Shown piece after piece: positions 1 to 64,000 of a DNA stretch of 64,000 nucleotides (its first letter is position 1; each line of letters opens with the position of its first letter). The position numbers and the translations under genes were made by a program. This DNA comes from an uncultured archaeon. GTDB lineage: Archaea > Thermoproteota > Nitrososphaeria > Nitrososphaerales > Gagatemarchaeaceae. The notes below the pieces were generated by a model that made no database searches, had not been told where the DNA came from, and saw nothing but the letters and a program-made list of their open reading frames with translations. The stretch is taken from contig CAWCYD010000003.1 of NCBI GenBank assembly GCA_963799775.1, positions 1,568,001 through 1,632,000 on the forward strand, read 5' to 3'.

Positions 1-21
1 GGGCTGGAGAGCGGAGGCAGA

Positions 22-174
22 GGGGTCGTCGGCTAGGCCAATGTTGAACTCAAGACAACTTGGGGCTAGTCTGGTCTAGGCTTCAAATCAAAAGAAGAGG
101 CCTTGGGAACGTTCCTCTATGGGTGCGTTCGAGAACGCTTGAGACCCCCGGTTCAAATCCGGGCGACCCCACCA
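22..174 (+). tRNA. tRNA-Pro(TGG) with three introns (37-69 in D-loop, 87-99 at 29/30, 108-135 at 37/38), CCA encoded
   Basis: Acceptor GGGGTCG/CGACCCC-A-CCA, T arm CCCGG-TTCAAAT-CCGGG; removing the three segments gives a 79-nt cloverleaf with anticodon arm CAAGC-CT-TGG-GC-GCTTG; BHB-like motifs at each junction. Confidence 0.85.
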
Positions 175-193
175 CGTATCTCTATCCCCATTT

Positions 194-542
194 CTATGTC
201 TGCGACAGATATAGTGGGTTCCCGTCTGGGCTCCTTGAAGAAGGCAAGCTTGACCGGTCCGTCGTTGGAGACCCTGCTGAAGTTGACGCCCTTGCCCTTC
301 AGACTAGTCATGGCAGCTTCGAGGTCCGCGACCCCGAATCCAATGGAAAGGCTCTCCGAATTGCCTGGTCTTGGCCCTTTCTCGACGAGGGGGTGAAGGG
401 CGATGGTCAGTCCTGGACACGTGACCTCGGCGAACTGGTCGGCGTGTCTCGACTTGAGCTTGAGGCCCAGCGTTTCCACGTAGAACTGGATGCTGCGCTT
501 CATTTCTGAGATCATGACCGTGACGTTCGCTTCCGTGATCAT
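194..542 (-). CDS. VOC/glyoxalase family protein (1-nt frameshift near C-terminus)
   Basis: VTVMISEMKRSIQFYVETLGLK...IGFGVADLEAA...AFFK; shifted frame continues DGNPLYLSQT*. Confidence 0.75.
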
Positions 543-738
543 TAGTGGGCTTGCACAGGCTTGTGATTTAACTCCCTCCAAGGTCAAGGCAATCGTAAGT
601 ATTCGTGCGAACAAAACGCGAAGGACGCACCAGAGATGAAGGTGAATCCTTGCTAGAATTTCGCTCAGAGACGGTGGATTTTATTTGACTCCGTGGGATG
701 TCATCATTATATAGTTTCGACCTCGAAGCACGTGGAAC

Positions 739-2827
739 GTGCAAGCCGCCCCCCGGCGTGTAAGGACGATTTACAGTGTCATCGCGTCTCCCCAGAGGCT
801 CGAGATCCTCAAAATTCTCAACGTGAAAGGCCCGCTCACCTACAGCGCGCTGAAGTCGCTGGCGGGCTTCAAGTCGAAGAAGGAGTCCGGCAAGTTCGCG
901 TACCACCTCAGGAAGCTCGTGCGCCAGCTCCTCATCCAGCTCAACAGACAAGAGCGGAAATACACGGTCACGAACCTCGGGAGGCTGGTCCTCAACCTCA
1001 CCCGCCAAATCGAGGAGCAGTCGCTCATAGAGAGCGGCAAGCTCTACGTCAGGACGACTCGCATGGCGATGGAGGAGTTCAACGCTGACAAGATACTCCA
1101 GTCGCTGGTCAAGGAGGCAGGGATGCCGGTCGAGCTCGCGCAGAAGATAACGAGCGAGACGGAGTCCAGGCTCTACAAGTTCCAGACGCAATATCTCACG
1201 GCGCCTCTCATCAGGGAGATGGTCAACTCGCTCCTCGTCGAGCAGAACCTCGAGGAATACAGGCACAAGCTCACGAGGTTGGGGATGCCAGTCTTCGACG
1301 TGACGCAACTCCTCGCAAAGGCGGGCGCTGACGGGGGCGACGCGGAGTCCCTCCTGCACCAGACGGGCAAGTCGGTCTTCTCCGAGTACCTCCTCCTGGA
1401 GCAGCTCCCCAGGGACGTCTCGGACGCGCACCTCAACGGGGACATCTACATCGCGGAGGCCGGGACCTGGGCGCTCATCCCGGACACCATCTTCTTGGAC
1501 CTGCTCTCGGTCAGGGCCTCAGGTTTCAACCCGAAGGGGAGGCTGCCGGGCGTCCCGATGCTCCCGAGCCCAACGAACCTCGAGGAGGCGATCAACGTCA
1601 TCGCTAACATCACGCCCCTCATCAAGAAGGAGGCGAACCAGGAGATTGTCTACAGGAACTTCCTCCAATATCTGGCGCAGTTCACCCGGTCGAGGACCAA
1701 GAAGGACGTCGCGGACGCGCTCTCAAAGTTCTTCGACCAGGTCTCGGCCTCCCTCCATCCGCTGAGGAAGCCCTCGGTCACGCTGCAGCTGGACATCTAC
1801 GACAAGGACGACGCTGGCCGCGAGCTCATGGAGAAGACGCTCAGCGCCACCATGGACGCCTACAGGGAGTACATCGAGCAGGCCACCAGGCCGGAGGTGA
1901 GGTTGCTGCTGGCGAAGCCCAACAAGTCCGAGGAGTCCTCGTACCTCAAGGACGCGGCTGCGATAGTCTTCCACGGCGGGAAGGTCTCGTTCTTCCCCAC
2001 AGGCCAGAAGAGGAGCGCGCTGGGGATCAACCTAGGGGTCCTTCCCAAAGACCAGCAGAGCGACAACGTCAGCGTCCTGCACAACCTCGGCATCAACCTC
2101 CCCAGGCTCTCCTACGAGTCGAACCAGGACGAGACCTACTTCAGGGCCAAGCTCTCCATGCTGATGGGCGTGGCCGCGGACGCCCTGGTGACGAGAAGGC
2201 ACCTTCTCGAGAGGGTGATGAACAAGGGGCTGCTCCCGGCGCTCAGCTTCGGCTCGGACAGCGTCAGCTCGGAGGTGATGCCTCTGATAATGAACCTGGT
2301 CGGCCTCGACGAGGCGCTCTTCGGGCTCAACAAGGAGACGACCCTTGCGGCCAGGGCGGACCTCGCAGCGAAGATCCTCGGGACCGCGTCCCAGTCGGCG
2401 TCGGAGAAGTCCGGGCGCGGCGAGCGGCTGGGCATCGCGCTCATCGAGGAGGACGGGGCGGCGAGGCTCGCGGCCCTCGACTCGGAGAGATACGGGAGGG
2501 CGAACCTCCAGAGCCTCGAGAGGAGGGGCTACTCGCAGGCGGCGAGGCTCACGATGGATGGACCTCAACAACCCGGACGTCATGAACCACATCGGCAAGC
2601 TGGGGCAGGGTGCGACGGGAGGGCTTTCGGTCTACCTCGACGCATCGTCGCTCGACCTCAGGGGAATCTATAACCTGGCTGTGAACGCGACTCCAAGGCT
2701 GGAGTTCTTCGGGATCGAGAGGCTCGTGTCATTCTGCAGGAATTGCGGCACGAAACTTCCTGCAAAGACTGAGCGGTGCACAAAATGCAGGTCGACGGCG
2801 ACGGCCCAGTATTCGACAGTCGAGTAG
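739..2827 (+). CDS. ArsR-like wHTH + ATP-cone + degenerate class III RNR (NrdD-like) fold + Zn ribbon; frameshift near 2560
   Basis: N-term SPQRLEILKIL...FAYHLRKL; ATP-cone VRTTRMAMEEFNADKILQSLVKE; NrdD-like AHLNGDIYI, INLPRL, NLVGLDE; C-term CRNC...CTKC in the 2345..2827 frame. Confidence 0.75.
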
Positions 2828-3094
2828 TCTCTCGGAGTCAGGCGCGCTCTTCGTCAACACATGTTGACACGCGGTTATTGGCCGCAAATCTTCGTGGGCC
2901 GAGACCTAGTATCTTCTAGGCCTCAACTCGTTTCCCCGTGTCGTCATCACTCGGTAAGCGTGAAACTCTGCGAAGTTACGGAAGTGAACGGGACCAAGCT
3001 GGCATCCAGAGGATTTAAGGGTTGGTGGGTGAAGAAATGCTTCACCACGAATTAGATAAAGCACGTCGGATGGAGAGAGCGCGCGATTTAGTGT

Positions 3095-5418
3095 TTGACA
3101 ACTGAGATTGAATCTTCAAAGAAGGAAGGTGGTGTGATGGAGGAGCAACAGCTCCACAAGGCTGAGGTAGTGCTTCCACAGGAGACGCTTGACGCGTTCG
3201 GTGGGGACGAGCTCAGGGCGCGTGTCTTTTACGAGAAGTACGCGCTAAGAGACGAGACGGGCAAGCAGGTCGAGAAAGTCCCAAAGCAACTATGGCAGAG
3301 GGTCGCGAGCGAGCTCGCCTCGGTCGAGTCCAACGCGGAGAAGAAGCACGAGTGGACCGACAAGTTCTACTGGCTGCTTGACGACTTCAAGTTCGTCCCA
3401 GGTGGAAGGATCATGTTCGGTGCAGGTCAATCGAGAAGGTCTACGCTTCTCAACTGTTACTTCTTCAAGATCAGGGAGGACTCGATAGAGGGGATATTCG
3501 ACTGGTGCAAAGAGGCCGCGAGGACCTACAGCTTCGGCGGAGGGGTGGGAACGGACATCTCGCTGCTCAGGCCGCGGGGCACTCCCGTCAACAACTCGGC
3601 CATAGTCAGCTCCGGGTCGGTCTCCTTCATGGAGCTCCTGTCCACGACGACGGGCACGATCGGCCAAGCGGGCAGGAGGGGCGCGCTCATGATAACTATA
3701 CGCGTCGACCACCCGGACATATTCGACTTCATCAACGTGAAGAAGGGCCTGAAGAAGGTCAACTACGCGAACATCTCCGTCAAGATAACCGACGAGTTCA
3801 TGCAGGCGGTCGAGAAGGATGCCGACTTTACGCTCAGGTTCCAGAACGAGAAGGTAAAGTTCGAGAAGACGGTCCGCGCCAAGGAGATCTGGAACCAGCT
3901 GGTCAAGGCTGCGTGGCAGAGCGACGAGCCGGGTCTGATCTTCTGGGACACGATCAAGAGGGACTCCACCACGGAGTACAACGGGATGGCGGTCGAAGGC
4001 GTCAACCCGTGCAGCGAGCAGACCCTGGAGAACTATGGGTGCTGCTGCCTGGGATCGATCAACCTCAGCTCCTTCGTCAAGGACGCGTTCACGGACCGCG
4101 CCAGCATCGACTGGACGGGCCTGACGAAGGCGGCGCAGTACGCGACCAGGTTCCTCGACAACGTCCTAGACTACAACGCGGACAAGCACCCGCTCCCCCA
4201 GCAGAAGAAGGCCTCCCTATGGTCGAGGAGGGTCGGCGTCGGGACCACGGGGCTGGGAGACATGCTCATCAAGTTGGGCAAGAAGTATGACGACGAGGCG
4301 ACCGTCGAGTTCGTCGACAAGCTCTTCGAGAGGGTCACCAACATCATCTACGACTACTCCACCGACCTGGCGAAGGAGAAAGGCCCGGCCCCGGCCTTCG
4401 AGGCGAAGAAGCACCTGGCCCAGCCCTTCGTCCAGAGGCTCGACACGAAGGTCAAGGAGAAGATCAAGAGACAGGGCATAAGGAACTCGGCGATCACCAC
4501 CGTGCCCCCCGTCGGGTCGGGCTCCATATTCGTCGGGTCGTCCAGCGGCGTCGAGCCCGTCTTCGCCCTCTACTACACGAGGAGGAGCAAGTCGCTCAGC
4601 GAGGGCGAGTTCAAGGTCTGGCACCCGCTCGTCAAGGAGTACATGAGGGTCTTCCGCGTGACGGACGAGAGCAAGCTGCCGCCATACTTCGTCACCGCCC
4701 ACCAGATCAAGCCTGAGATGAGGGTGAAGATGCAGGCCGCCATCCAGAAGCACATCGACACGGCGATATCGAGCACGGTCAACCTTCCCCAGGACATCTC
4801 CGAGGAGGAGGTCGGGAAGATCTACTTCGAGGCGTGGAAGCTCGGGTGCAAGGGCATCACGGTCTACAGGGAGGGCAGCAGGGAGGGGATACTCGAGACC
4901 GCCAACGTCGACAAGAAGAAGGAGGGGGCGGTAGCGGAGCCAAAGATGGAGACGGCGACGGCCTTCGATAGGCCTAAGGTAATGACCGGAAGGGACCCTC
5001 AAGCTCAAGCTCCCGCAGGGAGGGCTCTACGTCACTGCGAACTCCGACGAGACCGGGAAGCTCAAGGAGGTCTTCGTGACGCTGGGCAAGCTTGGCGGCG
5101 ACGAGAAGGCCGACGCCGAGGCGATAGGGAGGCTAATCAGTCTCTACCTGCAGCACGGCGGCGACATCCAGAGCGTGACCAAGATGCTCAAGGGCATCCG
5201 CGGCAAGTACGTCTCGTGGGAGGAGGGGATACAGCTGCTGTCGATCCCAGACGCGGTGGCCAAGGCGCTCGAGGTCCATCACCGCCGGCAAGGTGAAGAA
5301 GGAGTCGGCGACGCCGCTCTTGCAGGGAGGCACTTGCCCCGACTGCAAGGAGAACGCCATAATCTTCGAGGCGGGATGTTACAAATGCAACGCCTGTGGC
5401 TATAGCAAGTGCGAGTAA
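3095..5418 (+). CDS. nrdJ: Class II (adenosylcobalamin-dependent) ribonucleotide reductase with C-terminal TSCPD-like and Zn-ribbon domains; frameshifts near 4995 and 5280
   Basis: FVPGGRIM, TLLNCY, NPCSEQ, CCLGSINL, AISSTVNLP, GCKGITVYR; tail SIPDAVAKAL...CPDC...CYKCNACGYSKCE*. Confidence 0.92.
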
Positions 5419-5436
5419 GAGAAGCGTGAGGGCGGG

Positions 5437-5909
5437 CTAGCTACGCTTCCCGCGTAGCTCCCTCTCCATCGCCTTCGCGAGGAGACCCCACTCCTTCGTC
5501 CTAGCTGCTGCGTCGGCTTTCGCAGTGGCAGCGAGCTGCTTCTTGCCGGGGGCCGTCTTCGGGTATGTGAGTTCGTAGCCCGTATACTCGAGCCGGGACC
5601 CGGTCCTTCGGGTATTATCCGGTAGAAGTAGAGAGAGTTCTTGTTCGGGCCGGTCAGGTGGAGGTTGAAGTAGGTAGTCCTCTCCTTGTCAGTCTTGATC
5701 AGCTTCTTCTTGGTCGTGGCCTTCCCGTTTGGGTAGAGCGTGTCCTCGAGGAGGATGGTGTCATCAGACACCCTGGTCACCTTCCTGAATCCCTTGAGGC
5801 CCATGAGGTTGTGGTCCTTTGGGTCGTAGTCGGTGCACCAGGCAAAGGCCTCGGCGGCGGGGGCGTTGAAGTGCTGAGAGAACTCGTACCTTGTGGAGAC
5901 GACTACCAA
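5437..5909 (-). CDS. SRPBCC/START-like protein, tandem paralog of 5919..6383 (frameshift near 5600)
   Basis: FSQHFNAPAAEAFAWCTDYDP aligns with FVQKFDVPVEEAFAWAIDYDP; shifted frame ends AMERELRGKRS*. Confidence 0.6.
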
Positions 5910-5918
5910 GCAGAGAAC

Positions 5919-6383
5919 CTACTTTAGCTCCCTCTCCATCGCTTTCCCCAAGTTGACCCAGATCTTGGAGTCGCCCTTCCGCTCCTCCTCGGCCAGTTTG
6001 GCGACCTCTCCTTTGGGCATCTTCTTGGGCAGGAGGAGCATCCCTGTGAACTCGAGCCTCGACCCGCCATCGTCCTCCGGGAAGAACTCGTAGACGAACT
6101 GGGAGTGGGGAGTAGGGCCCCCGATGTGGGTGTTCACGAAGGAGCGCTTCGCGTGGTCGATGCGGATGAGCCGGGTCTTGGTGACGGGCCCCTTGACGGT
6201 CTTCCTCGTGTCGTAGAGGATGATCGCGTCGTCGGTGAGCTTCTTGATCTTCCTCGTCCCCTCGAGGCCCATCCTCTTCCAGTCCGCCGGGCCTGGGTCG
6301 TAGTCTATGGCCCACGCGAAGGCCTCCTCCACGGGGACGTCGAACTTCTGGACGAACTTGTAGTTCACGCTTGAGTAGACCAT
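5919..6383 (-). CDS. SRPBCC/START-like protein
   Basis: DVPVEEAFAW...YEFFPEDDGGSRLEFTG...W helix-grip pattern. Confidence 0.6.
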   Translation of the reverse strand: MVYSSVNYKFVQKFDVPVEEAFAWAIDYDPGPADWKRMGLEGTRKIKKLTDDAIILYDTRKTVKGPVTKTRLIRIDHAKRSFVNTHIGGPTPHSQFVYEFFPEDDGGSRLEFTGMLLLPKKMPKGEVAKLAEEERKGDSKIWVNLGKAMERELK

Positions 6384-6431
6384 GATATCTGGCTCTTAGA
6401 AGACCGTCGGCCTAATAATCGTTATAGCGGC

Positions 6432-6884
6432 GTGCGCCGGCTCTCCCTCGTGCTAATCGAGGAGCGAGTCGAGTTCGAGGGCGACCCCGGGGAAGTTTGG
6501 GCGAGGGTCTCCGACATAGACAGGATTCCCGAGTACTGGCACGGGACGAGGTCGCTGCAGATAGCAACGAGGGATGAAAGACAGGGAAGGGTGGTGGTCA
6601 AGGCCGGGTCGAAGTTCGCCTTTGGTGGCTCGGGCGAGGTCGAGATCACCGCCGACGACGCCTCGAAGACGCTCACGTCGAACTACACCTCAGGCCCTTT
6701 CAAGGGGGTGCAGGTCGTGAGGGTCGTGGGCAACGCCATCGAGGCCAGGTGGGAGGTGAACTTCACGGGCCTCTTCAAGCTAACTTCGGGATGGACTGGA
6801 GGCCACTTCAAGAGCGGGACTCGCCACGCTCTGGAGAGGCTTGCGGGGAAAGAGACGCCAGTGCAAAAGACGAGCGAGGCTTAA
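6432..6884 (+). CDS. SRPBCC (polyketide cyclase/CoxG-like) protein
   Basis: FEGDPGEVWARVSDIDRIPEYW, SGPFKG motifs. Confidence 0.7.
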   Translation: MRRLSLVLIEERVEFEGDPGEVWARVSDIDRIPEYWHGTRSLQIATRDERQGRVVVKAGSKFAFGGSGEVEITADDASKTLTSNYTSGPFKGVQVVRVVGNAIEARWEVNFTGLFKLTSGWTGGHFKSGTRHALERLAGKETPVQKTSEA

Positions 6885-6910
6885 GTAACAATGTCGCCTC
6901 CTTTGAGGCC

Positions 6911-7165
6911 GTGAGCGCAAAGGATGAGCCCGAGCCGCAGAAGAGCCTGAAGAGGATAACCTGGCAGTCTCAGAACTGCCTCGCCTGTGTCTGGTTCAAG
7001 CCCAACGACCCGCTGAACGCTGACATCCTGGAGCGCGGGATGTGCGTCCACGCGAAGCTCAAGGAGTTCGAGCTGGTCGTCTCTGGTCGCGACTGGTGCA
7101 ACCTCTTCACGGAAATCAGGCAGAAGCAGATAGACCTGATCCAAGAGAAAGCGATGAAGGGATAG
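6911..7165 (+). CDS. Small HiPIP-like 4-Cys Fe-S protein
   Basis: QNCLACVWF...GMCVH...VSGRDWCNLF pattern (CxxC...C...WC); no signal peptide. Confidence 0.55.
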   Translation: MSAKDEPEPQKSLKRITWQSQNCLACVWFKPNDPLNADILERGMCVHAKLKEFELVVSGRDWCNLFTEIRQKQIDLIQEKAMKG

Positions 7166-7171
7166 AGGCCC

Positions 7172-9216
7172 TTACTTCGCTTCTTTCACTACGTCGCTGA
7201 GCGTGTGGGTCCGGGGCCCCTTGAAGGGCGAGAAGGCCCTTCCGCCGCCGTGCAGGAACTTGGAGAAGGTCTCGACGTAGAGGAGCCTTGCGCTCTGGAT
7301 GCCAGGCTCCAAGATCCCCAGGACGAGGTTGAAGATGTGCCCGACGGCCAGGAGCACGACCCCGAAGATCGCGAAGGCTATCCCGCCGTAGACCAGGCCC
7401 GGGGCGGCGCTCGTGCCCACCGCCTGGCTGTCTATCACGAACGCTAGCACATAGGAGGCGAGGAGGATGCCCAGGAGCCTTGTGTATGAGATCACGTGGC
7501 TTACGATGGAGGGGAGCTCTATGACGGCGAGCTTGCCCTCTCCGAAGATGATGAGCCCGACGCCGACCACAGCCATCCCGATGAACACCCCGGCGACCGG
7601 GTTCTGCCCGGGGTTGACGTTGCCGTGCTTGAGGAGGGTGAGCCCGAAGAGCGAGAGGCCCCAGGCGACGGAGAGCCAGCCGACCTTCCCGAGGACGTGC
7701 TTCTTCATGTTCATCCAGTAGGCGTTGAGCATCCCGAGCACCAGGCCGAACGAGACCATGAAGAGCCCGATGTAGCCCGAGTAGAGGAGGAGCGTCTTCA
7801 GGCCCCTCGTGGAGATGGGGTTGAGGAAGACCCCGTCGGCGGGGAGGCTCGTGTGGGCGTTGGTGTTGAGCCAGTCGAAGAGATACTGGTTGACCGGGAA
7901 CCCGAAGTACGCGTTGAGCGTGAAGCCCATCACTATCCCTGCTATCGAGCCGAGGATCAGGGCCTTCGCCAGCTTCTTGAACTGGACGGGCCGGAGGATC
8001 TTCGCGACGAACGACCTCAGGAAGGCAGGGATCACCGTCTTCCTCTCGGGGTGGTTGACCCTCCTGATTATCCAGACGGCGATGAGCAGGATCAGGATGG
8101 CGTAGCCGACGTCCCCGAGCATGAGCCCGAAGAAGATCGGGAACGCGAAGGCGAATATCAAGCTCGGGTCCACCTCGTTCGACATCGGCATGGTGTAGAA
8201 GCGGATGAACGACTCGAAGAACTTCAGGCGCTTGGGGTTCTCGAGCAGGGTGGGAGGGCCTGCGTGGGCGTCGTGCTCGTCGTGGGCCTCCTGGTGAATC
8301 TCGAAGAGCCTCGTCGAGGGGGCGGTCTGTCCCAGGGCGTCCTTGAGCGCCCCCACCCGCTTGGCGGGGCACCCATCCCTCCACTGCGAAGGCGCTCTCG
8401 GTGAACCCGAAGTTGTTCAGGACCTCGAGCTGCCGGGCCTCGATGGAGAGCTGCTCCTCGACCTGCGAGATCATCGTGTAGTGCTGCTGCGAGATGGCGA
8501 GGAGCTTGGCGTCCGTGTCGGCGAGGTCGGCCTGCTTCAGCCTCCGCTCCTCCTCCAGGTTCGCGAGGGCCTGCGAGGCGGTCCCCCTGAGCGCCGGGAC
8601 CCGCGTGAGCCTCACGTCCGCCTTTTGGATCACCGAGCCGAACTTCTCCAGGCCCGCCCTCGGGACGGTGACGATGACCTTGATCGGGTCGCTCCCGGAG
8701 GAGTAGGCGACCGCGGCCTCCGCGGAGGGGAGGTTCTGGATGAGCGTGGCGTAATTGGCGGCGGGGACCGTCCCGAAGAAGGAGACGGCGGCCTCGAGGT
8801 CGAAGATGCTGAGGTTCATCCTTCACGAACTGGAGGTTCTGGACGAGGGCCACCCGGTTCGCGAGGTCGTCGAGCTGGGTCGAGAGCCTCTCCTGGTGCT
8901 CCTTGAGCTTGGAGACCTCCTGGTCGATTCCGACGGACCTCGAAGCCTCGATCACCTCTCTGAGAGAGGAGAACTTCCTCTGCCCCTTAACGGGCGTGGG
9001 GGGGAGGGCAGACTCGAGCGACCTTATCCTGAGGAGCTCCTCGGAGATCTCCTTGTTCCCGCCGACATCTGACTCGGGCCTAAGGACGGAGGCCGCTTCC
9101 TTGGACAGGGGCTCGATGTGGAGGACGCCCATGTCGTAGAGCATGGAGACCACCCGGGGCCTCTCCTCCTTGGTCCCTACTACTGCGACCTTCTGCATCT
9201 GGGCGGGCTTTAGCAT
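7172..9216 (-). CDS. atpI: A/V-type ATP synthase subunit I (a); frameshifts near 8820 and 8360
   Basis: MLKPAQMQKV, FAVEGWVP, PPTLLENP, FPIFFGLMLGDVGY, SHVISYTRL, RLLYVETFSKF across three frames. Confidence 0.92.
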
Positions 9217-9225
9217 TCGTCGGTG

Positions 9226-9552
9226 TCACTTGAGCTCTGAAAAGATTACGCTGTCGTCTATCTTCTTGAGGGCGGCCTTGTCGAGCCTCTTTCCCGAGAC
9301 CTGTTTGGCGTCCCGATCTGCCGCCGCCAGTGCGGTGTCGGCCTCCTTCTGCGCTGCCTTCGAGGTCTTCGCGACGTCGTCGGCGACCAGCGCCTCCCCC
9401 TTCTTCTTCGCATCCGCTATCTGGGCGTTGGCCTGCTCCTCGAGCTGGCGCAGCTGCTCCTCGAGGGCCTTCCTCCTCTCGAGTATCTCCCTGCTGCTCG
9501 CCTCCTCGGTCTCCTTGATCCTCTTCAGCGTCTCGGTGTAGTCTTGTGACAA
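9226..9552 (-). CDS. atpH: A/V-type ATP synthase subunit H/G (peripheral stalk)
   Basis: Charged coiled coil ETLKRIKETEE... between D and I genes. Confidence 0.75.
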   Translation of the reverse strand: MSQDYTETLKRIKETEEASSREILERRKALEEQLRQLEEQANAQIADAKKKGEALVADDVAKTSKAAQKEADTALAAADRDAKQVSGKRLDKAALKKIDDSVIFSELK

Positions 9553-9558
9553 GTGCTA

Positions 9559-9768
9559 TCAGATCCTCGTGAAGAAGAGGAGGAGCACCATCACGAGGGC
9601 GGTGACCTTGGCGGTCCTGAAGGCGAGCTGCACGAGGTAGAACCTCTTCTGCTGGACGTTGATCGGTGAGGTCTGCGCCTTCCTGAATTTGGGCGGAGAC
9701 TTGGCCCAGTAGTAGAACTTGGGCACGCCCATGCGCCGCTTCTCTTCCTTCTTCTCGTCTTCTGGCAT
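9559..9768 (-). CDS. Small basic protein with C-terminal TM embedded in ATPase operon
   Basis: 69 aa, tightly coupled between atpD and atpH, C-terminal hydrophobic helix. Confidence 0.6.
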   Translation of the reverse strand: MPEDEKKEEKRRMGVPKFYYWAKSPPKFRKAQTSPINVQQKRFYLVQLAFRTAKVTALVMVLLLFFTRI

Positions 9769-9770
9769 GT

Positions 9771-10406
9771 CTACTGCGCGTCCCTCTGGGCTATCTTCCG
9801 CTTGACCGTCTTGAGCTTGGTGAAGCTCTCCCTCTCCATCTCGTCGAACCTGAACTTGATGTATCTCGCGTTGGCCTGCAGCCTCGGGATGAGGACGTTC
9901 TCAATCGCGTTGGACCTGCGCTTCGTCTTCTCTATCTCGACGAGCAGCTTCCTCAGGGCGGTCTCCTTCTCTGCGACGTCTATGACGAGCTTGTGGACGT
10001 CCTCGAAGGCCTTGATCGACTGGTTGATCGCGGTCGGGACCTCGAGCAGGTATTCCTGACCCGCCCCGCCTGAGCCCTCCCCTGAGAGCTCCGGGATCTT
10101 CACCCCCATGATGTTCTTGGACTTTAGCGTCAGCTCGTGCATCTTGGGGATGCGCATCGACTCGTATTCCAGCCTCAACGTGCCCACGAACATCTCCGTG
10201 TTGTGGATGCCCTCGTACCCCGTGTGGAGCTTGGCCTGGAGCCCGCTCCTCAGGGACGCGACCGTCTTGCTGACCGCGAAGAACTCGAAGATGAGGGCGG
10301 ACCTCTTGAGCTTCAGGAGCTTCAACCCCTTTCGCGAGACCGCTATCCTGCGGATGGTCCTCAGGTATTCCATCCGTGTGGGGCGGACGTTGATCGGGGT
10401 CGGCAT
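9771..10406 (-). CDS. atpD: A/V-type ATP synthase subunit D
   Basis: VRPTRME, GLKLLKLKR, EIEKTKRRSNAIENVLIP. Confidence 0.95.
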   Translation of the reverse strand: MPTPINVRPTRMEYLRTIRRIAVSRKGLKLLKLKRSALIFEFFAVSKTVASLRSGLQAKLHTGYEGIHNTEMFVGTLRLEYESMRIPKMHELTLKSKNIMGVKIPELSGEGSGGAGQEYLLEVPTAINQSIKAFEDVHKLVIDVAEKETALRKLLVEIEKTKRRSNAIENVLIPRLQANARYIKFRFDEMERESFTKLKTVKRKIAQRDAQ

Positions 10407-10416
10407 CGATTTTTCC

Positions 10417-11826
10417 CTATTGCTTGGTGGTCGCCGTCGGTGTAGGTGTCATGGATCTTCGCCGGTACTTTTCTATCATCTCCGGCTTAATCCTCTTGAT
10501 CTCAGAGTCCGCGAGCGGGGCGATGACCTCCCAGCCGAGGTCGAGCGTCTGCTCGATGCTCCTGTCCTCGTTGATTCCCTGCTTCACGAACATCTTCTCG
10601 AACCTGTCGGCTATCTTGAGGAACTTCCTGTCGGTGTCGCTTAGCGCCTCTTCGCCGACGATGGCGGAGAGAGCGCGGTTGTCCTTTCCTTGTGCGTAGC
10701 AGGCGTACAGCTGGTCCGCGAGGCCCCTGTGGTCCTCCCTTGTCCTGCCCTTGCCGATTCCCTGGTTCATGAGCCTGGAGAGGCTCTCGAGGACGTCGAT
10801 CGGGGGGTAGATGCCCGCCCTGTCGAGGTCCCTGCTGACGTAGATCTGCCCCTCCGTGATGTAGCCGGTGAGATCCGGGATGGGGTGAGTCTTGTCGTCC
10901 GCCGGCATGGTGAGGATCGGGATCTGCGTGATCGAGCCCTTTCGGCCCCTTATCTTGCCCGCGCGCTCGTAGATCGTCGAGAGGTCTGTGTACGTGTATC
11001 CTGGGAAGCCCCTCCTCCCGGGGACCTCGTCCCTTGCCGCCGAGATCTCTCGTAGGGCCTCGCAGTAGTTCGTCATGTCGGTGAGGATGACGAGCACGTG
11101 GCTCTCCCGCTCGTAGGCAAGGAACTCCGCCGTGGTAAGGGCGAGCCTGGGCGTGAGTATCCTCTCCATCGAGGGGTCAGACGACAGGTTGAGGAAGAGG
11201 ACGGTCCTCTCGAGGGCGCCCGTCTCCTCGAACTGGCGGATGAAGTAGTTGGCCTCCTCGCTGGTGATCCCCATCGCGGCGAAGACCACGGAGAAGCTCT
11301 CGGAGGCGCTGAGCACCTTCGCCTGCCTCGCGATCTGCGCGGCGAGCGCGTTGTGCGGGAGCCCGCTCCCTGAGAAGATCGGGAGCTTCTGGCCCCTGAC
11401 GAGGGTGTTCATGCCGTCTATCGTGGAGATGCCTGTCTGGATGAACTCCGAGGGCTCCTCCCTGCTGTAGGGGTTCATGGCCGAGCCGACTATCTCGACC
11501 TTCTGCTTCGAGACGATTGTGGGGCCCTTGTCTCGTGGGTTGCCCAACCCGTCGAAGACGCGGCCGAGCATCTCGTCTGAGACTGAGATTCTTGCGGTCT
11601 CCCCCAAGAAGCGGACCGACGTTTGGCCGACGTTGAGGCCCATGGTCGAACCGAAGACCTGGACGATCGCGAGCCCCGCGCGCGAGTCGAGCACCTGCCC
11701 ACGGACCCGTTCGCCCACGGCGTTCGTGATCTCGACCATCTCGCCGTACGCCGCGTTCTCGACCTTGTCGACGAAGATCAGAGGCCCGGCTACCTGGTTT
11801 ACCGTCTTGTGTGAAACTGGCTGCAT
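10417..11826 (-). CDS. atpB: A/V-type ATP synthase subunit B
   Basis: [57 protein letters not shown]. Confidence 0.97.
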
Positions 11827-13614
11827 TTACTGTTGCACCTTGATTTCCTGTCTCAGGCCGGCGAACTGCTGGGCCATGTCGGCCTCGACCTCCTTGATGA
11901 AGGCCTCGACCTGGTCCTCCGGGGTCCACTTGATCTTCGATATCTTGGACTTGACCGGGAAGGCGGCGACCTGGGTCGCGGTGGCGCCCGTCTTGAGAGC
12001 CTCGGCCTCCATGTGCCCAAAGTCCAGTATCGCCTTGATCATGAGGTACTGCTTCCTGATGGACGAGTAGGTGTCCACCGGGTCGTAGGCGCTCTGCTGG
12101 AGGTAGTCTTCCCTGATCATCTTCGCGACGTCCATCGTCCCCTTCTCCGACTCTGGGAGCGCGTCGTAGCCCACGAGCTGGACGATGTCTTGGAGCTCTG
12201 CCTCCTTTTGGAGGATCTCCAGCGCCTCGCTGCGGAAGCCAGGCCAGTCCTTCCCGATGTTGGTGACGTACCAGTTGCGGAGGTCATCGGTGTAGAGCGA
12301 GTAGCTGTTGAGCCAGTTGATAGATGGGAAGTGCCTGCGCGCAGCCAAGCTGGCGTCGAGCGCCCAGAAGACCCTGGTGACACGGAGGGTGTTCTGCGAG
12401 ACGGGCTCCGAGAAGTCTCCGCCAGGAGGCGAGACCGCTCCGACCACCGACACCGAGCCGGTCCTGTCGTCGCCGGGGCCGAGGACGACTGCGCGTCCTG
12501 CCCTCTCGTAGAACTCCGCGAGCCTTCGGCCGAGGTATGCGGGGTAGCCTTCCTCGCCGGGCATCTCCTCGAGCCTGCCCGAGATCTCTCTCAGGGCCTC
12601 GGCCCACCTTGAGGTGCTGTCTGCCATGAGAGCGACGTCGTATCCCATGTCCCTGTAGTATTCGGCTATCGTGATTCCCGTGTAGATGCTGGCCTCCCTT
12701 GCAGCGACGGGCATGTTGGACGTGTTGGCGACGAGGATGGTCCTCTCCATCAGCGGCCTCTTTGAGCGGGGGTCTTCGAGTTCGGGGAAGGTCGCGAGCA
12801 CTTCCGTCATCTCGTTTCCTCTCTCTCCGCAGCCTACGTAGACGATGATGCTTGCGTCAGACCACTTTGCCAGCTGCTGCTGGGAGACCGTCTTTCCAGA
12901 GCCGAACGGCCCGGGGATTGCAGCGGTCCCGCCTTTTGCAAGCGGGAAGAATGTGTCGAAGACCCTCTGCCCTGTGAGGAGCGGGGTGTCGGGCGGGAGT
13001 TTCCTTGTGAGCGGCCTCGGGATCCTGACCCTCCACTTGGTGGCGAGGAAGACGGGGACGTCGCCCTCTGCGGCCTTGATTGAGCCGACCTTCTCTCTGA
13101 TCGTGAAGCTTCCGGCCTTTAGTTCCTTGAGCTCTCCGCTCACTCCGGGAGGGACCATGATCTTGTGAGAGATTAGGGGGGTCTCCTGGACCGTGCCGAG
13201 GATCTCTCCGGGGACGACCTTGTCTCCCGCCTTCTTCACAGGCTTGAACTCCCACTTCTTCTTCTCGTCGAGAGCGGGGATGACTAGCCCTCTGCTGATG
13301 AAGTCGCCGCTCTCCTTCCGTAGGACGTCGAGAGGGCGCTGGATCCCGTCGTAGATGGAGGTGAGGAGGCCAGGCCCGAGCTCGACGGAGAGCGCCTGAC
13401 CGGTGTTGACGACCTTCTCTCCGGGCTTGAGGCCCGTCGTGTCCTCGTAGATCTGGAGCGTGGCCGTGTCTCCCTGGAGCCTGATGACCTCGCCGACCAG
13501 ACCGAGGTCGCCGACGCGGACGACGTCGAACATCTTCGCCCCTTCCAGCCCCTTTGCTGCGACGACCGGACCTGAGACCCTGTAGACCACGCCAGTGTTG
13601 TTACTCTTGCTCAT
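11827..13614 (-). CDS. atpA: A/V-type ATP synthase subunit A
   Basis: Walker [36 protein letters not shown]; no intein. Confidence 0.97.
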
Positions 13615-13615
13615 T

Positions 13616-13960
13616 CTAATTCCCCATCTTTATGTCGACGCCAAGGACGCGCTTTGCGAGCTTGGAGAGGGACTCCTCGGCCACCTCTGCGCCGTCCGCC
13701 GAGGGCATGAAGACGACGAGGGGGACGATGGAAGACTCGAGCTTGTCAAGGACCGCGGGCGACAATCCTTTGCGGGCCTCGTTTCCAACGATGATAAGGT
13801 TGTATTTCCCAGAGTTGAACAGGTCCATCACCGCCTTTTGCGAGTCTTGCCTGGTCACGGGGACTGCGTCCTCGACGCCTAGAAGCCGATAACCGAGAAC
13901 GAGCTCTTTTTCTCCGACGACGGCGATCTTTCCGACAAGAGCTTGAGTCCTCGAGCTCAT
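13616..13960 (-). CDS. atpF: A/V-type ATP synthase subunit F
   Basis: [19 protein letters not shown]...KRVLGVDI. Confidence 0.92.
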
Positions 13961-13967
13961 GTGTTTA

Positions 13968-15032
13968 TCATGCCGCCAGAATTACCGTCTTTATGTATTC
14001 TTCGGTCATCCCATACTGTTTCGCGTAAGTTATCCTCCTGATGTTCTGCCTCTCCACCTCCGCCTGGATGACAAAGCCGAAGACCGAGGTGAGCGACATG
14101 GGGAGGCTCCTGAACCTGGGCAGGAACTTTGTGATGATCATCTTGTCCAGAGAGACCTCGAACTCGGTGAGGTTCCCGGACTTTGTGTAGGCCTCGAGGG
14201 GAGCGCTGAGGTCGAACCAAGGCTCGAATCTCTTCGCCATATCGGAGACGTCCGCCGAGGCGTAAGCCTCCAGGAGGCTGGCGCTCGGGACGAGCCCGCC
14301 CTCGATGACGTGCTTCGCGAAGGTGTCCCTCTCGAGCTTGGACTCTCGGGCCTTTAGGAAGTTCAGGATATCCTTCTTCGAGATCTCCGACTTGATGTAT
14401 TCGCGCAGCACCCCCTCGTCCCCCCTGAGGAAGCGCAGCTCCCAGAGGAGCTTCGAGTAGAAGTAATTCTGCAGAGCCCCCGTGAAGACGCCGAGGTCGC
14501 CGGTCTTCCTGAACTCGCCGAGCTGCTGGAGGAGGATGGCGCCGTAGCCGTATTTCACTAGGTAGTTGATGACAGCCTCCACGTCCGGCTGCTGGAGGAG
14601 CACCTGGAGCTCGCTGAGTGGGATGGTGTTGAACGAGAGGCCAACGGGGAGGTTGCGCGAGGAGACGAGGAACGCCTCCGTCTCCTCGAGGCCCTTGCCG
14701 AGGGACTTCGCTGCGAGTATGAGCTCGATGTTCTCGATGTCCCACTTTGAGAGGTAGGCCAGGAGGGCCTGCTTGCCGAAGAGTGGGGCGGCCTGGATCG
14801 CTAACCTGTTTATCTTGACGAGGTGCCTGTTCAGGGCGATCTCGATGAGCTCAGGGGGCTTGTAGACGGCCGCAGCCGACTCGACCTCAGGCCCGTACCA
14901 GGTCGACTCGAGCTGCTGCGCAATCTCGGCGGTGTCCTTGGCCCTGGAGAGCTCGTAGAGCTTCTCCTTGCTGAGGAAGGATAGCGAGAGTGCCCGCAGC
15001 CTGCCCAGGCCCGCGAACTGGGTCGAACTCAT
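13968..15032 (-). CDS. atpC: A/V-type ATP synthase subunit C
   Basis: RLRAL...KWDIENI...EVERQNIRRI; operon position. Confidence 0.9.
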   Translation of the reverse strand: MSSTQFAGLGRLRALSLSFLSKEKLYELSRAKDTAEIAQQLESTWYGPEVESAAAVYKPPELIEIALNRHLVKINRLAIQAAPLFGKQALLAYLSKWDIENIELILAAKSLGKGLEETEAFLVSSRNLPVGLSFNTIPLSELQVLLQQPDVEAVINYLVKYGYGAILLQQLGEFRKTGDLGVFTGALQNYFYSKLLWELRFLRGDEGVLREYIKSEISKKDILNFLKARESKLERDTFAKHVIEGGLVPSASLLEAYASADVSDMAKRFEPWFDLSAPLEAYTKSGNLTEFEVSLDKMIITKFLPRFRSLPMSLTSVFGFVIQAEVERQNIRRITYAKQYGMTEEYIKTVILAA

Positions 15033-15042
15033 TCATCCACCG

Positions 15043-15603
15043 TTACTCCTTCCCAAGGATGGCGGCGCGCACGTCGTCCTCGCGCCCGCGCAGGAGCTCC
15101 TCGAATGTGAGGTCGAGCTCGAGGGTCCCGTCCTCCGAGTCGGCGACGAACCCGCCCATGGAGTTGAGGTCGGCGGACGCGACCTTGGCGCCCGCTGCCT
15201 TTAGCGTCGCCTCGTCGGCCTTGCGACAGGTCACGGCGATCTTGCCCCCGAGCCTCTTGGAGGCGTAGCGCGCCATCTTCTGCAGGAGCTCGGGGTAAGC
15301 GGGCGACGAGGCGAGCTCTGCGAGGGACTGCTTGAGGGCGCCGATGTTGCTCTCGAGCATCTTCTCCGTCGCGTCGAACATTATCTTCTTCGCCTGGAGC
15401 TTGGAAGCCCCCTGGATCCTGATCTTCTCCCTCTGGGAGGCCACTGCCGCCTCCTTCTTGGCGTTCTCCATGATGTAGGCGAGCTGCTCTTCGGTGCGCT
15501 TCTTGACCTCGTCGCGCTTGGCCGCGTACTCGGCCTCGAGGGCCTCTAGGGCCTTTTTGCGCCTGTCCTCGACTTCCTTGAGTAAGGCGTCTACGCCCAT
15601 CAT
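15043..15603 (-). CDS. atpE: A/V-type ATP synthase subunit E
   Basis: N-terminal coiled coil, C-terminal MGGFVADSEDG...LDLTFEELL. Confidence 0.9.
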   Translation of the reverse strand: MMGVDALLKEVEDRRKKALEALEAEYAAKRDEVKKRTEEQLAYIMENAKKEAAVASQREKIRIQGASKLQAKKIMFDATEKMLESNIGALKQSLAELASSPAYPELLQKMARYASKRLGGKIAVTCRKADEATLKAAGAKVASADLNSMGGFVADSEDGTLELDLTFEELLRGREDDVRAAILGKE

Positions 15604-15619
15604 GGCTAGACAGCCCTCT

Positions 15620-15844
15620 TTACAGGATGTTGAGGAGCAGGATTACACCGAGGACGAAGCCGATGATCCACAACGTCTCCGGGATGACGAAGAAGAAGAG
15701 AACCTGGCCGAACTTCTCGGGTTTCTCTGCGATTATCCCCATGCCCGCCGCGCCGATACCCTGCTGTGCGATACCGGTCCCTATCAGGCCGCCAGCCATC
15801 ACTATCGCTGCGGCGATTGCAAGCTCAGGACTTACTACAACCAT
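15620..15844 (-). CDS. atpK: A/V-type ATP synthase subunit K (c, proteolipid), single hairpin
   Basis: GIAQQGIGAAG...AEKPE...IPETLW ion-binding Glu. Confidence 0.95.
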   Translation of the reverse strand: MVVVSPELAIAAAIVMAGGLIGTGIAQQGIGAAGMGIIAEKPEKFGQVLFFFVIPETLWIIGFVLGVILLLNIL

Positions 15845-15977
15845 TTGGAAATTCTGTGCTTCCGTTGCTTTGGAGAACCGTATTTATGCATATCTGCACG
15901 TTTGTAAAGTTGGGAGGGACATTCCGGCCCCTGCGCCGGCTGGCGTGACGAGATGAGGACGCTTAAGTAAAGGCCCG

Positions 15978-16334
15978 ATGATGAAGGCAAAGGCCTTGTC
16001 GAGCGTCAAGACCTTCTTCCGTCACTGCCCGTCTTGCGGCCGAAGGTTCGAGATTCGGCTGGTGAAGAAGGAGGAGGTGGACTCGGAGGAGCTTGAGGAG
16101 AACTTACCTCGGCCGGGGCTCGCAAACCCGATCATCGAGAGGGCGATGGTTACGAACCCCGTGACCCCGGTCCTCACCGGGTCGCCAATCAAGTTGAGCG
16201 AGGGCGAACCCTCAATCGTGGACATCGAGGATTTTCGATACACCTACAGGTGCAAGCACTGCGGGCACGAATGGTCGGAGGTCCACACGACCGAGGACAG
16301 TTTCAAGGCCCCAGAGGGCTACACTGGAGACTGA
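15978..16334 (+). CDS. Zn-ribbon protein
   Basis: HCPSCG ... YRCKHCGHEW. Confidence 0.6.
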   Translation: MMKAKALSSVKTFFRHCPSCGRRFEIRLVKKEEVDSEELEENLPRPGLANPIIERAMVTNPVTPVLTGSPIKLSEGEPSIVDIEDFRYTYRCKHCGHEWSEVHTTEDSFKAPEGYTGD

Positions 16335-16357
16335 GCAGACCTACAATCGGGGTCGGC

Positions 16358-16696
16358 TCAGGACGTCAGGAGAAGTATTGCCTTCGCCACCTCACCGTCT
16401 GACTGCTCCAGCGCCGCTACCGCCTTTTCTCGTGTCACGTTCGCTTGCTGCTGCACTAGCACTATGTCGTCGTCCGAGAACTTCTTGACCTCCTTGGCCA
16501 TCTCCTCGACCTCGCCCGCCACCTGGAAGACGCGGTTCCCCTGGAAGTTCACCTCGGAGACGGAAGCTCCGCTGATGACGAGGTCCTTGGTGGCAGTCCG
16601 GATGATGACCTCTTCCACGTCGGGGACCTCCTTCTGATTTATCCCCATCTTCTCCATCATCCTCCGCGCGTTCCTGTCGTTGAGTTTCATTCCCAC
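16358..16696 (-). CDS. nac: Archaeal nascent polypeptide-associated complex protein
   Basis: RRMMEKMGI...VEEVIIR...DDIVLVQQQANV...GEVAKAILLL (NAC + UBA-like). Confidence 0.92.
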   Translation of the reverse strand: MGMKLNDRNARRMMEKMGINQKEVPDVEEVIIRTATKDLVISGASVSEVNFQGNRVFQVAGEVEEMAKEVKKFSDDDIVLVQQQANVTREKAVAALEQSDGEVAKAILLLTS

Positions 16697-16771
16697 GGAA
16701 GTCGCCTAGCTCTCACTAGCGAGTCCCTGCCTTAAAGTCATCGATGAATGAGAGGGGCCGAGCCCAGGCCC

Positions 16772-17224
16772 TCACTCGTCTGGAGCGGATTCCCTGCTCG
16801 CGGATGCGCGGGTCTTTACGGCCACCCCGTGCTTGAACTCGCGCATGTAGTCCCCGTGCACCTTGGCGCAGCCGACCGCTATCACGTTCCCGTCGGGATC
16901 GAGCACCGCGACCTCCCCATACGGAAGGACGTGCTTGCCGACTTTTCGCACGAACTTGCAGAAGACGGACTTGCCCTCGCGGACGAAAGGGACCGCTGCC
17001 TGGTCGACGGTCACCGTGTTCTGCGCGTAGGCCCTGGACTTGATGAGGACGGTCGCGCCGTAGAAGGTGGGAGCGATGATGCCGGCGGGCCTGATTGTGG
17101 CGAAGAGCTTCTCCTCGTGGATGACCTGCTTCAGCCTGTCCGAGCGCTTCGAGTAGACGAAGCCGAGGCCAGTCTTCGGGAGTGCCTTGCTCGTCCCGGG
17201 GCCGAACTCATAGTCGAGCATCAC
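16772..17224 (-). CDS. PUA-domain protein (arcTGT C-terminal-like); true start may be upstream
   Basis: DYEFG...FVREGKSVFCKFV...GVAVKTR. Confidence 0.8.
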   Translation of the reverse strand: MMLDYEFGPGTSKALPKTGLGFVYSKRSDRLKQVIHEEKLFATIRPAGIIAPTFYGATVLIKSRAYAQNTVTVDQAAVPFVREGKSVFCKFVRKVGKHVLPYGEVAVLDPDGNVIAVGCAKVHGDYMREFKHGVAVKTRASASRESAPDE

Positions 17225-17365
17225 CGAGAACTGCTTCCGGCCGTCGAGTAGTCGCGAGCGAGATCCCCGTCCTCGGTCGGCTCCTCACGATGTCTATGTA
17301 AAGGTCTGCGGGATGTCGGTTTCTAGGAGCGAAACTTTAAGGCACCTTCCGATTCACGAGGCTTT

Positions 17366-17798
17366 GTGAAGGCCCAGTGTGAGGTCTGCGGCTCTCCGCT
17401 CCGTGTTCCAAACAGAGTGGAGATAGACGGCGCGACGATGGTGGTATGCGACACGTGCGCGAGGCTGGGGAGGCCTCTGGGGCCCCGCCCTGACGCCGAA
17501 GCCGCGCCCGTCCCCGTTCCAGAACACGACGAGGACGATGTCCCAGCCGAGGATCGAGCCGGAGTATGACGTGGACCCGGACTATAGCCTCAAGATCAGG
17601 CAGGCGAGGGAGAAGCAGGGCCTGTCCCAAGACCAGCTGGGGATGCTCCTGAACGAGAAGCCCTCTGTGATAAAGATGGTCGAGTCCAAGAAGCTCAAGC
17701 CCGACATCGCGCTCACCCGAAAGCTCATGCATCAGTTGAAGATCAACCTCCTTGTCTCGATGTCCGAGCTCGAAGGCGGCGCCTCCAGCTCGATGTGA
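17366..17798 (+). CDS. mbf1: Archaeal multiprotein bridging factor aMBF1 (frameshift near 17520)
   Basis: CEVCG...IDGATMVVCDTC Zn ribbon; second frame DYSLKIRQARE...LSQDQLG...EKPSVIKMVE HTH. Confidence 0.88.
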
Positions 17799-18893
17799 GC
17801 ATGAACAGGGCCCTCCTCGTCACACGTCCCGATAGGGACACAATAGAAGAGGCCGACGCACTCGCGCGGGCCGCGGGCTACGAGCCGGTCGGCGTCGTCA
17901 CGCAGGGATTCTTGCACCACGCAAAGTATGGCGTCGGGACGGGCAAGGCGGAGGAGCTCGCCCGCGAGGTGAAGGAGAAGGAGGCAGACCTGATAATCTT
18001 CGACTCCGCGCTTCGGGCGTCCCAGACCTACGCGCTCGCGAAGCTCTGCAAGGTCGAGGTGAAGGACAGGGAGAAGGTGATACTAGAGATATTCGCGATG
18101 CGGGCCTCCACCGCGGAGGCCAAGCTCCAGGTCCAGCTCGCGGAGCTGGAGTACGAGATCCCCAGGGCGAGGGAGAACGTGAGGATGGCGAGGCAGGCGG
18201 AGCAGCCCGGGTTCTTCGGCCTGGGCAAGTACGAGGCGGACGTCTACACCAGGATGATGAAGAGCCGCGTCTCGACCCTCAAGCGAAAGGTCGAGGCCGT
18301 GGCCAAGAGGCGCGAGATCTTCCGGGAGAACAGGAGGAAGCTCGCCTTCCCGACGATCGCCCTTGCCGGCTACACGGCGGCCGGGAAGACCAGCCTCTTC
18401 AACTTCCTCACCGGGGAGTCGAAGAGCGTCGACGCAGGGGTCTTCACGACGCTTGCCCCCACCACGAGGGCGATGATGGTCGGGGAGAGGAAGACGCTCC
18501 TCACCGACACGGTCGGCTTCATCAGCAACCTTCCGGCCTACCTCATCGAGTCGTTCAAGTCGACCCTCGAGGAGATATCGTATGCCAGCGTCGTCTTCCT
18601 GCTCCTGGACGTCAGCCAGTCCGCGGAGAAGTTCATCAGGAGCTTCGAGAGCTCGGCCGAGGTCCATGACGGAGCTCGGGGTGAAGCCCTCGAGCGTGAT
18701 ATTCATCCTGAACAAGTGCGACCTCGCGCCTGCGGAGCTCATCGAGGAGAGGAAGCAGCAGCTCGGCCCGGTGCAGATTGCGGAGATATCGGCGAAGACG
18801 GGCGCGGGCATCGAGAGCCTCCTCAAGCTCGCAGGCTCGCAGCTCGACCAGATGGCCGAGGAGGAGGGGATAGAGGGGAAGGTGCCCACTTGA
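17795..18893 (+). CDS. hflX: GTPase HflX (frameshift near 18665)
   Basis: EAKLQVQLAEL, GYTAAGKTS, FTTL, DTVGF, NKCD, ISAKTG. Confidence 0.92.
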
Positions 18894-18894
18894 G

Positions 18895-19425
18895 TTGGGC
18901 CTTGCCAGCGTCAGGGTCGTAAGGGTCGGGCACAGATACGTCCGGGACTACCGCACCTTGACCCACCTCTGCCTGGTCTCGAGGGCCCTAGGGGCCGAGG
19001 CCATCTATCTCGAGGAGGTCGAGAAGGAGCTCGCAGAGACCGTGGCCGAGGTCAACCGAACCTGGGGCGGGGACTTTCAGATCATCGAGGGCGGCTGGAA
19101 GAAGGTCTTCCAGGAGGCGAAGAAGGAGGGACGGGCCATCGTCCACCTCACGATGTATGGGTCTCCCCTCCAGGACAAGCTTACCGAGCTAAGGAAGCAC
19201 AAGAGCTTCCTGGTAGCCGTGGGAGGCCCCAAGGTGCCTGGCGAGGTCTACCAGATGGCCGACTACAACATCGCGGTGACTTCTCAGCCCCATTCCGAGG
19301 TCGCGGCCCTGGCGATAACGGTCCACGAGTTGCAAAAGGGGGAAGAGCTTAAGAAGGTGTTTGGCGATTATAAGCTCAAGATAATCCCCACGGCGAAAGG
19401 GAAGCAAGTAGAGCAGAAAACGTGA
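18895..19425 (+). CDS. trm56: tRNA (cytidine56-2'-O)-methyltransferase aTrm56
   Basis: RVGHRYVRDYRTLTHLCLVSRALGA, VHLTMYG, KVP, QPHSEVAAL. Confidence 0.93.
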   Translation: MGLASVRVVRVGHRYVRDYRTLTHLCLVSRALGAEAIYLEEVEKELAETVAEVNRTWGGDFQIIEGGWKKVFQEAKKEGRAIVHLTMYGSPLQDKLTELRKHKSFLVAVGGPKVPGEVYQMADYNIAVTSQPHSEVAALAITVHELQKGEELKKVFGDYKLKIIPTAKGKQVEQKT

Positions 19426-19931
19426 AAATCGAGTACGAGGACACTTTTGTCAAAGTCGCCGGCCTTATAGGCGGTCCTGACTACGTCAGGGTAGCCCGCG
19501 CTCTGCTCAACAACGAGAACGCCACGGACGAGGAGATAGCCTCGGCCACGGGCCTCAAGATAAAGACGGTGAGGAAGGCCCTCTACGACCTATTCGGGAG
19601 GAGCCTCATCTCCGGAGTGAGGGTCAGGGACCCCAAGAGGGGCTGGTTCGTCTACAGGTGGAAGGCCCAGCGCGACCAGACCGACGGGTTCATCCAGACC
19701 CAGAAGAAGAAGATCCTCGCGAGGCTCAAGCAGAGGCTCGAGCACGAGGAGACGAGGGAGTTCTACTACTGCGGGACGCCCACATGCGTAACGCGGACCT
19801 TCGAGGAGGCGATGGAGACCTTCTTCAAGTGCCCGACGTGCTCGAGGCCCCTCAACAGGATAGACAACACTGATCTGAAGGATGCCCTGCGCTGGAAGAT
19901 CAACCAGCTGGAAGAGGACATCACAAAGTGA
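19422..19931 (+). CDS. tfe: Transcription factor E alpha
   Basis: TDEEIA...VRKALYDL...GWFVYRW; FYYC...C...FKCPTC. Confidence 0.92.
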   Translation: MKIEYEDTFVKVAGLIGGPDYVRVARALLNNENATDEEIASATGLKIKTVRKALYDLFGRSLISGVRVRDPKRGWFVYRWKAQRDQTDGFIQTQKKKILARLKQRLEHEETREFYYCGTPTCVTRTFEEAMETFFKCPTCSRPLNRIDNTDLKDALRWKINQLEEDITK

Positions 19932-19972
19932 CCTCACGGCCAGCCGTCCTGACCTGAAGGTCGGGTGCGCGC

Positions 19973-20509
19973 TTGATACCCAACGCCGCTCAGGCGCTCG
20001 CCCTGCACAAGAAGTACGGGAGCAACGACCGGACAGTCAACCACTGCTCAGCATGCGCAGGGATCTCTGCGCTGCTCTTAGAGAAGGCGGCAGAGAAGGG
20101 ACACAGCCTGGAGGAGGAGGCTGCAATCTCGGCGGCCCTCCTTCATGACATCGGCAGGAGCCAGACGCAGCTGGTATCCCACGGCTATGTCGGTGCCCAG
20201 CTTCTCGAGAAGGAAGGCGTCGACAAGGTCGTGGTGGAGATCGTCAAGAGGCACGTGGGAGCTGGGATCTCATCCGAAGAAGCGACGAGCCTGGGTTTCC
20301 CGCCCGGAGACTACCTCCCGAGGACGCTCGAGGAGAAGATCGTCTGCTTCTCAGACAAGATGCTCGACGGGGACAAGGCGAGGCCCTTCGAGGAGGAGGT
20401 CAAGAGGTTCGTGAAGAAGGGTCACGACGTTGCGAGGTTGAGGAAGCTCAAGGAAGATGTCAGCGCGGCCGTCCGGGCGGACGCTGAATCGCTCGTCCTT
20501 TCGGGCTGA
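19973..20509 (+). CDS. HD-domain hydrolase (TIGR00295-like)
   Basis: NHC, ALLHDIGRS, HG, RHVGAG, TLEEKIVCFSDK. Confidence 0.85.
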   Translation: MIPNAAQALALHKKYGSNDRTVNHCSACAGISALLLEKAAEKGHSLEEEAAISAALLHDIGRSQTQLVSHGYVGAQLLEKEGVDKVVVEIVKRHVGAGISSEEATSLGFPPGDYLPRTLEEKIVCFSDKMLDGDKARPFEEEVKRFVKKGHDVARLRKLKEDVSAAVRADAESLVLSG

Positions 20510-20582
20510 GTGTCAAGCGCCCATTTTTCGACTGGCAACTGCGAGAAGGATATAAGGGTCAGAAATCGGTCTTTCTCTCTGC

Positions 20583-20697
20583 AGCGAGGTGGGGAAGCCA
20601 GACCTTCTCCCGAACGAAGGGGCAAGGTTATCCCGGCGGGCTCATAATCTTCTGATGAGGGACCCGCAGAGCGGTGGTTCAAATCCACCCCTCGCTA
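20583..20697 (+). tRNA. Initiator tRNA-Met(CAT) with two introns (~20602-20626 in D-loop; 20647-20661 at 37/38)
   Basis: A1-U72 acceptor AGCGAGG/CCTCGCT, anticodon arm GCGGG-CTCATAA-CCCGC, T arm GGTGG-TTCAAAT-CCACC; canonical BHB CTCA/TGAG; 75 nt after splicing. Confidence 0.9.
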
Positions 20698-20741
20698 CCT
20701 TTTCTCATTTGCCGGTGCCTGTCTAATCATCGGCTGGTTCG

Positions 20742-22256
20742 TCACGCTTGAGCGCGGTCAGGTTGTGACAAGAAGATTTTGTTATAGAGATCCTCGCCAT
20801 AGCTGGTCTGCAAAGGCTCCCCTCGGATTATCTTGAAGGTGCGCTCTCCGCCTGCCCTTCTTTCTGCTCGGAGGAAGAGGACGTTTTCCGAGTTCCCCTC
20901 ATACAGACCCCTCGCAAACTCATGCTGGTGGGTGACGAAGAACACCTTCACGCTTCTCTCTAGCAAGGCCGTGACTATCTGCCTAGCAATCTCTGAACCT
21001 TCCCTCTCGTTGGTCGCAGAGAACGACTCGTTGAGCAGGACCATGCAATTTGCCTTTAGATGGTCCACGATCTCGCTCATCCTGGTTAGTTCCTCATCCA
21101 GTTTGCCGCTCCTCATGGTGGTGTCTTCCTCCCGTTTGAAGTGCGTGAAGAGGCCCTCGCATACGTCGGAGGAGAACGAGACCGCCGGCACGAACGCACC
21201 GCACTGCATCAGCAGCTGGGCCAGGCCTACGCTTCGCAAGAACGTCGACTTGCCTCCCCTGTTCGCACCCGTGACGACGACCAGGTCTTTCCCTTGGGCG
21301 TTCGCATCGTTGCTGACCACCTTGTTTCCCAGCTTCAGGGCGAGGCAGGCTTCGTACAGACCCTCAAATGATTGAGAGCGTTCGCCGCGACCTAGCACGA
21401 CGGGAAAGCAGGTGGGCTCGCCCATCTGGACAAGCCGCTCACGCAGGTTCAAACAACCGATGTAGAACGCCAGCTCCGTCCGCAGCGCGGTGAAGTAGGA
21501 GAGAACGGAGTCGCAAGACCGAGCGAGCGCATTTGCGATGGAGTTCAAGCCCCTCTCCTTCAGCTCCGAGAGCAGTCGGGGACCGAGTTCATCGCCTTCA
21601 GCTAGCTTGTACTCCCACTGAGACTTGGACTGGCCGGAGAAGACCTTGCTCAGCCAGCCTCGATCATCTTCCCGCGGCTTACGGAGCGTGTAATTCACAC
21701 CCTTGTTGCCGTTCCCGAGCTCGGCGCTGACCAGGGCTCCGTTTTTGAAGTTGAGGTCGCTCAGGCGGCCTTGGATGTCGACGATGTACTCGTCAGAAAG
21801 TTCTTCTTTGAGGGTCGCGAAGAAGGCCCTGAAGCCTTCTGACTCGAAGCTTCCGGAGTGATCATCGGCGATCCTCCTCAACTCCTTGAACTTGTCTGCA
21901 AGGAAATAGAGCACCTTTGCGGACCCGCGAAGAATCGAATCGGGAGATTTGTCGTACCAGAGCCATTGCTGCTGCTCCCCTTCGAGCGCCTCCACCGCGA
22001 TCCTGTAGATGTCCCTGACGGCGGAAGGATCTCTCAGGCAATCTTTGAGGACGTCTTGCCGGTACGATATCGCGTCGAGCTCTACCAGGCTGGTCAAGAC
22101 CGCCTTTCTAGCCACCTCGAGGAGGAATTTGTCGCCGCGCGCCATCCCGCCGAAGAGGACGTCTAACTCAAGGTCGCTCGTCAGCACTTTCTCGTTCTGC
22201 GGTAGTCTCTGCCCGAGGTCGAAGTCGCGGTCCCTGTGCATGAGGAAGACCTTCAT
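20742..22256 (-). CDS. MutS domain V ATPase (MutS4-like, second of tandem pair)
   Basis: TGANRGGKST, FTHFKREED, LLNESFSATNEREG, VTH, SYG. Confidence 0.85.
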   Translation of the reverse strand: MKVFLMHRDRDFDLGQRLPQNEKVLTSDLELDVLFGGMARGDKFLLEVARKAVLTSLVELDAISYRQDVLKDCLRDPSAVRDIYRIAVEALEGEQQQWLWYDKSPDSILRGSAKVLYFLADKFKELRRIADDHSGSFESEGFRAFFATLKEELSDEYIVDIQGRLSDLNFKNGALVSAELGNGNKGVNYTLRKPREDDRGWLSKVFSGQSKSQWEYKLAEGDELGPRLLSELKERGLNSIANALARSCDSVLSYFTALRTELAFYIGCLNLRERLVQMGEPTCFPVVLGRGERSQSFEGLYEACLALKLGNKVVSNDANAQGKDLVVVTGANRGGKSTFLRSVGLAQLLMQCGAFVPAVSFSSDVCEGLFTHFKREEDTTMRSGKLDEELTRMSEIVDHLKANCMVLLNESFSATNEREGSEIARQIVTALLERSVKVFFVTHQHEFARGLYEGNSENVLFLRAERRAGGERTFKIIRGEPLQTSYGEDLYNKIFLSQPDRAQA

Positions 22257-23785
22257 GATTTGATGCGCTCCTTCACGCTCTCGTAAGTGAGACGGTGCTT
22301 CTTGGCTATTGTCAGGGCGTAGGCGAGCCCGTCGGGAGGTAGTCTCACGATCTTGTACGTGCGCACTTCGGGGTTCTCTGGGACCACGGTGCTGAGGACG
22401 CTTACCGTCTTCTCAAGCGAGGACAGTTCGTCGAGGAATGTCACGTAGACGCAGAGCGAATCCAAACGTATTATCTGCTCGAGTATCGTCTTCCCCAGAA
22501 ACGTGGCGTCCTGTATAGTGCTCGAGCTGAACTCCTCGTTCACTATCACGATGCTGTTGGGCGTGCACCGACTCAGGATGGAGCGGATCCTGACCAGGTC
22601 GTCTTCCAGTTTGCTCCTGAGGTTGTCGATGTTCTCTTCTCGCGCGAAGTGCGTGAAGAGCTTGTCGAACAGGAAGAGCTGCGCCTCGGTGCCGGGGACG
22701 GGAAGGCCCAGGCTGGCCAAGTAATGCAGCTGTCCGAAGGCGCGGGCGAAGGTCGTCTTGCCGCCCTGGTTGGGTCCGTTCACCACGAATATCCGCTCAG
22801 TCCCCTTTAGGAAAAAGTCGTTGGAGACGACGGAAGACTTCGCACTTATCAGCTTGATCGCAAGGGCCAGGTCGAACCCCTCCAGACTGCTGACCTCCTT
22901 GCTCTTGTCTGAGACGAAGGGATAGCAAAAATGCAGCCCTGCGCTCTTGAGCCGCGCGACCAACCCTAGGTAAGCGACATAGAATTGAATCTCTCGATCG
23001 AACCTGGCCACCGTCTTGTCGAGGAAGTAGCGGTGTTCCGCGGAGTAGTCTCCAAGCCTTCGGAACACGTCGGGATAGAGCGTCGCGACCAACTCCAGCG
23101 CGGCCTCCTGGATGTGGTTTGTGCCGGGCCCGTCGGAAAACTCGACCCGGTAGTCCTTTCCCGTCCCCTGCCTGAATTTCTCGAACACGCGCTCCATCTC
23201 CTCGCCATAGTCGACTTCGCCTTCGTACTTGCGGACCGTGAACTGGTCGTGCTCTATGAGCAGGCAGTATCTTGCGGCGGAAAGGTCAGCCCTCAGCTTC
23301 TTCGTTTCAGCGGCAAGCGAGCGGAAGGCGGCCGACTCGGCATAGCCCTTCAGGTATTCGAAGATGGCCAAAAAGCCGCGAGATCTCAAGGGTCGAGTGG
23401 CAAGGTCGGCCGCCAGGCAACCGATGGCCTCGCAGTATTTCTCGACCGCGCTCAGCAACCAGCCTTGCTTGTTGTATGTGTACATTAGCCTGTTCGCGAG
23501 GTCCAGATATTGGCGCATCGTCCGCATCCTCAGTGCGAACGACTCGATCACGTCATAGGTCCCCGCGCTTTCGAGCTCTTGCATTATCTCATGACGGTAC
23601 TTGATGGCGTCGACGCTCTTCAAAGGGGCAAGGAAGAACGGCCGAAGGGCATACTCCTCCTTCCCGGCCGTCATGGCGTCTACTACCTGGTCGAGGTTCA
23701 GGTCGACGAAGAAGTCCGGGGCCTGGGGAGTCTCCCCCTTTACGCCATCTCCCGCGCCCTCGAACAGGATGCTTTGGAAGGTCAT
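22253..23785 (-). CDS. MutS domain V ATPase (MutS4-like, first of tandem pair)
   Basis: DLNLDQVV, NGPNQGGKTT, FTHFAREE, IVNEEFSS, AYA; ATGA overlap with partner. Confidence 0.85.
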   Translation of the reverse strand: MTFQSILFEGAGDGVKGETPQAPDFFVDLNLDQVVDAMTAGKEEYALRPFFLAPLKSVDAIKYRHEIMQELESAGTYDVIESFALRMRTMRQYLDLANRLMYTYNKQGWLLSAVEKYCEAIGCLAADLATRPLRSRGFLAIFEYLKGYAESAAFRSLAAETKKLRADLSAARYCLLIEHDQFTVRKYEGEVDYGEEMERVFEKFRQGTGKDYRVEFSDGPGTNHIQEAALELVATLYPDVFRRLGDYSAEHRYFLDKTVARFDREIQFYVAYLGLVARLKSAGLHFCYPFVSDKSKEVSSLEGFDLALAIKLISAKSSVVSNDFFLKGTERIFVVNGPNQGGKTTFARAFGQLHYLASLGLPVPGTEAQLFLFDKLFTHFAREENIDNLRSKLEDDLVRIRSILSRCTPNSIVIVNEEFSSSTIQDATFLGKTILEQIIRLDSLCVYVTFLDELSSLEKTVSVLSTVVPENPEVRTYKIVRLPPDGLAYALTIAKKHRLTYESVKERIKS

Positions 23786-23944
23786 GGGGATTTCATTTGA
23801 GATGCAGAATGCGAGCCTATTTCGGCCTTTTGACTATCAGGACACCGCGCTTGATTTACGCTCTTGGTGAGACCAACCTTCTTGCTCAGGCTGAAGTAAA
23901 GGGGGGACAGACTCGACTAGGCCTCCGCCTCTACACTCAGCGAC

Positions 23945-23995
23945 CGTTTCAGGCCTCGTTTCATGTCCTCCGCGACCGTTTCAGAGATCGTATCA
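23945..23995 (+). promoter_or_regulatory. Four CGTTTCA/CGTATCA direct repeats (two pairs), candidate operator
   Basis: Copies at 23945, 23957, 23977, 23989 (12/20/12 spacing) upstream of 24046 ORF. Confidence 0.5.
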
Positions 23996-24045
23996 GGCAA
24001 GTGATTTACCCGGACCTCTCCTATGCTATCGGCAGTGAAACGCGA

Positions 24046-24558
24046 ATGACGCAGCAACAATCGGAATATCCCGGGACGGCCTCCACTCTCGCCATAGTTG
24101 GTGGAGCCCTGATGCTCGTGAGCGGTGTGCTAATACTCGGCATCTCGGCGTTCGTCTCACCGGCAATCAGCAGCTTCTTCTCCCAGAACGTCCACTTTGT
24201 CACGCACGGGAACGTCACGTCGATGGTCGTCAACAACAGCACGACCTACACCTTCACCGGGAACAACCACGGCTACAACGGGCACTTCCCGTTCCAGACC
24301 TTCGTCCCCGCCTTCGTGACTGGGATAACGGCGTTCGTCGGGGCGATAGGCCTCGTCTCGGGAGTGATGGTGCTCATCTCCGGTGCGATGCTCCGCAGCA
24401 ACCCCGGCCAGCGCACGCTCTGGGGCGCTCTAGTGGTGGTCTTCTCCTGCCTAAGCTTCTTCGGCGCCGGGGGCTTCGTCATCGGGGCGATCCTCGGGAT
24501 AATCGGGGGCATCATGGCCCTGACCTGGAAGCCGACTGTCAGAGCGACAGTGACCTAG
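24046..24558 (+). CDS. Membrane protein (DUF6114-like C-terminal motif)
   Basis: Several TM helices; SFFGAGGFVIGAILGIIGGIMALTW. Confidence 0.65.
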   Translation: MTQQQSEYPGTASTLAIVGGALMLVSGVLILGISAFVSPAISSFFSQNVHFVTHGNVTSMVVNNSTTYTFTGNNHGYNGHFPFQTFVPAFVTGITAFVGAIGLVSGVMVLISGAMLRSNPGQRTLWGALVVVFSCLSFFGAGGFVIGAILGIIGGIMALTWKPTVRATVT

Positions 24559-24628
24559 TCCGGGGACTCCGACCGGTGTCGGGAAAGGACAAAGGCAACA
24601 TCAGCGGGGCATGAGTGAGACGGAGTAG

Positions 24629-25177
24629 TTGGAAAAGCTCAAGGCCCTGCTGATACTCCTGCTGGCAGCCGCCTTCGGGCTTGCCTTTTCGCTCTACCTC
24701 CTCGCCCTGACCTTCGCCCCCGAGACCTCGCCGCTGGACGTCTTCTATCAGATCATCGACAGAGGGTTTCCGAGCAACCTTCCTTTCGTCATCCCGCTCT
24801 CTGCCCTGCTTTTCCTGTTCACCCTGCTCGCGAGCATGGTGGGCATCATCTACTTCCTGGTCGTGCCCGAGATGAAGGACTACTATGGCGGCGCCGACCC
24901 GGTTGGGAAGGATGCGAGCGCCGTCGTGATGCGCGCGCTCAAGCCCGACGAGCGTAAGGTCGTGGGGGTGATCAAGCTGCACGGCGGCAAATACATCCAG
25001 AAGTTCATCACGCAGGAAGCGGGCCTCTCAAGGCTCAGGACGCACAGGGTGGTCGCAGCCCTCGCGGAGAGGGGCATCGTGCAGGTGGAGAAGCGCGGTA
25101 ATTCTAACGAGGTCACGCTTGCGAAGTGGTTCCTTGAGGGGATGGAAGGGAATGATGAGAACCCGCGCAATCAATAG
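24629..25177 (+). CDS. Membrane-anchored wHTH transcription regulator
   Basis: Two TM helices then LKPDERKVV...QKFI...LSRLRTHRVVAALAERGIVQVEKRGNSNEVTL. Confidence 0.75.
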   Translation: MEKLKALLILLLAAAFGLAFSLYLLALTFAPETSPLDVFYQIIDRGFPSNLPFVIPLSALLFLFTLLASMVGIIYFLVVPEMKDYYGGADPVGKDASAVVMRALKPDERKVVGVIKLHGGKYIQKFITQEAGLSRLRTHRVVAALAERGIVQVEKRGNSNEVTLAKWFLEGMEGNDENPRNQ

Positions 25178-25517
25178 ACGTCTACTACTTCAGTAGTTAT
25201 GAGGCCGTTCGTCTCTACCATGCGGTGGATCTCTGGCAGGGCACGTTTGCTATCTTCTCCGTGTCGCTGACAGTCTCGATGATGGTGGGTAGGTTGATGG
25301 AGAGGCCGAGTATGTCCGCCCTTGCCACCCCCCGGACCCCGTAGCCTCTCGCCGCGTGGGTGACGGTCGCCCCGGAGATCCCGACCTTCTTGTAGAGAGA
25401 GATGATGACGTCGGCCACGGGCTTTCCCTGGTAGGAGTCCTTGGCCTTCACTATCACCGTGAGTCTGAGCATCTTCCTCGAGGGCGGGAGCGGCCCACCG
25501 GCAGATCCGCTAGCCAA
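25171..25517 (-). CDS. DUF190 (PII-like) protein, crcB-associated (frameshift near 25240)
   Basis: YQGKP...GISGATV...GYG...LSINLPTIIETV. Confidence 0.85.
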
Positions 25518-25890
25518 GGCCGAACAGCAGAGTCACGACGGCCCTTCCTAAGAGTATCGCTCCGAGCGAGCAGCCCACGTTCAGCATGATGCTGAGCCCC
25601 GCCGTGGCGAACTCCCCTACTCCCATCAGGTTCACCGTCTCGAATGCGAACGTGGACATCGTGGTGAGCGTGCCGCAGAAGCCTATACCGATGAATAGCG
25701 TGTAGTCGCGGCTCAGGCCCAGCCCCGATACGGCGGTCGCGCTCGCGCCGAGGATGAAGCTCCCGATGATGTTCACTATGAGTACGGAGACCGGGAGGCT
25801 CCCGACGAACAGGTTGTCGCCCGTGATGTAGTAGCGTATGAAGACCCCTAGGAGGGCTCCAGCCGCCAAGTACACGAGGTCCAGCCTCAT
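25510..25890 (-). CDS. crcB: Fluoride channel FluC/CrcB
   Basis: GALLGVFIRY, LIVNIIGSFILG, GFCGTLTTMSTF. Confidence 0.93.
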   Translation of the reverse strand: MRLDLVYLAAGALLGVFIRYYITGDNLFVGSLPVSVLIVNIIGSFILGASATAVSGLGLSRDYTLFIGIGFCGTLTTMSTFAFETVNLMGVGEFATAGLSIMLNVGCSLGAILLGRAVVTLLFGLG

Positions 25891-25923
25891 CTTGTGTCCA
25901 TTCCCGCTCGCTCTATTGGTGTG

Positions 25924-25979
25924 GTAGGAGCTATCGGCTCACAATCGTTTGCGAGCGGTTGATGGCGAGCCCCACCGCC
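25924..25979 (-). ncRNA. Fluoride (crcB) riboswitch
   Basis: Minus strand GGCGGTGGGGCTCGCC-ATCAACC-GCTCGCAAACGATTGTGAGC-CGATAGCTCCTAC matches crcB motif architecture with pseudoknot; 34 nt upstream of crcB ATG. Confidence 0.85.
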
Positions 25980-26095
25980 GTTCTCCCTGAGAGGGCGGGT
26001 TGAATCTTAAGCTTTTCGAGACGTCACAGTGAGCCGCGGCTCGAAGCCTATCGTGCCGAGTCTTCATTAGACTGTAAGGGTTCGAGGGGGCCGGG

Positions 26096-26446
26096 ATGAC
26101 CTTTCCCGAGGGGAGCGTGTTCTGGCAGGACCAGCTCAGATCGTTGCTGATTGGAGAGGATCCAGAGCTGCTCGCGGAATGGTCAGGCATCATCGAGAAG
26201 AGGGCCAACGACAACTGCAAGGACTCGGCGGTCCCTCGAATCACGTTCAGGGTGTCCGTAGACAATCAGGGGAAATTCGCCTTCGACATCGGCGCACCGA
26301 CCCCGCAAGCGATGCTATGCCTTCTGGATGCTATCCAAGATTGCCTTGATCTGATGCCGACTGCGTCGAAGAGGTTCTACGCGGCCTTCATGGACATCCT
26401 TGCGGAAGAAGCGGACAAGCGGGACGAGACGCGAAGCGATTCCTGA
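26096..26446 (+). CDS. Hypothetical protein
   Basis: 116-aa ORF with typical codon usage; no recognised motif. Confidence 0.45.
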   Translation: MTFPEGSVFWQDQLRSLLIGEDPELLAEWSGIIEKRANDNCKDSAVPRITFRVSVDNQGKFAFDIGAPTPQAMLCLLDAIQDCLDLMPTASKRFYAAFMDILAEEADKRDETRSDS

Positions 26447-27774
26447 CTCTGGGATTCTATCCAGCCGTCGATCAAGGGTCGAACCCCTTGTTGCTCCCTC
26501 CCGTAACGGATGAGCTGCTTTGTCAGGTGCCTCTGCGCCCGCGGCGAGGGAAGATAGATGCCCGGCTGGACCGACCTTGGCACGAGCTTCCCCACCTTCC
26601 CTTGAAGGCTCTTGTGACCGCATCTCTCGCATTGGAACCCCTTGGCCGTCCCCTCGGATTTCATACGTGAGCCGCAAACCTTGCAGAGAGGGTTCGCCCT
26701 GGTTGTGGTCCCGGCGAGTTTCAAGAGGTCGACCCGCTCGACATTGACCACCGCGGGGTTCCGGGATGAGGCACTCCTCACTCCCCCGAAGACTCTGACG
26801 CGGTCGCCGGGCCTCAACAGTCGCGCGACCCTTCTCAGGTCACCCGCAGGCTCGTAGACCATGCAATTGGCGTTCGAACTCTGGACACTGAGCTGAAGAG
26901 CTAGATGAGCACCTTCGGAGATGTGGGTCTCCGAGACGACGCCCTCAAGCCAGCCGGACGAAAATACTCGAAGCGGGATCTGAAGCTCGGCTCTCAGGTG
27001 AGCGTCCGTGCACTGGTTGGACGCGAAGATGATGTGTCCGAGAGGCACCTCGCCCAGTCGGACCATCCGGGAGGCCTTGAGCACCACTTCCGGAGAGTCT
27101 CCTCTGAGTCCCGTGAGGACCGGGTCTGGGCCTGTCGGTGCGATGAGCATCCTTTCTGACTCGTGGTCGTAGTCGTTGAAAGTGTGAGGAAAGGTAGAGG
27201 CCTCCATCTCGACTACCGATTTCGGGTCCACCGTCCGCATAGTCCCGCAAGTCTCGGGTCGGCGATAGGTGATGAGCTCGTAGGTGTGGTCGTCCTCGTC
27301 GCAGAAGAATCCCAGGCTCGCTGCCGCGCCCACGATGCCCATCCCGTTTCCGAGCAACTTGTGCCGGACTTCCATCTTGGACATCTCCGCGAGGACGCCC
27401 CTGTAGTTGACGACACCAGAGACCGCCCGCAGATAGAGCTTTCTGAAGAAAGCAAGCTCTTCCCTCGAGTCTGCCGAAACCATGACCATCGCGGAGTTTG
27501 CACCGTTTTTCACATCCGCTTCCGACTCCAAGAGGCGCACCGCGGCCGCGAAGGCCTCGTCGAGCTTTCTCTCAGAGCCGGCTTCGAACTCGATGCAAAC
27601 GGCGGCGTTTCCTCTCGTCTTGAAGGGAATGTTGGGGTTCAGCCTCACCAAGCGCGGATAGACGGGCAGGTTGAAGCCGAGACGCTCTAACTCGCAGGCG
27701 ATGAGATACCCTTGATGGGTCGTGCAGTGGCCGAAGCGCGAATCTGTGTCGTCCAGGCCAAGGAGGACTCTCAT
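26377..27774 (-). CDS. tiaS: tRNA(Ile2) agmatinylcytidine synthetase
   Basis: GLDDTDS...CTT, PRLVRLNPNIPFKTRGNAA, GPDPVLTGLRG, NQCTDAH, C-terminal Zn ribbon and RHLTK. Confidence 0.93.
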   Translation of the reverse strand: MRVLLGLDDTDSRFGHCTTHQGYLIACELERLGFNLPVYPRLVRLNPNIPFKTRGNAAVCIEFEAGSERKLDEAFAAAVRLLESEADVKNGANSAMVMVSADSREELAFFRKLYLRAVSGVVNYRGVLAEMSKMEVRHKLLGNGMGIVGAAASLGFFCDEDDHTYELITYRRPETCGTMRTVDPKSVVEMEASTFPHTFNDYDHESERMLIAPTGPDPVLTGLRGDSPEVVLKASRMVRLGEVPLGHIIFASNQCTDAHLRAELQIPLRVFSSGWLEGVVSETHISEGAHLALQLSVQSSNANCMVYEPAGDLRRVARLLRPGDRVRVFGGVRSASSRNPAVVNVERVDLLKLAGTTTRANPLCKVCGSRMKSEGTAKGFQCERCGHKSLQGKVGKLVPRSVQPGIYLPSPRAQRHLTKQLIRYGREQQGVRPLIDGWIESQSQESLRVSSRLSASSARMSMKAA

Positions 27775-27781
27775 CGGTGAA

Positions 27782-28166
27782 CTACTTTCCGAAGAGCTCG
27801 ATGTAGATCCCGTTCGGGTCCTTGATGTAGGTCCAGCGGCTCGTCTTCGTCTTCATGTCGAGCACGACGGGATAGCCCGCCTTCTCGGCCTGCGCAAGGG
27901 CCTTTGGGAGGTCTTCGACCTGGAAGGCCAGGTGGTCTAATGCCTCGCCAACGCCGTATTTCGTGTCAAAGTCGCTCCCCTTGCCATAGAAGTTCAGCTC
28001 GAGGAGGTGCCCTCCCTCTTCGCTCACGAGGCCCACGGTCTCCCCCTTCGTCGACTCGATCTTCGTCCTGCCCGTGACCTTCATCCCGATGAACCTTGGT
28101 GTAGAACTCGATGGACTTGTCCATGTCTTTGACCCTGATGCCCGTGTAGATGAGACGCGCCTTCAT
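27782..28166 (-). CDS. VOC/lactoylglutathione lyase-like protein (frameshift near 28090)
   Basis: YTGIRVKDMDKSIEFY...LELN...HLAFQVEDL...DPNGIYIEL. Confidence 0.85.
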
Positions 28167-28535
28167 TCGCGTAATGTCGTCCTGAGCGGGCATTAAGCTT
28201 TGCAGATTTTTGCGCGGAGGTCGATTACGTTCTCTAGCTGCCTGACATAATCGTCAAAGGACTCTGCGTCACGTTCCCAAGCCCTGACGAGGCGCCTCTT
28301 GTAGGCTCCCTCAACTCTTCTGAGAAACTCGCACGCGTCTTGCTCTGACATTGCGCGCGCCCTTCACCGCCAGGTCGACTCTCTCCAGATACCAACGGTC
28401 GGGCTTGGCGAGAATCTCCTTCAAATTCTCTGTGGAATTCGTCGTCTTCGGGAGAAGGCATCGTCACCTACGTGTAATGATGCGGGACGTAATAAACACC
28501 GATGCGAGCCTGCGCTCGATTTCCTTTCTCTCTAG

Positions 28536-29033
28536 CTAGCCGCCGGCCACTGCGGGGATGAAGTCGACCTCGTCCCCATTCCGCAGAGAAGCGCTCTTTG
28601 AGGCGGGGACGCCGTCTATGAGAATCATCATCGTCGGAATCATCGGGCTCATGGTTGGATGTTTCTGCGTGACTTGGGCGAGAAGGTCGCTGAAGTAAGC
28701 GGGAGTCTGGAGGACGAAGTACTCCTCCTTCACGCCTACAGCTAGGGGCATCTGAAAATACGACGCCTTGACCCTGACCGAAGAGCCGGAGGCGGTCACA
28801 ATCGGCGCAGCCTGGGACACCTGAGGCGTCGACGAAGCTGACGATGTGGTGGTCTCGGCAAATCCGCTGAGCAGCGATGACTGGGTGTTCTTGGAAGGAG
28901 TGGCATCCCCTGCAGCCGCCCTTCCAGCGGCACCAAGGAGGACCAACCCTGCGCCGACGGCAGAGAAGAGAAGCGCCGATTTCAGCAACCGGCGCCTGGA
29001 GATTCCCTTCTCGTCGTCAGAGGTCGAGGCCAA
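28536..29033 (-). CDS. Tat-signal MoaD/ThiS/SAMP-like ubiquitin-fold protein ending in GG
   Basis: N-term SRRRLLK + hydrophobic helix + AAA; S/T linker; C-term VRVK...LRNGDEVDFIPAVAGG*. Confidence 0.8.
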   Translation of the reverse strand: MASTSDDEKGISRRRLLKSALLFSAVGAGLVLLGAAGRAAAGDATPSKNTQSSLLSGFAETTTSSASSTPQVSQAAPIVTASGSSVRVKASYFQMPLAVGVKEEYFVLQTPAYFSDLLAQVTQKHPTMSPMIPTMMILIDGVPASKSASLRNGDEVDFIPAVAGG

Positions 29034-29050
29034 GGCGTGCGTCCACTATC

Positions 29051-30432
29051 CTAGGGCGCCGCCTTCACCACCACCGTGCCCTGCATCCAGGGGTGATAGG
29101 AGCAACCGTATTGGTAGGTGCCCGGCGAGGTGAAGGTGTAGGTGAACGTGTCGCCAGTGTTCATCTGGCCTGAGTCGAAGCTGTGGTCGGTGGCTGTCAC
29201 AGTGTGAGGCGCCACGTCGTTGTTGGTCCACTGGACGGTGTTGTTGACGCCAATCACCACGGTGATCTTCGCTGGGGAGTATCCGGGACCTGCTACGTTC
29301 GTCTCGGAGCCTTGTGGGATGCTGATGTGGACCTGTGCGGCCACAGCGCTCGTGCTAGTAGTCGTCGAGGTGGTCGCCGTCGTCGAAGCCACCTTGAAGA
29401 TGCCCTCGTCCCCCTTTGGAACGAACTCGAACTGGTGGGTGACGAAGGGGTTCTTGCCGCCGGGGCCCTTGAAGTACATGTCGACTATCGCACCTCCGGA
29501 GGGTGGGATGTTCAACGTCTGCAGTCCGTACTCGGCGTTCGCGGGATTGCCGTCGATGTAGGTCGTGTTGAAGAGCGCTCCGATGACGTGAAAGGCGCTC
29601 CACTGGTTTGGCCCCGCGTTGAGGATGAACAGCCTTACGAGTTGGTTAGGCAGCACCGGCAGGGGCTTGGTGACATACCCGTTGGCCTTGGCGTTGAAGA
29701 CCACGTAGGTCGGGTCCCTCCAAGCATCCTGGTGTAGTTGCCCGCGTAGTTTCCGTCCGAGCCGGGATTGTTGTTCAGGTAGAACTCGCTCTGGAGGATG
29801 TAGTACGTCCCGCCGGGGGACGGAGGCAACGGCGTCGACGGGTTCACGACTATCATGCCATACATCCCGTTCGCGATGTGCTCTATGGCGGGCGACGTCC
29901 CGCAGTGATACATGAACACGCCTGGGTAGTCCGCTGTGAAGTTGAATGTGATTGACTGGCCCGGTGCGACTGGTTGGTAGTCTACTCCCCAATTTACTTG
30001 ACCGGCGTGGAAGTCGATTGAGTGGGCCATGGTCGTGAAGTTGTTGATGAACTTCGCGATAATGAGGTCGCCCTGGTTGACTATGATCGTCGGGCCTGGG
30101 ACGGTCCCGTTGAAGGTCCACGCGTCATAGGTCACGTTTGTAGCTAGAGTGATGACCTCGGGCTTGGCGACCAGCGTGACATGCCGGGTGGTAGGCGCTA
30201 TCTTCGCGACCGACGTTGTGGCGGCAAGCGTCTGAGTAGATTGCTGCGACGTCGATGTCGAGCCCGAAGAAGACGAGAGCTGGGACTGCAACCCCCTAAT
30301 CTGGTCGAGCTGGGACGCGGCGATGCTGCTAAAGCTCAGACTGAGCAGTATCAATACTAGCGCAACGGCCGCGAGGACCGCGGCAAACCTTCCGTCGGAG
30401 ATCCCCTTCCTTGTGCGGCTCTGAAGTCTCAA
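29051..30432 (-). CDS. nirK: Membrane-anchored copper nitrite reductase (AniA-like NirK) with C-terminal cupredoxin domain; frameshift near 29720
   Basis: WTFNGTVPGP, HSIDFH, YHC...H...GMYG, SAFHVIG, FVTHQF; C-terminal PHTVT...YGCSYHPWMQG. Confidence 0.8.
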
Positions 30433-30482
30433 TCGTATTTCGCCAGTTCAGCTTGGAGGGGAAAATTTTGCTTAAGGGTTAG

Positions 30483-30541
30483 CCCTAATGATTAAGGGAC
30501 GTGCGGCAGATCTGCGGTCGCCCAGCCCTTTAGTATTAGGG
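30483..30541. promoter_or_regulatory. Pair of 16-bp CCCT-N8-AGGG boxes in divergent nirK/hemerythrin promoter
   Basis: CCCTAATGATTAAGGG (30483-30498) and CCCTTTAGTATTAGGG (30526-30541; reverse complement matches the first at 13/16). Confidence 0.55.
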
Positions 30542-30579
30542 GTCAAGGATTTACCCTGCGGAGCCGCTTCCGCATCTCA

Positions 30580-31004
30580 ATGGGGCAGAGGAACCTCGGC
30601 AGGATATCGCCCCTAAAGAGAGACCACAGGGCCGTCGAGCGGTTGCTGCTTGGGCTGACCCTGCTTGTGGAGGACGCTGACTCGCCTCCCGGCGATGTCT
30701 CCGACTCGGTCGATGGAGCCTGGGCAAGATCATCGAGCGACACTTCCTCGACGAGGAGCGCAGCGTCTACGAGCCGCTCAAACAGAGCCTCGGCAGGGGC
30801 AACCCGGTTTACATCATGGCCGAAGATCACCGGGTGATGCGGCAGACCCTGCGGCGGTTGCTCGCAGCCTCGAGCGAGTGGACGAAGGGCCCACGTGGCG
30901 CCGTAGACGTCCGCTCCCAGCTCGGGTCTCTCCAGGCCCAGTTGGCCGCGCACTTTGAGAAGGAGGAGGCGGTGCTCTTCTGGCTCGCGGAACTGAAGCT
31001 CTGA
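30580..31004 (+). CDS. Hemerythrin/HHE-domain protein (frameshifted)
   Basis: LKRDHRAV...HFLDEE...MAEDHRVMR...LAAHFEKEEAVLF across frames. Confidence 0.75.
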
Positions 31005-31057
31005 GTGCAGGTGCTGCCGGCCCAACCTTAAATTACGATAATCGAGGCGATTCCCTC

Positions 31058-31705
31058 ATGCTAGAGGCGGTGTTGCTGTGTCCGCAGCCCCACAGCTGGA
31101 TTGAGATCGCCGCGAATAGGTTCTCGGGGAGCGTGGAGATCCTCGACTCGAAGATGCTCCCGAAGGACGCCGTGCAGCACCTCTTCGACATCCAAGTCAA
31201 GCCTGAGCTGACGAAGCACCTCCTCTCCGCCCTTGAACAAGACAAGGACCTCATCGACATTGAGACCCTCAAGTCGAAGAGCGGGCACGTCTACGGATCC
31301 GCGACGTCTCTCAGATGCACGGTCTGCAAGGACGTGGTCAAGTCGAAGTGCTTCCTCGCCTCGGTCGACGTAACATCGGACGGGGCGAAGTGGACTGTAA
31401 TCGGGAACAACGAATCCTTCAGGGAGCTCCTCGGATCGCTCGAGAAGCACAAGATCCCCTTCGAGGTGAAGATGAAGAGGAATCTGGAGGACACGGAGTT
31501 GCTCACCGGGAGGCAAGAGCAACTTCTCGCGATCGCGTTCGAGAGGGGATACTTCGACTTTCCCAAGAAGGTGGGGCTCGAGGAACTCGCAGCCCTCGCC
31601 GACGTGAAGACATCGACGCTCGCGGAGATCCTCCGCAGAGGACAGAAGAAGATCCTGGGAGAGTACCTAGCGAGACGTTCTCTTCTGCACAAGAGTAGAG
31701 AATAG
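31058..31705 (+). CDS. Bat/HTH_10 family regulator with Cys cluster
   Basis: LTGRQEQLLAIAFERGYFDFPKKVGLEELA...STLAEILRRGQKKIL; CTVC...C upstream. Confidence 0.88.
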   Translation: MLEAVLLCPQPHSWIEIAANRFSGSVEILDSKMLPKDAVQHLFDIQVKPELTKHLLSALEQDKDLIDIETLKSKSGHVYGSATSLRCTVCKDVVKSKCFLASVDVTSDGAKWTVIGNNESFRELLGSLEKHKIPFEVKMKRNLEDTELLTGRQEQLLAIAFERGYFDFPKKVGLEELAALADVKTSTLAEILRRGQKKILGEYLARRSLLHKSRE

Positions 31706-31760
31706 CTGCTTCGCAGCGGCCTAGTTTGCTCTCGGCATCATCTCTGCGTCGCGCAGCGCC

Positions 31761-31958
31761 CTATGATTCGAAGACGTCCATCTTCACCCATTCCTTGCTG
31801 GACGCGCTGTTTGGAGATTGTTGGAAGATAGAGACGTCTTGATAGTCTTCCAGACCTTCCAAGAAGTCTCTTAGATTCATGGCCTGGAGCATCGAATCCT
31901 GCTCGAACTTGTTGACCAGGTCTCCGTTCTTGGCGACGACGAGGAATGAGGGCTTCAC
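31761..31958 (-). CDS. Small hypothetical protein
   Basis: 65-aa ORF behind AT-rich TATA-like region. Confidence 0.4.
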   Translation of the reverse strand: MKPSFLVVAKNGDLVNKFEQDSMLQAMNLRDFLEGLEDYQDVSIFQQSPNSASSKEWVKMDVFES

Positions 31959-32271
31959 GATTCTGGATGGATATTCCTAATATATATAATCCGGTGACGG
32001 AAATATTCCTGCATATTCTTCCCGTCAAGGACCAAAAGCTCTAATCTCAGGAACGTGAAAAGGTTGAGACCGGGCTGGGCTCATTGATTCGGGATGGAGA
32101 AATGGTCGGAGGGCCTGATGCCCTCGACACCACTCCCGCCACCCTACTCGCTTCGATAGCAGGCAATTACGCCTTGTCTGGCTACAAAGGCATTCTTGAT
32201 GAAATTATGCCTCTGAGCATAATCCGATTGGAATTAAATTCCTGCGGTCGGAATGGAGGGAGCATCCGAAA

Positions 32272-32706
32272 CTATCCCAGCTTGCTCTCAATCTCTTTCT
32301 CTTTGGCCCGCGCCTCCTTGATTTGCCTTCCAAGCCGAGACGCGAAGAGATAGTTGACGACCCCCACGTAGAGCCACGCGAACGTCACAACAATCAGGAC
32401 CGCCTCGAGGGCAAGGAGGGTCGGGTCGAGGAGGTTCACGGTGACAACTTTGGTCGCCGTCGTGAATGGGGTGAGCACCTGATAGAAGTAGGACGCTAGG
32501 AGGAGAAAGGCGACGGCGATAGTGATTATCGAGAGCGTCCTCATCTTTGCCGAGCCCGCTTCGATGTGCTGGACGAACGAGCCGTGGGCCTCGATTATCT
32601 CGGCCGCCGGTGCAAGTCCAATAGGTTCACTACCTTCTCGATTCTCTTTGTCCGCACTTGCCAAGTGAAATTTCGTCTCGTTTCGCGGATAAAAACTGTT
32701 CCTCAT
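32272..32706 (-). CDS. Two-TM membrane protein
   Basis: Two hydrophobic helices, charged C-terminus; directly downstream of wHTH gene. Confidence 0.55.
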   Translation of the reverse strand: MRNSFYPRNETKFHLASADKENREGSEPIGLAPAAEIIEAHGSFVQHIEAGSAKMRTLSIITIAVAFLLLASYFYQVLTPFTTATKVVTVNLLDPTLLALEAVLIVVTFAWLYVGVVNYLFASRLGRQIKEARAKEKEIESKLG

Positions 32707-32970
32707 CTAAGATGAGTCAGGCGATATCTTCGTCCACAATTTCTCCCAGTCTTGAAGAAGCTTGTCGCCCTCCTGGGTTAACAGGTAGACGCTCTGCCCG
32801 TCCCGCATTGACTTTGCCACGAACCGCCTCGACTCCAGTAGCGGCGCGAACTCCATGAATTTGTCGAAGCTCAGCCCAGTCACTTGTGCGAGCCTCGTCG
32901 GCCCCAGAGGACCGGAACGCAGCACCGAGAGTATCTCCATAAGGATGAGAGTCCTCTCGCGCTTCCTCAA
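32707..32970 (-). CDS. Small wHTH regulator (HTH_45-like)
   Basis: KRERTLILMEIL...PTRLAQVTGLSF...YLLTQEG. Confidence 0.8.
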   Translation of the reverse strand: MRKRERTLILMEILSVLRSGPLGPTRLAQVTGLSFDKFMEFAPLLESRRFVAKSMRDGQSVYLLTQEGDKLLQDWEKLWTKISPDSS

Positions 32971-33141
32971 TTGTCCCTTCGCATGAACGGAACCGCACTA
33001 ATTAAATCGAGGAGCGACTGAATCCAAGCTCGGTCGCACCTCAGGGTGGACTTCGCTCGACGCAACTCATCATTGGCACTCAACGTAAATGAGTGCTTAC
33101 GATGAGCAATTCTCTATAAGCTCGGTCCGTCCTTTCTCCGC

Positions 33142-34362
33142 ATGAGTTCGGCAAACCCGGTCTGGCTGGGATTCACGAGGATGGGCGGGAGGTTCGTCCT
33201 CAATTCCGAAGATCTAGCAGGGGGCATCGCGGTTCTCGGGCAGGGGTCGAACGCTCTTGCCCCTCTCCTCGCTCTGGCCTGCCACGAAGCGGGCAGGAAG
33301 GTGCTGCTGCTTGACATGGAGGGAAAGGCGGCAGATGCAATCTCTGGATACATGGGAGAATTCGACGTGTCCCACTTTCTCTACGACTCGCTCAGGATCG
33401 AGGACAATCCGGTCGTCCACGCGCAACTCCTGGCCGGCGCGTATGCGACTACACTCGACCTCTCGTTCGAGCAGGAGGCCAGTCTGAACGCCTTCGCCCA
33501 GATAATAGCCAATGAGCGAGGGGTCGCCAGCCCCTCATCGGTCGCTGACCTAATCCAATCCCCAGACGCCGCCAAGGGTCGAGCGATTGACCGGCTCAGG
33601 GCGAGGCTCGAGGCCCTACGGTCCCTGAATCTTCTGGGCGAGAAGGACGCGGTCAAACAGGTTATCCAAGAGAGCGCCGTGTTGAGCTTCAAGGGTGCAG
33701 GGTCACCCGAGGCCCAAGAGACTGCCGTGGCCCTCTTCCTCGCCAAGCTGCTTGCGATTCTTGGAGGAAGTGACGAAGTGCAGGGACCAGATGTGTTCAT
33801 AGTCACCGAGGCGAACCGGCTCTTCAAGGAGAGGCCCGTCTTTAGGAAGAGCCAGCGATTCCTCACCTCGTTCGTATCATCCTCCTTGGGGAAGGTGCTC
33901 GCTTCTGACGTGGCTTACGGATTGGACAAGGACTACATGGACACGTGCGGGGTAAGGATCCTCTCGAGCGCTGCATGGAACGACTCGGGGAGGGGCGGCC
34001 TCGTCCTCACCCCCAACATGTTCATGCTCCAGAACCCCTCCTACGGCTCGAGCGAGGTCTTCATCCCGAGGGGGTTCGAGGAGAGGAAAGGCACCGCAAA
34101 GGCCCCAGCCGGTCTCGTCCCGACGGCGGACGCCGAGCTCGACCTTCGCATACTCGAGGAAGTGGCCAGCTTCAAGGACGCGACGCGCACGTCGCTGATC
34201 TCCTTCCTTGCCTCGGAGTTCGACCCAGACGTCCTTGAGAAGGCCTTCGACAGGCTCCAAGCGGAAGGATGCATCGCCGTCACGCCGCAGGAGAGATCTG
34301 GGCGAACCATCCTCTCCGTCTCGCTCACCGACAAGGGCCGCGCGATGCTGGGGAGGCGGTAG
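33142..34362 (+). CDS. Degenerate HerA/VirB4-like P-loop protein with C-terminal wHTH
   Basis: IAVLGQGSN (eroded Walker A), VLLLDMEG, FIVTEANRL (eroded Walker B), C-term LTDKGR wing. Confidence 0.5.
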   Translation: MSSANPVWLGFTRMGGRFVLNSEDLAGGIAVLGQGSNALAPLLALACHEAGRKVLLLDMEGKAADAISGYMGEFDVSHFLYDSLRIEDNPVVHAQLLAGAYATTLDLSFEQEASLNAFAQIIANERGVASPSSVADLIQSPDAAKGRAIDRLRARLEALRSLNLLGEKDAVKQVIQESAVLSFKGAGSPEAQETAVALFLAKLLAILGGSDEVQGPDVFIVTEANRLFKERPVFRKSQRFLTSFVSSSLGKVLASDVAYGLDKDYMDTCGVRILSSAAWNDSGRGGLVLTPNMFMLQNPSYGSSEVFIPRGFEERKGTAKAPAGLVPTADAELDLRILEEVASFKDATRTSLISFLASEFDPDVLEKAFDRLQAEGCIAVTPQERSGRTILSVSLTDKGRAMLGRR

Positions 34363-34364
34363 AG

Positions 34365-35400
34365 TTGATTCCTCAACTGGAAAGGCTGCAGACGGGATGC
34401 AACGCCCTCGACCTCCTGACCGACGGCGGCCTAGCGACCGGGACGATAACCCAGATCTTCGGTGAGAAGGCCCTTGGGAAGAGCATCCTCTCTTTGCAGG
34501 CCGCGTACGCCACCGTGGCCGCCGGCAGTAGCGCGATCATTCTCGACACAGAGCAGTCGTATTTCAGCTACCTCGTCGGCTACCGGAGGGCCGGGTTCGA
34601 GAAGAGGTTCGGCGACAAGGTCCAGGTGAAGGAGGTCAAGCTCGTGAGGACGACGCGAGCGGCGAAGAAGAAGGACATGCCCGTCTCTAGGAGCGAACTC
34701 GTCACCTCCGTCAGCAGCCTGCTCGACCGGATCGGGGTCGCGTACAACGACAACCACCTGAGCGCCATCGCCGATGTCCTGTCGCCGGATTTCACCGTAG
34801 ACCTCGGTGAGGAGAAGCAGGAGCCTTGCGTGATGATAATCCAGCTTCCGGACATCATCGACCTGCTCGCGCTCCACGGGCACGACGTCCAGAAGATAGT
34901 CTCGGAGAACGGGAGGGTGGAGCTGAGACTAAAGTCGACCCCGGTCTACGACTCGGCGCTGCACCAGATCGTGGAGCAGACAAAGGCCAAGCTTCTGGTG
35001 TACGACTCGATCTCCGCACCATTCAAGTCGTCTTTCTTCGGGACGCAGGACACTTCCGGCAAGGAGCGCCGGGATGGCGATAATGCTCGCCCACGCGCAG
35101 CGGCTCTGCATCCAGTTCGGGCTGGCGGTGGTCGTGACCAGCCACGCGTCCATCAACCCGATGGCCGCCTGGGACAGGGGCAAGCCCTACGGAGGGCTCA
35201 CGCTCGGGCACGAAGCGAAGTTCAGCTTCGAGCTGACCAAGCACACCGCCAAGAGGAACGGCGATGCCACCTCCGTCAACCCGCAAGAGAAGATAGACAA
35301 GGATAGGGATGGGAGGGCTTTCTGGGTGCACAGGCACCCAGCCCTCGAGGACTGGTCGAGGTACGGGCACACCTTCATCGACGACGAGGGGTTCCACTGA
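34365..35400 (+). CDS. RecA-superfamily ATPase (RadA/RadB paralog) with large insertion; frameshift near 35055
   Basis: LQTGCNALDLLTDGGL...ITQIFGEKALGKS, LDTE, LLVYDSIS, AVVVTSH, KPYGG. Confidence 0.8.
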
Positions 35401-36482
35401 TGGGCTGGCTCGGCAAGGGTCTGGCCTTTCTGCTCGCGATAATCCTCTTCGGCGTGGGGGCCTGGCCGCTCTCCCTCCTCATCTTCGCTGCACTCTTCGT
35501 TCCGCCTGTCTTCAGGTTGTGGAGGCGCAGGCCCGCGTCCCAGGAACGGAAGGGGCCTAGGCAACCATTCCAGCTCAGGTACCTCTTGGGGGGCTTCCTA
35601 TTCCTGCTGGCGGTCATTGGATTCCTGGCACATGGCACCTTCTCACCGATAGTGTTCGCGTCCCTGGGCCTGCTCGTGTTGTTCTGGGGCCGGGGTCCGA
35701 AAAGGGTGTTCGGCTCGGGGTTGAAGCCTGTCAAGGAATCCGTGATTCTCAGGTCTTCCCTGTTTCCTTACTCGTGGGCCGCTGTCGCCCAGGTCAAGCT
35801 GCTCACCCGCGACGTCGGGAGAGCGCTCGCGGGTGTGACCGGCACAGTCCTCGTGTTCTCGTCCGATACCCCTTCCATCTACCTCGTGTTCGAGAGACGC
35901 GCTGCCAGCGAGAGGGCGGCCGAGGATTCGCTCCTCTCCGCCGTCAGAGAAGCCGCCATCTCTGTGTCCGCGCTTGGAGCCTATCTTCTTCCGCTCGACT
36001 CCCAGAAGGCCGACGAGCTGCTTCAGCCCTCCCTTGAGTCTGTTTGGACAAGTGATGGCGACTGGTCCACCGCGCTCGCGTCTTCACACTACGACGTCGT
36101 CTGCATCAAACAAGACAAGGGCTTCGCGAAGTCTCTTGCCTCATACAAGAGGACTGACGAAAGGAAAAGTGGCCTGGCGAAGGTTCCCACCGCCTCCAGA
36201 GAGCTCACCCATCCCCCGTTCCTCACCGAGGTCTTCAAGGTACTGGGAAGCAGGCTCACTTGGCCTCACCCAGACCAGTATACAGCGTTCCTCAGCAGCC
36301 TGCTCGCGACTAGCAACGAGCCTATCGGGACGAGGATACTCGACGCGGGCACCGCTTCGCAGTCTCAGATGGTCCTGGTCAAGTCCCAGGGAAGCCCTTC
36401 TGTCGAGCTTAGCAGGGCGCAGCTCCGCGCAGTCGTCAAAATGTACGACCCCCGGCCCAGATCGGTTGTGACTGGAATCTAG
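35400..36482 (+). CDS. Membrane protein, N-terminal TM helices + soluble domain
   Basis: Four hydrophobic segments in first ~100 aa; translationally coupled to ATPase gene. Confidence 0.6.
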   Translation: MGWLGKGLAFLLAIILFGVGAWPLSLLIFAALFVPPVFRLWRRRPASQERKGPRQPFQLRYLLGGFLFLLAVIGFLAHGTFSPIVFASLGLLVLFWGRGPKRVFGSGLKPVKESVILRSSLFPYSWAAVAQVKLLTRDVGRALAGVTGTVLVFSSDTPSIYLVFERRAASERAAEDSLLSAVREAAISVSALGAYLLPLDSQKADELLQPSLESVWTSDGDWSTALASSHYDVVCIKQDKGFAKSLASYKRTDERKSGLAKVPTASRELTHPPFLTEVFKVLGSRLTWPHPDQYTAFLSSLLATSNEPIGTRILDAGTASQSQMVLVKSQGSPSVELSRAQLRAVVKMYDPRPRSVVTGI

Positions 36483-36514
36483 CCTTCGAAGACTATTATC
36501 GTCAGGGTTCGTCG
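36479..36514 (-). repeat. Distal relic of Lrp/AsnC gene 3' end
   Basis: Reverse strand encodes RRTLTIIVFEG* vs RSTLTMIVVEG* of the Lrp gene; 25/30 nt identical. Confidence 0.75.
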
Positions 36515-36538
36515 ACCCGCTTTCTCGAGAAGGGACTT

Positions 36539-37709
36539 TTGGATATCCTTCACAAACTATTTCCAAGCCTCTCAACGAGTTCGATTCAGTTGGGGCCTAG
36601 GAGAAGCGAGCTCGCCTTCATCATCACAGTCATGGTTGTTTTGGCATCATACGTGACGGCCTCCGAAGTACTCTCGACCGGCCCGGAATCATCTTCTGTG
36701 ATCACAACGATTAATGTCGGAGGCAGTCCAAGATATGCTGCCTTCGACCCCGCGAATGGCTACATATTCGTATGCAATGTTGGCTCCAACACGAGTCTGA
36801 AGGGAACCGTGGATGTGATCGACGGATCTTCGAATACCGTGGTGGCCAAGATCACGGTCGGAGTTTTCCCCAAATGGCTAGCTTTCGACTCGGCCAATGG
36901 AGATATCCTCGTCTCCAACTACGACTCTCATGCGATATCGGACGTAAGCGGAACATCGTGGGTCACCACTGCTACGCTCTCGCTCCCAAGCAAGGGGCCC
37001 CCGGTGCCTGAACCTGATGGAATCGCCTTCGACCCGACGAACGGGTATCTGTATGTCGTCGAGAACAACCTGGACTCTGTCATCGTGATTAACGGCGCGA
37101 ACGGCGCGGCGGTAGGTTCGCCGATACCAGTCGGCAAGGGCACCAGACGGAATAGCATTCAATCCATACACCGAGCAGATTGATGTCGCAAGTGACACAT
37201 CCCTCTCCGTGTTGAACCCGGCAAACGACTCGGTTGAGAGTTTCAAGACGCCGACCAGCTCGACCTCCCTCCCATTCACCGTCGCGGTCGACCCGTCGAC
37301 TGGGGACGTCTTTGTCGGCAATTTCGGCTCCAGTAGCGTCTACGTGTTCGGCCATTCTGGAGAGTTGGCGAACGTGACCCTAACCCAATCGCCCACCGCG
37401 ATCGCATTCGACTCGGCGACCGATGCAATGTTCGTGGCGGGCTCGAATGCCACTTTTGCGATAAATGCTCAGAACTTCGCCTTGATGGGCAAGCCGATTC
37501 CAGTCGGAAAGTCACTGCCGGATGTAAGCAATGGGGTCGCCTTCGACCTTGAGAATCACGAAATCTATGTGTCAAACGGGCTGGACGGGACCATATCAGT
37601 GATAGCCCCTGGGACGACGTCTCCTCCTCTGAGTTTTGCTCTTGTCGCCGTACCGATAATCTTCGTCGCCGTGCTGGCCGGCGTCGTGGTCTACCGACGC
37701 ATCGATTAG
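36539..37709 (+). CDS. YVTN/YncE beta-propeller surface protein with C-terminal TM (frameshift near 37140)
   Basis: Repeated P..IAFDPxNG.IYV.N...VSVI..T.VG units. Confidence 0.8.
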
Positions 37710-37732
37710 AGAGCCAGGGAGCCCTGATTCGG

Positions 37733-37768
37733 CTAGCCTTCGACCAAGATCATCGTGAGAGTGCTCCT
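37733..37768 (-). repeat. Relic of Lrp/AsnC gene 3' end
   Basis: 30/36 nt identical to 38287-38322; encodes RSTLTMILVEG*. Confidence 0.85.
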
Positions 37769-37775
37769 TCGAGAC

Positions 37776-37994
37776 TCAATCCATGAGTTCGAGGAATTGC
37801 TTCTTGGTCAGGCCCGCTTGCTCGACGATGGACAGAAGGGTCCCTCGCTTGATCTCATTCATCCGCGGTACCGCAACAAATCTTCCCTCTTGATTTTCGA
37901 CGATGATGTGGCTTCCCTTCTGTCTCACTGGCTTGAACCCAACCTTGGAGAGCGTTTTCAGCACCTCCCTCCAGTTGAGAACAGGAAGTGCCAT
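37776..37994 (-). CDS. hicA: HicA toxin
   Basis: REVLKTLSKVGF...RQKGSHII...VP...EIKRGTLLSI. Confidence 0.9.
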   Translation of the reverse strand: MALPVLNWREVLKTLSKVGFKPVRQKGSHIIVENQEGRFVAVPRMNEIKRGTLLSIVEQAGLTKKQFLELMD

Positions 37995-37997
37995 ACC

Positions 37998-38246
37998 TTA
38001 GACTACGACTTCGACTAGTTCCGCGTTCTTGGACACTTCCCTCTCCTTGAGGTGCTCAAGAACCAATTCGATTGCCTCCTTGATGTTGACGAGGGCTTCT
38101 TTCCTCGTCTCGCCCTGGCTGATGGCCTGGGGAAGTTCGAGGCATTGGACCGAGTAGCCGCCTTCCTCCTCCGGTTCCAATATGACGGTGAAGCGTCGAC
38201 CGCCGCGGACGGCTACTCGCTTGGACATGCGTGGAGTTCGGGCCAC
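37998..38246 (-). CDS. hicB: HicB antitoxin
   Basis: FTVILEPEEEGGYSV...LP.AISQGETRKEALVNIKEAI. Confidence 0.9.
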   Translation of the reverse strand: MARTPRMSKRVAVRGGRRFTVILEPEEEGGYSVQCLELPQAISQGETRKEALVNIKEAIELVLEHLKEREVSKNAELVEVVV

Positions 38247-38286
38247 GCTTCACTATTAAGCCTAACGTGGTTCTATCGTGGATTGC

Positions 38287-38520
38287 TTACCCTTCGACGA
38301 CGATCATCGTCAGGGTGCTCCTGACGCGGTCGAGCCTGCGTATCTTCCAAGTGATGGTCTCCTTGACCTTCTCCATGGTGTCGGCCTCGACCCGAGCTAT
38401 GATATCATAAACGCCGTACACAACATAGACGTCCTTCACAAACTCTAATCCCCTTAGGGATTTCAGAAGCTCCTCCTCAGCGCCTAAATCAGCATTTATT
38501 AAAACGAACGCCATCGGCAA
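38287..38520 (-). CDS. Stand-alone Lrp/AsnC ligand-binding (RAM) domain protein
   Basis: AFVLIN...VYGVYDIIARVEA...IRRLDRVRSTLTMIV. Confidence 0.9.
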   Translation of the reverse strand: MPMAFVLINADLGAEEELLKSLRGLEFVKDVYVVYGVYDIIARVEADTMEKVKETITWKIRRLDRVRSTLTMIVVEG

Positions 38521-38679
38521 TTGTCGAATCTCTGCCTCTCGCATTACTATGGTGATGAGCGGTAATAACCATTGCTACTTGCGTTGCTAAAACGAAAGCC
38601 AAGGGCATTTTTGCGTTCGTCACCATTTAGCCGAACTCGGTATAAAGAGTTCATTTCCCACCTTACCGCGTAAGATCCG

Positions 38680-39357
38680 ATGAAGCGCGGAGAAGCAGCC
38701 TTTGCAACCATCCAGCTCATCATCTTCGCTGCCGTTCTGACCCTCGTGGCCCTGCCGGCCTTGAATGCTCCGTTCGTCCCGCGCTCTTTCGTCGCGACCA
38801 CGACAACCCCGTCAACCCAGGGTCTCGTCCTTACTCTCACCCTCAACTCGACCAGCCTGAAGAGCGGGCAGGGAATCAAGGCCACGGTCGAAGAGGTGAA
38901 TACGCTCCGCCAGACCAACAACGTGTCCGCCTCTGACAACTGGCCCTTGAAGAGCGCGACAGAGATACGGGGGACGACGCTGAACGATGGTGATTGCGGC
39001 CCAATCAACTTCCCCATGGGTTTGGAAATCGTCAGCGGATATTACACAAAAGACAACGCCTCGACGGCGCATCCACTCGAGCTCTACGGGTTTGGGTTGA
39101 CCAGTTGTCCTGCGGTCCTCAGCGAGATAGACCAATACAGCTTCCAGGCATCGAGCGAGAACGCGAGCATCATCGGAAGCTGCGACCCCAATCCGTGCTT
39201 TGCATACGGAATGACTGCCTCGGTGAGCGCCCGTGGCTCTTGGACGAGCTTCCTGGTCTTTGGTCCCAGCTTCGCGAACTTTGGCCCTGGCGTGTACACG
39301 GTTATTGCCGGAGACGAGTGGGGCGCCCTCGCCTTCACGTACTTTGACGTCGAATAG
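38680..39357 (+). CDS. Secreted/anchored protein with GDEWG-motif Ig-like domain
   Basis: Leader MKRGEAAF..LVALP; LTLNST...WP...C...CP...GVYTVIAGDEWG. Confidence 0.7.
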   Translation: MKRGEAAFATIQLIIFAAVLTLVALPALNAPFVPRSFVATTTTPSTQGLVLTLTLNSTSLKSGQGIKATVEEVNTLRQTNNVSASDNWPLKSATEIRGTTLNDGDCGPINFPMGLEIVSGYYTKDNASTAHPLELYGFGLTSCPAVLSEIDQYSFQASSENASIIGSCDPNPCFAYGMTASVSARGSWTSFLVFGPSFANFGPGVYTVIAGDEWGALAFTYFDVE

Positions 39358-39406
39358 GTCGCCGCCTACGCAGTTCTTCTCATGGGGATTACCGCTGACC
39401 CGCCTA

Positions 39407-40567
39407 TTAGGGCAAGGGGCAGTTCTGTCCCGAGCCAACAAGAGCTGTGTCCACGTACCCGGGGCCAGCGGAGTCATGGAAGGCTATGAATTCCGAGGGC
39501 AGGGTCACCAACAGCTCGTTCATCAAACCATTGTAAGCCACGAACTGAGGTGTGCCCGGGAGCGAGTACATATCGAGCAGAGCCCCTGTCGCCCCGTCGT
39601 AGATGAACGTGTAGTTGAAGTCGAGAGAAATCGCTGCTATTTGGTCCGTGTTCTGAACGTAAGCCATGCTGTCGAACGGGCCGCACTCCTGCGGATTGAC
39701 CTTGAAGACCACCTGCCCATTGGTCGCGTTGATAGCGGCCAAAGTGTCGCCCGACACGTAGAAGAGGTGGTGTACCGTGTTGACGGCGACCCTGGGATAA
39801 CTCCCTCCTCCGAGCGTTACGTTGGCAACGAGGCTATTGCTCGTGCCATTAACAATGTACGCTACAGAGTCGCAGACAAAGCTGCCGACACACCCTGCCC
39901 CGATAATCATGTTCGTGCTCGGGTCGACGGCGATGGAGTCTGGCGAGTGTGGAAGGGGCACTCTCGCAACCACAGAACCCGTCTGGACGTTGATTCCCGT
40001 CAGCGTGCCATTGGCCGAACCGTAGAGGACGTGTGTGACCTGGTCGTACGCGAGGGTTCCATACCCGAGGGCCGGATGGAGCTCCCCCACAATCTGGTCA
40101 GTTGTGCCGTTGATCTCCACAACTCCGCCATCGACCGATACATAGACCATGTGGGTCTGCCAATCCGTTGCGATCCCGTTCTCGCTCCCCGCCGGGAGCT
40201 GAATGCTGGCCAGCACTTTGTGCGCGTAGCCGTTCACGACTGTGAGGTTCTTCGAGGACCACCCAGCGATGTAGATCTCGTCGGGGTTGGGATCCAGCCC
40301 GATTGTGCGGGGCTGCTGCCCTCCCAGCGTGATGTTGAAGGTCTCAAGGCTTGAAGCGGGAAACGGCGGACCTAGGGATACCGTGGCGGTAGCTGTGCTC
40401 AAAGTTGTCGTCTGTATAGACAAGACTGTAGAGACGCTCGTGAGAGTCGAAACTGAAGTCGCAGTCACGGTAGCGGTTTGGCGGGAGCCTGACCCGACGA
40501 AATAGCCAACTCCAAGGCCTGTTGCGACCAGAATCACGAGGACAATCGCAACAATATCATTTCTCAT
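39407..40567 (-). CDS. YncE-like beta-propeller surface protein
   Basis: N-term TM, T-rich linker, repeated IAVD...VYV...ING.T units. Confidence 0.75.
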   Translation of the reverse strand: MRNDIVAIVLVILVATGLGVGYFVGSGSRQTATVTATSVSTLTSVSTVLSIQTTTLSTATATVSLGPPFPASSLETFNITLGGQQPRTIGLDPNPDEIYIAGWSSKNLTVVNGYAHKVLASIQLPAGSENGIATDWQTHMVYVSVDGGVVEINGTTDQIVGELHPALGYGTLAYDQVTHVLYGSANGTLTGINVQTGSVVARVPLPHSPDSIAVDPSTNMIIGAGCVGSFVCDSVAYIVNGTSNSLVANVTLGGGSYPRVAVNTVHHLFYVSGDTLAAINATNGQVVFKVNPQECGPFDSMAYVQNTDQIAAISLDFNYTFIYDGATGALLDMYSLPGTPQFVAYNGLMNELLVTLPSEFIAFHDSAGPGYVDTALVGSGQNCPLP

Positions 40568-40780
40568 TTTTACTGTGACATGCGGAGAAGGGGGCGCTCA
40601 CTATTGAACCTAACAACCAGCTCCTGCAGAGGAATGTTTCACCGCATATGGCGAGGTTCCATTGCGCCTCAGCGAGGACAATTCAAGCCGCGTCCCAGTA
40701 ATGTGGTCAGTGACGGATGCCTGTTTATCCACATTTGCAACATTTCCACGAAAGGTTTTCCGGCGACAGTGTTTTGGCAA

Positions 40781-42359
40781 TCAATGGTAAACATTGATGA
40801 TCTGGAGTTGGAACACATCTAGAAACGGCTGGCCGTTGACGCTCTCGTTCAGGACTATTGTGACACTCTCTTGCGGTGTGTTGGCAAATGTATTGATGCA
40901 CACTTGGAAGTAGTAGGGCTGGTCAGCCTGGATCACGAGCGAAGAATTGACAGGGAAGACCTGGAGCCAATTGGGGAGCGGGGACCTCCGTATCATTCTG
41001 GATTAAGCCGACCCCCGTGAAATTCACGGATAGGGTCGCATTTGAGATCATGCCAGGTGTGGGATCATAGACACCGGCTCCAATGGCGTAGTTGGTCTGA
41101 TCGGTCCCTATCTCTGCCGCCTGTGCGCCGGGAGAAAAGCCGACCGGCCCTGGTGAGCTCAATATGTGCGGGTTCCCGTCTGCATTGTTCAGCGCTATCA
41201 GGCCCTCTCCCATCAGGCCCTTGACGGAACCAGAAGCGTCGATGAAGAGAGAGTCGTTGAATGGGTTTGCGGGCGGAGGTGGGATATGGGTCTGCGGAGG
41301 AGGCGGTATTCCGACGCCGATCCCAAAGAGGAGCAGCGTAGAGGTCGCCCCCTGGGGGCCGACGTTCTCAAGGTGAGAAGGACTGAACTCCATCCAGGCG
41401 CCCTTCGGGACATCTGGAGAACTGAGATACACATCGGTCGTTGTGTTCGATGTCACAGTGACCTGGAACTTTTGTCCGCTAGCGAAGAAATCGTTCGGCC
41501 CGGCGTTCGACCCACATGAGCTCGCGTAGAGGTACACCCATGAGTAGGACGGCCCGCTGATCGTGACCTTGATTCCCTGCTGGATGGCGGTCGCATCACG
41601 CGCCATGAAGTAGACTGAGCCTATCGGCCTGACGGTGCGAAAGTCGAAGATGTACCCGCCCGGATGGGCGGAGAACTGTCCGCTGAAGCCTCCGCCTGGG
41701 AAACCACCTCCTGGGATCGAGACGCTCCTTGTCACGTTCTGGAGCGTCCCGGATAGAACCAGGGGTCGGAGGTCAGTAGAGTTGATCATCGCATCAGGCG
41801 TGAAGTAAACTGTGAGGTTCAGTTGCAATCCATTAAGGTCGGTACCTCGGAACGTGAATTGAATGGAAGCATTGTTCGAGAGTTCGAAGCCGAAGAGCTG
41901 CTCATGCAGGACTCCGCTCCATGAGGGTGGCTCGGGCTCGGAGACGTCCGTAGACATGTTGAATGTCTGAGGGACACCGACGGTGGACTCGGAAGAGGTG
42001 CACATTGGCGTGCTCCCGTTGGGGTAGGACGTCGCACAGTCTTCGTGGTACATCGTGGGAAGCCCCGAAGCGTTGAGAAGCGTGTCCTCGCTCGCAGCCA
42101 AGACCGAGCTAAAGGAAGAAGAGTTCTGAACATTGGCGCTGACGGTTGTCGAGTTCGCGCTAGAAGACGTAACGGTCGCAGGCGAGGACGTAGCGCTTTA
42201 TGGAGAGCCGGGGGTCTGCGTCGAAGCATTCGTCGTCGGCGAAAATCCTCTGGTGATCGATTGCGTGGGAGTGGAAGGGAGAGATAGAAACACAAGCAGC
42301 GAGGCTATCGCTACTGTGGCCAGAACGCCTCCCACAAGAGCTCCTTCGTTCCTCCTCAA
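40781..42359 (-). CDS. Secreted/anchored protein, paralog of 55835..57415 (frameshifts near 42110 and 40980)
   Basis: Shared GVPQTFNMS, AHPGGYIFDFRTVR, GLMGEGLIALN, IQADQPYYFQ.C. Confidence 0.75.
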
Positions 42360-42713
42360 GGTCACCAATGGAGTTCCAAGGCATTGGTACTATTATCTCC
42401 TGTGAAGCTTCCCTCCCTCCTGAGCTAAAGGGCAGAGGTGGGTGAGGGCACCGAGATTTGCGTGGAAGAAGAGCCGCCGTCTGAGTGATAGCCAACCCTG
42501 CCGACTATCGTGAGCGCAACCAAGACGGTCACTGTCGCCGCCGCGCTCCTCATAGTCTTCAGATTTACGGAGACTCTCGTCAGCGATGGGGCGGTTCTGT
42601 GCACCACGCCGCCTTGGTGTGCTCTTTTGACAGGCGGACCGTGAGCTGAAGCCCTTCTCGACTTCACAAGAGTTTTTGACCATCCTCTGGCTATTCTTTT
42701 TCAGTCTGTCCCC

Positions 42714-43442
42714 ATGAAGAGGAAAGAAGCTAGCTTCATAGTGATACAAACAGGAATCCTAGTGGCTGTGCTTCTGCTCGTCTCCCTCCCCATACAGTCT
42801 CCATCGCCGCCGCCAAGTCCTCCAAATCCGATGGAAGAAACGTGCGCACAGACCCAGTCTTCAACCGCTCCACCTACCCTCCTAAGTCCTGTCAAAAACG
42901 AGACGACATTATCGAACGGCACGGTCGTCGACGAAACGTACTATCCCGTCCTGCTCCTTCGACCCGATACGACAGGAGCAATCTGCGTCAGGTATACCGA
43001 CCCGCTTTCGAAGGTGTCACAGAACCTTGTCGGAGCTACGTCGCTTTCCACCGGGATATTCGAGGTCAACAAGTCCTCGGGCGGAGGGGGAGAGACGATG
43101 GGGGTGGTTCCGCTCCCTCGAGGTGGCATCCTCAGCATCAGCGCGAGCCCTTCTCTGATCCAAGTCCAACCCGGCAGGAGCGAGGTCATCGCTTACACAT
43201 TGACATCGGGGAATTCGACCGGTGTGTATGAAGCAATGATGCCGCCGTGGGGCTACTGCTGGGGGCTACCGATATTTGTCGGGGGGAGCCCTTCCCAGCT
43301 CAATGCTACGGACTATTCTCAACTCGCTTTCATCACTAACCTGGCATGCTTTCCGCCTGGTGCAAGCAATCTCGTTGTGCTCTCAATCGCTTTCAGTAAC
43401 ATCGCGTTGGAATATGTGAGCCAGCCTGGCAGCAATGATTGA
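42714..43442 (+). CDS. Secreted/anchored Cys-containing protein
   Basis: Leader MKRKEASF..LLLVSLP; TTLSNGTV..PVLL..CVRY shared with 58742..59968. Confidence 0.7.
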   Translation: MKRKEASFIVIQTGILVAVLLLVSLPIQSPSPPPSPPNPMEETCAQTQSSTAPPTLLSPVKNETTLSNGTVVDETYYPVLLLRPDTTGAICVRYTDPLSKVSQNLVGATSLSTGIFEVNKSSGGGGETMGVVPLPRGGILSISASPSLIQVQPGRSEVIAYTLTSGNSTGVYEAMMPPWGYCWGLPIFVGGSPSQLNATDYSQLAFITNLACFPPGASNLVVLSIAFSNIALEYVSQPGSND

Positions 43443-43634
43443 TTCTTCGACTACCCATGGAAGTAGTGGCATCCTCGTAAGGTTCGAAATCATTCTCACG
43501 CCTTGAGCGAGACGTGTTTGATTCCCTGGGGTCAAGGTAGGCGAGGAGTTCACTGTGTTAGGGGTTCATTGCGGCAAAGTTTGGACAAATCTATTTACCG
43601 CGCCGAGTGGAATGACCCTGCAGCGTCTTGGGCC

Positions 43635-44832
43635 TTGCCCAGTCGAAACACTTTCGGTTACGCCGCAATTCTCGCCGCTGCGATAGCGTGTGTTCTTGCC
43701 CTCGACCTTGTGGTCTTCCCCGTCTACCTGCCGCCGGTTGGCCCAAGCCAAACGTCGACGGGCGAGGCTAATGCCCAGCTCGGCTTACGCCTCACCCTCT
43801 CGCTGAACTCTACGAGGGTCGCATTCGGTGGACGCATCCAGATTGGCGTCGAGGAGCGGAACACCCTCTCGCGAGAGTGAACAACGTCACGGCCGCCGAT
43901 GACTGGCCGGCTGTGGGGCTTGACCTGGCCGCCGGGCCGAGGTCGATCTGCCCGGAGAGGGACGACATGGGGATAATCATCTACGAGGGTCCGCTAGACT
44001 TTGGAAACGTGTCCAGCGTGACCGGGGAGCAGATTGCGCCTGAAGGGGGTGCGTCATGCCCTTTTGTGCCGGGAATAATCTACTCGTACCAGTTTCAGGC
44101 CTCGAGCGACAACGCCACGGAGGCGTATGGCTGCAAGCCGGGCGCTTCTAACTCATCCGGGCCCGGCACGTCCTGTAGCTGCGTCCCTAGATCCTGTTCC
44201 CCTTTGGGCGTGAAGCCGGCGTTGACACAGAAGACCCTCGTCGTAAGAGGCTACTATGTCAATTTCACCACCCTCCACGCTTTTGCACCTGGTGAGTACT
44301 CGTGGTCGCGGGAGACGAATGGGGCGACGTCGCAATAGCTCACTTCACGGTCACGAGCCCGGGCTGCAAGACCTTGGACGATTCGCTGCCGTTTCCGGCA
44401 CTCCAGGAGAGAACCATCGGGGTCATCAACGAGCCAGGGGCCTGGGCATTCACTGCGAGTCTGGACAGCGCGGTGGGCTTTTTTGGAAGGAACGTGACAA
44501 TAAGCGCCAGCCTGGTGAACGTTGGGAACACATCTGAGAAGATCGAGCTCGTGGTTCCCATAATCGCACGTCTTCAGGTGCTCCGGAGTGATGGGAGCGC
44601 GGCTTGGACCTACGCCGCTCCATCACCCTTTCCATTACCCTTTTCGCCTAGTCTCTCCCTGGAGGATGTCACTCCCGACCAGCGGTTCAGCGATTCGGTT
44701 GGAATCCCCACCTCGCAGTTGCAACTCGGACAGAACTATACCGTGGTGGTTAGCCCGACATTCTTCGCCTCGCCGCCGTCAGCTCCCATCTCCTCCGGCT
44801 TGGGAATCACCTTCCCGCTGATGATCTGTTAA
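43635..44832 (+). CDS. Secreted/anchored GDEWG-domain protein with extra Ig-like domain (frameshifts near 43875 and 44320)
   Basis: TM, LTLSLNST, NNVTAADDWP, VAGDEWG across three frames. Confidence 0.65.
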
Positions 44833-44902
44833 GGGTTCATTGCTCCTCCGCTTGCGCGTTTCATCCGCACGTTGGACTACAGTTATGGCTTGGGCATAAT
44901 CC

Positions 44903-45910
44903 TTAGGCGGACTTGGACACTGGCCCAACCACCCATACTACAAAGGAAGCTGAACAGTAGACCTCACCGTTCGAAGGCTCGACCATGAGTACGCCAAAGA
45001 TGTTCCCCACGATTGGATCACGAATCGTCGCGATCGGCGTGTTCGTGCTACCCGATATGACCACGATTGAAGACACAATTGTGGAGTTAGTCCGCTCGCT
45101 CGTCGATACGTAAAGATCTCCTGTGGCATTGTCGAACGCGAGGGCTGAGGGCGAGCCACCGAGTGCTATCGTCCCGTCGGCAGAATTGGTCGAACCTGAG
45201 ATGACAAAGATGCTGTCGTCATACATCGTGCTCAGGACATAGATGTTGCCGTTCGACGGATCCAGCACTGGTGTCTTGGGCGCGTACCCGACCGTAAGGT
45301 TGGCGATGACAGAGTTGGTTTGACCGGAAACCACAGAGACAAAACCGCGTGTCCAGCCGATACAACCATTGCAAGTAGGGAAGCCCGCACCATAGTCTGG
45401 CACGTAGATATCTCCGTTAAGAGGGTCGAATAATGGCGTAGCAGGATTTAGACCTACTTGCAAATCGGCAACTATCTCGTTTGTGGATCCTGATATCACT
45501 GATAGAGTGCCCCCGGGCGAAACACCGCGATTGGAACTGTTACCGAGATGAGGCACGTAGATGTCACCATTCGTCGGGTCGAGTGTAGGGGTGGCGTCTT
45601 CCTGGCCGAGCTGCATGGTTGAGACAAGTGCATTAGTCGTCCCAGATATTATTGAGATGGCATTGACGTCGGGCACATACAGGTCACCGTTGAGCGGATC
45701 AAACAACGGAGTCAAGGGCTCGATGCCAACTTCAATCCTGGCGCCGTCAACTCGTAGAGACCTGTCGCTGCGACCACGATGAGCAGAGTGCAAACGAACG
45801 CGAGAGATGCTGATTGTATGGCATGCCTGTGACGCTTCGCTAGCCAATCCAAGACCCTCTACACGTTCGAGCGTAATGGTCTGCGGGTCTATTTCAAGTC
45901 GCCGAATCAA
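44903..45910 (-). CDS. YVTN beta-propeller protein (5' end uncertain)
   Basis: Repeated TPLFDPLNGDIYVP...VISG.TN units; no clear signal peptide. Confidence 0.7.
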   Translation of the reverse strand: MIRRLEIDPQTITLERVEGLGLASEASQACHTISISRVRLHSAHRGRSDRSLRVDGARIEVGIEPLTPLFDPLNGDLYVPDVNAISIISGTTNALVSTMQLGQEDATPTLDPTNGDIYVPHLGNSSNRGVSPGGTLSVISGSTNEIVADLQVGLNPATPLFDPLNGDIYVPDYGAGFPTCNGCIGWTRGFVSVVSGQTNSVIANLTVGYAPKTPVLDPSNGNIYVLSTMYDDSIFVISGSTNSADGTIALGGSPSALAFDNATGDLYVSTSERTNSTIVSSIVVISGSTNTPIATIRDPIVGNIFGVLMVEPSNGEVYCSASFVVWVVGPVSKSA

Positions 45911-45996
45911 TCCTTCGGGTCAGCGTCCGCTAGCCGGCTGAAAATGCGAGCGTTCGCCGAACAAAGGGTTCATTGCGCCTCCCGATTCTATTCGCC

Positions 45997-46587
45997 TTAG
46001 GGGGTGAAGGCGCCCAGGAACGCGAGACATCCGTAGTCTGTCCCATTGACGGTCTCCGTGGTGTATCCTATGCAACCATACACGCTCTGTCCCACTACCG
46101 GGGCTTTCACTCCGCCGAATTTCTGGGAGAAGATGGCCGTGAAGTTCGTGATGGTCCCAGTTGCTGTAATACTGGAGATGTAATACGAGGGAGAGCTCGT
46201 GCAGCTCGTGGCGGCACCACCACCGAAATTGTTCCCCGAACCGTAGGTCAGATCGACGCAATCCAGGCCCTTGTCGAGAGTAGTGCCGATGTCCGATGGC
46301 TGGTCTATGTTCGTGATTAGAAAGGTGCAGGTGTCGTTGCTGATACTGCACCCGGTTAGGTCAACACCCTTGGTCGGGCCGATGAACTCGTTGGAGAATT
46401 CGCCCGCGCCCGTTGGCTGCGAGGTCGTCGTTGTCACAATCGTGCTCGTCAGGTAGCTCGTCTGGAACAGGGTGGTTGTGGAGGTGGACGTCTCGGTGCG
46501 GACTGTGGAGGTGCCTGCAAAATATCCAACGCCAAGGCTCACCACTAGGAGGACTGTCACTGAAAGTGCAAGTAACTCGCGCTTCAA
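45997..46587 (-). CDS. Secreted/anchored T-rich, Cys-containing protein
   Basis: TM LGVGYFAG (like 39407..40567), T-rich linker, six Cys. Confidence 0.65.
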   Translation of the reverse strand: MKRELLALSVTVLLVVSLGVGYFAGTSTVRTETSTSTTTLFQTSYLTSTIVTTTTSQPTGAGEFSNEFIGPTKGVDLTGCSISNDTCTFLITNIDQPSDIGTTLDKGLDCVDLTYGSGNNFGGGAATSCTSSPSYYISSITATGTITNFTAIFSQKFGGVKAPVVGQSVYGCIGYTTETVNGTDYGCLAFLGAFTP

Positions 46588-46701
46588 CTCGAATCGAGAG
46601 AGGCCCGCCTTCCTATTGAAGGCTAGGGAGGAATCCTCTCGCGCGTGGGGGCAAATTGCCGCCATGCATATGGGTTCATTGCGCCTCCGTCGGGGATTGC
46701 G

Positions 46702-47781
46702 CTAGGGGCAGGTCGATGACAAGTAAGCAATCGTGACGTTCGTCCTCCCTGAAGGAAGATATAGGCTCGCGCACGTCGTCGAGAGCGGGGAAAGGCCCGC
46801 CGTCAACGTGTAGCTCTGGCCTGAGTATTTGACGAGGATTGAATATCCCCCGATGTTGTAGGTTCCCAATGAGTACCACTCTCGGCCTCCTGATGTAGTG
46901 AAGTATTGGGACTGTGGCTGACCGCATGGCTGTCCATTGACCGAGTCGGGGTGGGTGGTCGCATTCACCATCGCTCCCACCACAGGCGTCTGGTTCGAGT
47001 CCCAGATGACTCGGAGGTCGAAGCCGTCGGCCTGGCCTGTGATGACGCACTGCTCTGATGTCGAGGTCGTCTGCAGTGGAGACGTGGAGGAGGAGGATTC
47101 GGGAGTCGTACCGGGACCCAGTGTGAAGTTGGCTTCCAGCACTGAAGCCGAGCCCGTGCCGTCACCCGCGGCCAAGCTATAGTTCCCCGCTGTCACTGCG
47201 CCCATCCCCACCGTGACTACGCCTCCACTTTCGCCCGGCGCGGCAGTGTTCCAATCGGTTTCGCACGAGTCTCCAGTCGGAGACGGCGTCCCCGGCGCTC
47301 CCAGGGCGATGCATGGAGCCGTCTGGAGGACTAGGCTTCCAGTTGAGTTGGTAATCGTGAATGCCACCGTGTCGCTGTCGTAGAGTGATGCCGCCAAGCA
47401 GACGTCATCCCCGACCTTTGCGTTGGTAGAGACGTACAGCATCCCCTGCGAGTTCGAAGCCACCAGAGCGCAATCGCAGCCTGGCCATCCGGTCTCAGTG
47501 ACGGTGTAGGACGAGTTGCCTGTGTGGCCGGGGGAAGGAGCGCACTCTGACGAACTGACAGATTGAGACGAATTGGACCCAGTGAGGAACGTGCTTGTCG
47601 ACTGTGAGGTGGACGGAGAGGAGCTGATGGTGCTCGCCGGCCCGCCCGGATTAGTGTACGAGAAGTAGGAGTAAGTTGCCCCGGCGACCACGATCGCTGT
47701 AATCACCAGGAGGACCATGGCTGTCCGCTGGATTGCTACTCTTCGAGGCAACGCGCAATCGCTCTTTTCTTGAGGCGTCAT
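46702..47781 (-). CDS. Secreted/anchored two-domain S/T-rich protein
   Basis: Class III-like leader RRVA-IQRTAMVLLV, S/T linkers, paired Cys. Confidence 0.65.
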   Translation of the reverse strand: MTPQEKSDCALPRRVAIQRTAMVLLVITAIVVAGATYSYFSYTNPGGPASTISSSPSTSQSTSTFLTGSNSSQSVSSSECAPSPGHTGNSSYTVTETGWPGCDCALVASNSQGMLYVSTNAKVGDDVCLAASLYDSDTVAFTITNSTGSLVLQTAPCIALGAPGTPSPTGDSCETDWNTAAPGESGGVVTVGMGAVTAGNYSLAAGDGTGSASVLEANFTLGPGTTPESSSSTSPLQTTSTSEQCVITGQADGFDLRVIWDSNQTPVVGAMVNATTHPDSVNGQPCGQPQSQYFTTSGGREWYSLGTYNIGGYSILVKYSGQSYTLTAGLSPLSTTCASLYLPSGRTNVTIAYLSSTCP

Positions 47782-47879
47782 TCGTGATATACTTTTGTCC
47801 GAACGTTACAGCTCACGCTAGCTTATCGAAAATGCGGGCATTCGCCGAGCATAGGGTTCATCGCGCCTCCGCCGGAGAT

Positions 47880-48341
47880 TCACGACGGTCTCGCAGCGAT
47901 GCCGTCTGCACAAATCTGTGAGTGAGGCGCAGGGTCGCTCGAACCCGAATGCACGCCCGACTCAGGGCTTCCCCGTCTTTGGTAGAGGAAGATGGCTCCC
48001 AGAGCAAGAGCGAAGCCAACAAGCCAGACGAGGATAATCCCAGGTCCCACAGGGACGTGGAGGAGCCCGAAGAGCTCGGGCGAGCAACGCCCACCGATCC
48101 CGGTAACGAGACTCGTGCTCGTGTAGTTGGCCGGGTAGGTACCCGAAACAGTCCCTCTGCCGACGGTGCTCGACCAAACGCAGACGTACCCGAACGAGGT
48201 CGTGACGGTGGTCGTCCCCGTGATGGTCCCGGCCACGGGAAAGAAATCGACGACCCCTCTCGGGGCGAGGCTCATCACGAAGAGCACGTAGAGCACGGCG
48301 AAGACGGCCACGACGATGCTTAGGCTGGGAAGGAGCCTCAA
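47880..48341 (-). CDS. Two-TM membrane protein
   Basis: N- and C-terminal TM with T-rich loop. Confidence 0.5.
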   Translation of the reverse strand: MRLLPSLSIVVAVFAVLYVLFVMSLAPRGVVDFFPVAGTITGTTTVTTSFGYVCVWSSTVGRGTVSGTYPANYTSTSLVTGIGGRCSPELFGLLHVPVGPGIILVWLVGFALALGAIFLYQRRGSPESGVHSGSSDPAPHSQICADGIAARPS

Positions 48342-48422
48342 GTGTCAGCTTCTATGTTCTAGAGAACCTCCAGGGCTTTATCCCATTCGTCGCAGTCACA
48401 GTGGTAATGGTGGGCTTTCCTC

Positions 48423-49361
48423 CTATGAGAGGACGGTAATCTCGAGCAGGACATTCATGTCGCACGTGAAGAAGAACTGCAGAGTCACACTTCCGTTGAA
48501 GAGGGAGACTGGTCCCTGACCGAAGTCGGGAGGCCAGCTCTGGCCATTCCAAGCTCCAAGGTTGGTGTAATTTGCAACCTGTGTCGTTTGCCCGTTTGAG
48601 ACGTGCAGAAAGACCTGAGGCCAAAGGTAGACGACCTGAGGAGTGTTGGAGTAGGCGACCGCCCTGACCGCGTACCCTCCCACGCTTACCGACGTGCCAT
48701 TCCATTGCCAAGAGTTGAACTGGGCAGTCACGTTGAGGACTGAGACAGCCTTGGTTGTGGAACTCGAGTTGGAAGGCGCTTGGCCCGAATAGCAGGTTGA
48801 GGTTTGGACCGTGCTGCTTGGGGGAACAATCTGAACCTGCACCGTATAGGAGAACTGCGTTCCGTTCACGAGGGTTCCACTGATCGTAAGAGGATATTCG
48901 AGGCTGCTGTCAATTGAATAGCCGATCAAAGTACGCGTTTCCTGGATGCTTTGGCCAAGCAGGAGGGGATTCGACGAGTTCACGTTGAACACGAAGGATT
49001 ACGGGACGGACGGTCCTCCGGGAAGCCTTGGTAGGGTCGCGTTCAGAGAGGTGATTGGAGTCTCGCCCGTATTCTTCAAGGATATGCTGATTACCGGCCC
49101 TCCCGGATTGGGGGGCGGGATCGGACCCGTTACCGAAACGACCTGGACGGGGCCATTGGATGTAGTCACCGTCTGGGTATTGTTCTCAGAGACATTCGTG
49201 ACTGTTCCAGAAGTGGTCGTCTCACAGCAGAGAATTGTGGTCTGAGAAGTCGCGGAAGGTGATGACGTCACGGCAAGGTAACCCGCTGCAACAGCGGCCA
49301 CGATTATGACGGCCACGAAAGCGACTGCGGCCCCCGCAACTGCTTTCCGGTTCCGAGCCAT
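48423..49361 (-). CDS. Secreted/anchored protein (frameshift near 49000)
   Basis: RNRKA-VAGAAVAF leader; VQVVSVTGP...SLKNTG joins F.VNSSNPLL frame. Confidence 0.6.
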
Positions 49362-49561
49362 GCAAAGTCGATGATGAACACGCCAACGCGCCATTAGTAC
49401 TTTTGTCCGAACGCTCCAGCTCTAGCTGGATTCGAGAAAATGCGGGCTGGACCATGCATAAGGGTTCAGTGCGCCTTCGCCGGTGAAAGTTCCAGAAGGC
49501 GTATCTATCCCGGGAGCAGGCAAAGCGGTGATGCTGATGGTAGGATCTCGACTTTCATTGG

Positions 49562-50071
49562 ATGGCTAGGGTCTCAACTTTGGAACTTACCCTTCAGGAT
49601 TACTTGGTCTGGCTGAAGAGACTCTCCGTATTGGGGATGTTCGGTGGTTACATCATCGGAAGACTGCCTCCCCCGCCCCTCACGTGCAACAATCCTCAGG
49701 TAATCAACGGACAACCTTTCTGCATGTATAGTGGGCCCGTCATCCCGCCCATAACCGCTGTCGTAGGAATCCCGATGCTCTTGCTCTCGGCTTTCGGGCT
49801 TGCCTCCTTCTTCCTGATCAGGCAGATCGCCCCCGGCGAAACGGGAGGTGCGATGAGCAGTATCTGGCTCGTGCTTGCCGTGGCTATCATGCTGCCGCTT
49901 ACGGTATTCACTTACGAGGAACAGGCGACACTCGCGTGGTTCGGGACACCGCTCACACCGCTGACTGTGGGAATCGGAGTACCAATCATTGCTTGCTCGG
50001 TCTTCAGGTTCGTCAGGCCCTACAAGGTCAAGTGGACACCCGAAGCTAACGAGAGTGAACTATTCGCCTAG
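49562..50071 (+). CDS. Multi-TM membrane protein
   Basis: Four hydrophobic segments. Confidence 0.55.
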   Translation: MARVSTLELTLQDYLVWLKRLSVLGMFGGYIIGRLPPPPLTCNNPQVINGQPFCMYSGPVIPPITAVVGIPMLLLSAFGLASFFLIRQIAPGETGGAMSSIWLVLAVAIMLPLTVFTYEEQATLAWFGTPLTPLTVGIGVPIIACSVFRFVRPYKVKWTPEANESELFA

Positions 50072-50171
50072 GTCTCTCTCGTCGCTTGCTTGTGGCAGCC
50101 TTCGTCGTGAAATGGGTTCATTGCGCCTCCGCCGGGCATTTCATTCACTCGTTGGGCAAACGGTTCTCCCA

Positions 50172-50402
50172 TCAATCGAGCAAGTCTAGGAATTGCTCAA
50201 CGGTAAATCCAGCCTCACTGATTATCGCTCTTAGGGTTCCTCGGGGAATCTCATCATAGTTCGGAATGGCAATCCTGCGATGGGGCGGCTCTTCGCGCCT
50301 GAGAACTATGTGGCTTCCCTTTTGATGGTCGAACCTGTAGCCAATCTTCGATAATGCTTTGACGACTTCCTTTGCCGAAAGAATCGGAAGCTTCCTAGGC
50401 AT
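50172..50402 (-). CDS. hicA: HicA toxin
   Basis: SAKEVVKALSKIGY...QKGSHIVL...IP...EIPRGTLRAI. Confidence 0.9.
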   Translation of the reverse strand: MPRKLPILSAKEVVKALSKIGYRFDHQKGSHIVLRREEPPHRRIAIPNYDEIPRGTLRAIISEAGFTVEQFLDLLD

Positions 50403-50634
50403 TCATTTCAACTGTCACGATTTCCTCGTTTATCGGAGGCGGAACAGGCTCGTTATGCTTCTGCAAGCTTTCGATGTAAGCTTGGATTGCCTCTTTGATG
50501 TTCTTCAGTGCCTCGGCCCTCGTCGACCCGGAAGAGATGCAGCCTGGCAGCTCGGGGACTCTCGCAGTGAACTTGCCATCCTCGTCCTGTTCGATCAGGG
50601 TCCGATACCGCAGTTTGAGTTTCCGCGAAGCCAT
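50395..50634 (-). CDS. hicB: HicB antitoxin
   Basis: EQDEDGKFTARVPELPGCISSGSTRAEALKNIKEAI. Confidence 0.9.
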   Translation of the reverse strand: MASRKLKLRYRTLIEQDEDGKFTARVPELPGCISSGSTRAEALKNIKEAIQAYIESLQKHNEPVPPPINEEIVTVEMNA

Positions 50635-50786
50635 GCGGAGGAACGGAGCTCTGTCGCTCGATATAACTATCTCGGCGGTCGGTGTGGAGTGACCAAGACG
50701 AGGGAAGCTTAGCCGCCGTGCTAAGAAGGTTCATTGCGCCTCCGCCGGGGCGCTGATTGCTTGACCCTCACGAGTTCGAGCCTTTC

Positions 50787-51752
50787 TCATCCGCCGACCA
50801 AGCCGACGCCCGGCGGTCGCTGCACAACCGGTCCGTCGGTCCTTTCAAGATCGTCGAAGAGGTTGAGCAGCATCCTTCCCATGGGTGTCACCTCGTAGAG
50901 CCTGACCGTCCCGTAGGCCGACTGCTCCCTGACGAAGCCGTACTTGTTGAGCGTCTGCATGTGCCTGTCCACGGTCTTCCAGTCGACCCCCAGTTCCTCT
51001 GCCAATTGGAGCCTGTCCTTGGGGGTGCTCAGCGTGTTGAGGAGCCTGATCCTGGTGGCCCCGCCCTTCATCTTCATGAAGAGCTCGAAGACGTCCGACC
51101 CGAACCCCATCTCGCTGTATCGCGCCCTCACCCGGCCCCTCCAGACCCAGGCCCCGCCCACGAGGACCCACGTCACGGGGGCCACGAAGAGCGAGGCGGA
51201 TTGCACCTCCCTCAAGAGCGATGCGCCTTCGGTGGTTGAGATGGCGGCGAGAGCAGCCGAGTTCTGGGAACTGGTGGTCGCGCCGCCGAAAGTGTAGCCG
51301 GCCCCGCCGGTAGAGGTCGAGACGGCTCCTGCTGCGGAGGAAGCTGTGACCGTCGTTACCGGCCCCGCCGGGGCGTTTACAACAGCGGTGGTCGTGGATG
51401 TGGAGGTAATCGTTGACGTCGCAGTTGTCGTGATACTCGAGGTCACGACGGTCGTGGTTGACTCGGTAGCTGGGCTGGACACTGTGCTCGATAGAGCAGA
51501 GGAACCCCCGGCCGACTGCCCGGCGGCGGTCGAGGTCGCTGTCGAGACCGAAGAGCTTGCTTTGGTCGATGAAGCCTGCGCCGCGGCTGAGGATGAGATG
51601 CTTGAGGACGATGTGGGCGCTTCGGAATTCGAGGCCGCGGAATTCAGTGCCGGGACGGCGGATTGAGAAGTGACAAGACCCCACCCTGCCAGTAATGAGG
51701 TCCCTGCCGCAACGAATAGCAAAGCGGCGAAGGCGGCCGCAAACTTGTTCAA
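50787..51752 (-). CDS. Membrane-tethered regulator: N-term TM, extracellular S/T-rich region, second TM, cytoplasmic ArsR-like wHTH
   Basis: GGATRIRLL...DRLQLAEELGVDWKTVDRHMQTL...GFV...LYEVT. Confidence 0.8.
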   Translation of the reverse strand: MNKFAAAFAALLFVAAGTSLLAGWGLVTSQSAVPALNSAASNSEAPTSSSSISSSAAAQASSTKASSSVSTATSTAAGQSAGGSSALSSTVSSPATESTTTVVTSSITTTATSTITSTSTTTAVVNAPAGPVTTVTASSAAGAVSTSTGGAGYTFGGATTSSQNSAALAAISTTEGASLLREVQSASLFVAPVTWVLVGGAWVWRGRVRARYSEMGFGSDVFELFMKMKGGATRIRLLNTLSTPKDRLQLAEELGVDWKTVDRHMQTLNKYGFVREQSAYGTVRLYEVTPMGRMLLNLFDDLERTDGPVVQRPPGVGLVGG

Positions 51753-51796
51753 TCTAACAGCAGATAGGAAAAAATCGCCTGGTCACCATAAATAGT

Positions 51797-51818
51797 TTTG
51801 TCCGAACGTTCGGACAAA
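51797..51818. promoter_or_regulatory. Perfect 22-bp palindrome TTTGTCCGAACGTTCGGACAAA in divergent promoter
   Basis: Direct reading; half-sites recur at 43579, 47791, 49399, 55805 next to TATA-like sequences. Confidence 0.75.
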
Positions 51819-51851
51819 CCCTCATCTCGACACAGGTCGCTATTGCCGGTC

Positions 51852-53172
51852 ATGCGTTCGAGAAGGGCACTTGCCGTCATCGTATTGCTGCTTGTCGTCG
51901 TCGGGGGAGGAGTAGTAGTGGGTCTGACCGGGGCGCCGAATGCCTTGCGGGCAGGGTCGATGTTGAACGCACCCTCCACACAGAACATCGAGGCGGGCCC
52001 GGCCCTCGCGAGCATCGGGACGAGCTTCGGCTTTGGGGCGGTGGCGAGCTCGACTTCGGCCGCAGCCAACGTCCCTATCTCTGCCGGAGCAGTCACCACT
52101 TTGACTACGACCGAGATCGCGTCTTCGACCGTATCCGCGCCCGCGAGCGGCAGCACCATTGCTATTCAGGGCAACTCGCAGGCGTTTTCGACAGGAGCGC
52201 CTCTTACGGCCGCCTCGGCTGAAGCCAACTCGAGCCGCGACATCGAGTTCTTCACCAACGTCACGCTCCAGGCCCCTTCGGCATCGGCTGCCTTCACAAA
52301 GGCGACTGCGATCGCCTACTCGCTCGGGGGATACGTCTCTGACTCCACCGAGAGCAACACCACCGCCCTCGTGGTCATCCGCGTTCCGGCGGCGAGCGAC
52401 CAGGAAGCCCTGGCGCAGGTCGAGGGTCTCGGCACGCGGGTCACCTTGAGCTCCTCGAGCAACGACGTGACCGTGCAGTACACCGACCTGAACGCGACCC
52501 TCCAGTCTCTGCAGGCCGAGCAGAGCTCCCTGCTTACGATCCTCGGCCAGTCGACCAACATCAACTCGACCCTGAACGTAGAGTCGAGGGTCCAGTCCGT
52601 CGACCAGCAGATCAATGCCGTGGAGAGCGAGATCCTGCAGACGAGGACGCTCGTCTCCTACGCCACGATTTCTACGTTCATCGAGGAGAAGGCGCCCGCA
52701 CAGCCGCTCACGATAAAGGTCACGGCGACACCGCGAACCGGTGACGCCCCGCTCAGCGTGACGTTCAACGCTGTGACGAAGGGCGGGGTCCAGCCGTACA
52801 TCGTGAACTACAACTTTGGCGACGGGCACCTCCTACGAGGGGCAGGCGCTCATACACACGTTCCAGCAGGCCGGGCGCTACAACGTGACGGTCACCGCAA
52901 CGGACGCCTCGGCCAACGTCACGGAGGCATGGACGGTGGTCAACGTCTCCCCCGCTCCGGCAGCCTCGGGCTTCGGCGGCTTCCCTAACTTCATAGGAGG
53001 GCTCTTCCTGCAGGTGGTCGAGGGGATCGCGGAGGTCGCGGTGGTCGTGCTCCCGGTCGCGGGCGCCCTCCTGTTGGTGCTCTTCCCCCTCCGGCACAGG
53101 TTGGGGATGTCCTCAGGACGGCCCAGTCACGATGAGGAAAGGAAGGCCGGGGAACCCGACAAGACTTCGTGA
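51852..53172 (+). CDS. DUF4349 + PKD domain membrane protein (frameshift near 52825)
   Basis: VIRVPA...DVTVQYTDL...VSYATI (DUF4349); APLSVTF...NFGDG...HTF..AG.YNVTVTATD (PKD); C-term TM. Confidence 0.8.
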
Positions 53173-53297
53173 CGATATTGTGTTGAGGTGATCTGCGGTC
53201 CGAGACGCGAGCGCCGTGCGTTGCGAAAGCAAAGCGTTACGATAATAACCATCTCTCATATGTCCAGCTATACGATTCCACTCAGGAGGGAAGGACA

Positions 53298-53777
53298 ATG
53301 CAAGCCCGATCCGCGGCGATAGGCGCTATCACGCTAGCGCTCGTGATAGTTTCCTTCGCAGTGGGCCTAGGGTTTGCCGGAGGCCATACTACGACGTTGG
53401 TCCAGTACTCGACGAACATAGTCACGTTCTCAACAACCCAGACGATAACCTATGCCTCCTCCGCCACAGGCCCTAATACCTCAACCACTTTCACAATCAC
53501 CAAAGAAATCATAGTCCAAGACACTTACGTGAACGACATATGCGTCATTACCCCGGGGGGACTCAATGTCGTCTCTTCCAGTTTCCTCGTTCCTCCAGGA
53601 CTTGGTAATGGTCCTTCGCCAGTGACAGTAACCACCACGACAATCACTCAGCCCGAAGCTGTCACGCTATACGAAAACGCGACGATATATTCGAACACCA
53701 GCTTCGTTTGCACCTTGATCAACCCCCACTACAACGTTACACAGACGAGTACCAATCCTGATTGCTTCTGTGCTTAG
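53298..53777 (+). CDS. Secreted T-rich protein
   Basis: Signal/TM, T-rich, C-terminal CFC. Confidence 0.55.
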   Translation: MQARSAAIGAITLALVIVSFAVGLGFAGGHTTTLVQYSTNIVTFSTTQTITYASSATGPNTSTTFTITKEIIVQDTYVNDICVITPGGLNVVSSSFLVPPGLGNGPSPVTVTTTTITQPEAVTLYENATIYSNTSFVCTLINPHYNVTQTSTNPDCFCA

Positions 53778-54200
53778 GCGAAGTCTAGGCCGACGGCTTC
53801 CGCGCCGCGGTCACCACCCGAGCCTTGGCGACCGGAATGAGACCAAGGAATAGCTTCTGCATCTCAGCGTCTGGATTTGTTCCCAGCAATTCGCCCATGC
53901 GCCCTGTCGAGCAGTTCGTTGGCCCAGCGCTCGAATTCGACCGGGTCTGCCAGCTTCGCCCTGAGAAACTCGATGCTTTCGTTGAGTTCTTGATCAGAGA
54001 TGCGCTTCATCGCTGTTCGACGAAGATAAATGGCGAGGTACGATATAAGCCCCTCAAAGATTCCGGAGTCGTAACATGTCTTGTGCGAAGGGACTCGTCA
54101 TGGTTAGTGTCGCCACAGCGGTTCGTTGCTCCCCAGGGATTCATCTGACGAAATGAAGCGCTTCATCCGCGGTTAGAGATGCGAGACCACAGATCTTCTG

Positions 54201-55793
54201 TCATTGGAAGACGAATTGTGCCGAGATTATGGTTGAGTCCATAAAGTCCGCCGGATTTACCGCGCTGAGGTTTGTCGTCCAGCTGAAGTCGAACGTAGCC
54301 GTCACATTGCCTGTCCGAACAAGTTGGTAGACGAAAGCATCGTGGCACGCAGGACTGTATAGGGTGACGTTCCCGCCTGGCGCCAGGAGGATTGGTGAAG
54401 TGATGCCATAGCAGGCGTAAGATGCGACCTTCTGAAGGCCAGAGTCTTGAGCAAAGGATGCCGACAACCCCCCGCCAGACCCTGACGAAATCAAGACTTG
54501 AGTACTCCCTCTGTTCTCAATCGTTACTAAGAACTTGACATAAGACTGGCCGTCTACTGCTCCGCAACCTTGGCAGACTTCCTGTGTCGCCTGCACAGAA
54601 TCCACCTGCACCTGACTGGTCGAGTTGTAGCTGAATGACGCGCACGTCGTGCTAGACGGGCAGTTGGCGGGCGCGGCGACGTCGACGGTCGTGGCGGTCG
54701 TGTAACTCACTGAGTTCGAATATGTTTCACAGGACTCGATAGGTCCCTCGAGAATGATCGAGAAGTTATAGTTGTTCACTGTGAAACTGCCGGTCGGGTT
54801 GTAGAAGGCCCCGTTGGGCTCGGCCTCGTAGGTGTAGTTCCCGGCGGGCAAAGTGAATACCATTGTCGAGAAGTTAGCGTCGTCCGATGATGCCGCGTAG
54901 CCACCCCCGGTCGGGAGGGTGCTGTTCGCCGGCAGTTGCTGCCGCAGATTGGCCTGAGTGTCGTCCGCCTCGTTTCCCTGAATGCTCAGGCTCCATGGCG
55001 CGGTGTAGACGAGAGGAGAGCATGCTCCCACCTGCCGGAAGGTCACCATGAAGCCTTTCTGTGACGACGTGACACCCGTTGAGACCTGGGAGAGGACGAC
55101 GTGTCCCCACTCGTCTTCCGCCAACACAGTGTAGGTCCCCGACGGGAACCGCTGAAAGGTCCAGGTCTGTCCCGAAGACTTCCAGTATCCGCCAACTGAA
55201 AGGCTCGCGTAAGCCGAGAAGCGGCACTCGCTTGCATAGCAGGGCTCGGCGCCGCTATCCCTGAACGCGTCGAAGAGGAGGTAGGGTATCGGCGCACTAA
55301 CGGTCGGACAGGAGACAGGGGCCGCCGGGTCGTAGATGTCCAGCGCGGCGGCCGAGGAGTAGTTGCTTTTGTCGTAGTATCCCTGGAGGACTGCGTACCG
55401 GATGGGAAGCTGATTGTAGTCCCCGCAGGGAGAGCTGTTGGTGTCCGGAAAGGGCCAGTTGTTCGCCGTGGTCACGTTGTTCACCCTGTTCAGGAGGTTG
55501 GTTTCGTTCGTCGAGATGAAGAGGGCGCCCGTCGAGTTTGTGGAGACAGACAGGCCTAGCGCAAGCCCTAGCGATGTGCTTTGTTGTGAGCTAAGAGCTG
55601 TCGCACTGGAGCTGGCGGAGGTCGAGGAGGAGACAAGACCGGATGAGGGTGTGGGCTTCGTTGACGACGGCTTTGAAAGCATGGCGTAGGCGAAGACTGA
55701 CGCCAGCACGATTACCGCGACAAGCACGACAAGGACGGTCGTCTCCTTGCCGGTAGTCCGGAGTGGTGCCAAGTCCTTTGAAAGCGTAGCCAT
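54201..55793 (-). CDS. Multi-domain secreted/anchored protein with GDEWG-type domain
   Basis: NNVTTANNWP...CP...YTVLAEDEWG followed by two further Cys-containing domains. Confidence 0.7.
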   Translation of the reverse strand: MATLSKDLAPLRTTGKETTVLVVLVAVIVLASVFAYAMLSKPSSTKPTPSSGLVSSSTSASSSATALSSQQSTSLGLALGLSVSTNSTGALFISTNETNLLNRVNNVTTANNWPFPDTNSSPCGDYNQLPIRYAVLQGYYDKSNYSSAAALDIYDPAAPVSCPTVSAPIPYLLFDAFRDSGAEPCYASECRFSAYASLSVGGYWKSSGQTWTFQRFPSGTYTVLAEDEWGHVVLSQVSTGVTSSQKGFMVTFRQVGACSPLVYTAPWSLSIQGNEADDTQANLRQQLPANSTLPTGGGYAASSDDANFSTMVFTLPAGNYTYEAEPNGAFYNPTGSFTVNNYNFSIILEGPIESCETYSNSVSYTTATTVDVAAPANCPSSTTCASFSYNSTSQVQVDSVQATQEVCQGCGAVDGQSYVKFLVTIENRGSTQVLISSGSGGGLSASFAQDSGLQKVASYACYGITSPILLAPGGNVTLYSPACHDAFVYQLVRTGNVTATFDFSWTTNLSAVNPADFMDSTIISAQFVFQ

Positions 55794-55834
55794 TTTTCAT
55801 TAATACTTTTGTCCGAATGACTCTGTAAACAGAC

Positions 55835-57415
55835 TCAATGATTGACGTTGTTTATCCAGATCTGGAACTCATCCATGAAGGTCTGACCGTTGACACTCTC
55901 GTTCAGCGCGACGTTGAACGTCCCCTGGGGAGTGGACGTATTGATGCTCACACATATCTGGAAGTAGTAGGGCTGGTCCGCCTGGATGACGAATGACGAG
56001 TTGACTGGCGTGACTTGGAGCCAGCTCGGGAGACGGACCTCTGTGCCATTCTCGACCAGGGCGACGCCTGTTATCTTCACTGACAGCGTTGCGTTGGAGA
56101 ACGAGCCTGGGGTCGGGTCGTAGAGGCCTCCCCCGACGGCATAATTGGTCTGGTTGGTCTCGGTACTCGGAGTCACTCCCTGGCTGAAAATTACCCCCAA
56201 AGTGTCCGAGGCGAACCCCACCGGACCCGGGGACCTCAGGATGTGCATGCCACCATCCTCAGAGTTCAGAGCGATAAGGCCCTCTCCCATCAGGCCATTG
56301 GTGGAACCAGAAGCGTCGATGAAGAGCGAGGAGTTGAACTGGTACCCCGCATTCGTTGAGACGTCCCCGGCGAGGAGGAGCGTGGCATTGGCGCCTCGGG
56401 GACCGACGTTCTGCAGGTAAGACGGGCTGAACTCCGCCCACACACCGTTGGGCACGTCCGGTGAGCTCAGGTACACGCCGGTCGTCTCGTCGGAGGTGAC
56501 GGTGATTGGGAACTTCTGCTCGCTGATGCCATACTCGTGAGGCCCTGAACTCGAACCGCATACGTAGGAGTAGAGGTTCATCTCTACGTCCGTTGGAGAC
56601 CCTACGGTCACCTTGATGCCCCGCTGAAGCGCCGAAGCATCTCGCACCACGAAGTACACCGCGCCGATGTCGCGGACGGTCCGAAAGTCGAAGATGTAAC
56701 CGCCCGGATGGGCTGAGATCTGTCCGCTGAAACCTCCTCCTGAGAACCCGTTACCTCCAGGGATCGAGACACTCTTGGTCGCTATTTGGAGCGCCCCGGA
56801 CAATACCATGGGTCTAAGGTCGGTCGAGTTGATCTCATCGGGAGTGAAGTAGACCGTGAGGTTCAATTGGTCACTCCGAAGATCGGGACCGCGGAAAGTG
56901 AATTGAAGGGAAGCGTTGTTCGTTAGCTGGAAGCCGAAGAAGTGCTCGTCGAGAATTCCCGTCCAATAGCGCGAATCGTTGTGAAGTATGGATACGTCCT
57001 TCGACATGTTGAAGGTCTGAGGGACACCGACGACGGTAGACTCTGCTGAGCTGCAGCTGGTGCTAGTGCCGTTTGGGTATGACGTTGAGCAAACCTGGTG
57101 ATACATGATCGGGAGTCCCGTGACGTTGAGAAGAGTATCAGCATCCTCGCTCACTGCTGGAGTGGAGGTAGATGTGGAACTCGAGGCGCTGGTGTTGGAG
57201 GTGGTTGTCGAGGGTGTGGAATTCGCGCTCGAGGTCGGAGGCGCAGATGACGAGGTGGTGCTTGATGTAGAGCCACTCGATGCCGATGATTGGGTCGATG
57301 ATGTCGACCCGCCGCCAGAATTGGCCTGAAATTCCAGGGGCAGAGATACGAGAAGCAACACCGCCGCGATTGTTGCAACCTGTGCGGCCACGAAGGACGC
57401 TTCCTTCTTCCTCAT
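55835..57415 (-). CDS. Secreted/anchored protein, paralog of 40781..42359
   Basis: Leader MRKKEASF..LVSLP, S/T linker, long shared blocks with 40.8-42.4 kb gene. Confidence 0.75.
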   Translation of the reverse strand: MRKKEASFVAAQVATIAAVLLLVSLPLEFQANSGGGSTSSTQSSASSGSTSSTTSSSAPPTSSANSTPSTTTSNTSASSSTSTSTPAVSEDADTLLNVTGLPIMYHQVCSTSYPNGTSTSCSSAESTVVGVPQTFNMSKDVSILHNDSRYWTGILDEHFFGFQLTNNASLQFTFRGPDLRSDQLNLTVYFTPDEINSTDLRPMVLSGALQIATKSVSIPGGNGFSGGGFSGQISAHPGGYIFDFRTVRDIGAVYFVVRDASALQRGIKVTVGSPTDVEMNLYSYVCGSSSGPHEYGISEQKFPITVTSDETTGVYLSSPDVPNGVWAEFSPSYLQNVGPRGANATLLLAGDVSTNAGYQFNSSLFIDASGSTNGLMGEGLIALNSEDGGMHILRSPGPVGFASDTLGVIFSQGVTPSTETNQTNYAVGGGLYDPTPGSFSNATLSVKITGVALVENGTEVRLPSWLQVTPVNSSFVIQADQPYYFQICVSINTSTPQGTFNVALNESVNGQTFMDEFQIWINNVNH

Positions 57416-57504
57416 CGAGGGTCGAGGATTTGGCCCTCAGGTCACTTTTATCCCGTGTGGATGGCGGAGATGGGTACCTAACAAGCTCGTAGTCTACATT
57501 ATTT

Positions 57505-58722
57505 TCATTGATTCAAGTCGAAACTCATGGCGAACGATGTAGAGTTGACCAAGAAACAATACCCATAGGGGGATTCTATGTCGTCGCCCTTCACACTGAA
57601 CATGCAGTTGGCATGGCCGGGCTCGCTAGGTTGATCCGCATACGGGTACCACACGGTTATTGTGTAGCTCGTCAGCGGTGAGCCCACGTCTCCCAGTCCA
57701 GAGGGGACTTGTGTTGTGCAGCCGGTCGAAGTCGCGGCCTCCGCAGCGCAGTTGAAAATGAATGCCTGGGAAAAATCTGAAGTTTCGCACGGAGCAGGGT
57801 TAAGGTTCTCAGCGCAGGCTCCCACTGATGCTAGAAAGCTCCCCACTCTCGGGAGATTGCTGGAAGGAGCTACCACAAATTCCAATGTCACAACCTGACC
57901 CCACTCGTCCCCTGCAACCAGAGTGTATCTGGCGGGTAGAGAGGAATCGAGAGAGTTGTAAAATCCGGTGCCATTGGCAGCATAGATAGTAGCCTCGGCC
58001 TCGATTTCGCCAGGAAAGACTCCCTTGGCGAACTCCTGCGGAGTCGAGCCGGTAGGAAGAACGTAGTAACCCGAGAAATTTTCCTTGGCATTTCCGAGAT
58101 TGGCTTCGGTCATGAGGGGCAATGCGTAGCTCGTGATGTTGTGGAGCACAAAGATTTGCGTGCCGATAAACACGTTCGAAACGGGGCACTCTATCGCCGC
58201 CCAAGCTTGAACCGGTTCACCTGCACTGGTCAGGTTGTTGAGCCCGAATGAGCCTCTGAAGACAGCGAAGCCAACCGGGGAGAAAAGATCGTCGGCGTCG
58301 TGGTTTGGATCGCAGGGCCCTGAGGACAGCCCTTGAATCGCAAAGCGGTCGGTTGCTGTCAGATTATTCACGTTCGGCTCGGTGTTCAAAATTGAAGCGT
58401 TCATGCTAATGGCATCCTGGCTGGGTATCATCGTCGAGTTTACCGAAAGAATGAGTTTTAGGCCGAGCGTCGAGTTGGTTGTTTCCGAAGTCAACGTGGA
58501 ACCGCCTCCGGCACTAGCCAGAGTCTGGGTGGAATCAGAGACCGTTGTATGCAAGCCGTTGCCAGAAGACTGCGAGGCTGCTGATTGATTAGTTGACTCG
58601 CCCGGTGATAGTAAAGGCAGCGAAACTAGCACCAAGACCCCTATCATGATGGCCGCTAGCGCCACCGCGAATCCAGCCTGACTCGTCCTCATCTGGCGTC
58701 GCATCTTGGACACCAAGGTCAC
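57505..58722 (-). CDS. Secreted/anchored GDEWG-domain protein with C-terminal FNCAA module
   Basis: QAGFAVALAAIMIG leader; YTLVAGDEWG; FNCAAEAATSTGC...TVWYPY. Confidence 0.7.
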   Translation of the reverse strand: MTLVSKMRRQMRTSQAGFAVALAAIMIGVLVLVSLPLLSPGESTNQSAASQSSGNGLHTTVSDSTQTLASAGGGSTLTSETTNSTLGLKLILSVNSTMIPSQDAISMNASILNTEPNVNNLTATDRFAIQGLSSGPCDPNHDADDLFSPVGFAVFRGSFGLNNLTSAGEPVQAWAAIECPVSNVFIGTQIFVLHNITSYALPLMTEANLGNAKENFSGYYVLPTGSTPQEFAKGVFPGEIEAEATIYAANGTGFYNSLDSSLPARYTLVAGDEWGQVVTLEFVVAPSSNLPRVGSFLASVGACAENLNPAPCETSDFSQAFIFNCAAEAATSTGCTTQVPSGLGDVGSPLTSYTITVWYPYADQPSEPGHANCMFSVKGDDIESPYGYCFLVNSTSFAMSFDLNQ

Positions 58723-58741
58723 TCTTATCCCGTGTGGAAGT

Positions 58742-59968
58742 TCAAACGCAAGGGCCAGAGATCGTCTGAAGTTTTCCCGATATGCTCACTGGAAAATCGG
58801 TCGCGAGGCCAGCGCCCAACTGCTGATAGCCATGGACGTCGACGTACACGAAGACCTGGAGCGCTGTGTAGTTTGCAATCGGACCGGAGATGAGCAAGGA
58901 CACGCTATAGGTAGAGTTGGAGTCCGTCCCGAGATTCAGGACCGGGGCGCTCGTAATCATGTAGCCTGTCGGAAGCTTTGCGAAGGAGGTGGGAACCATT
59001 GTGCCCAAAGCGGTCTCATTGCTGCCATCCCAAGAGCAGGAATCATTCAAAGTATACCATTGTGGGTTGCCGTATGTTACGCGAACGTCGCTGTTGTTGA
59101 CATCGAGGCCTATCGTCAGCGGATAGGCGAAGCTCTGGACGTTCATCCTGAATGTGACGTTCTCTGCGCCCTGCGATGTCGCGAAGCTGGAGACCGATAT
59201 TCCTGAGATGTCGACCTTGGGGTTGGGGATGGTTCTCGTCTCGTTCGTCAGATATGCGACGTTCGCTCCTGTATAGCCGACTATCTTGGAGAAGATGGCA
59301 GGGCCACTGCTAATGCATGAGTTCCAGAACCCAGGGAAGTCACCGGATCCAATCATCGTCGTATTGGCGTCTTTGATGACAGCGAAGGGCACATACACAC
59401 ACCCGCCAATCATCTCAAGCCTGTAGAAGCCATAAGCTGTGGCATTGGGTCCGGCCTGAACTTTGTAGTCGACCACCACCGATTGTCCCCCCGATATCGA
59501 GAGGTTCGCAGGAGAAGTGGTGACCTTCAGGTAGGGCGAGACCAATGGAGTCCCGTCGGTGGTCCACAGGAAGCCTTGCCCGCCTGGAGAACCTTGGAGA
59601 TCTGTTGCCCTGTACACCACGCAGACATCCATGATTGAGTTGGGTTTCATGACTAGAACGGGAGCGACCTGGTCATCGATTACGGTGCCATTTGCGAGAG
59701 TTGTCTGATTATCGGAGGATTGCGGGAAAGTATCAGCGCAAGGCATCGACGAGTTCGCGAGGCCGGTCTGGTTGGTGCCTCTCGAGGTTGATGATGGTGA
59801 TGAACTACTTGGCCCATTTGACGAGGTTCCAATCGACGAACTCGAGTTCGTATTAGACTGGACGGTGATTTCGTTTCCTGGCGATTGGAGTGGTAGAGAA
59901 ACGAGTATCAAGACCCCTATCATGATTGCCGCTAGCGCTACGGCAAACCCTCCCTCCTTTCTTCTCAT
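58742..59968 (-). CDS. Secreted/anchored protein related to 42714..43442
   Basis: MRRKEGGFAVALAAIMIG leader; TTLANGTV..PVLVM..CVVY. Confidence 0.7.
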   Translation of the reverse strand: MRRKEGGFAVALAAIMIGVLILVSLPLQSPGNEITVQSNTNSSSSIGTSSNGPSSSSPSSTSRGTNQTGLANSSMPCADTFPQSSDNQTTLANGTVIDDQVAPVLVMKPNSIMDVCVVYRATDLQGSPGGQGFLWTTDGTPLVSPYLKVTTSPANLSISGGQSVVVDYKVQAGPNATAYGFYRLEMIGGCVYVPFAVIKDANTTMIGSGDFPGFWNSCISSGPAIFSKIVGYTGANVAYLTNETRTIPNPKVDISGISVSSFATSQGAENVTFRMNVQSFAYPLTIGLDVNNSDVRVTYGNPQWYTLNDSCSWDGSNETALGTMVPTSFAKLPTGYMITSAPVLNLGTDSNSTYSVSLLISGPIANYTALQVFVYVDVHGYQQLGAGLATDFPVSISGKLQTISGPCV

Positions 59969-60036
59969 CTGGCGTCGAGTCGTTAAGGCCTCAGGTCCCT
60001 ATTATCCGATATGAATGGCCATGAGTCCTATCTTAG

Positions 60037-61203
60037 TTAGCGGTCGTATGCCACGGAGGTTGAATTCGACATGGCTATGCCAGCGGGGCTGGTCACGAAG
60101 ATGGAGACAGTGTAGTTACCCGGGCCAAAATCAAACCAGACAGGAAGATATGCTGAGCCAGTCTGCCCTGCATCCAGCCTCATCGTCACCACCACGTAGC
60201 CCACGGTCTGCCCGAGTTGGTTGTGGACAACCGAATACACCAGTCCAGTCGATGCGACGGCAAGGTTGTTGGCATACGTGACATTCAGATCGCCTCCAAT
60301 CTGGGCAAGCACCGGTTTGGTCGTCAGCGCCCAATCTGCACTTCCAAAGTCGCAGCTGTAGCATGGCGTCGAGCACGAAGTCGAAGATGACGATGACGAG
60401 GCCCCCGCTGGACCGGGCAGGTAAGTAAAGGTCGTCGAGGCATTGTAAAGTTGTCCTGAAATGACCGCGGACGCGGCGATGGTATAGGTTCCGGCATACC
60501 AACCGCAACTGAGGCCGGATGGGTCGATTGTGTACAGGTATCTTCCGGTGACACTATCCAGTGGAGTTGACGCGTTCGTCATGAGCCCTCCGCTGAAATT
60601 CTTGACTATGATCGTGACGTTGGTTGCGGTCGCGGGCACGGGGCTGATGTTCCCACCGGCGGTGATTGGGTTCGTGGCGTCTGTCGTAGCCTTGTTCGTG
60701 GAAATCGTCATGGAATAGTGCGTGCCAGCGGAAATCGTCGTTGATGTCGTTGTAGTGGATTCTGTGCATGTGTATCCTCCGCCTCCGGCGGCGGGGACGA
60801 TGTACTCGAAGGCTGCGTCCGCACTGGCTCCTCCCCCGGAACTTTGCCAGAAGGCCGAGACCTGATAGTTACCCGTGAACCAATCCATGTACGGGCAACC
60901 AGCGATGAAGACTGCAGAGAAGTCGCCGGTTGTGGAATCTACGGGCACTGATGCCCATGTGATGCCGTGGTCCGCGGGATTTGTTATCCAGATGGTCGCG
61001 TTGGACTGGAACGCAGGTGGTGGAGAAATGGCCCCCGTGACTGTAATTGGGTTCTTCCCCTGGTACTGAGCTTGGTCAGTTTGAATCGACATCGAAGATA
61101 CGGAGCTGCCCGACGCAGGAATGGTGAAGCCGGCGAGTAAAGCCAGTCCGATACAAATCGCGAGCGTCACAACTCCTGCAAGGACTGTCCGACGCTCTTT
61201 CAC
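60037..61203 (-). CDS. Secreted protein with tandem Ig-like repeats
   Basis: Two repeats of TD/NK..Y...NPIT..G.ISP.P...VTI.....G.Y plus C-term PGNYTVSIF domain. Confidence 0.7.
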   Translation of the reverse strand: MKERRTVLAGVVTLAICIGLALLAGFTIPASGSSVSSMSIQTDQAQYQGKNPITVTGAISPPPAFQSNATIWITNPADHGITWASVPVDSTTGDFSAVFIAGCPYMDWFTGNYQVSAFWQSSGGGASADAAFEYIVPAAGGGGYTCTESTTTTSTTISAGTHYSMTISTNKATTDATNPITAGGNISPVPATATNVTIIVKNFSGGLMTNASTPLDSVTGRYLYTIDPSGLSCGWYAGTYTIAASAVISGQLYNASTTFTYLPGPAGASSSSSSTSCSTPCYSCDFGSADWALTTKPVLAQIGGDLNVTYANNLAVASTGLVYSVVHNQLGQTVGYVVVTMRLDAGQTGSAYLPVWFDFGPGNYTVSIFVTSPAGIAMSNSTSVAYDR

Positions 61204-61321
61204 GAGATGATTTGTGGGAAGAGAAATTTATCACTTCTGGAACGTGACCAAAGAGCTGCAGAAACCGCTATCTAACAATCTTGCAGTATCGATATATGAA
61301 ATCCAGTTTGCTTCGACTAGA

Positions 61322-62140
61322 ATGAATATTCTGGCGATAGGGGCCCACCCAGATGACATCGAGCTCGGATGCGGGGGCACCCTGATCAAGGCAGTCAGGG
61401 AAGGCCACAACGTCTTCATGTATACGCTGACCCGTGGAGAGGAGTCAGGAGACCCTGACCAAAGGACGGGCGAGCTGAAGAGGTCGGCCAAGTTCATAGG
61501 GGCCAAGGACTTGCGTATCGACAGCTTCGAGGACACGAAGCTGACTCCAGGCCCCGATCTCATCAACGCGATAGAGTCCTACGCGAACCACACGGACGCG
61601 GACATCATCTTCACGCACTGCAAGAAGGACATCCACCACGACCACAGGGCCGTCGCGATGGCGACGCTCGAGGGCGCCAGGTTCTCCTCCAACATCATGG
61701 GGTACGAGGTGCCGGTGACGAAGGACTTTGAGCCAATAGCCTACTACGACATCTCGGACGTCATCGACGAGAAGGTCCAGCTCATAGAGATGTTCTGGTC
61801 GCAGAACGCGAAGCTCTATACAAAGGCGAGGGCAATCAAGGGGCTGGCTGAGTATCGGGCGCTCCAGAGCAGGATGAACGTGGCGGTCAACTACGTCGAG
61901 GCTTTCGAGGTGGTGAAGCTTTGCCTGAACACCGACTTTAGGCTGATGAGGTTCCCTCGCCCGACGGAGTCAGGGATGACCCTTCCACAGGGGAGAAGGT
62001 GGAATCTGCGTGCGTTGGGCACGCGACTGGAATCGATACGCCCTGACTTGCAGCGACTCTCACCGATAGGTGTAATGACTCACGGGCGAGGAGCGCGGAA
62101 GGTCGATGCCCCGGGGCGGGTAGCAAGCGATTCCGAGTAG
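61322..62140 (+). CDS. PIG-L/LmbE family deacetylase
   Basis: ILAIGAHPDDIELGCGG, D.HHDH, YVEAFE. Confidence 0.9.
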   Translation: MNILAIGAHPDDIELGCGGTLIKAVREGHNVFMYTLTRGEESGDPDQRTGELKRSAKFIGAKDLRIDSFEDTKLTPGPDLINAIESYANHTDADIIFTHCKKDIHHDHRAVAMATLEGARFSSNIMGYEVPVTKDFEPIAYYDISDVIDEKVQLIEMFWSQNAKLYTKARAIKGLAEYRALQSRMNVAVNYVEAFEVVKLCLNTDFRLMRFPRPTESGMTLPQGRRWNLRALGTRLESIRPDLQRLSPIGVMTHGRGARKVDAPGRVASDSE

Positions 62141-62385
62141 CGGGTATCTCCTGCACGCCCTCTCCGCTCGCCCCTCAGCTGTCGCCTGTGGGCGATGCAA
62201 TAGTAGTGATACGCGCCTGACGGTCGCTCTATCATAGGCTGCCCCTCGCGCTTGCAGCGGTCGCCGTTCTTGAGGAGGGCCTCGCACCTGATCATTACGG
62301 GCTTGTTTTTCTGGAAATCCGGAACGCCTACCGCTACGTCGAAACGCGCCGCCGAGCGCACAGAGGCGCTTCGTGCCGATGGCAT
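62080..62385 (-). CDS. Small putative CCCH Zn-binding protein
   Basis: RCEALLKNGDRCKR...YCIAH. Confidence 0.4.
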   Translation of the reverse strand: MPSARSASVRSAARFDVAVGVPDFQKNKPVMIRCEALLKNGDRCKREGQPMIERPSGAYHYYCIAHRRQLRGERRGRAGDTRYSESLATRPGASTFRAPRP

Positions 62386-62455
62386 GCCATCGGCTAGATG
62401 TTTTTACGTAAAAGCACCTATGGAGGATTAATCTGTAGCGCTGCGCTGACGCCTT

Positions 62456-62791
62456 CTACTTCCGGGGGTTGAGGCGCGGCTCGAGAGCCTCGGGGTTGCC
62501 CTCGGAGATTATCTTGCTTATCTCCTCGTAGACCTTCAGGAAACGGAGTCCCTGCTCGGTGAGCTTGTACTCGCCGTTCTTCTTCTCCAGGCTGATCAGG
62601 CCCCTCTCGATCAGGAAGTGCAGGTACTCCTGCACCTGGGAGTGGGACAGCAACGCGCCATACATCAGCCTCGTCTTCGTTGCGCCAGGGCTCGACGCCT
62701 GCAGAATCATGGCGATTATCTCTGTCCTGCTTCTATATTTCACGACTACGAAATTGACAACGTGCCTCCTCATATTCGTATGCGAAACCAT
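62456..62791 (-). CDS. wHTH regulator (thaumarchaeal HTH_45-like); start probably near 62743
   Basis: KYRSRTEIIAMIL...TKTRLMYGALLS..Q..EYL...YKLTEQG. Confidence 0.85.
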   Translation of the reverse strand: MVSHTNMRRHVVNFVVVKYRSRTEIIAMILQASSPGATKTRLMYGALLSHSQVQEYLHFLIERGLISLEKKNGEYKLTEQGLRFLKVYEEISKIISEGNPEALEPRLNPRK

Positions 62792-62876
62792 CTTCTGTAT
62801 TTCGGCCCGGGCTGATTATTCCGGATTCAAGTCCCGGGGAAGGATTAATCGGAGGCCGTGTTACGACAACCCCTCG

Positions 62877-63596
62877 ATGTCAATAAGGCGATTTGGGGTC
62901 GCAAAGACGACCATGGTGCTTGCGACAGTCCTGTTGGTCCTTGCGGCTTCGTTCGGGGCGTCATATCTCAACACAGCATCAATCCTGAACGCTCAGAGCC
63001 AGAGCGTCTCCAGGCTCCAATCAGCGTTCGACTCTCTTGCCTCTCATCCTGAGGTATCCACCGTTATTCAGACGGCCACTACGACATCGACTCGAACGCA
63101 GACCGTCACTTCTCAGTCGAACTTTACCCTTTCAGAGATTTTGACGACCACGAAAACTCTTACTGACACCACTACTCAGACTGAATTCACCTCGACCACC
63201 ACCAGAACCATAGCTAACACAACGATTCCGTGGTCAGGTCTGGATTACATGACAGCGGACTCAGGATGCACCACATACGTGCCAGGCGGCTCGCCTGTTT
63301 ACCCAGTGCCATGCTTCGGCCCGAACTCATCCGCGTACGCCTTTAACTGTGCGGCGGCGGCTGCTACTTCCCAGGGCTGCACCCAGGTCGTCAATATCAT
63401 CGGGACGAGCCCAAAGCCGAATTTCACCATAACCGTGTGGTATCCTTACAACTACCAAGGAGAACAGCTTTCGCAAAACTGCAAATGGACCGAGTCGATC
63501 CCCAATCCGCCAGGCCCTGAAAGCGAATATGCCTACTGCATATCCTTGAACTCGACCGCGTTCTTCGTCACCGAGTCGGCTCCAGGGGTCGCGTAG
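62877..63596 (+). CDS. Secreted/anchored T-rich protein with FNCAA module
   Basis: RRFG-VAKTT leader; FNCAAAAATSQGC...TVWYPY...YC..LNST shared with 57505 gene. Confidence 0.7.
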   Translation: MSIRRFGVAKTTMVLATVLLVLAASFGASYLNTASILNAQSQSVSRLQSAFDSLASHPEVSTVIQTATTTSTRTQTVTSQSNFTLSEILTTTKTLTDTTTQTEFTSTTTRTIANTTIPWSGLDYMTADSGCTTYVPGGSPVYPVPCFGPNSSAYAFNCAAAAATSQGCTQVVNIIGTSPKPNFTITVWYPYNYQGEQLSQNCKWTESIPNPPGPESEYAYCISLNSTAFFVTESAPGVA

Positions 63597-63621
63597 CCAA
63601 TTCCGAGACTCGGGTGTTGAT

Positions 63622-64000
63622 TTGGAGACCGAGAGAAGACAAAGACGTGCGCTGACCGTCGTCGGAATACTCGTCCTTGTTGCCATAGTAGCCCTGAGCG
63701 GCTATGAGTATGGTGTGGTCGTCTCTCTTGGGAGGCAGAATTCGAGCCTCAGCTCCCAGATCTCTGAGTACGAAAACGCCGGGGCAGCGGGCTACAATAA
63801 CCTGTCAGCGGTCGTTCAGGCATTCGATTCACATCTGATGCACTTGGGCGACAGGAACGTCAGCTCGACGGGGAATGATTATGCATCGAACGCTACGATG
63901 ACTTGGGTCGGAAACACCCAAGGATATGGAGGCATCTACACTCCGAGAAACATGATCGAGCTCACATACAAGAGTTTCTTGGGGATGACGACGAACCTCA
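63622..64000 (+). CDS. Membrane-anchored protein, possibly NTF2/SnoaL-like (truncated by window end)
   Basis: TM then AVVQAFDSHL...DYASNATMTW; open to end of window. Confidence 0.5.
   Translation, partial: METERRQRRALTVVGILVLVAIVALSGYEYGVVVSLGRQNSSLSSQISEYENAGAAGYNNLSAVVQAFDSHLMHLGDRNVSSTGNDYASNATMTWVGNTQGYGGIYTPRNMIELTYKSFLGMTTNL

What the first reader, a model, noticed from the sequence alone, without database searches (positions are those of the whole stretch)
28536..29033. Tat-exported ubiquitin-like protein in a nirK operon
Seen: a twin-arginine signal (SRRRLLK, hydrophobic helix, AAA), an S/T linker and a MoaD/SAMP beta-grasp domain ending in an intact GG, 17 bp downstream of nirK. Established: SAMP/MoaD/ThiS proteins are cytoplasmic and need ATP-dependent E1 (UbaA/MoeB) activation, while Tat exports folded proteins. 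Inference: it could be activated inside and exported as a thiocarboxylate (extracellular sulfur or copper handling for NirK), or could carry conjugated or bound cargo out through Tat. No E1 or JAMM gene is in the window.
Basis: partly seen in the sequence, partly recalled or inferred. Interest (0 to 1): 0.75.

Follow-up and report, generated by a model that had tools for sequence, protein, structure and literature searches.

The report
Exported MoaD-like protein beside nitrite reductase
Soil archaea encode, right after their copper nitrite reductase gene, a small ubiquitin-fold protein that carries an export signal and keeps the Gly-Gly tail normally used only inside the cell, which points to an undescribed helper, most likely for copper handling, working outside the membrane.

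Summary
Window 28536-29033 (-) encodes 165 aa: a twin-arginine signal (SRRRLLK plus a 19-residue uncharged stretch), an S/T-rich linker, and a confidently folded MoaD/ThiS beta-grasp ending in GG, 17 nt after a NirK-cupredoxin fusion gene. Homologues keep the N-terminal extension (18 of 19) and the GG (19 of 19). A profile search finds 115 representative clusters at E<=1e-10. TatA and TatC are in the genome.

The gene follows nirK in 31 of 37 metagenome loci and in 10 of 16 loci from related genomes. It is not obligatory: 7 genomes have the NirK orthologue without it. Paralogues sit beside other cupredoxin-fold proteins or metal ABC transporters.

Compared with its nearest cytoplasmic MoaD relatives, the exported family has near-invariant Met95, Met131 and Met135, plus Asp157. 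It is almost Cys-free.

My best reading (about 0.45) is an extracytoplasmic Cu(I)-handling accessory for cupredoxin enzymes. Whether the GG tail is E1-activated before export is open.

The nirK frameshift in the window is an assembly error. I found no description of such a protein in print.

The parts
28536..29033 (-). Gene for the 165-aa exported MoaD/ThiS-like protein (stop codon 28536-28538)
   Evidence: single frame against the orthologue L029
28980..29000 (-). Codons for S12-R13-R14-R15-L16-L17-K18, the twin-arginine motif
   Evidence: R13, R14, L16 and L17 are nearly invariant in A1. By my Tat-like rule 13 of 14 nirK-linked orthologues and the window protein pass.
28923..28979 (-). Codons for residues 19-37, an uncharged hydrophobic h-region. 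It may be a cleaved signal or an uncleaved anchor; this is undecided.
   Evidence: 19 uncharged residues, mean Kyte-Doolittle 2.2
28782..28922 (-). Codons for residues 38-84: the c-region (RAAAG) and a variable S/T/P/A-rich linker
   Evidence: variable in sequence and length; pLDDT under 50
28539..28781 (-). Codons for residues 85-165, the beta-grasp domain with family-specific M95, M131, M135 and D157 and the terminal G164-G165 (28539-28544)
29051..30432 (-). NirK-type copper nitrite reductase fused to a C-terminal cupredoxin domain. In the window it is read in two frames because one G is missing from the run at 29712-29714.
30580..31004 (+). Hemerythrin (HHE) gene, divergent from nirK. It is split in the window; a short-read contig differs by single-base deletions at 30714 and 30718.
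31058..31705 (+). HTH_10 regulator, which keeps its place beside nirK in most related loci

Best explanation
The gene encodes an extracytoplasmic accessory protein built on the MoaD/ThiS beta-grasp fold. It is made with a twin-arginine signal and passes the membrane folded through TatAC. It then sits on the outer face of the membrane on a long S/T-rich stalk, either tethered by an uncleaved signal-anchor or released after cleavage.

There I propose it binds Cu(I) at a methionine cluster (M95, M131, M135, possibly with H125 and D157) next to the base of its flexible Gly-Gly tail. It would hand copper to cupredoxin-type sites of neighbouring enzymes. The main client would be the NirK-cupredoxin fusion, which needs three coppers per chain. 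NirK mostly lacks a Tat-type signal, so it probably crosses unfolded and copper-free.

Shown here: the architecture, fold, conservation, synteny, and the presence of the Tat machinery.
Inferred: export itself, copper binding, the client, and any role of the GG tail.
For: 1. Architecture and conservation.

2. TatC (122.7 bits) and two TatA hits are in the genome.

3. Synteny:
- NirK-cupredoxin lies directly upstream in 31 of 37 metagenome loci. Five of the other six hold no upstream DNA.
- It lies directly upstream in 10 of 16 loci from 14 related genomes spanning 4 genera.
- The intergenic gap is 7-75 nt in 14 nirK-linked orthologue pairs.

4. In the loci without NirK, the neighbours are again extracytoplasmic cupredoxin-fold or metal-transport proteins:
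- L030 and L033: ZnuA plus ABC-3 transporter, a PF09819 membrane protein, and a TM-anchored protein with a Cys-less cupredoxin-like domain.
- L113: a 318-aa protein whose N-terminal part matches the cupredoxin region of NirK 2dv6_A at E 8.8e-5, next to an NrfD-type subunit.

5. Family-specific chemistry, comparing 93 family sequences with the 25 nearest short MoaD-like hits:
- M95: 92% against 8%.
- M131: 95% against 24% (Leu/Ile in the others).
- M135: 99% against 28% (Leu in the others).
- D157: 91%, where the others have Ala in 80%.
- Met content 5.2% against 2.0%.
- 76 of 80 long members have no Cys in the last 90 residues.
Met/His sites without Cys are the usual Cu(I) ligands in oxidising compartments (recalled: CusF, CopC, PCuAC).

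6. From the model's strand order and beta-grasp topology, M95, H125, M131, M135 and the tail all lie at the same end of the sheet. This is inference; I had no coordinates.

7. NirK keeps all T1 and T2 ligands and the ligands of the extra T1 site. Only 1 of 14 NirK N-termini passes the Tat rule, against 13 of 14 for the partner gene.

8. It is not the housekeeping MoaD. A canonical MoaD sits next to MoaE elsewhere in the genome. This protein scores 21 bits against the 66-bit moaD cut-off.
Against: No copper binding was measured or modelled, and no coordinates were available to check that the methionines meet.

H125-P126 is shared with the nearest cytoplasmic MoaD-like proteins (88% and 80%), so the histidine is inherited rather than new.

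Positions 131 and 135 are hydrophobic in those relatives. The same surface is where MoaD meets MoaE and MoeB (recalled). The methionines could therefore be a protein-protein interface.

A pure copper chaperone gives no obvious reason for a terminal GG kept in 110 of the top 117 hits.

Seven genomes carry the NirK orthologue with no such gene downstream or elsewhere, so NirK does not need it.

No match to any known copper-chaperone family appeared in Pfam.

Tat use may simply reflect fast folding of the beta-grasp, with nothing loaded.
Confidence: 0.45

Rival explanations
1. Exported thiocarboxylate carrier. The housekeeping MoaD-MoeB-type E1 adenylates and thiocarboxylates the GG tail in the cytoplasm, and Tat exports the folded, modified protein. 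Outside, the terminal thiocarboxylate sulfur acts as a Cu(I) ligand on a swinging arm or as a sulfur donor.
For: The terminal GG is kept in 110 of the top 117 hits, and the tail has the same length as in MoaD (FIPxxAGG against xxPPVSGG). Tat is the one route that could carry a pre-modified folded protein. Same-genus genomes have a strong ThiF-type E1 in 19 of 22. A Prok-JAB protease is in the genome. It would explain why both the GG and the methionine patch beside the tail are conserved.
Against: No E1, sulfurtransferase or JAMM gene lies in any locus examined. NirK has no sulfide-containing centre. No ThiF-type E1 was found in this assembly, though at 82% completeness that is weak evidence. 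There is no precedent I could find.
Confidence: 0.15
2. Non-catalytic docking or scaffold subunit. The beta-grasp is a protein-protein module that holds cupredoxin-fold enzymes at the membrane or couples them to a partner, using the Met-rich patch and the GG tail as an interface, much as MoaD's tail threads into MoaE. No metal is bound.
For: The conserved patch coincides with the usual partner-binding surface of MoaD and ubiquitin (recalled, together with topology). Positions 131 and 135 are hydrophobic in cytoplasmic relatives. NirK and this protein share the same anchor-plus-stalk layout. The neighbours are always extracytoplasmic proteins.
Against: Packing alone would tolerate Leu, Ile and Met, as in the cytoplasmic relatives, yet Met is 92-99% fixed. 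The neighbours differ between loci (NirK, Cys-less cupredoxin, NrfD module), and what they share is copper or metal rather than one partner surface.
Confidence: 0.22
3. Extracellular ubiquitin-like modifier or Tat export tag. The GG tail becomes covalently linked to other proteins, either before export (so that cargo without a signal rides through Tat) or outside the cell by ATP-independent oxidative chemistry of a thiocarboxylate.
For: A strictly conserved free GG terminus. A Tat signal on a Ubl-fold protein. Hitchhiker export through Tat is known for non-covalent partners (title and abstract of PMC4273604 in the listing).
Against: No E2/E3-like, E1 or isopeptidase genes are linked. No fused or longer forms were found (weak evidence). 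The neighbours have their own N-terminal anchors.
Confidence: 0.05
4. Not exported. The N-terminal extension is a mis-called start or a membrane anchor that leaves an ordinary MoaD-like domain in the cytoplasm.
For: The window gene starts with TTG. An internal GTG at residue 79 (V79) would give an 87-residue protein of MoaD size.
Against: The extension is conserved at protein level, with an invariant RR, across 18 of 19 homologues and 63 of 80 long representatives. Orthologues have ATG starts upstream of the RR. The charge distribution puts the N-terminus inside. The domain is Cys-free and Met-rich, unlike its cytoplasmic relatives. A canonical MoaD-MoaE pair exists elsewhere.
Confidence: 0.04

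Closest known systems
MoaD / ThiS / SAMP sulfur-carrier and modifier proteins (Pfam PF02597)
   Same: Beta-grasp fold, domain length, the DEV...P..GG C-terminal strand and tail, and a free terminal Gly-Gly.
   Different: - Carries a Tat signal and a stalk of about 45 residues.
- Scores far below the MoaD equivalog cut-off (21 against 66 bits).
- Not next to MoaE or an E1.
- Has a near-invariant Met triad and D157 that its nearest cytoplasmic relatives lack.
- Encoded with extracytoplasmic copper enzymes.
Extracytoplasmic Cu(I) chaperones CusF, CopC/PcoC, PCuAC, NosL (recalled)
   Same: Small exported proteins without Cys that use Met and His for Cu(I), encoded beside copper enzymes or transporters.
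   Different: Unrelated folds and no sequence match (one search lists only ThiS and a weak Mfa1 hit). None of them has a conserved terminal GG. Copper binding is not shown here.
NirV, the accessory gene that follows nirK in many bacteria (recalled)
   Same: Position immediately downstream of nirK, and a presumed role in NirK maturation.
   Different: NirV belongs to a different fold family (recalled: related to formylglycine-generating enzymes). There is no homology to this protein.
SoxY, the Tat-exported sulfur-carrier protein with a C-terminal GGCGG swinging arm (recalled)
   Same: A carrier protein exported by Tat whose working part is a flexible glycine-rich C-terminal arm.
   Different: SoxY has a different fold and carries its substrate on a cysteine. 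This family has no cysteine and ends in GG.
Rieske-type Tat signal-anchors (recalled; a weak feature-based lead)
   Same: A twin-arginine N-terminus that may stay as a membrane anchor after Tat-dependent insertion.
   Different: Whether the signal here is cleaved or retained is unknown.

Membership tests
ThiS/MoaD superfamily (PF02597) | Profile match above the curated cut-off | tested here: met
   35 bits against 22.5, residues 103-165. PF02597 is also precomputed for all 19 homologues.
ThiS/MoaD superfamily (PF02597) | Beta-grasp fold | tested here: met
   AF2 block-mean pLDDT above 90 for residues 101-160. Foldseek top hits are MoaD 6jc0_A, 6jbz_B, 1vjk and SAMP1 3po0.
ThiS/MoaD superfamily (PF02597) | C-terminal Gly-Gly at the very end of the chain | tested here: met
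   The window protein ends in AGG. 18 of 19 homologues and 110 of the top 117 hits end in GG.
MoaD proper (molybdopterin synthase small subunit, TIGR01682) | Score above the equivalog cut-off | tested here: not met
   21.2 bits against 66.15
MoaD proper (molybdopterin synthase small subunit, TIGR01682) | Partnership with MoaE | tested here: not met
   The only MoaE (C3:534740-535075) sits beside a separate canonical MoaD at C3:534479-534709.
SAMP/Urm1-type modifiers | Activation by a ThiF-type E1 | not testable with these tools
   No E1 over the cut-off in this assembly, which is 82% complete. Present in 19 of 22 same-genus genomes. Needs biochemistry.
SAMP/Urm1-type modifiers | Cytoplasmic location | tested here: not met
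   A conserved Tat-type signal precedes the domain. This is a prediction only.
Tat substrates | S/T-R-R-x-F-L-K-like motif within the first 35 residues, followed by an uncharged h-region | tested here: met
   SRRRLLK at residues 12-18 plus 19 uncharged residues. SignalP and TatFind themselves were not available; the rule is my own.
Tat substrates | Tat machinery in the same genome | tested here: met
   TatC at 122.7 bits; TatA at 32.4 and 31.5 bits
Tat substrates | RR-dependent export | not testable with these tools
   Needs RR>KK variants in a host.
Known periplasmic Cu(I) chaperone families (CusF, CopC, PCuAC, NosL) | Sequence membership | tested here: not met
   No such Pfam family at E<=0.1. 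The resemblance is in chemistry and context only.
Copper-containing nitrite reductase (neighbour gene) | T1 and T2 copper ligands and the catalytic Asp and His | tested here: met
   H132, H137, D135, H171, C172, H180, M185, H277 and H328 are invariant in 14 orthologues. TIGR02376 scores 168.7 bits, below the 296-bit equivalog cut-off. Assigning these residues to T1/T2 rests on recalled NirK motifs.

The most novel reading that the evidence does not exclude
A ubiquitin-like protein that works outside the cell. Its Gly-Gly tail is thiocarboxylated by the cytoplasmic E1, and the folded, activated protein is shipped through Tat. On the cell surface the activated tail is used without ATP, either as a sulfur-and-methionine Cu(I) claw that loads cupredoxin sites, or for oxidative covalent attachment to surface proteins.
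Probability: 0.15. Interest if true: 0.92.

Novelty: new variant of a known kind. Interest (0 to 1): 0.72.

Why it matters
All characterised ThiS/MoaD/SAMP/Urm1 proteins act in the cytoplasm because their chemistry starts with ATP-dependent adenylation (recalled). A conserved family that keeps the Gly-Gly tail but is routed through Tat means one of two things. Either the beta-grasp-plus-GG module has been re-used for a new extracytoplasmic job, or activated ubiquitin-like proteins can be exported.

It also bears on how archaeal copper enzymes get their metal. These archaea have no outer membrane and live in acid, copper-poor peat and soil. No NirK maturation factor is known for them.

The family is small, soluble and Cys-free, so the question is directly testable.

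Tried and rejected
- Complex prediction of NirK (residues 76-455, 14-row alignment) with the beta-grasp domain (70-row alignment) gave no verdict: scores 0.29 and 0.01 against a mark of 0.32. It says nothing either way.
- The look-up of sequencing runs listed no RNA holder, so expression could not be examined. The laid contigs do not cover 28498-28725.
- The search of earlier findings was not open.
- A search for longer, fused forms of the domain found none. This is weak evidence.
- A phylum-wide sample of 401 genomes found the family only in the window's own genome. The other five hits score like canonical MoaD.
- G439's three hits at about 1e-20 proved to be canonical MoaD beside MoaE or MoeA, and I dropped them from the counts.
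- I considered that the missing E1 in this genome argues against activation, and rejected it. The genome has three other cytoplasmic GG-terminated ThiS/MoaD proteins plus MoaE, which also need an E1, so the gene is probably in the unassembled 18%.
- I considered nirK to be a pseudogene, and rejected it.
- The AmoA search was uninformative because its controls did not ring.
- The promoter and terminator scan is bacterial-type and uninformative here.
- The ESM Atlas gave only one ThiS-family archaeal cluster at 0.94 and weak Tat-signal leads.
Taxonomy was not given either.
- No supplementary files of any paper were consulted.

Full report
**What is there**

Window 28536..29033 on the minus strand is a 165-codon ORF with a TTG start that ends in ...IPAVAGG-stop. 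It begins 17 nt after the stop (29051-29053) of a NirK-like gene. The protein reads as follows:
- an acidic N-terminus;
- S12-RRR-LL-K18;
- 19 uncharged residues (SALLFSAVGAGLVLLGAAG);
- RAAAG;
- an S/T/P/A-rich stretch to about residue 84;
- a compact domain to the end.

Pfam ThiS (PF02597) matches residues 103-165 at 35 bits, against a cut-off of 22.5. AlphaFold2 on a 20-sequence alignment gives strands 85-94, 100-109, 135-139 and 155-160 and a helix at 114-124. Block-mean pLDDT is above 90 for residues 101-160, and residues 1-78 are disordered. Foldseek's best solved matches are MoaD (6jc0_A, TM 0.78 on the target; 6jbz_B; 1vjk) and SAMP1 (3po0). The protein has no cysteine.

**Is the extension real and is GG kept?**

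A word-indexed search gave 19 homologues of 93-174 aa. In their alignment 18 of 19 carry S/T-R-R-x-L/V-L plus a hydrophobic stretch. R13, R14, L16 and L17 are nearly invariant, while the linker varies freely. All 19 have the GG, and 18 end on it. P0017 (93 aa) has no N-terminus. P0010 has seven residues after the GG.

A profile search of 1.84 billion representatives found 404 hits at E<=1e-3, 115 at <=1e-10 and 33 at <=1e-30. I applied a TatFind-like rule of my own: RR-x-hydrophobic-hydrophobic, then at least 13 uncharged residues.
- 63 of the 80 top hits that are >=130 aa pass. Most of the 17 failures begin inside the hydrophobic stretch, which suggests truncated gene calls.
- 78 of the 80 end in GG, and 110 of all 117 top hits do.
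- 76 of the 80 have no Cys in the last 90 residues.
- As a control, 49 of 3611 ORFs of >=150 aa in this genome pass, and 2 of the 48 lower-ranked, mostly MoaD-sized hits pass.

Orthologues have ATG starts upstream of the RR motif. In L029 the ATG lies 9 nt after the nirK stop. The genome encodes TatC (122.7 bits) and two TatA-family hits.

**The organism and the assembly**

Record titles of related contigs name Nitrososphaerales/Thaumarchaeota MAGs from soil and peat. The window's genome is 2.47 Mb in 3 contigs and is estimated 82% complete.

Three neighbouring genes are frameshifted in the window: glyoxalase near 28092-28096, nirK at 29701-29716, and hemerythrin at 30714-30720. The MoaD-like gene itself is in one frame. 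Three relatives have one more base at the nirK site. A short-read contig that is otherwise identical to the window has an extra G in the run at 29712-29714, and single-base deletions at 30714 and 30718. The frameshifts are therefore assembly errors, and nirK is intact.

**The neighbour**

In relatives nirK is a single ORF of 451-506 aa. Its layout is an N-terminal hydrophobic anchor, an S/T linker, two cupredoxin domains and a third C-terminal cupredoxin domain. All expected copper ligands are invariant in 14 orthologues:
- in the two-domain core, H132, H137, D135, H171, C172, H180, M185, H277 and H328;
- in the C-terminal domain, H405, C439, H442 and M445.
Assigning these residues to T1 and T2 sites rests on recalled NirK motifs.

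Passages of PMC11237513 note that a NirK-plastocyanin architecture is common in Thaumarchaeota, and that MoaD-MoeB fusions occur there. They do not mention an exported MoaD-like protein.

Only 1 of 14 NirK N-termini passes my Tat rule, against 13 of 14 for the downstream gene. The window's NirK fails the rule and its MoaD-like protein passes. The enzyme therefore probably crosses the membrane unfolded and copper-free, while its small neighbour crosses folded.

**Synteny**

Among 37 metagenome loci, 31 have the NirK cupredoxin end directly upstream. Five hold no upstream DNA (L045, L051, L057, L066, L075). One, L054, has 679 nt upstream without nirK and has a 369-aa membrane protein downstream. 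The scan patterns favour the close subfamily, and several loci duplicate genome loci, so these are not independent counts.

Among 97 genomes of the same taxonomic family, 14 carry a member at E<=1e-30, in 16 loci:
- 10 loci are directly after nirK: G000, G022, G020, G013, G502, G445, G443, G492, G491 and G508, spanning 4 genera.
- One locus (G019) is at a contig end.
- Five loci lie elsewhere.

The five others are as follows:
- L030 and L033 have ZnuA, an ABC ATPase, ABC-3 permeases, a PF09819 membrane protein directly upstream, and downstream a TM-anchored protein. The last domain of that protein resembles the NirK C-terminal cupredoxin but lacks the Cys.
- L113 has a 318-aa protein whose N-terminal part matches the cupredoxin region of NirK 2dv6_A (E 8.8e-5), next to an NrfD-type subunit.
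- L031 has a beta-propeller protein and an unknown 197-aa protein.
- L035 has a cupredoxin ORF about 3 kb away.

**Evidence against a strict tie to NirK**

Of the 97 genomes, 18 have a full-length NirK-cupredoxin orthologue.
- 10 of the 18 have the gene next door.
- 7 have none within about 1.2 kb or more of downstream sequence examined and no family hit anywhere at E<=1e-18: G444, G438, G468, G506, G457, G509 and G450.
- 1 (G446) ends at the contig edge.

Conversely, G011 (two copies), G017 and G007 have the gene but no NirK orthologue. The protein is thus an optional accessory, and what links its contexts is cupredoxin-fold or metal-handling proteins outside the membrane.

**What distinguishes it from cytoplasmic MoaD**

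It is not the housekeeping MoaD. A canonical MoaD lies beside MoaE at C3:534479-535075, and two further cytoplasmic GG-terminated relatives exist. This protein reaches only 21 bits on the moaD model, whose cut-off is 66.

Across 93 family sequences, chosen for being >=110 aa and ending in GG, the conserved residues are Y92 98%, M95 92%, E104 97%, P111 94%, H125 94%, M131 95%, M135 99%, G141 98%, L150 96%, E155 91%, D157 91% and P160 90%.

I compared these with the 25 nearest short MoaD-like hits.
- Specific to the family:
  - M95, where 8% of the others have Met;
  - M131, 24% Met, otherwise Leu/Ile;
  - M135, 28% Met, otherwise mostly Leu;
  - D157, where the others have Ala in 80%;
  - Q94.
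- Shared with the relatives, and so inherited: Y92, F93, E104, H125-P126, L150, D154, V156 and P160.
- Methionine content is 5.2% against 2.0%.

By the model's strand order and beta-grasp topology (sheet order 2-1-5-3-4, recalled), M95 ends strand 1, H125 ends the helix, M131 is in the following loop, M135 starts strand 3, and the tail leaves strand 5. All of these lie at the same end of the sheet. This is inference, since I had no coordinates. It is also the surface that ubiquitin-fold proteins use to meet partners (recalled).

**Mechanism**

The most economical reading is a Tat-exported beta-grasp protein, on a stalk and either tethered or released, that binds Cu(I) through a methionine cluster beside its flexible tail and supplies cupredoxin sites, above all the three coppers of NirK.

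It accounts for the Cys-free, Met-fixed chemistry, the location, the neighbours, and the fact that the gene is dispensable in some genomes. It does not by itself explain the almost absolute terminal GG.

That residue pair is the strongest hint for the bolder alternative: the tail is thiocarboxylated inside by the general E1 and used outside. The E1 is found in 19 of 22 same-genus genomes. It is absent from this incomplete assembly. A Prok-JAB is present on C2. I cannot separate these readings, nor a pure docking role, with the tools at hand.

**Novelty**

Full-text searches returned nothing describing a signal-bearing ThiS/MoaD/SAMP protein. The searches were:
- twin-arginine, ThiS, MoaD and ubiquitin-like;
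- nirK, MoaD and Thaumarchaeota;
- beta-grasp, copper chaperone and periplasmic;
- nirK, copper chaperone, Thaumarchaeota and accessory;
- MoaD-like and signal peptide;
- ThiS, beta-grasp, Tat signal and exported.

Term look-ups in two comparative-genomic surveys found none either: 'signal peptide', 'secreted', 'extracellular' and the like in PMC2948915 and PMC1779556 (passages only). Source annotation, where any is given, calls members 'molybdopterin converting factor small subunit'. The library lacks most subscription journals, and I opened no supplements.

**Verdict**

This is a real, conserved and apparently undescribed exported branch of the MoaD/ThiS family, tied to extracytoplasmic copper enzymes. 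Its function is inferred, not shown.

Noticed in passing
window 28092-28096, 29711-29714, 30714-30720: Three adjacent genes (glyoxalase, nirK, hemerythrin) are frameshifted in the window. A short-read contig restores nirK and differs in hemerythrin by single-base indels. The assembly therefore probably carries homopolymer-type indel errors elsewhere, which may also depress its completeness estimate.
   Followed up: partly
genome G000 as a whole; relatives L036-L039: No ThiF-type E1 was found in this assembly by profile or tblastn. Yet it has MoaD plus MoaE, two more GG-terminated ThiS-family proteins and a Prok-JAB. Relatives encode a SAMP-like domain in the same open frame as an E1-rhodanese protein.
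   Followed up: partly
G000 C3:1256548-1256883 (outside the window): A SAMP-like protein with about 17 residues after its GG, which would need C-terminal processing.
   Followed up: no
L030 2714-9285; L033 7090-15156: Paralogues of the exported MoaD-like gene lie inside a ZnuA/ABC-3 metal-uptake cluster. A PF09819 membrane protein and an anchored protein with a Cys-less cupredoxin-like domain are in the same cluster.
   Followed up: partly
L113 6054-9925: A divergent paralogue (138 aa, TRR motif, ends MTGG) follows a 166-aa unknown protein, a cupredoxin-like 318-aa protein with a C-terminal anchor, and a 652-aa NrfD-type membrane subunit.
   Followed up: partly
L031 7327-7920; L113 4106-4693; L109 3938-4540: An uncharacterised protein of about 197 aa with no Pfam match and no signal recurs near these loci. 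In L109 it takes the place that the HTH_10 regulator holds beside nirK, so it may be a regulator.
   Followed up: no
L110 6488-7308; L111 4233-5044: In one genus the operon continues after the MoaD-like gene with a cupin and a hemerythrin-domain gene.
   Followed up: no
window 35400-50071: A run of about 20 ORFs of 125-392 aa with no Pfam match at E<=1e-5. It begins just after a KaiC/Rad51-like ATPase at 34269-35306. It may be a mobile or lineage-specific island.
   Followed up: no
P0010 (homologue, 174 aa): The one homologue of the 19 that has residues (seven) after the GG. This could be a precursor form or a gene-call artefact.
   Followed up: no

Follow-up and report, generated by a model that had tools for sequence, protein, structure and literature searches.

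Gene-end integration and tandem accretion are already known from several mobile systems, whereas an array composed entirely of tiny, integrase-less cassettes is less familiar. In streptococci, ICE/IME islands are described as units flanked by direct repeats of the target end, with entry at the copy that carries the gene end, and CIMEs as att-flanked islands that have lost their integrase and persist between att copies (PMC5704250). CIMEs in that description resemble the arrays presented here, since both have direct gene-end repeats with integrase-less units between the copies. However, they are portrayed as decayed ICEs/IMEs located beside an integrase-bearing partner, and no such partner was found in the 65 sequences analyzed in this study. 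The present units also differ from CIMEs, as described, in being uniformly tiny (mostly 0.3-1.8 kb) and in having an archaeal host.

In Thaumarchaeota, 14 protein-coding genes have been reported to contain integrated elements in their 3'-distal regions, and an AsnC-family regulator is among their products. The same survey describes tandem re-use of att sites and, in one case, an alternative stop codon supplied by the element, and it presents the elements as kilobase-scale, encoding either integrases or casposases and using att sites that are short, at a median of 17 bp (PMC6563490). The phylum and the kind of target are the same as here. Whereas the surveyed elements, as presented, carry integrases or casposases and are kilobase-scale, the present cassettes do not carry an integrase.

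The tycheposons of Prochlorococcus are described as entering at the 3' end of a conserved gene and pushing older elements inward, with partial target copies between the units of their islands and remnants that accumulate into the island (bioRxiv 10.1101/2020.12.28.424599). Entry at a 3' end, displacement of older units, and partial target copies between units are thus shared with the present arrays. On the same description, tycheposons differ in using tRNA targets, in carrying tyrosine/serine recombinases and replication genes, and in forming islands whose DNA mostly does not consist of discrete units.

Integrons have a fixed platform and small, mostly single-gene cassettes without their own recombinase, including toxin-antitoxin pairs; the newest cassette lies beside the platform, and a repeat stands between cassettes. 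The present arrays are integron-like in having a platform gene, small recombinase-less cassettes and, apparently, the newest cassette beside the platform. They differ from integrons in the lack of an adjacent IntI and in the nature of the repeat, which is a coding gene end and not a folded attC. Moreover, the cassettes are not co-oriented with the platform as in integrons, 53 of the 82 cassette ORFs being opposite to the target gene. The pdif or Xer-dependent modules are small, integrase-less, and often toxin-antitoxin pairs, with short sites and a recombinase encoded elsewhere. The pdif sites lie outside genes and occur in alternating orientation, whereas all copies in the present arrays are direct and form the gene's own end.

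The target gene, its relic ends and the cassettes

The stretch of DNA analyzed (hereafter the window) comprises 64,000 nucleotides. The target gene (38287..38544, minus strand) encodes a protein of 85 aa, in which the Lrp/AsnC ligand-binding domain PF01037 (E 1.8e-11) covers residues 15-84 and is the sole match; no HTH domain was found in the protein. The first-pass annotation had named it an Lrp/AsnC gene. Because the N-terminal HTH of Lrp/AsnC transcription regulators is missing, "Lrp gene" is loose wording, and the product is better called a stand-alone RAM-domain protein. The gene was present in all 41 relatives searched, with orthologues of 72-98% aa identity, and it was intact in every array.

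The live gene ends with RSTLTMIVVEG* (38287-38322, minus strand, as translated from the sequence). The initial observation that these last 12 codons recur twice downstream, with their orientation kept, was confirmed. Relic end 1 (copy 2, RSTLTMILVEG*; 37733-37768, minus strand) is identical to the live end at 30 of 36 nt, with ungapped homology over about 33 nt, and relic end 2 (copy 3, RRTLTIIVFEG*; 36479-36514, minus strand), which lies on the ancestral junction discussed below, is identical at 27 of 36 nt and differs at nine. A recount agrees that four of the six differences in copy 2 are synonymous or stop to stop: ACC>ACT, CTG>CTC, and GGG>GGC are synonymous, TAA>TAG replaces one stop with another, and GTC>TTG comprises the two changes that turn V into L. 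In a repeat search of the window, the three copies formed a single direct-repeat family of identical orientation, and a degenerate 26-nt pattern matched at just these three sites of the window, with zero matches in 100 shuffles. A gene-end profile run against the whole 2.47-Mb genome was significant at these three sites only (E 2e-14, 1e-9, and 3e-9; next-best match E 0.007), and no other significant match to the core was left in the genome as a candidate episomal attP.

As first noted, a hicBA module and a YVTN-propeller gene lie between the copies, which was borne out by the window ORFs and Pfam matches. Cassette 1 (37769..38286, minus strand, 518 nt) is co-directional with the target gene and contains hicB (37998..38246, minus strand; HicB-like, PF15919, E 2.5e-6, 28.1 bits against a cut-off of 27) and hicA (37776..37994, minus strand; PF07927, E 7.7e-18, 64.8 bits against a cut-off of 27). 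The HicA toxin adjoins the HicB-like antitoxin in the same direction, as in HicAB type II toxin-antitoxin systems. Cassette 2 (36515..37732, plus strand, about 1.2 kb) carries a beta-propeller gene of the YVTN type that runs towards the target gene. The propeller gene is frameshifted near 37150-37210 and appears as ORFs 36539..37183 and 37209..37709, whereas in relatives (L030) single genes match both ORFs in one frame.

The outer edge of the array is formed by a convergent neighbour (35400..36482, plus strand) of 360 aa without a Pfam family, which is the final gene of a conserved block with a RadA/KaiC-like ATPase. Its stop TAG lies at 36480-36482 and the stop of relic 2 is the complement of 36479-36481, so the CTAG previously reported as common to both stops is present in the sequence. 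No Rfam family matched within 35000-39500. Additionally, the flank upstream of relic 2 shares an 11-nt identity, TTTGTGAAGGA, with codons 34-38 of the live gene.

Arrays and empty sites in relatives and soil metagenomes

Arrays were found in 5 of the 30 related genomes examined (G000, G011, G018, G017, and G006), that of G011 consisting of the full gene and five relics, plus a sixth partial relic. Among 58 metagenome contigs, which have a median length of just 2.7 kb, 22 contained at least two copies and seven at least three, with a maximum of five. Altogether, 115 gene-end copies were located on 65 sequences; all were direct within each sequence, and copies on both strands of one sequence were found in none of the 65 scanned. 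In genome G038, no gene-end copy was present within 19 kb downstream of the three RAM-domain genes analyzed.

Most of the complete cassettes (46 of 50) measure 325-1795 nt. Their genes are whole and not fragmentary, the cargo being toxin-antitoxin pairs or single secreted or unknown proteins. One larger block of 6.8 kb (with a HerA-like ATPase and others) lies between two relics in G006. Members of a cassette family have constant limits across arrays and positions. For example, family K is the first cassette in G017, the third in G011, and the second on L104, and its neighbours on either side differ from case to case. We also mapped Logan contigs from one soil study, whose share of words was small, onto the region. 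Some pieces were identical to the window, including one that bridges the relic-1 junction (37645-37809), and several different sequences met the gene precisely at the stop codon (loose ends, 38286 and 38291). Divergence began at 38325-38328 in short pieces resembling relics, and one contig reached back 93 nt.

The outermost copy had been proposed to mark the ancestral junction, and relatives in which the gene abuts the 35400 gene had been named as the place to look. Such cases were found. The metagenome contigs L090, L099, and L106 have a single full gene copy located 14-15 nt from the aligned end of the neighbour and represent empty sites. The site of genome G020 is empty as well, with 231 nt between the gene and that end. 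In the window and on L086, L087, and L096, the terminal relic sits on a junction identical to that of the empty sites. Empty sites in relatives and soil contigs thus share the outer junction, which supports the proposal. The opposing possibility raised in the first-pass annotation, whole-gene duplication with decay, does not agree with the arrays, none of which contains two full genes; directly upstream of each relic, the sequence is that of the cassette. These sequence comparisons indicate an accretion array, in which cassettes were evidently inserted singly, the gene was left intact, and the oldest relic lies on the original junction. The age gradient is weak, with outer relics being more mismatched (Spearman 0.26, p 0.02, 77 non-independent copies).

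Relic limits, gene-end alleles and the mode of exchange

The 3' limit of the relics is fixed at the stop codon, and the 5' limit, mostly at 20-58 nt, varies with the cassette. Relic lengths come from ungapped comparison and are therefore minimum values for relics with an indel, such as those of L086 and L096. They range from 9 to 141 nt, most often 31 nt; 62 of 69 relics do not exceed 58 nt, and some have 22-23 nt. The longest relic covers 141 of 231+ nt, and a second N-terminal half was found in no array. The limits cluster at few positions (31, 39, and 44-48) in unrelated cassettes, and in at least five of these the limit falls at precisely 31 nt. Most relics have in common a core that corresponds to the final ~31 nt of the live gene, an attL-like end.

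The stop is kept at the homologous place in 57 of 69 relics, and its type tracks the downstream cassette family: TGA in all four K cassettes, TAG in five of six DUF7310 cassettes, TAG in all five ancestral flanks, and TGA in three of four and three of three members of two further families. A variant 4 nt before the stop also tracks the downstream cassette, whereas a variant 13 nt before it does not, and the relics vary least at GTCGA, 5-9 nt before the stop (0-2 mismatches in 58). With the stop type and the -4 variant following the cassette and the gene remaining intact, the element restores its target with its own copy of the end. Together with the empty sites and the arrays, this linkage supports the earlier idea that integrase-less modules bring a replacement end and push older ends outward. 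No common motif was detected at cassette starts or ends outside the gene-end copy, the 7-mers there representing two cargo gene families only.

Comparison of the relic ends with the alleles of other strains, as the first-pass annotation had suggested, revealed the same synonymous variants: relics carry the same two polymorphic synonymous sites as live alleles. The third-position excess of the relics derives mainly from these two sites, and hence reflects shared alleles, not a general bias.

In the live gene, the 3' block of the last 31 codons and stop (38287..38382, minus strand) is near-identical at synonymous sites across strains. Third-position identity is 0.80-0.90 in codons 47-77 versus 0.46-0.59 in codons 1-40, and strains with near-identical 3' ends have 5' halves that are saturated at synonymous sites. 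Dual coding was considered as the cause of this conservation and rejected, because at the empty site of L099 the frame of the neighbour ends about 9 nt short of the gene.

On the comparative evidence, small cassettes that hold a single gene or toxin-antitoxin pair and lack their own recombinase have entered the last ~20-60 nt of the RAM-domain gene. An incoming cassette brings a copy of the 3' end of the gene including the stop codon, and recombination within the common stretch leaves the gene intact with the end of the cassette, the previous end becoming a relic beyond the cassette. Since new cassettes enter beside the gene, the oldest relic is still on the junction that the gene originally formed with its convergent neighbour. 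The enzyme, by contrast, is an inferred part of the model. Site-specific exchange appears the most likely, by a recombinase acting in trans, presumably from another locus of the genome or from a helper element, and we give this account of the recombinase-less accretion array about an even chance. The last ~31 nt of the gene would then be the attachment site, and the crossover probably falls in the last dozen bases before the stop, where it is expected within GTCGTCGA; mapping of the crossover from linked variants is a hint only. On this view, the cassettes would be what CIMEs, the att-flanked islands without an integrase, or integron cassettes are in bacteria.

Site-specific exchange is favoured by the short relics, the 31-nt limits, the lack of a whole-gene duplicate, the low variability of GTCGA, and the contrast in linkage between positions -4 and -13. 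Against it stand the lack of a recombinase tied to the site, the lack of a shared cassette-end motif, the weak dyad symmetry of the core, and the unrelated anchors. No integrase was identified among 81 ORFs of the window, 61 of the relatives' arrays and flanks, 44 of the cassettes, and 75 longer ORFs of the contigs, and no IntI-type tyrosine recombinase lies beside the insertion site in the whole window. Many cassette ORFs had no Pfam match, so a recombinase of an unknown family could still be among them. The genome encodes five tyrosine recombinases, the nearest (PF00589) about 221 kb from the array, and one DDE transposase is located beside the L086 array. Neither a circular cassette nor an excision product appeared in the contigs, none of the 58 metagenome contigs being circular by terminal overlap, and the viral contig collection contained no exact core match.

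Two further candidates fit the data poorly. An attC-like folded site does not agree with the relics, whose folding does not exceed that of shuffled sequences (z +0.7 and +1.0), the live end alone being able to fold (z -2.3). A target-site duplication by a casposon or transposon does not agree with relic lengths that vary from 9 to 141 nt, and neither Cas1 nor a transposase was found inside cassettes.

Host homologous recombination could build the same accretion array, and we regard it as a serious but rather unlikely alternative. Direct repeats in a donor would loop out a circle with one gene-end copy and the cassette, which would enter a recipient by a single Campbell-type crossover, and frequent exchange would keep the gene end identical across strains and thereby a good landing pad. 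The complete lack of integrases in the arrays suits this process, as does the occurrence of the same pattern at the unrelated ends of a DNA ligase gene and a gene of 594 aa. The 5' limits vary from ~20 to 141 nt, as such crossovers would allow, yet RadA-type recombination would have had very little homology to act on in most relics, whose modal length is 31 nt and some of which have 22-23 nt. Random ends should also yield many long relics and whole-gene duplicates, whereas two full genes occurred in none of the 65 sequences, and the limits cluster at 31, 39, and 44-48 in unrelated cassettes. Conversion easily explains the homogenization of ~93 nt of the gene's 3' end, a stretch longer than most relics. 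The linkage of variants to the downstream cassette, which falls with distance from the stop, is likewise expected from homologous crossovers, and because intergenic DNA is unconserved, divergent donors would place the limit of homology at the stop codon anyway.

It is improbable that the arrays derive from tandem integrase-bearing elements (proviruses, plasmids, or cryptic elements) that were later trimmed by deletion and left the cassettes immobile. Thaumarchaeal elements at the 3' ends of 14 protein-coding genes, including an AsnC-family regulator, provide a precedent in the published survey (PMC6563490), and in bacteria elements are described as decaying to att-flanked remnants, with subsequent accretion (PMC5704250). 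The 6.8-kb block between two relics in G006 would also fit such an origin. However, an intact or fragmentary integrase was found in 0 of 65 sequences, 46 of 50 complete cassettes are 325-1795 nt long and consist of whole genes and not debris, and the limits of cassette families are constant across arrays and positions.

Leftovers of whole-gene tandem duplications, or a repeatedly arisen short motif such as a terminator or binding site, without any insertion, are very improbable, since the 11-nt identity upstream of relic 2 and the folding of the live end as single-stranded DNA (z -2.3) are outweighed by a longest relic of 141 nt with no second N-terminal half in any array, by empty sites with the exact outer junction and cassette-specific limits, by the reading frame's stop in 57 of 69 relics with coding-end alleles kept, and by window relics that do not fold and have no Rfam match.

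Possible gene capture in the lineage and other anchor genes

The locus is an array anchored in a protein-coding gene and widespread in soil populations, with the 3' third of the anchor homogenized at synonymous sites. We tentatively consider it possible that soil Thaumarchaeota of this genus run an integron-like gene capture without a platform integrase, in which the 3' ends of a few highly conserved genes (the RAM-domain gene, joined in this genome by DNA ligase and one more) act as landing pads. Single-gene cassettes with a spare end would be shuffled between strains by a trans recombinase or by host recombination, and the exchange would keep the pad DNA identical. If this is true, integron-like capture would be a main route of gene flow in the lineage, for which no plasmid or virus is known to us. 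The arrays provide a concrete, testable case of uncultured soil archaea trading toxin-antitoxin modules and surface or secreted proteins, and the short DNA site (~31 nt) could be used as bait for the responsible recombinase. For annotators, gene "pseudo-ends" in these genomes mark cassette borders.

Additionally, at least two further genes of the genome, encoding DNA ligase and the protein of 594 aa, have similar relic ends, and their end sequences are unrelated. Relic ends at unrelated gene ends suggest either several recombinases or a mechanism that is blind to sequence. The ligase-end motif was found in G000 only, one of the 26 genomes searched.

Gene-end copies beside the RAM-domain gene

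The anchor gene of the array, called an Lrp gene in the first-pass annotation, is located at 38287..38544 on the minus strand and encodes a product of 85 aa, in which the Lrp/AsnC ligand-binding (RAM) domain was the sole match (PF01037, E 1.8e-11) and the domain search found no DNA-binding domain. The final 11 codons, together with the stop, are repeated on the same strand at 37733-37768 (copy 2) and 36479-36514 (copy 3). This claim of gene-end copies at three places was confirmed by sequence, repeat grouping, pattern, and profile: a repeat search of the window placed the three copies in one direct-repeat family, a degenerate pattern of the gene end gave exactly three matches compared with none in 100 shuffles, and a gene-end profile recovered these three copies alone from the whole 2.47-Mb genome (E 2e-14, 1e-9, and 3e-9). 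The hicB and hicA genes occupy the stretch from copy 1 to copy 2, and a frameshift-split YVTN-type propeller gene that from copy 2 to copy 3, so both lie between copies, as had been proposed. The stop of the outermost copy and that of the convergent gene 35400..36482 (+) have CTAG in common. The window is archaeal, with genes for A-type ATPase, TFIIE, and TiaS among its contents.

Additionally, an 11-nt identity, TTTGTGAAGGA (minus strand), links 36545-36560, just upstream of the outer displaced copy (relic 2) and in frame with it, to 38432-38447, codons 34-38 of the live gene; it may be due to chance or be the remnant of a longer relic carrying an internal deletion. The RadA/KaiC-like ATPase gene at 34269-35400 is divided into two overlapping frames (34269..35306 and 35074..35400) and forms one ORF of 342-366 aa in relatives, a difference attributable to a frameshift near 35050-35075 or to a sequencing error.

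Distribution, relic anatomy, and cassette cargo

The RAM-domain gene was present in all 41 relatives searched (protein identity 72-98%), and the convergent neighbour in 20 of the 41. Thirty genomes were scanned for gene-end copies, consisting of the window's genome and 29 others for which the gene surroundings were fetched, and clear downstream same-strand relics were identified in five: G011 (five relics and one partial), G006 (three), G018 and the window's genome, G000 (two each), and G017 (one). G003 (E 0.008) and G004 (E 0.001) contained weak candidates, G020, G008, G022, and G021 a single gene-end copy each, and no relic was seen in the 1.8 to 14 kb of downstream sequence covered in more distant genomes. 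The anchor gene of G020 lies 231 nt from the aligned end of the neighbour. In G008 (L032 5432-6191), an inversion confined to the RAM-domain gene, between unchanged flanks, makes it co-directional with the 35400 homologue; homology to the window is limited to this gene and some 40-60 nt upstream of it.

An exact-pattern scan of soil metagenomes yielded 58 contigs (median length 2.7 kb), with at least two gene-end copies on 22, at least three on seven, and a maximum of five. The 115 copies across 65 sequences comprised 43 full genes, 69 relics, and three copies cut by contig ends, and none of the 65 sequences carried copies on both strands. Three contigs (L090, L099, and L106) represent empty sites, at which one full gene and the aligned end of the neighbour are 14-15 nt apart, and the same neighbour flank follows the terminal relic in L086, L087, L096, and the window. 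These empty and occupied sites bear out the ancestral junction proposed at the outermost copy.

The stop codon was the constant 3' limit of relic homology to the live gene, beyond which the sequence differed for each cassette (the unit between successive copies), and it was retained at the homologous place in 57 of the 69 relics. Ungapped relic lengths, which are lower bounds where an indel is present (L086 and L096), ranged from 9 to 141 nt with a mode of 31 nt, and 62 of 69 were at most 58 nt. The 5' limits were variable, mostly common to members of one cassette family, and recurred at 31, 39, and 44-48 nt among unrelated cassettes. Whole-gene duplication with upstream remnants, the case that would speak against the first-pass reading, was looked for, and no array held a second N-terminal half of the anchor gene.

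Among the 50 complete cassettes (42 unique), 46 were 325-1795 nt and four were 5.1-6.8 kb, two of the latter being one G006 stretch fetched twice. HicAB, ParE plus a small partner, and two PIN/VapC modules were among the cargo, as were beta-propeller and beta-helix proteins, DUF7310 coiled-coil proteins, and proteins of 240-360 aa that form a family without Pfam match (a member, 38680..39357, lies beside the anchor gene in the window). A ribbon-helix-helix protein paired with a retropepsin-like protein of 130 aa was a recurring cargo. Of the 82 cassette ORFs, 53 were opposite in direction to the anchor gene. The recurring pair (L029 6340-7067, L096 1517-2240, L087 66-838, and L134 6067-6441), whose ~130-aa partner gave a weak gag-asp_proteas match (E about 1e-4), may be an undescribed toxin-antitoxin-like pair. 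A conserved 6.5-kb block downstream of the anchor gene, encoding a HerA-like ATPase of about 980 aa, a 764-aa protein, a DUF1286/YdjM membrane protein, and others, was flanked by two relics in G006 (L067 6244-12778) and was without relics in G022 (L033 6347-12845) and G021 (L047 8326-13317).

Replacement of gene ends and candidate mechanisms

The stop-codon type tracked the downstream cassette irrespective of what precedes: TGA in 4/4 close members of cassette family K (TAA in two divergent members), TAG in 5/6 DUF7310 cassettes (one TGG), TAG in 5/5 ancestral flanks, TGA in 3/4 (one CGA) and 3/3 members of two further families, and TAG in 2/3 HerA-block starts (one CAG). Of two synonymous variants near the stop, the one 4 nt before it also tracked the downstream cassette, whereas the one 13 nt before it did not. 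Mismatches of the 58 unique relics to the consensus numbered 33/735, 27/748, and 92/772 at codon positions 1, 2, and 3, and the third-position excess was due to two sites, located 13 nt (32/58) and 4 nt (14/58) before the stop. Since live genes vary at these sites as well (0.62 and 0.19, respectively), the relics carry alleles of coding ends. The synonymous bias from which past coding had been argued reflects alleles shared with live genes and is not a general one, codon bias outside the two sites being slight.

Third-position identity among nine close genomes was 0.50 in codons 1-39 versus 0.83 in codons 40-77, and among 42 unique full genes 0.46-0.59 in codons 1-40 versus 0.80-0.90 in codons 47-77, of which only codons 47-66 are unbiased by sampling because contigs were chosen by a pattern in codons 67-76. 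Many synonymous differences were found in the same 3' stretch of four genomes without clear relics (G021, G012, G024, and G004, the last with its weak candidate). The anchor gene is visibly homogenised by accretion. Cassette K took the first position in G017, the third in G011, and the second on L104, and its neighbours on either side differed, indicating independent entry into several arrays or reshuffling of arrays.

The interpretation of accretion with replacement ends was supported in its main lines; insertion and displacement of older ends are shown by comparison. For the enzyme performing the exchange, we infer a recombinase that would act in trans on the ~31-nt gene-end site. We give this site-specific mechanism about an even chance; it fits relic limits that are short and clustered, the lack of duplicated whole genes, and the GTCGA of lowest variability, which lies 5-9 nt before the stop, between the linked and unlinked variants. 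Host homologous recombination of looped-out circles is a possible but less probable route, consistent with the lack of any integrase in the arrays, a homogenised block of 93 nt, variant linkage that is graded, and like relic ends at other genes of the same genome. Modules without integrase had been claimed, and indeed no recombinase family was detected in 81 window ORFs, 61 array or flank ORFs of relatives, 44 cassette ORFs, or 75 contig ORFs of at least 200 aa. One DDE transposase adjoins the array of L086, and the genome encodes five tyrosine recombinases, the nearest about 221 kb from the anchor gene. Decay of classical elements is an improbable origin of the arrays, and non-insertional readings are very improbable.

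Tandem accretion at a gene end is of an already known kind. Thaumarchaeal integrated elements include one case with an element-supplied stop codon, and their sites are re-used in tandem (PMC6563490); according to a review of integrative mobilizable elements, CIMEs are att-flanked remnants without integrase, and incoming elements accrete at the att copy that contains the gene end (PMC5704250). In tycheposons, newcomers push older elements into an island, where partial copies of a tRNA separate the elements (10.1101/2020.12.28.424599). The literature searched yielded no description of integrase-less cassette arrays at a protein-coding gene end in archaea, and within that literature this form is not in print. 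What is new here is accretion solely of minimal integrase-less cassettes, in soil Thaumarchaeota.

Other repeat-end loci in the genome

A genome-wide scan of 3090 ORFs revealed two downstream relic-like ends in four genes, compared with zero genes in the upstream control. Downstream of the gene for an ATP-dependent DNA ligase (589 aa; G000:C3:497246..499015), at distances of 424 and 815 nt, lie two relic ends of 42 nt (G000:C3:496395-497290, locus L137 11396-12291), which represent the last 14 codons and stop and differ from the gene end at 5 and 6 nt, mostly synonymously; this end motif was found in G000 alone among 26 genomes searched. A 594-aa gene without Pfam family (C3:969673..971457) has two relic ends, one 534 nt and one 2477 nt downstream, both with TGA immediately after them (G000:C3:967160-969723, locus L138), and the fourth gene, C2:226494..227531, has two exact 30-nt end copies at +143 and +320. 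Within the window, a core of ~22-29 nt (minus strand CCGGCGGAGGCGCAATGAACCC), which resembles a ribosome-binding site plus ATG AAC CC and not a gene end, occurs in seven direct copies at 44831-50753 with a spacing of 613-1608 nt; these probably make up the first array implied by the first-pass annotation. The series starts 34 nt past the stop of gene 50787..51752 (-), and small ORFs lie within it, including hicA (50172..50402).

Follow-up and report, generated by a model that had tools for sequence, protein, structure and literature searches.

A probable integron-like cassette system of a soil Nitrososphaeria genus at a site derived from the 23S rRNA trailer

The array in the window and its flanks

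The 64,000-nt stretch of DNA analyzed here (the window) contains a run of short, co-oriented repeat cores separated by gene-sized intervals and flanked on one side by a conserved regulator gene. It is a secondary array of a system that occurs across the genus, and it comprises the following features.

40655–40676, minus strand: distal core, degenerate: 1 nt is inserted, and 3 positions differ from the 17-mer CGGAGGCGCAATGAACC
40923–44832, mixed strands: distal, degraded part of the array, with ORFs at 40923–42101 (minus), 42714–43442 (plus), and 43503–43880, 43877–44338 and 44302–44832 (plus; the last three possibly one broken gene)
43562–43573, minus strand: half-site remnant of 12 nt (GGGTTCATTGCG)
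44833–44889, minus strand: core copy (44833–44854, 3 mismatches to the 22-mer) with about 35 nt similar to the 23S 3' end (TTTCATCCGCACGTTGGACTACAG)
44903–49394, minus strand: six cassette ORFs, co-directional with the cores (44903–45910, 45997–46665, 46702–47781, 47880–48341, 48423–48992 and 48999–49394)
45921–45982, minus strand: core lacking part of its CCGG side (17 nt kept, 45966–45982), with the downstream hairpin module
46672–46693, minus strand: core copy, 1 mismatch to the 22-mer, 17-mer exact
47783–47875, minus strand: long-form copy with the same modules as 49391–49483; core at 47854–47875, 1 mismatch
49391–49483, minus strand: long-form copy; core at 49462–49483, 2 mismatches
49562–50071, plus strand: membrane-protein cassette in reverse orientation
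50114–50162, minus strand: exact core copy (50114–50135) with about 27 nt (50136–50162) similar to the end of the 23S rRNA gene
50172–50634, minus strand: toxin–antitoxin cassette of hicA (50172–50402) and hicB (50395–50634), by Pfam
50727–50748, minus strand: core copy nearest the regulator gene, 38 nt past its stop; 17-mer exact
50787–51752, minus strand: flanking regulator gene (membrane-anchored winged-helix, HVO_A0261_N-like), a core gene outside the cassette system
51797–51818: perfect palindrome of 22 bp (TTTGTCCGAACGTTCGGACAAA) where the regulator and DUF4349 genes diverge

With up to three mismatches allowed, a 22-mer representing the repeat matches the window six times, always on the plus strand (44833, 46672, 47854, 49462, 50114 and 50727), against a chance expectation of 0.00 from 100 dinucleotide-preserving shuffles. 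The original prediction counted nine co-oriented copies; all are indeed co-oriented and seven are solid, the half-site at 43562 and the degenerate copy at 40655 being marginal. The copy at 45966 matches over 17 nt (GGGTTCATTGCGCCTCC) and diverges after that, and similarity to a paralogous cassette of the genome's main array (C3:1884509–1884691, 84%) begins precisely at base 43562. In several copies the repeat exceeds 22 nt, with 82% identity over 50 nt between 47790–47839 and 49398–49447. Read on the minus strand, the long form at 49391–49483 consists of the core, a small hairpin followed by TTTTC, a CCAGCT/AGCTGG hairpin and GTTCGGACAAA, which carries an A/T-rich box immediately before the ATG at 49394; its counterpart at 47783–47875 lies directly upstream of the gene at 46702–47781. 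Several cassettes carry in their leaders a half-site of the palindrome at 51797–51818, with an A/T-rich box after it.

Intervals in the window measure 613–2907 nt from start to start and hold one to three crude ORFs each (called as the longest non-overlapping ORFs) in either orientation, so that the predicted freedom of orientation holds and the predicted one or two genes per interval is exceeded in places. The anticipated hicBA pair is recovered by Pfam (HicA 50172–50399, HicB 50395–50631), and in a relative, G007, a homologous pair forms the 23rd cassette of the 23S-linked array. The protein of the cassette at 49562–50071 is 75% identical to that of the first cassette past the 23S gene in another relative, G018, and its DNA has a 92% identical paralogue at C3:373003–373226, the similarity stopping exactly at the ...CCGCCGG edge of the core. 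No Pfam family was found for the six ORFs of 44903–49394 or for the ORFs of the distal part; on inspection, most of the six have hydrophobic N-termini and Ser/Thr-rich stretches and are therefore probably secreted or membrane proteins.

The regulator gene had served as the reference point from which copies were thought to decay. Together with the DUF4349 gene (51798–52988) it forms a pair conserved in six relatives; five of the six relatives scanned have no array beside it, and it is therefore not the anchor of the system. Decay with distance from it is only a trend in the window (Spearman rho 0.74, p 0.057, n=7).

The core and the 23S rRNA processing stem

What is the origin of the repeat? 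Rather than the arbitrary, non-canonical sequence it was taken for, the 22-mer is the central part of a site of about 24 nt that reads CCCCGGCGGAGGCGCAATGAACCC on the minus strand and is identical to the 3' strand of the same genome's 23S pre-rRNA processing stem. The LSU rRNA lies at L001:5478–9442 (Rfam), and the first core follows about 10–11 nt further on. By complementarity, the 23S 5' leader (...GCCGTGCATAGGGTTCGCGCAAGCATCCGCCGGGG...) pairs with the trailer CCCCGGCGG-AG-GCGC-AAT-GAACCC-TT-TATGCACGGC, at −60.8 kcal/mol for leader plus trailer (RNAcofold). The leader core has the same sequence in all five genomes fetched and the trailer core in five of six, being partly N-masked in the remaining one, while the outer stem covaries across species (GCCGTG/CACGGC versus GCCATG/CATGGC). 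Complementarity, cofolding and this compensatory change together identify the long leader–trailer helix of an archaeal 23S processing stem.

A canonical bulge-helix-bulge consists of a 3-nt bulge, a 4-bp helix and a second 3-nt bulge, and is cut by the splicing endonuclease. By eye, a 4-bp GCGC:GCGC helix lies between AAT of the trailer and AAG of the leader, the minimum-free-energy fold drawing the center slightly differently. We read the core region as the bulge-helix-bulge part of the stem; the minimal conserved unit coincides with the trailer portion that forms the bulged central helices. As far as the available parts of two papers on archaeal pre-rRNA go (PMC7038931, PMC8339473), the native copy beside the 23S gene corresponds to the processing stem with its bulge-helix-bulge motif, in its leader–trailer helix and in its covariation. 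This stem is normally single-copy, as is the trailer of two genomes of other families (G036 and G032), whereas here the 3' strand alone has been amplified about 70-fold and bounds gene cassettes; the complementary 5' half, the 23S leader, is single-copy in the genome.

Sequence flanking the core varies in extent, from 0 to 83 nt of 23S origin on the left and from 10 to 75 nt of trailer origin on the right. At least 22 nt matching the 23S 3' end precede the core in 20 of 71 non-reference copies, and at least 42 nt in nine of the 71; GTTRRRY-like words beside some cores are simply the 23S 3' end. One fixed crossover does not explain the varying lengths of the 23S-derived flank, and homologous recombination or imprecise events must therefore also contribute. 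Inverted-repeat arms, usual for the core sites of tyrosine recombinases, were not found in the core by inspection.

Arrays across the genus and candidate recombinases

The genome, 81.7% complete, holds about 70 co-oriented core copies. A scan with the core returned 63 matches, compared with two for a reversed control, in co-oriented clusters that argue against a REP/MITE-like scatter. Cores are spaced 391–9312 nt apart with ORFs in the intervals, and CRISPR is rejected on these grounds, as it had been from the window. The main array begins at the 3' end of the 23S gene and extends over 54 kb, about 2% of the 2.47-Mb genome, with all 51 cores co-oriented, a median spacing of 793 nt and one or two crude ORFs in 41 of the 51 intervals. 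A Pfam family was assigned to 27 of its 93 crude ORFs, at least 11 of these 27 being toxin–antitoxin parts; the remaining ORFs of the 93 have no family. The specialization in cell-surface diversification suggested by the window does not carry over to this cargo, which includes VapBC-type, MazE/PIN, Fic/Doc, TumE and AIPR genes, regulators, TBP, an FtsZ-like gene and CorA beside the many genes of no family. Nor do the main arrays show the age-related decay expected from addition at one end (rho 0.13, 0.27, 0.05 and −0.09, all non-significant).

Beyond this genome, the core occurs in 20 of the 22 further genomes scanned from the genus, in 22 of 24 from the family and, outside the family, in one of 16. 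Arrays begin at the 23S 3' end in this genome (G000) and in G018, G014, G007 and G021, and a secondary array of G018 starts with a 173-nt 23S fragment of 94% identity. Comparison between species bears out the expectation of modular content: eight cassette pairs are common to arrays of different species, at different positions (for example, G000 c26 with G007 c18, c43 with G018 c17, c45 with G018 c06, and c02 of the window with c01 of the G018 rrn array), and the DNA similarity of shared cassettes is confined between the flanking cores. Array genes are non-syntenic between species, while the flanking core genes are syntenic. Co-oriented cassettes with one site each are exchanged as units, as in integrons. 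Neither strain-level presence/absence polymorphism nor excised circles were seen in the sequencing runs found, which were limited to low-depth short contigs.

Five PF00589 matches occur in the genome, none in an array and none in the window, where the absence of an integrase had been noted. In four species (five loci counting L007), a conserved backbone comprises a gene for a zinc-ribbon tyrosine recombinase (int), a dnaJ-like gene and a first core, the core lying 533–615 nt past the end of the integrase match at the five loci. Past it follow one to five differing cassettes and a last core, and the flank to the right of these is again conserved. The edges of this conservation fall inside GGCGGAGGCGCAATGAACC, and int points in the same direction as the cassettes. 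The linked integrase family (E≤1e-20) was found in only 10 of the genus's 22 other genomes; G018 (87% complete, arrays present) yielded none, and in the single-contig G007 the only homologue is 57% identical and lies more than 10 kb from any core. The zinc-ribbon tyrosine recombinase is a putative catalyst of core recombination, which we put forward tentatively.

IntI is a tyrosine recombinase with an IntI-specific additional domain, and attC folds as an imperfect single-stranded DNA hairpin (R''-L''/L'-R'). Among the five tyrosine recombinases of the 81.7%-complete genome, NCBIfam recognized no IntI (TIGR02249 integrase_gron, best 55.6 bits, cutoff 265; NF011946, best 26.2 bits, cutoff 435), and 11 junctions folded as single-stranded DNA gave z values of −1.85 to +1.24 and no common long, attC-like hairpin. 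With no recombinase reaching the IntI cutoff and no such hairpin at the junctions, a canonical integron is rejected. The predicted integron-like array survives as a set of repeat-bounded modules, independent between species and outside the integron family.

A model of cassette exchange and its alternatives

We propose that these arrays probably represent an integron-like cassette system of a soil Nitrososphaeria (Thaumarchaeota) genus that recombines at a site derived from the rRNA trailer. Its cassettes of one or two genes are bounded by the core of about 24 nt, a copy of the 3' strand of the 23S processing stem. The native trailer, directly after the single 23S rRNA gene, would be the primary docking site, at which some 50 cassettes would accumulate in one orientation, and insertion, loss and exchange would proceed by recombination with the exchange point inside the core. 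We infer this recombination to be site-specific and to act on double-stranded DNA. Any core, chromosomal or on an integrated element, might serve as a site, which would give rise to secondary arrays such as that of the window and to the small arrays beside the zinc-ribbon tyrosine recombinase and DnaJ-like gene on an integrated element. It is conceivable, if improbable, that Archaea arrived here independently at the integron principle, without IntI and attC, the site of the system being a DNA copy of half a bulge-helix-bulge and therefore having a dual role. As DNA it would dock cassettes behind the sole rRNA operon; as RNA, cassette transcripts or read-through pre-rRNA would form with the 23S leader a helix that the tRNA-splicing endonuclease would cut. 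Cassette expression would then be coupled to ribosome biogenesis.

Could the arrays have formed without a dedicated system? The trailer, with its terminator-like hairpin and a promoter module, might have been copied as a handy module between genes, the arrays growing and shuffling only by general homologous recombination or gene conversion among these short repeats. The variable 23S- and trailer-derived flanks, the hairpins and promoter-like box of long-form copies and the arrays of genomes in which the linked integrase was not found would all fit. Yet a sharply delimited core (about 24 nt) persists amid diverged flanks, in some 70 copies per genome and in at least 19 genomes; backbone and cassette boundaries fall inside it in four species; and the main-array cores are strictly co-oriented. 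How unrelated genes gain a core would also go unexplained, and we consider this account rather unlikely. Alternatively, the cassettes may be mobile through a hijacked host XerA-type recombinase, comparable to IMEX and Acinetobacter pdif, with the zinc-ribbon integrase uninvolved. Such an enzyme would suit arrays without the linked integrase, and a XerA-like gene is present at C3:9004–10008, with recomb_XerA_Arch as its best NCBIfam match (151.6 bits, under the 220-bit cutoff). On inspection, however, the core does not show the short spacer between two inverted arms that marks dif, and the fixed-distance linkage of int, dnaJ and core in four species points to a dedicated enzyme, so that the involvement of XerA seems quite improbable.

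That the minimal conserved unit coincides with the bulged central helices would also be expected if the core acted mainly as RNA, cassette transcripts pairing with the 23S leader to be cut by the tRNA-splicing endonuclease, or serving as decoys, and the arrays being kept for that purpose. Pairing with the leader is predicted for five of six window copies tested (−42 to −68 kcal/mol), but the 5' half is single-copy, so that no cassette forms the helix within its own transcript, and the DNA-level modularity between species would be left unexplained; we regard a mainly RNA-level function as very unlikely. Least probable of all is a MITE- or REP-like mobile intergenic element inserted between pre-existing genes. 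A short non-coding repeat in many copies, with a variable long form, might suggest one, but the copies form co-oriented, gene-spaced clusters from the 23S gene onward, have no terminal inverted repeats and fold at their junctions no better than shuffles, and it is the array genes, not the flanking core genes, that lack synteny between species.

How does the proposed cassette system relate to known ones? To our knowledge, integron-like gene capture is known from IntI/attC systems and has been reported in Archaea only as canonical attC arrays, through bacterial models. Xer-dependent IMEX elements and the pdif modules of Acinetobacter plasmids are small modules, often of toxin–antitoxin or accessory genes, between short recombination sites that mimic an essential host sequence; pdif sites are inverted-arm dif mimics in alternating orientation. 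The arrays described here likewise place small accessory or toxin–antitoxin modules between short sites mimicking an essential host sequence, but all their cores share one orientation, the sequence mimicked is one for rRNA processing, and the host is an archaeon.

As described in the available parts of Ghaly et al. 2022 (PMC9668308), sedentary chromosomal integrons and CALINs, including archaeal integrons, share with our system long co-oriented arrays of one or two genes per cassette, a recombination site bounding each cassette, a cargo mostly of no known family plus toxin–antitoxin genes, and arrays that mostly have no adjacent integrase. A putative small platform with a tyrosine recombinase beside the first site, and cassettes at differing positions across species, are further points in common with integrons. 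Unlike in integrons, a copied 23S rRNA trailer serves as the site, the rRNA operon anchors the main array, and many cassettes seem to have a promoter-like box of their own. Tandem arrays of integrative elements share a single att site, which is mostly a tRNA gene's 3' end (Krupovic et al. 2019, PMC6563490), and from the available parts of that paper the likeness lies in the re-use of a conserved RNA-gene 3' end as the integration target and in a partial duplicate of that end per insertion, here up to 83 nt, and 173 nt in G018. By contrast, our units are single-gene cassettes of 0.4–3 kb without integrase remnants, about 50 of them consecutive, and they target the 23S rRNA trailer instead of a tRNA; that paper mentions neither rRNA nor 23S. 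The Gagatemarchaeaceae genomics paper does not mention integrons, cassettes, toxin–antitoxin genes, integrases or genomic islands, and in the literature searched no account of cassette arrays located at the 3' end of an rRNA was found.

The proposed system would represent a second, structurally unrelated route to cassette arrays, in which an essential rRNA processing signal supplies the double-stranded core, with a new candidate pair of recombinase and site. It would explain the large accessory-gene reservoir of abundant soil archaea, comprising toxin–antitoxin pairs, surface proteins and regulators, and the core would provide a simple sequence tag with which to locate such reservoirs.

The repeat and the 23S rRNA processing stem

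A search of the window with the 22-mer GGGTTCATTGCGCCTCCGCCGG at up to 3 mismatches returned six matches, with none expected from 100 shuffles, and the repeat array described in the original prediction holds. Nine copies had been claimed; six of them match the 22-mer, whereas the other three are truncated, degenerate or a mere half-site.

Core copies in the window
44833, 46672, 47854, 49462, 50114 and 50727, plus strand: matches to the 22-mer with at most 3 mismatches
45966: truncated core, 17 nt retained
40655: degenerate core with a 1-nt insertion
43562: half-site of 12 nt only

The unit common to all copies, the core, is about 24 nt long, and cassette junctions would lie inside its stretch CCCCGGCGGAGGCGCAATGAACCC. 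Some copies far exceed 22 nt, as in 47790-47839 and 49398-49447, which share 82% identity over 50 nt. The predicted gene-sized intervals with ORFs in either orientation were confirmed, as was the hicBA pair, identified by Pfam as HicA and HicB. No known RNA family was matched in Rfam across window positions 38000-54000 (E≤1).

The 23S rRNA gene (Rfam) of the genome holding the window, G000, is located on its contig C3 at C3:1863478-1867442 (L001:5478-9442 in the excised locus), and the first core of a large array starts at about C3:1867451-1867453, shortly after the end of the gene at C3:1867442. The immediate 5′ neighbor of the gene, the leader GCCGTGCATAGGGTTCGCGCAAGCATCCGCCGGGG, is complementary to the trailer CCCCGGCGG-AG-GCGC-AAT-GAACCC-TT-TATGCACGGC, with a pairing energy of -60.8 kcal/mol in RNAcofold. 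By eye, the stem centers on a 4-bp GCGC:GCGC helix with bulges AAT in the trailer and AAG in the leader. This center would form a bulge-helix-bulge, with the exact bulges presumably as assigned here; such a layout is known for archaeal pre-rRNA processing stems (accessible portions of PMC7038931 and PMC8339473). The leader core is the same in all five genomes from which a leader was retrieved and the trailer core in five of six, the sixth being partly N-masked, and the outer helix carries a compensatory change (GCCGTG/CACGGC versus GCCATG/CATGGC). Taken together, complementarity next to the 23S gene, conservation and compensatory change identify the originally noted repeat as the trailer-side (3′) strand of this 23S stem.

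We aligned 72 copies to the native trailer locus, and the alignment ran across the core for 70. Leaving the reference aside, 20 of 71 copies also match the native locus over 22 nt or more on the upstream side of the core, reaching into the 23S gene; in nine, the match covers 42 nt or more (maximum 83). In the window, such 23S-derived matches extend over 27 nt at 50114 and 35 nt at 44833. The 23S gene itself contains a group I intron (L001:7517-7772, C3:1865517-1865772; Rfam RF00028, 77.5 bits), as does that of the relative G007 (L101:16779-17154).

Two other readings of the core were discarded. Its minus strand reads CCGG-CGGAGGCGCAATGAACC, in which GGAGG-N4-ATG AAC CC resembles a ribosome-binding site followed by an "MNP..." start. 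Single-base indels directly after ATGAACC between copies demonstrate that the core is not protein-coding, and the ORFs that follow the core ATG are short and mutually unrelated. A bulge-helix-bulge formed in cis within cassettes is ruled out by the 5′ leader half of the stem, which has a single copy in the G000 genome.

Cassette arrays and their cargo

With a 17-mer from the core and up to 2 mismatches, the 2.47-Mb genome yields 63 occurrences, compared to 2 for a reversed control. The copies are clustered and co-oriented in the genome-wide scan, not scattered as a dispersed repeat would be.

Distribution of cores in the genome
C3:1867451-1921255 (approximate start and end): main array, 51 cores, median spacing 793 nt
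The window; C3:122-126 kb, 373 kb, 1355-1362 kb, 1767-1769 kb and 1843 kb: smaller clusters
C3:1387684; C2:172293 (a second contig): single cores

In the main array, 41 of 51 intervals hold one or two crude ORFs, and 63 of 96 ORFs share the orientation of the cores. The original prediction envisaged a polarized array decaying with distance from a regulator, the wHTH gene at 50787-51752. In the window, core mismatches increase with that distance, but the trend is non-significant (rho 0.74, p 0.057, n=7), and a mismatch gradient is absent from four 23S-linked arrays (rho 0.13, 0.27, 0.05 and -0.09), leaving polarity without support.

Do cassettes behave as modules? When the crude ORFs of seven arrays were compared all against all, eight cassette pairs proved common to arrays at different positions.

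Cassettes common to two arrays (c, cassette number within the array; G007, G018 and G021, genomes of relatives)
G000 c26 and G007 c18
G000 c43 and G018 c17
G000 c45 and G018 c06
G000 c46 and G007 c20
Window c01 (hicAB) and G007 c23
Window c02 and the cassette directly downstream of the 23S gene in G018
G000 c01 and c07 of the secondary array in G018
G007 c01 and G021 c05

DNA similarity of common cassettes is limited to the interval between both flanking cores: for c45/c06 it starts at the first base past the core start, and for c43/c17 it runs through to the far edge of the next core. Likewise, window 49912-50136 and C3:373003-373226 of the same genome share 92% identity, and the similarity breaks off exactly at ...CCGCCGG. 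A search for sequencing runs returned no RNA run and two low-share DNA runs of one study, which cover part of the window with short contigs at low depth. Their joints at cores have a shorter side of only 21-39 letters, which other repeat copies could produce and which makes true deletions inseparable; loose ends fall at core edges (46695, 49483, 50114 and 50728), and neither pattern weighs for or against excision.

The main array has 93 crude ORFs, 27 of them with a Pfam family. Toxin–antitoxin and defense functions comprise two VapB, five PIN and two MazE-type proteins, Fic/Doc, TumE and an AIPR abortive-infection protein; the regulators are ArsR and AsnC; other cargo includes CorA, thermopsin, one IS transposase and two genes located as follows.

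L003:2779-3411, minus strand: TATA-binding protein gene, cassette of the 23S-linked array
L003:11434-12891, plus strand: FtsZ/tubulin gene with an inserted ArsR-type HTH, cassette of the 23S-linked array

Among the window-array ORFs scanned, only HicA and HicB received a family, and most of the others look secreted or membrane-bound by inspection. The predicted specialization in cell-surface functions is not borne out by the main array, given its toxin–antitoxin genes, regulators and other cargo. Two large Ser/Thr-rich putative surface proteins (40781-42086, in the degraded distal array, and 55835-57139, outside it) are paralogs, 68% identical at the DNA level across 1.35 kb.

Between the divergent wHTH regulator and a DUF4349 gene, positions 51797-51818 form a perfect palindrome of 22 bp, TTTGTCCGAACGTTCGGACAAA. 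Genome-wide, there are 18 instances of its half-site GTTCGGRCAAA followed by an A/T-rich box; 11 or more of them are in cassette leaders, and the window has copies at 47783-47808 and 49391-49416. Similar copies, palindromic or half-site, are found at C3:1500316-1500359 and at C2 ~313-314 kb, near a paralog of the regulator. These elements may constitute an operator that connects the regulator with some of the cassettes.

Recombinases and core-bearing loci

The genome (81.7% complete) encodes five PF00589 tyrosine recombinases, none of them in the window or the arrays, in line with the expectation of a recombinase encoded elsewhere; the identity of the enzyme is unproven. In the same assembly, reverse transcriptase (PF00078), serine recombinase (PF00239) and Y1 HUH transposase (PF01797) had no match. 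Two of the tyrosine recombinases are paralogs that carry a zinc ribbon at the C terminus (C3:1384721-1385773 and C3:121054-122091). Downstream of each lies a DnaJ-domain gene and, beyond it, cores, and their closest homologs (69-71% identity, in G020, G011 and G017) have the matching layout. These loci run from the integrase through the dnaJ-like gene to a first core (533-615 nt past the end of the integrase match), one to five unrelated cassettes, a last core and a right flank that is conserved in all five loci. Backbone conservation ends and restarts within GGCGGAGGCGCAATGAACC, which places the exchange point inside the core. At one such locus, a STAND NTPase (L007:6367-7656) is 94.7% identical over 302 aa to its counterpart in G020 (L107, G020:C86, oriented 13166-14197), which is a cassette with cores on both sides, while the neighboring integrases of the two species share 69% identity; the gene was probably transferred recently, judging from these identities.

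Several observations speak against the zinc-ribbon enzyme. Its family (E≤1e-20) was detected in just 10 of the 22 other genus genomes, G018 not being among them. More distant homologs, of 40-60% identity, lack a core within 10 kb, as does the one encoded by G007, a genome in a single contig. Among solved structures, XerA and XerD come nearest to the enzyme, and its database relatives are Nitrososphaeria integrases. The layout resembles an integron platform, but the best IntI score among all five tyrosine recombinases is 55.6 bits against a cutoff of 265 (TIGR02249), and 11 junctions folded as single-stranded DNA have no attC-like hairpin in common (z -1.85 to +1.24). Hence, the array system is not an integron in the strict sense.

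A tRNA-derived att site was likewise ruled out as the origin of the core, which is not tRNA-like and is overlapped by no ARAGORN tRNA. The array at C3:1355630-1361932 is near a tRNA-Val gene (C3:1362956-1363051) and has tRNA-Val 3′-end fragments; at C3:1355630-1355740, a partial tRNA-Val 3′ end (...TTCTCTCCCGGCCCACC...) comes after each of two cores. This arrangement suggests a core-bearing element integrated at tRNA-Val. Just upstream of an integrase, L005:4701-4907 holds a spurious ORF translating ...AGSNPARGT..., as a translated tRNA T-arm typically would. ARAGORN found no tRNA there, and the segment could represent an incomplete tRNA att site belonging to an integrated element.

Conservation and the docking site

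Of the 22 other genus genomes, 20 contain the core, as do 22 of 24 from the family; outside the family, it occurs in one of 16 genomes of the order. G036 and G032, two high-quality genomes from other families, have a single-copy native trailer with a related sequence. The 23S 3′ end is the start of a co-oriented core array in G000, G018, G014, G007 and G021. The regulator and the DUF4349 gene (51798-52988) were kept as a pair in G018, G011, G017, G020, G008 and G016, with cores nearby only in G018 and ordinary genes in the other five. The regulator is thus not borne out as the anchor of the array, and the window array is an accessory insertion. At its start, the array beside this pair in G018 has 173 nt of the 23S 3′ end (94% identity), and gene order suggests that this array corresponds to the window array after inversion. 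The best named relatives of a neighboring thermosome gene are Thaumarchaeota or Nitrososphaerales MAGs; beside thermosome genes, the exact 15-mer was found in none of 80 related loci, mostly from other genera. Window 38288-38520, about 230 nt within a minus-strand ORF (38287-38544), is 74-86% identical in most genomes of the genus, and shorter pieces occur in multiple copies, e.g., at five places on G011:C1.

Canonical IntI/attC integrons have been reported in Archaea (Ghaly et al., PMC9668308), and integrated elements of Thaumarchaeota have been surveyed (Krupovic et al., PMC6563490). The accessible portions of the former do not mention "rRNA", and those of the latter neither "rRNA" nor "23S"; those of a Gagatemarchaeaceae genomics paper (PMC10640624) do not mention integron, cassette, integrase or toxin–antitoxin. 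No description of cassette arrays at an rRNA 3′ end was found in the literature searched.

The original prediction was right in kind, a cassette array served by a recombinase encoded elsewhere, and its anchor, polarity and cargo specialization were not sustained. Recombination, by an unproven enzyme, most likely occurs within a core of 24 nt that originates from the 23S trailer, with the 3′ end of the rRNA operon as the primary docking site.
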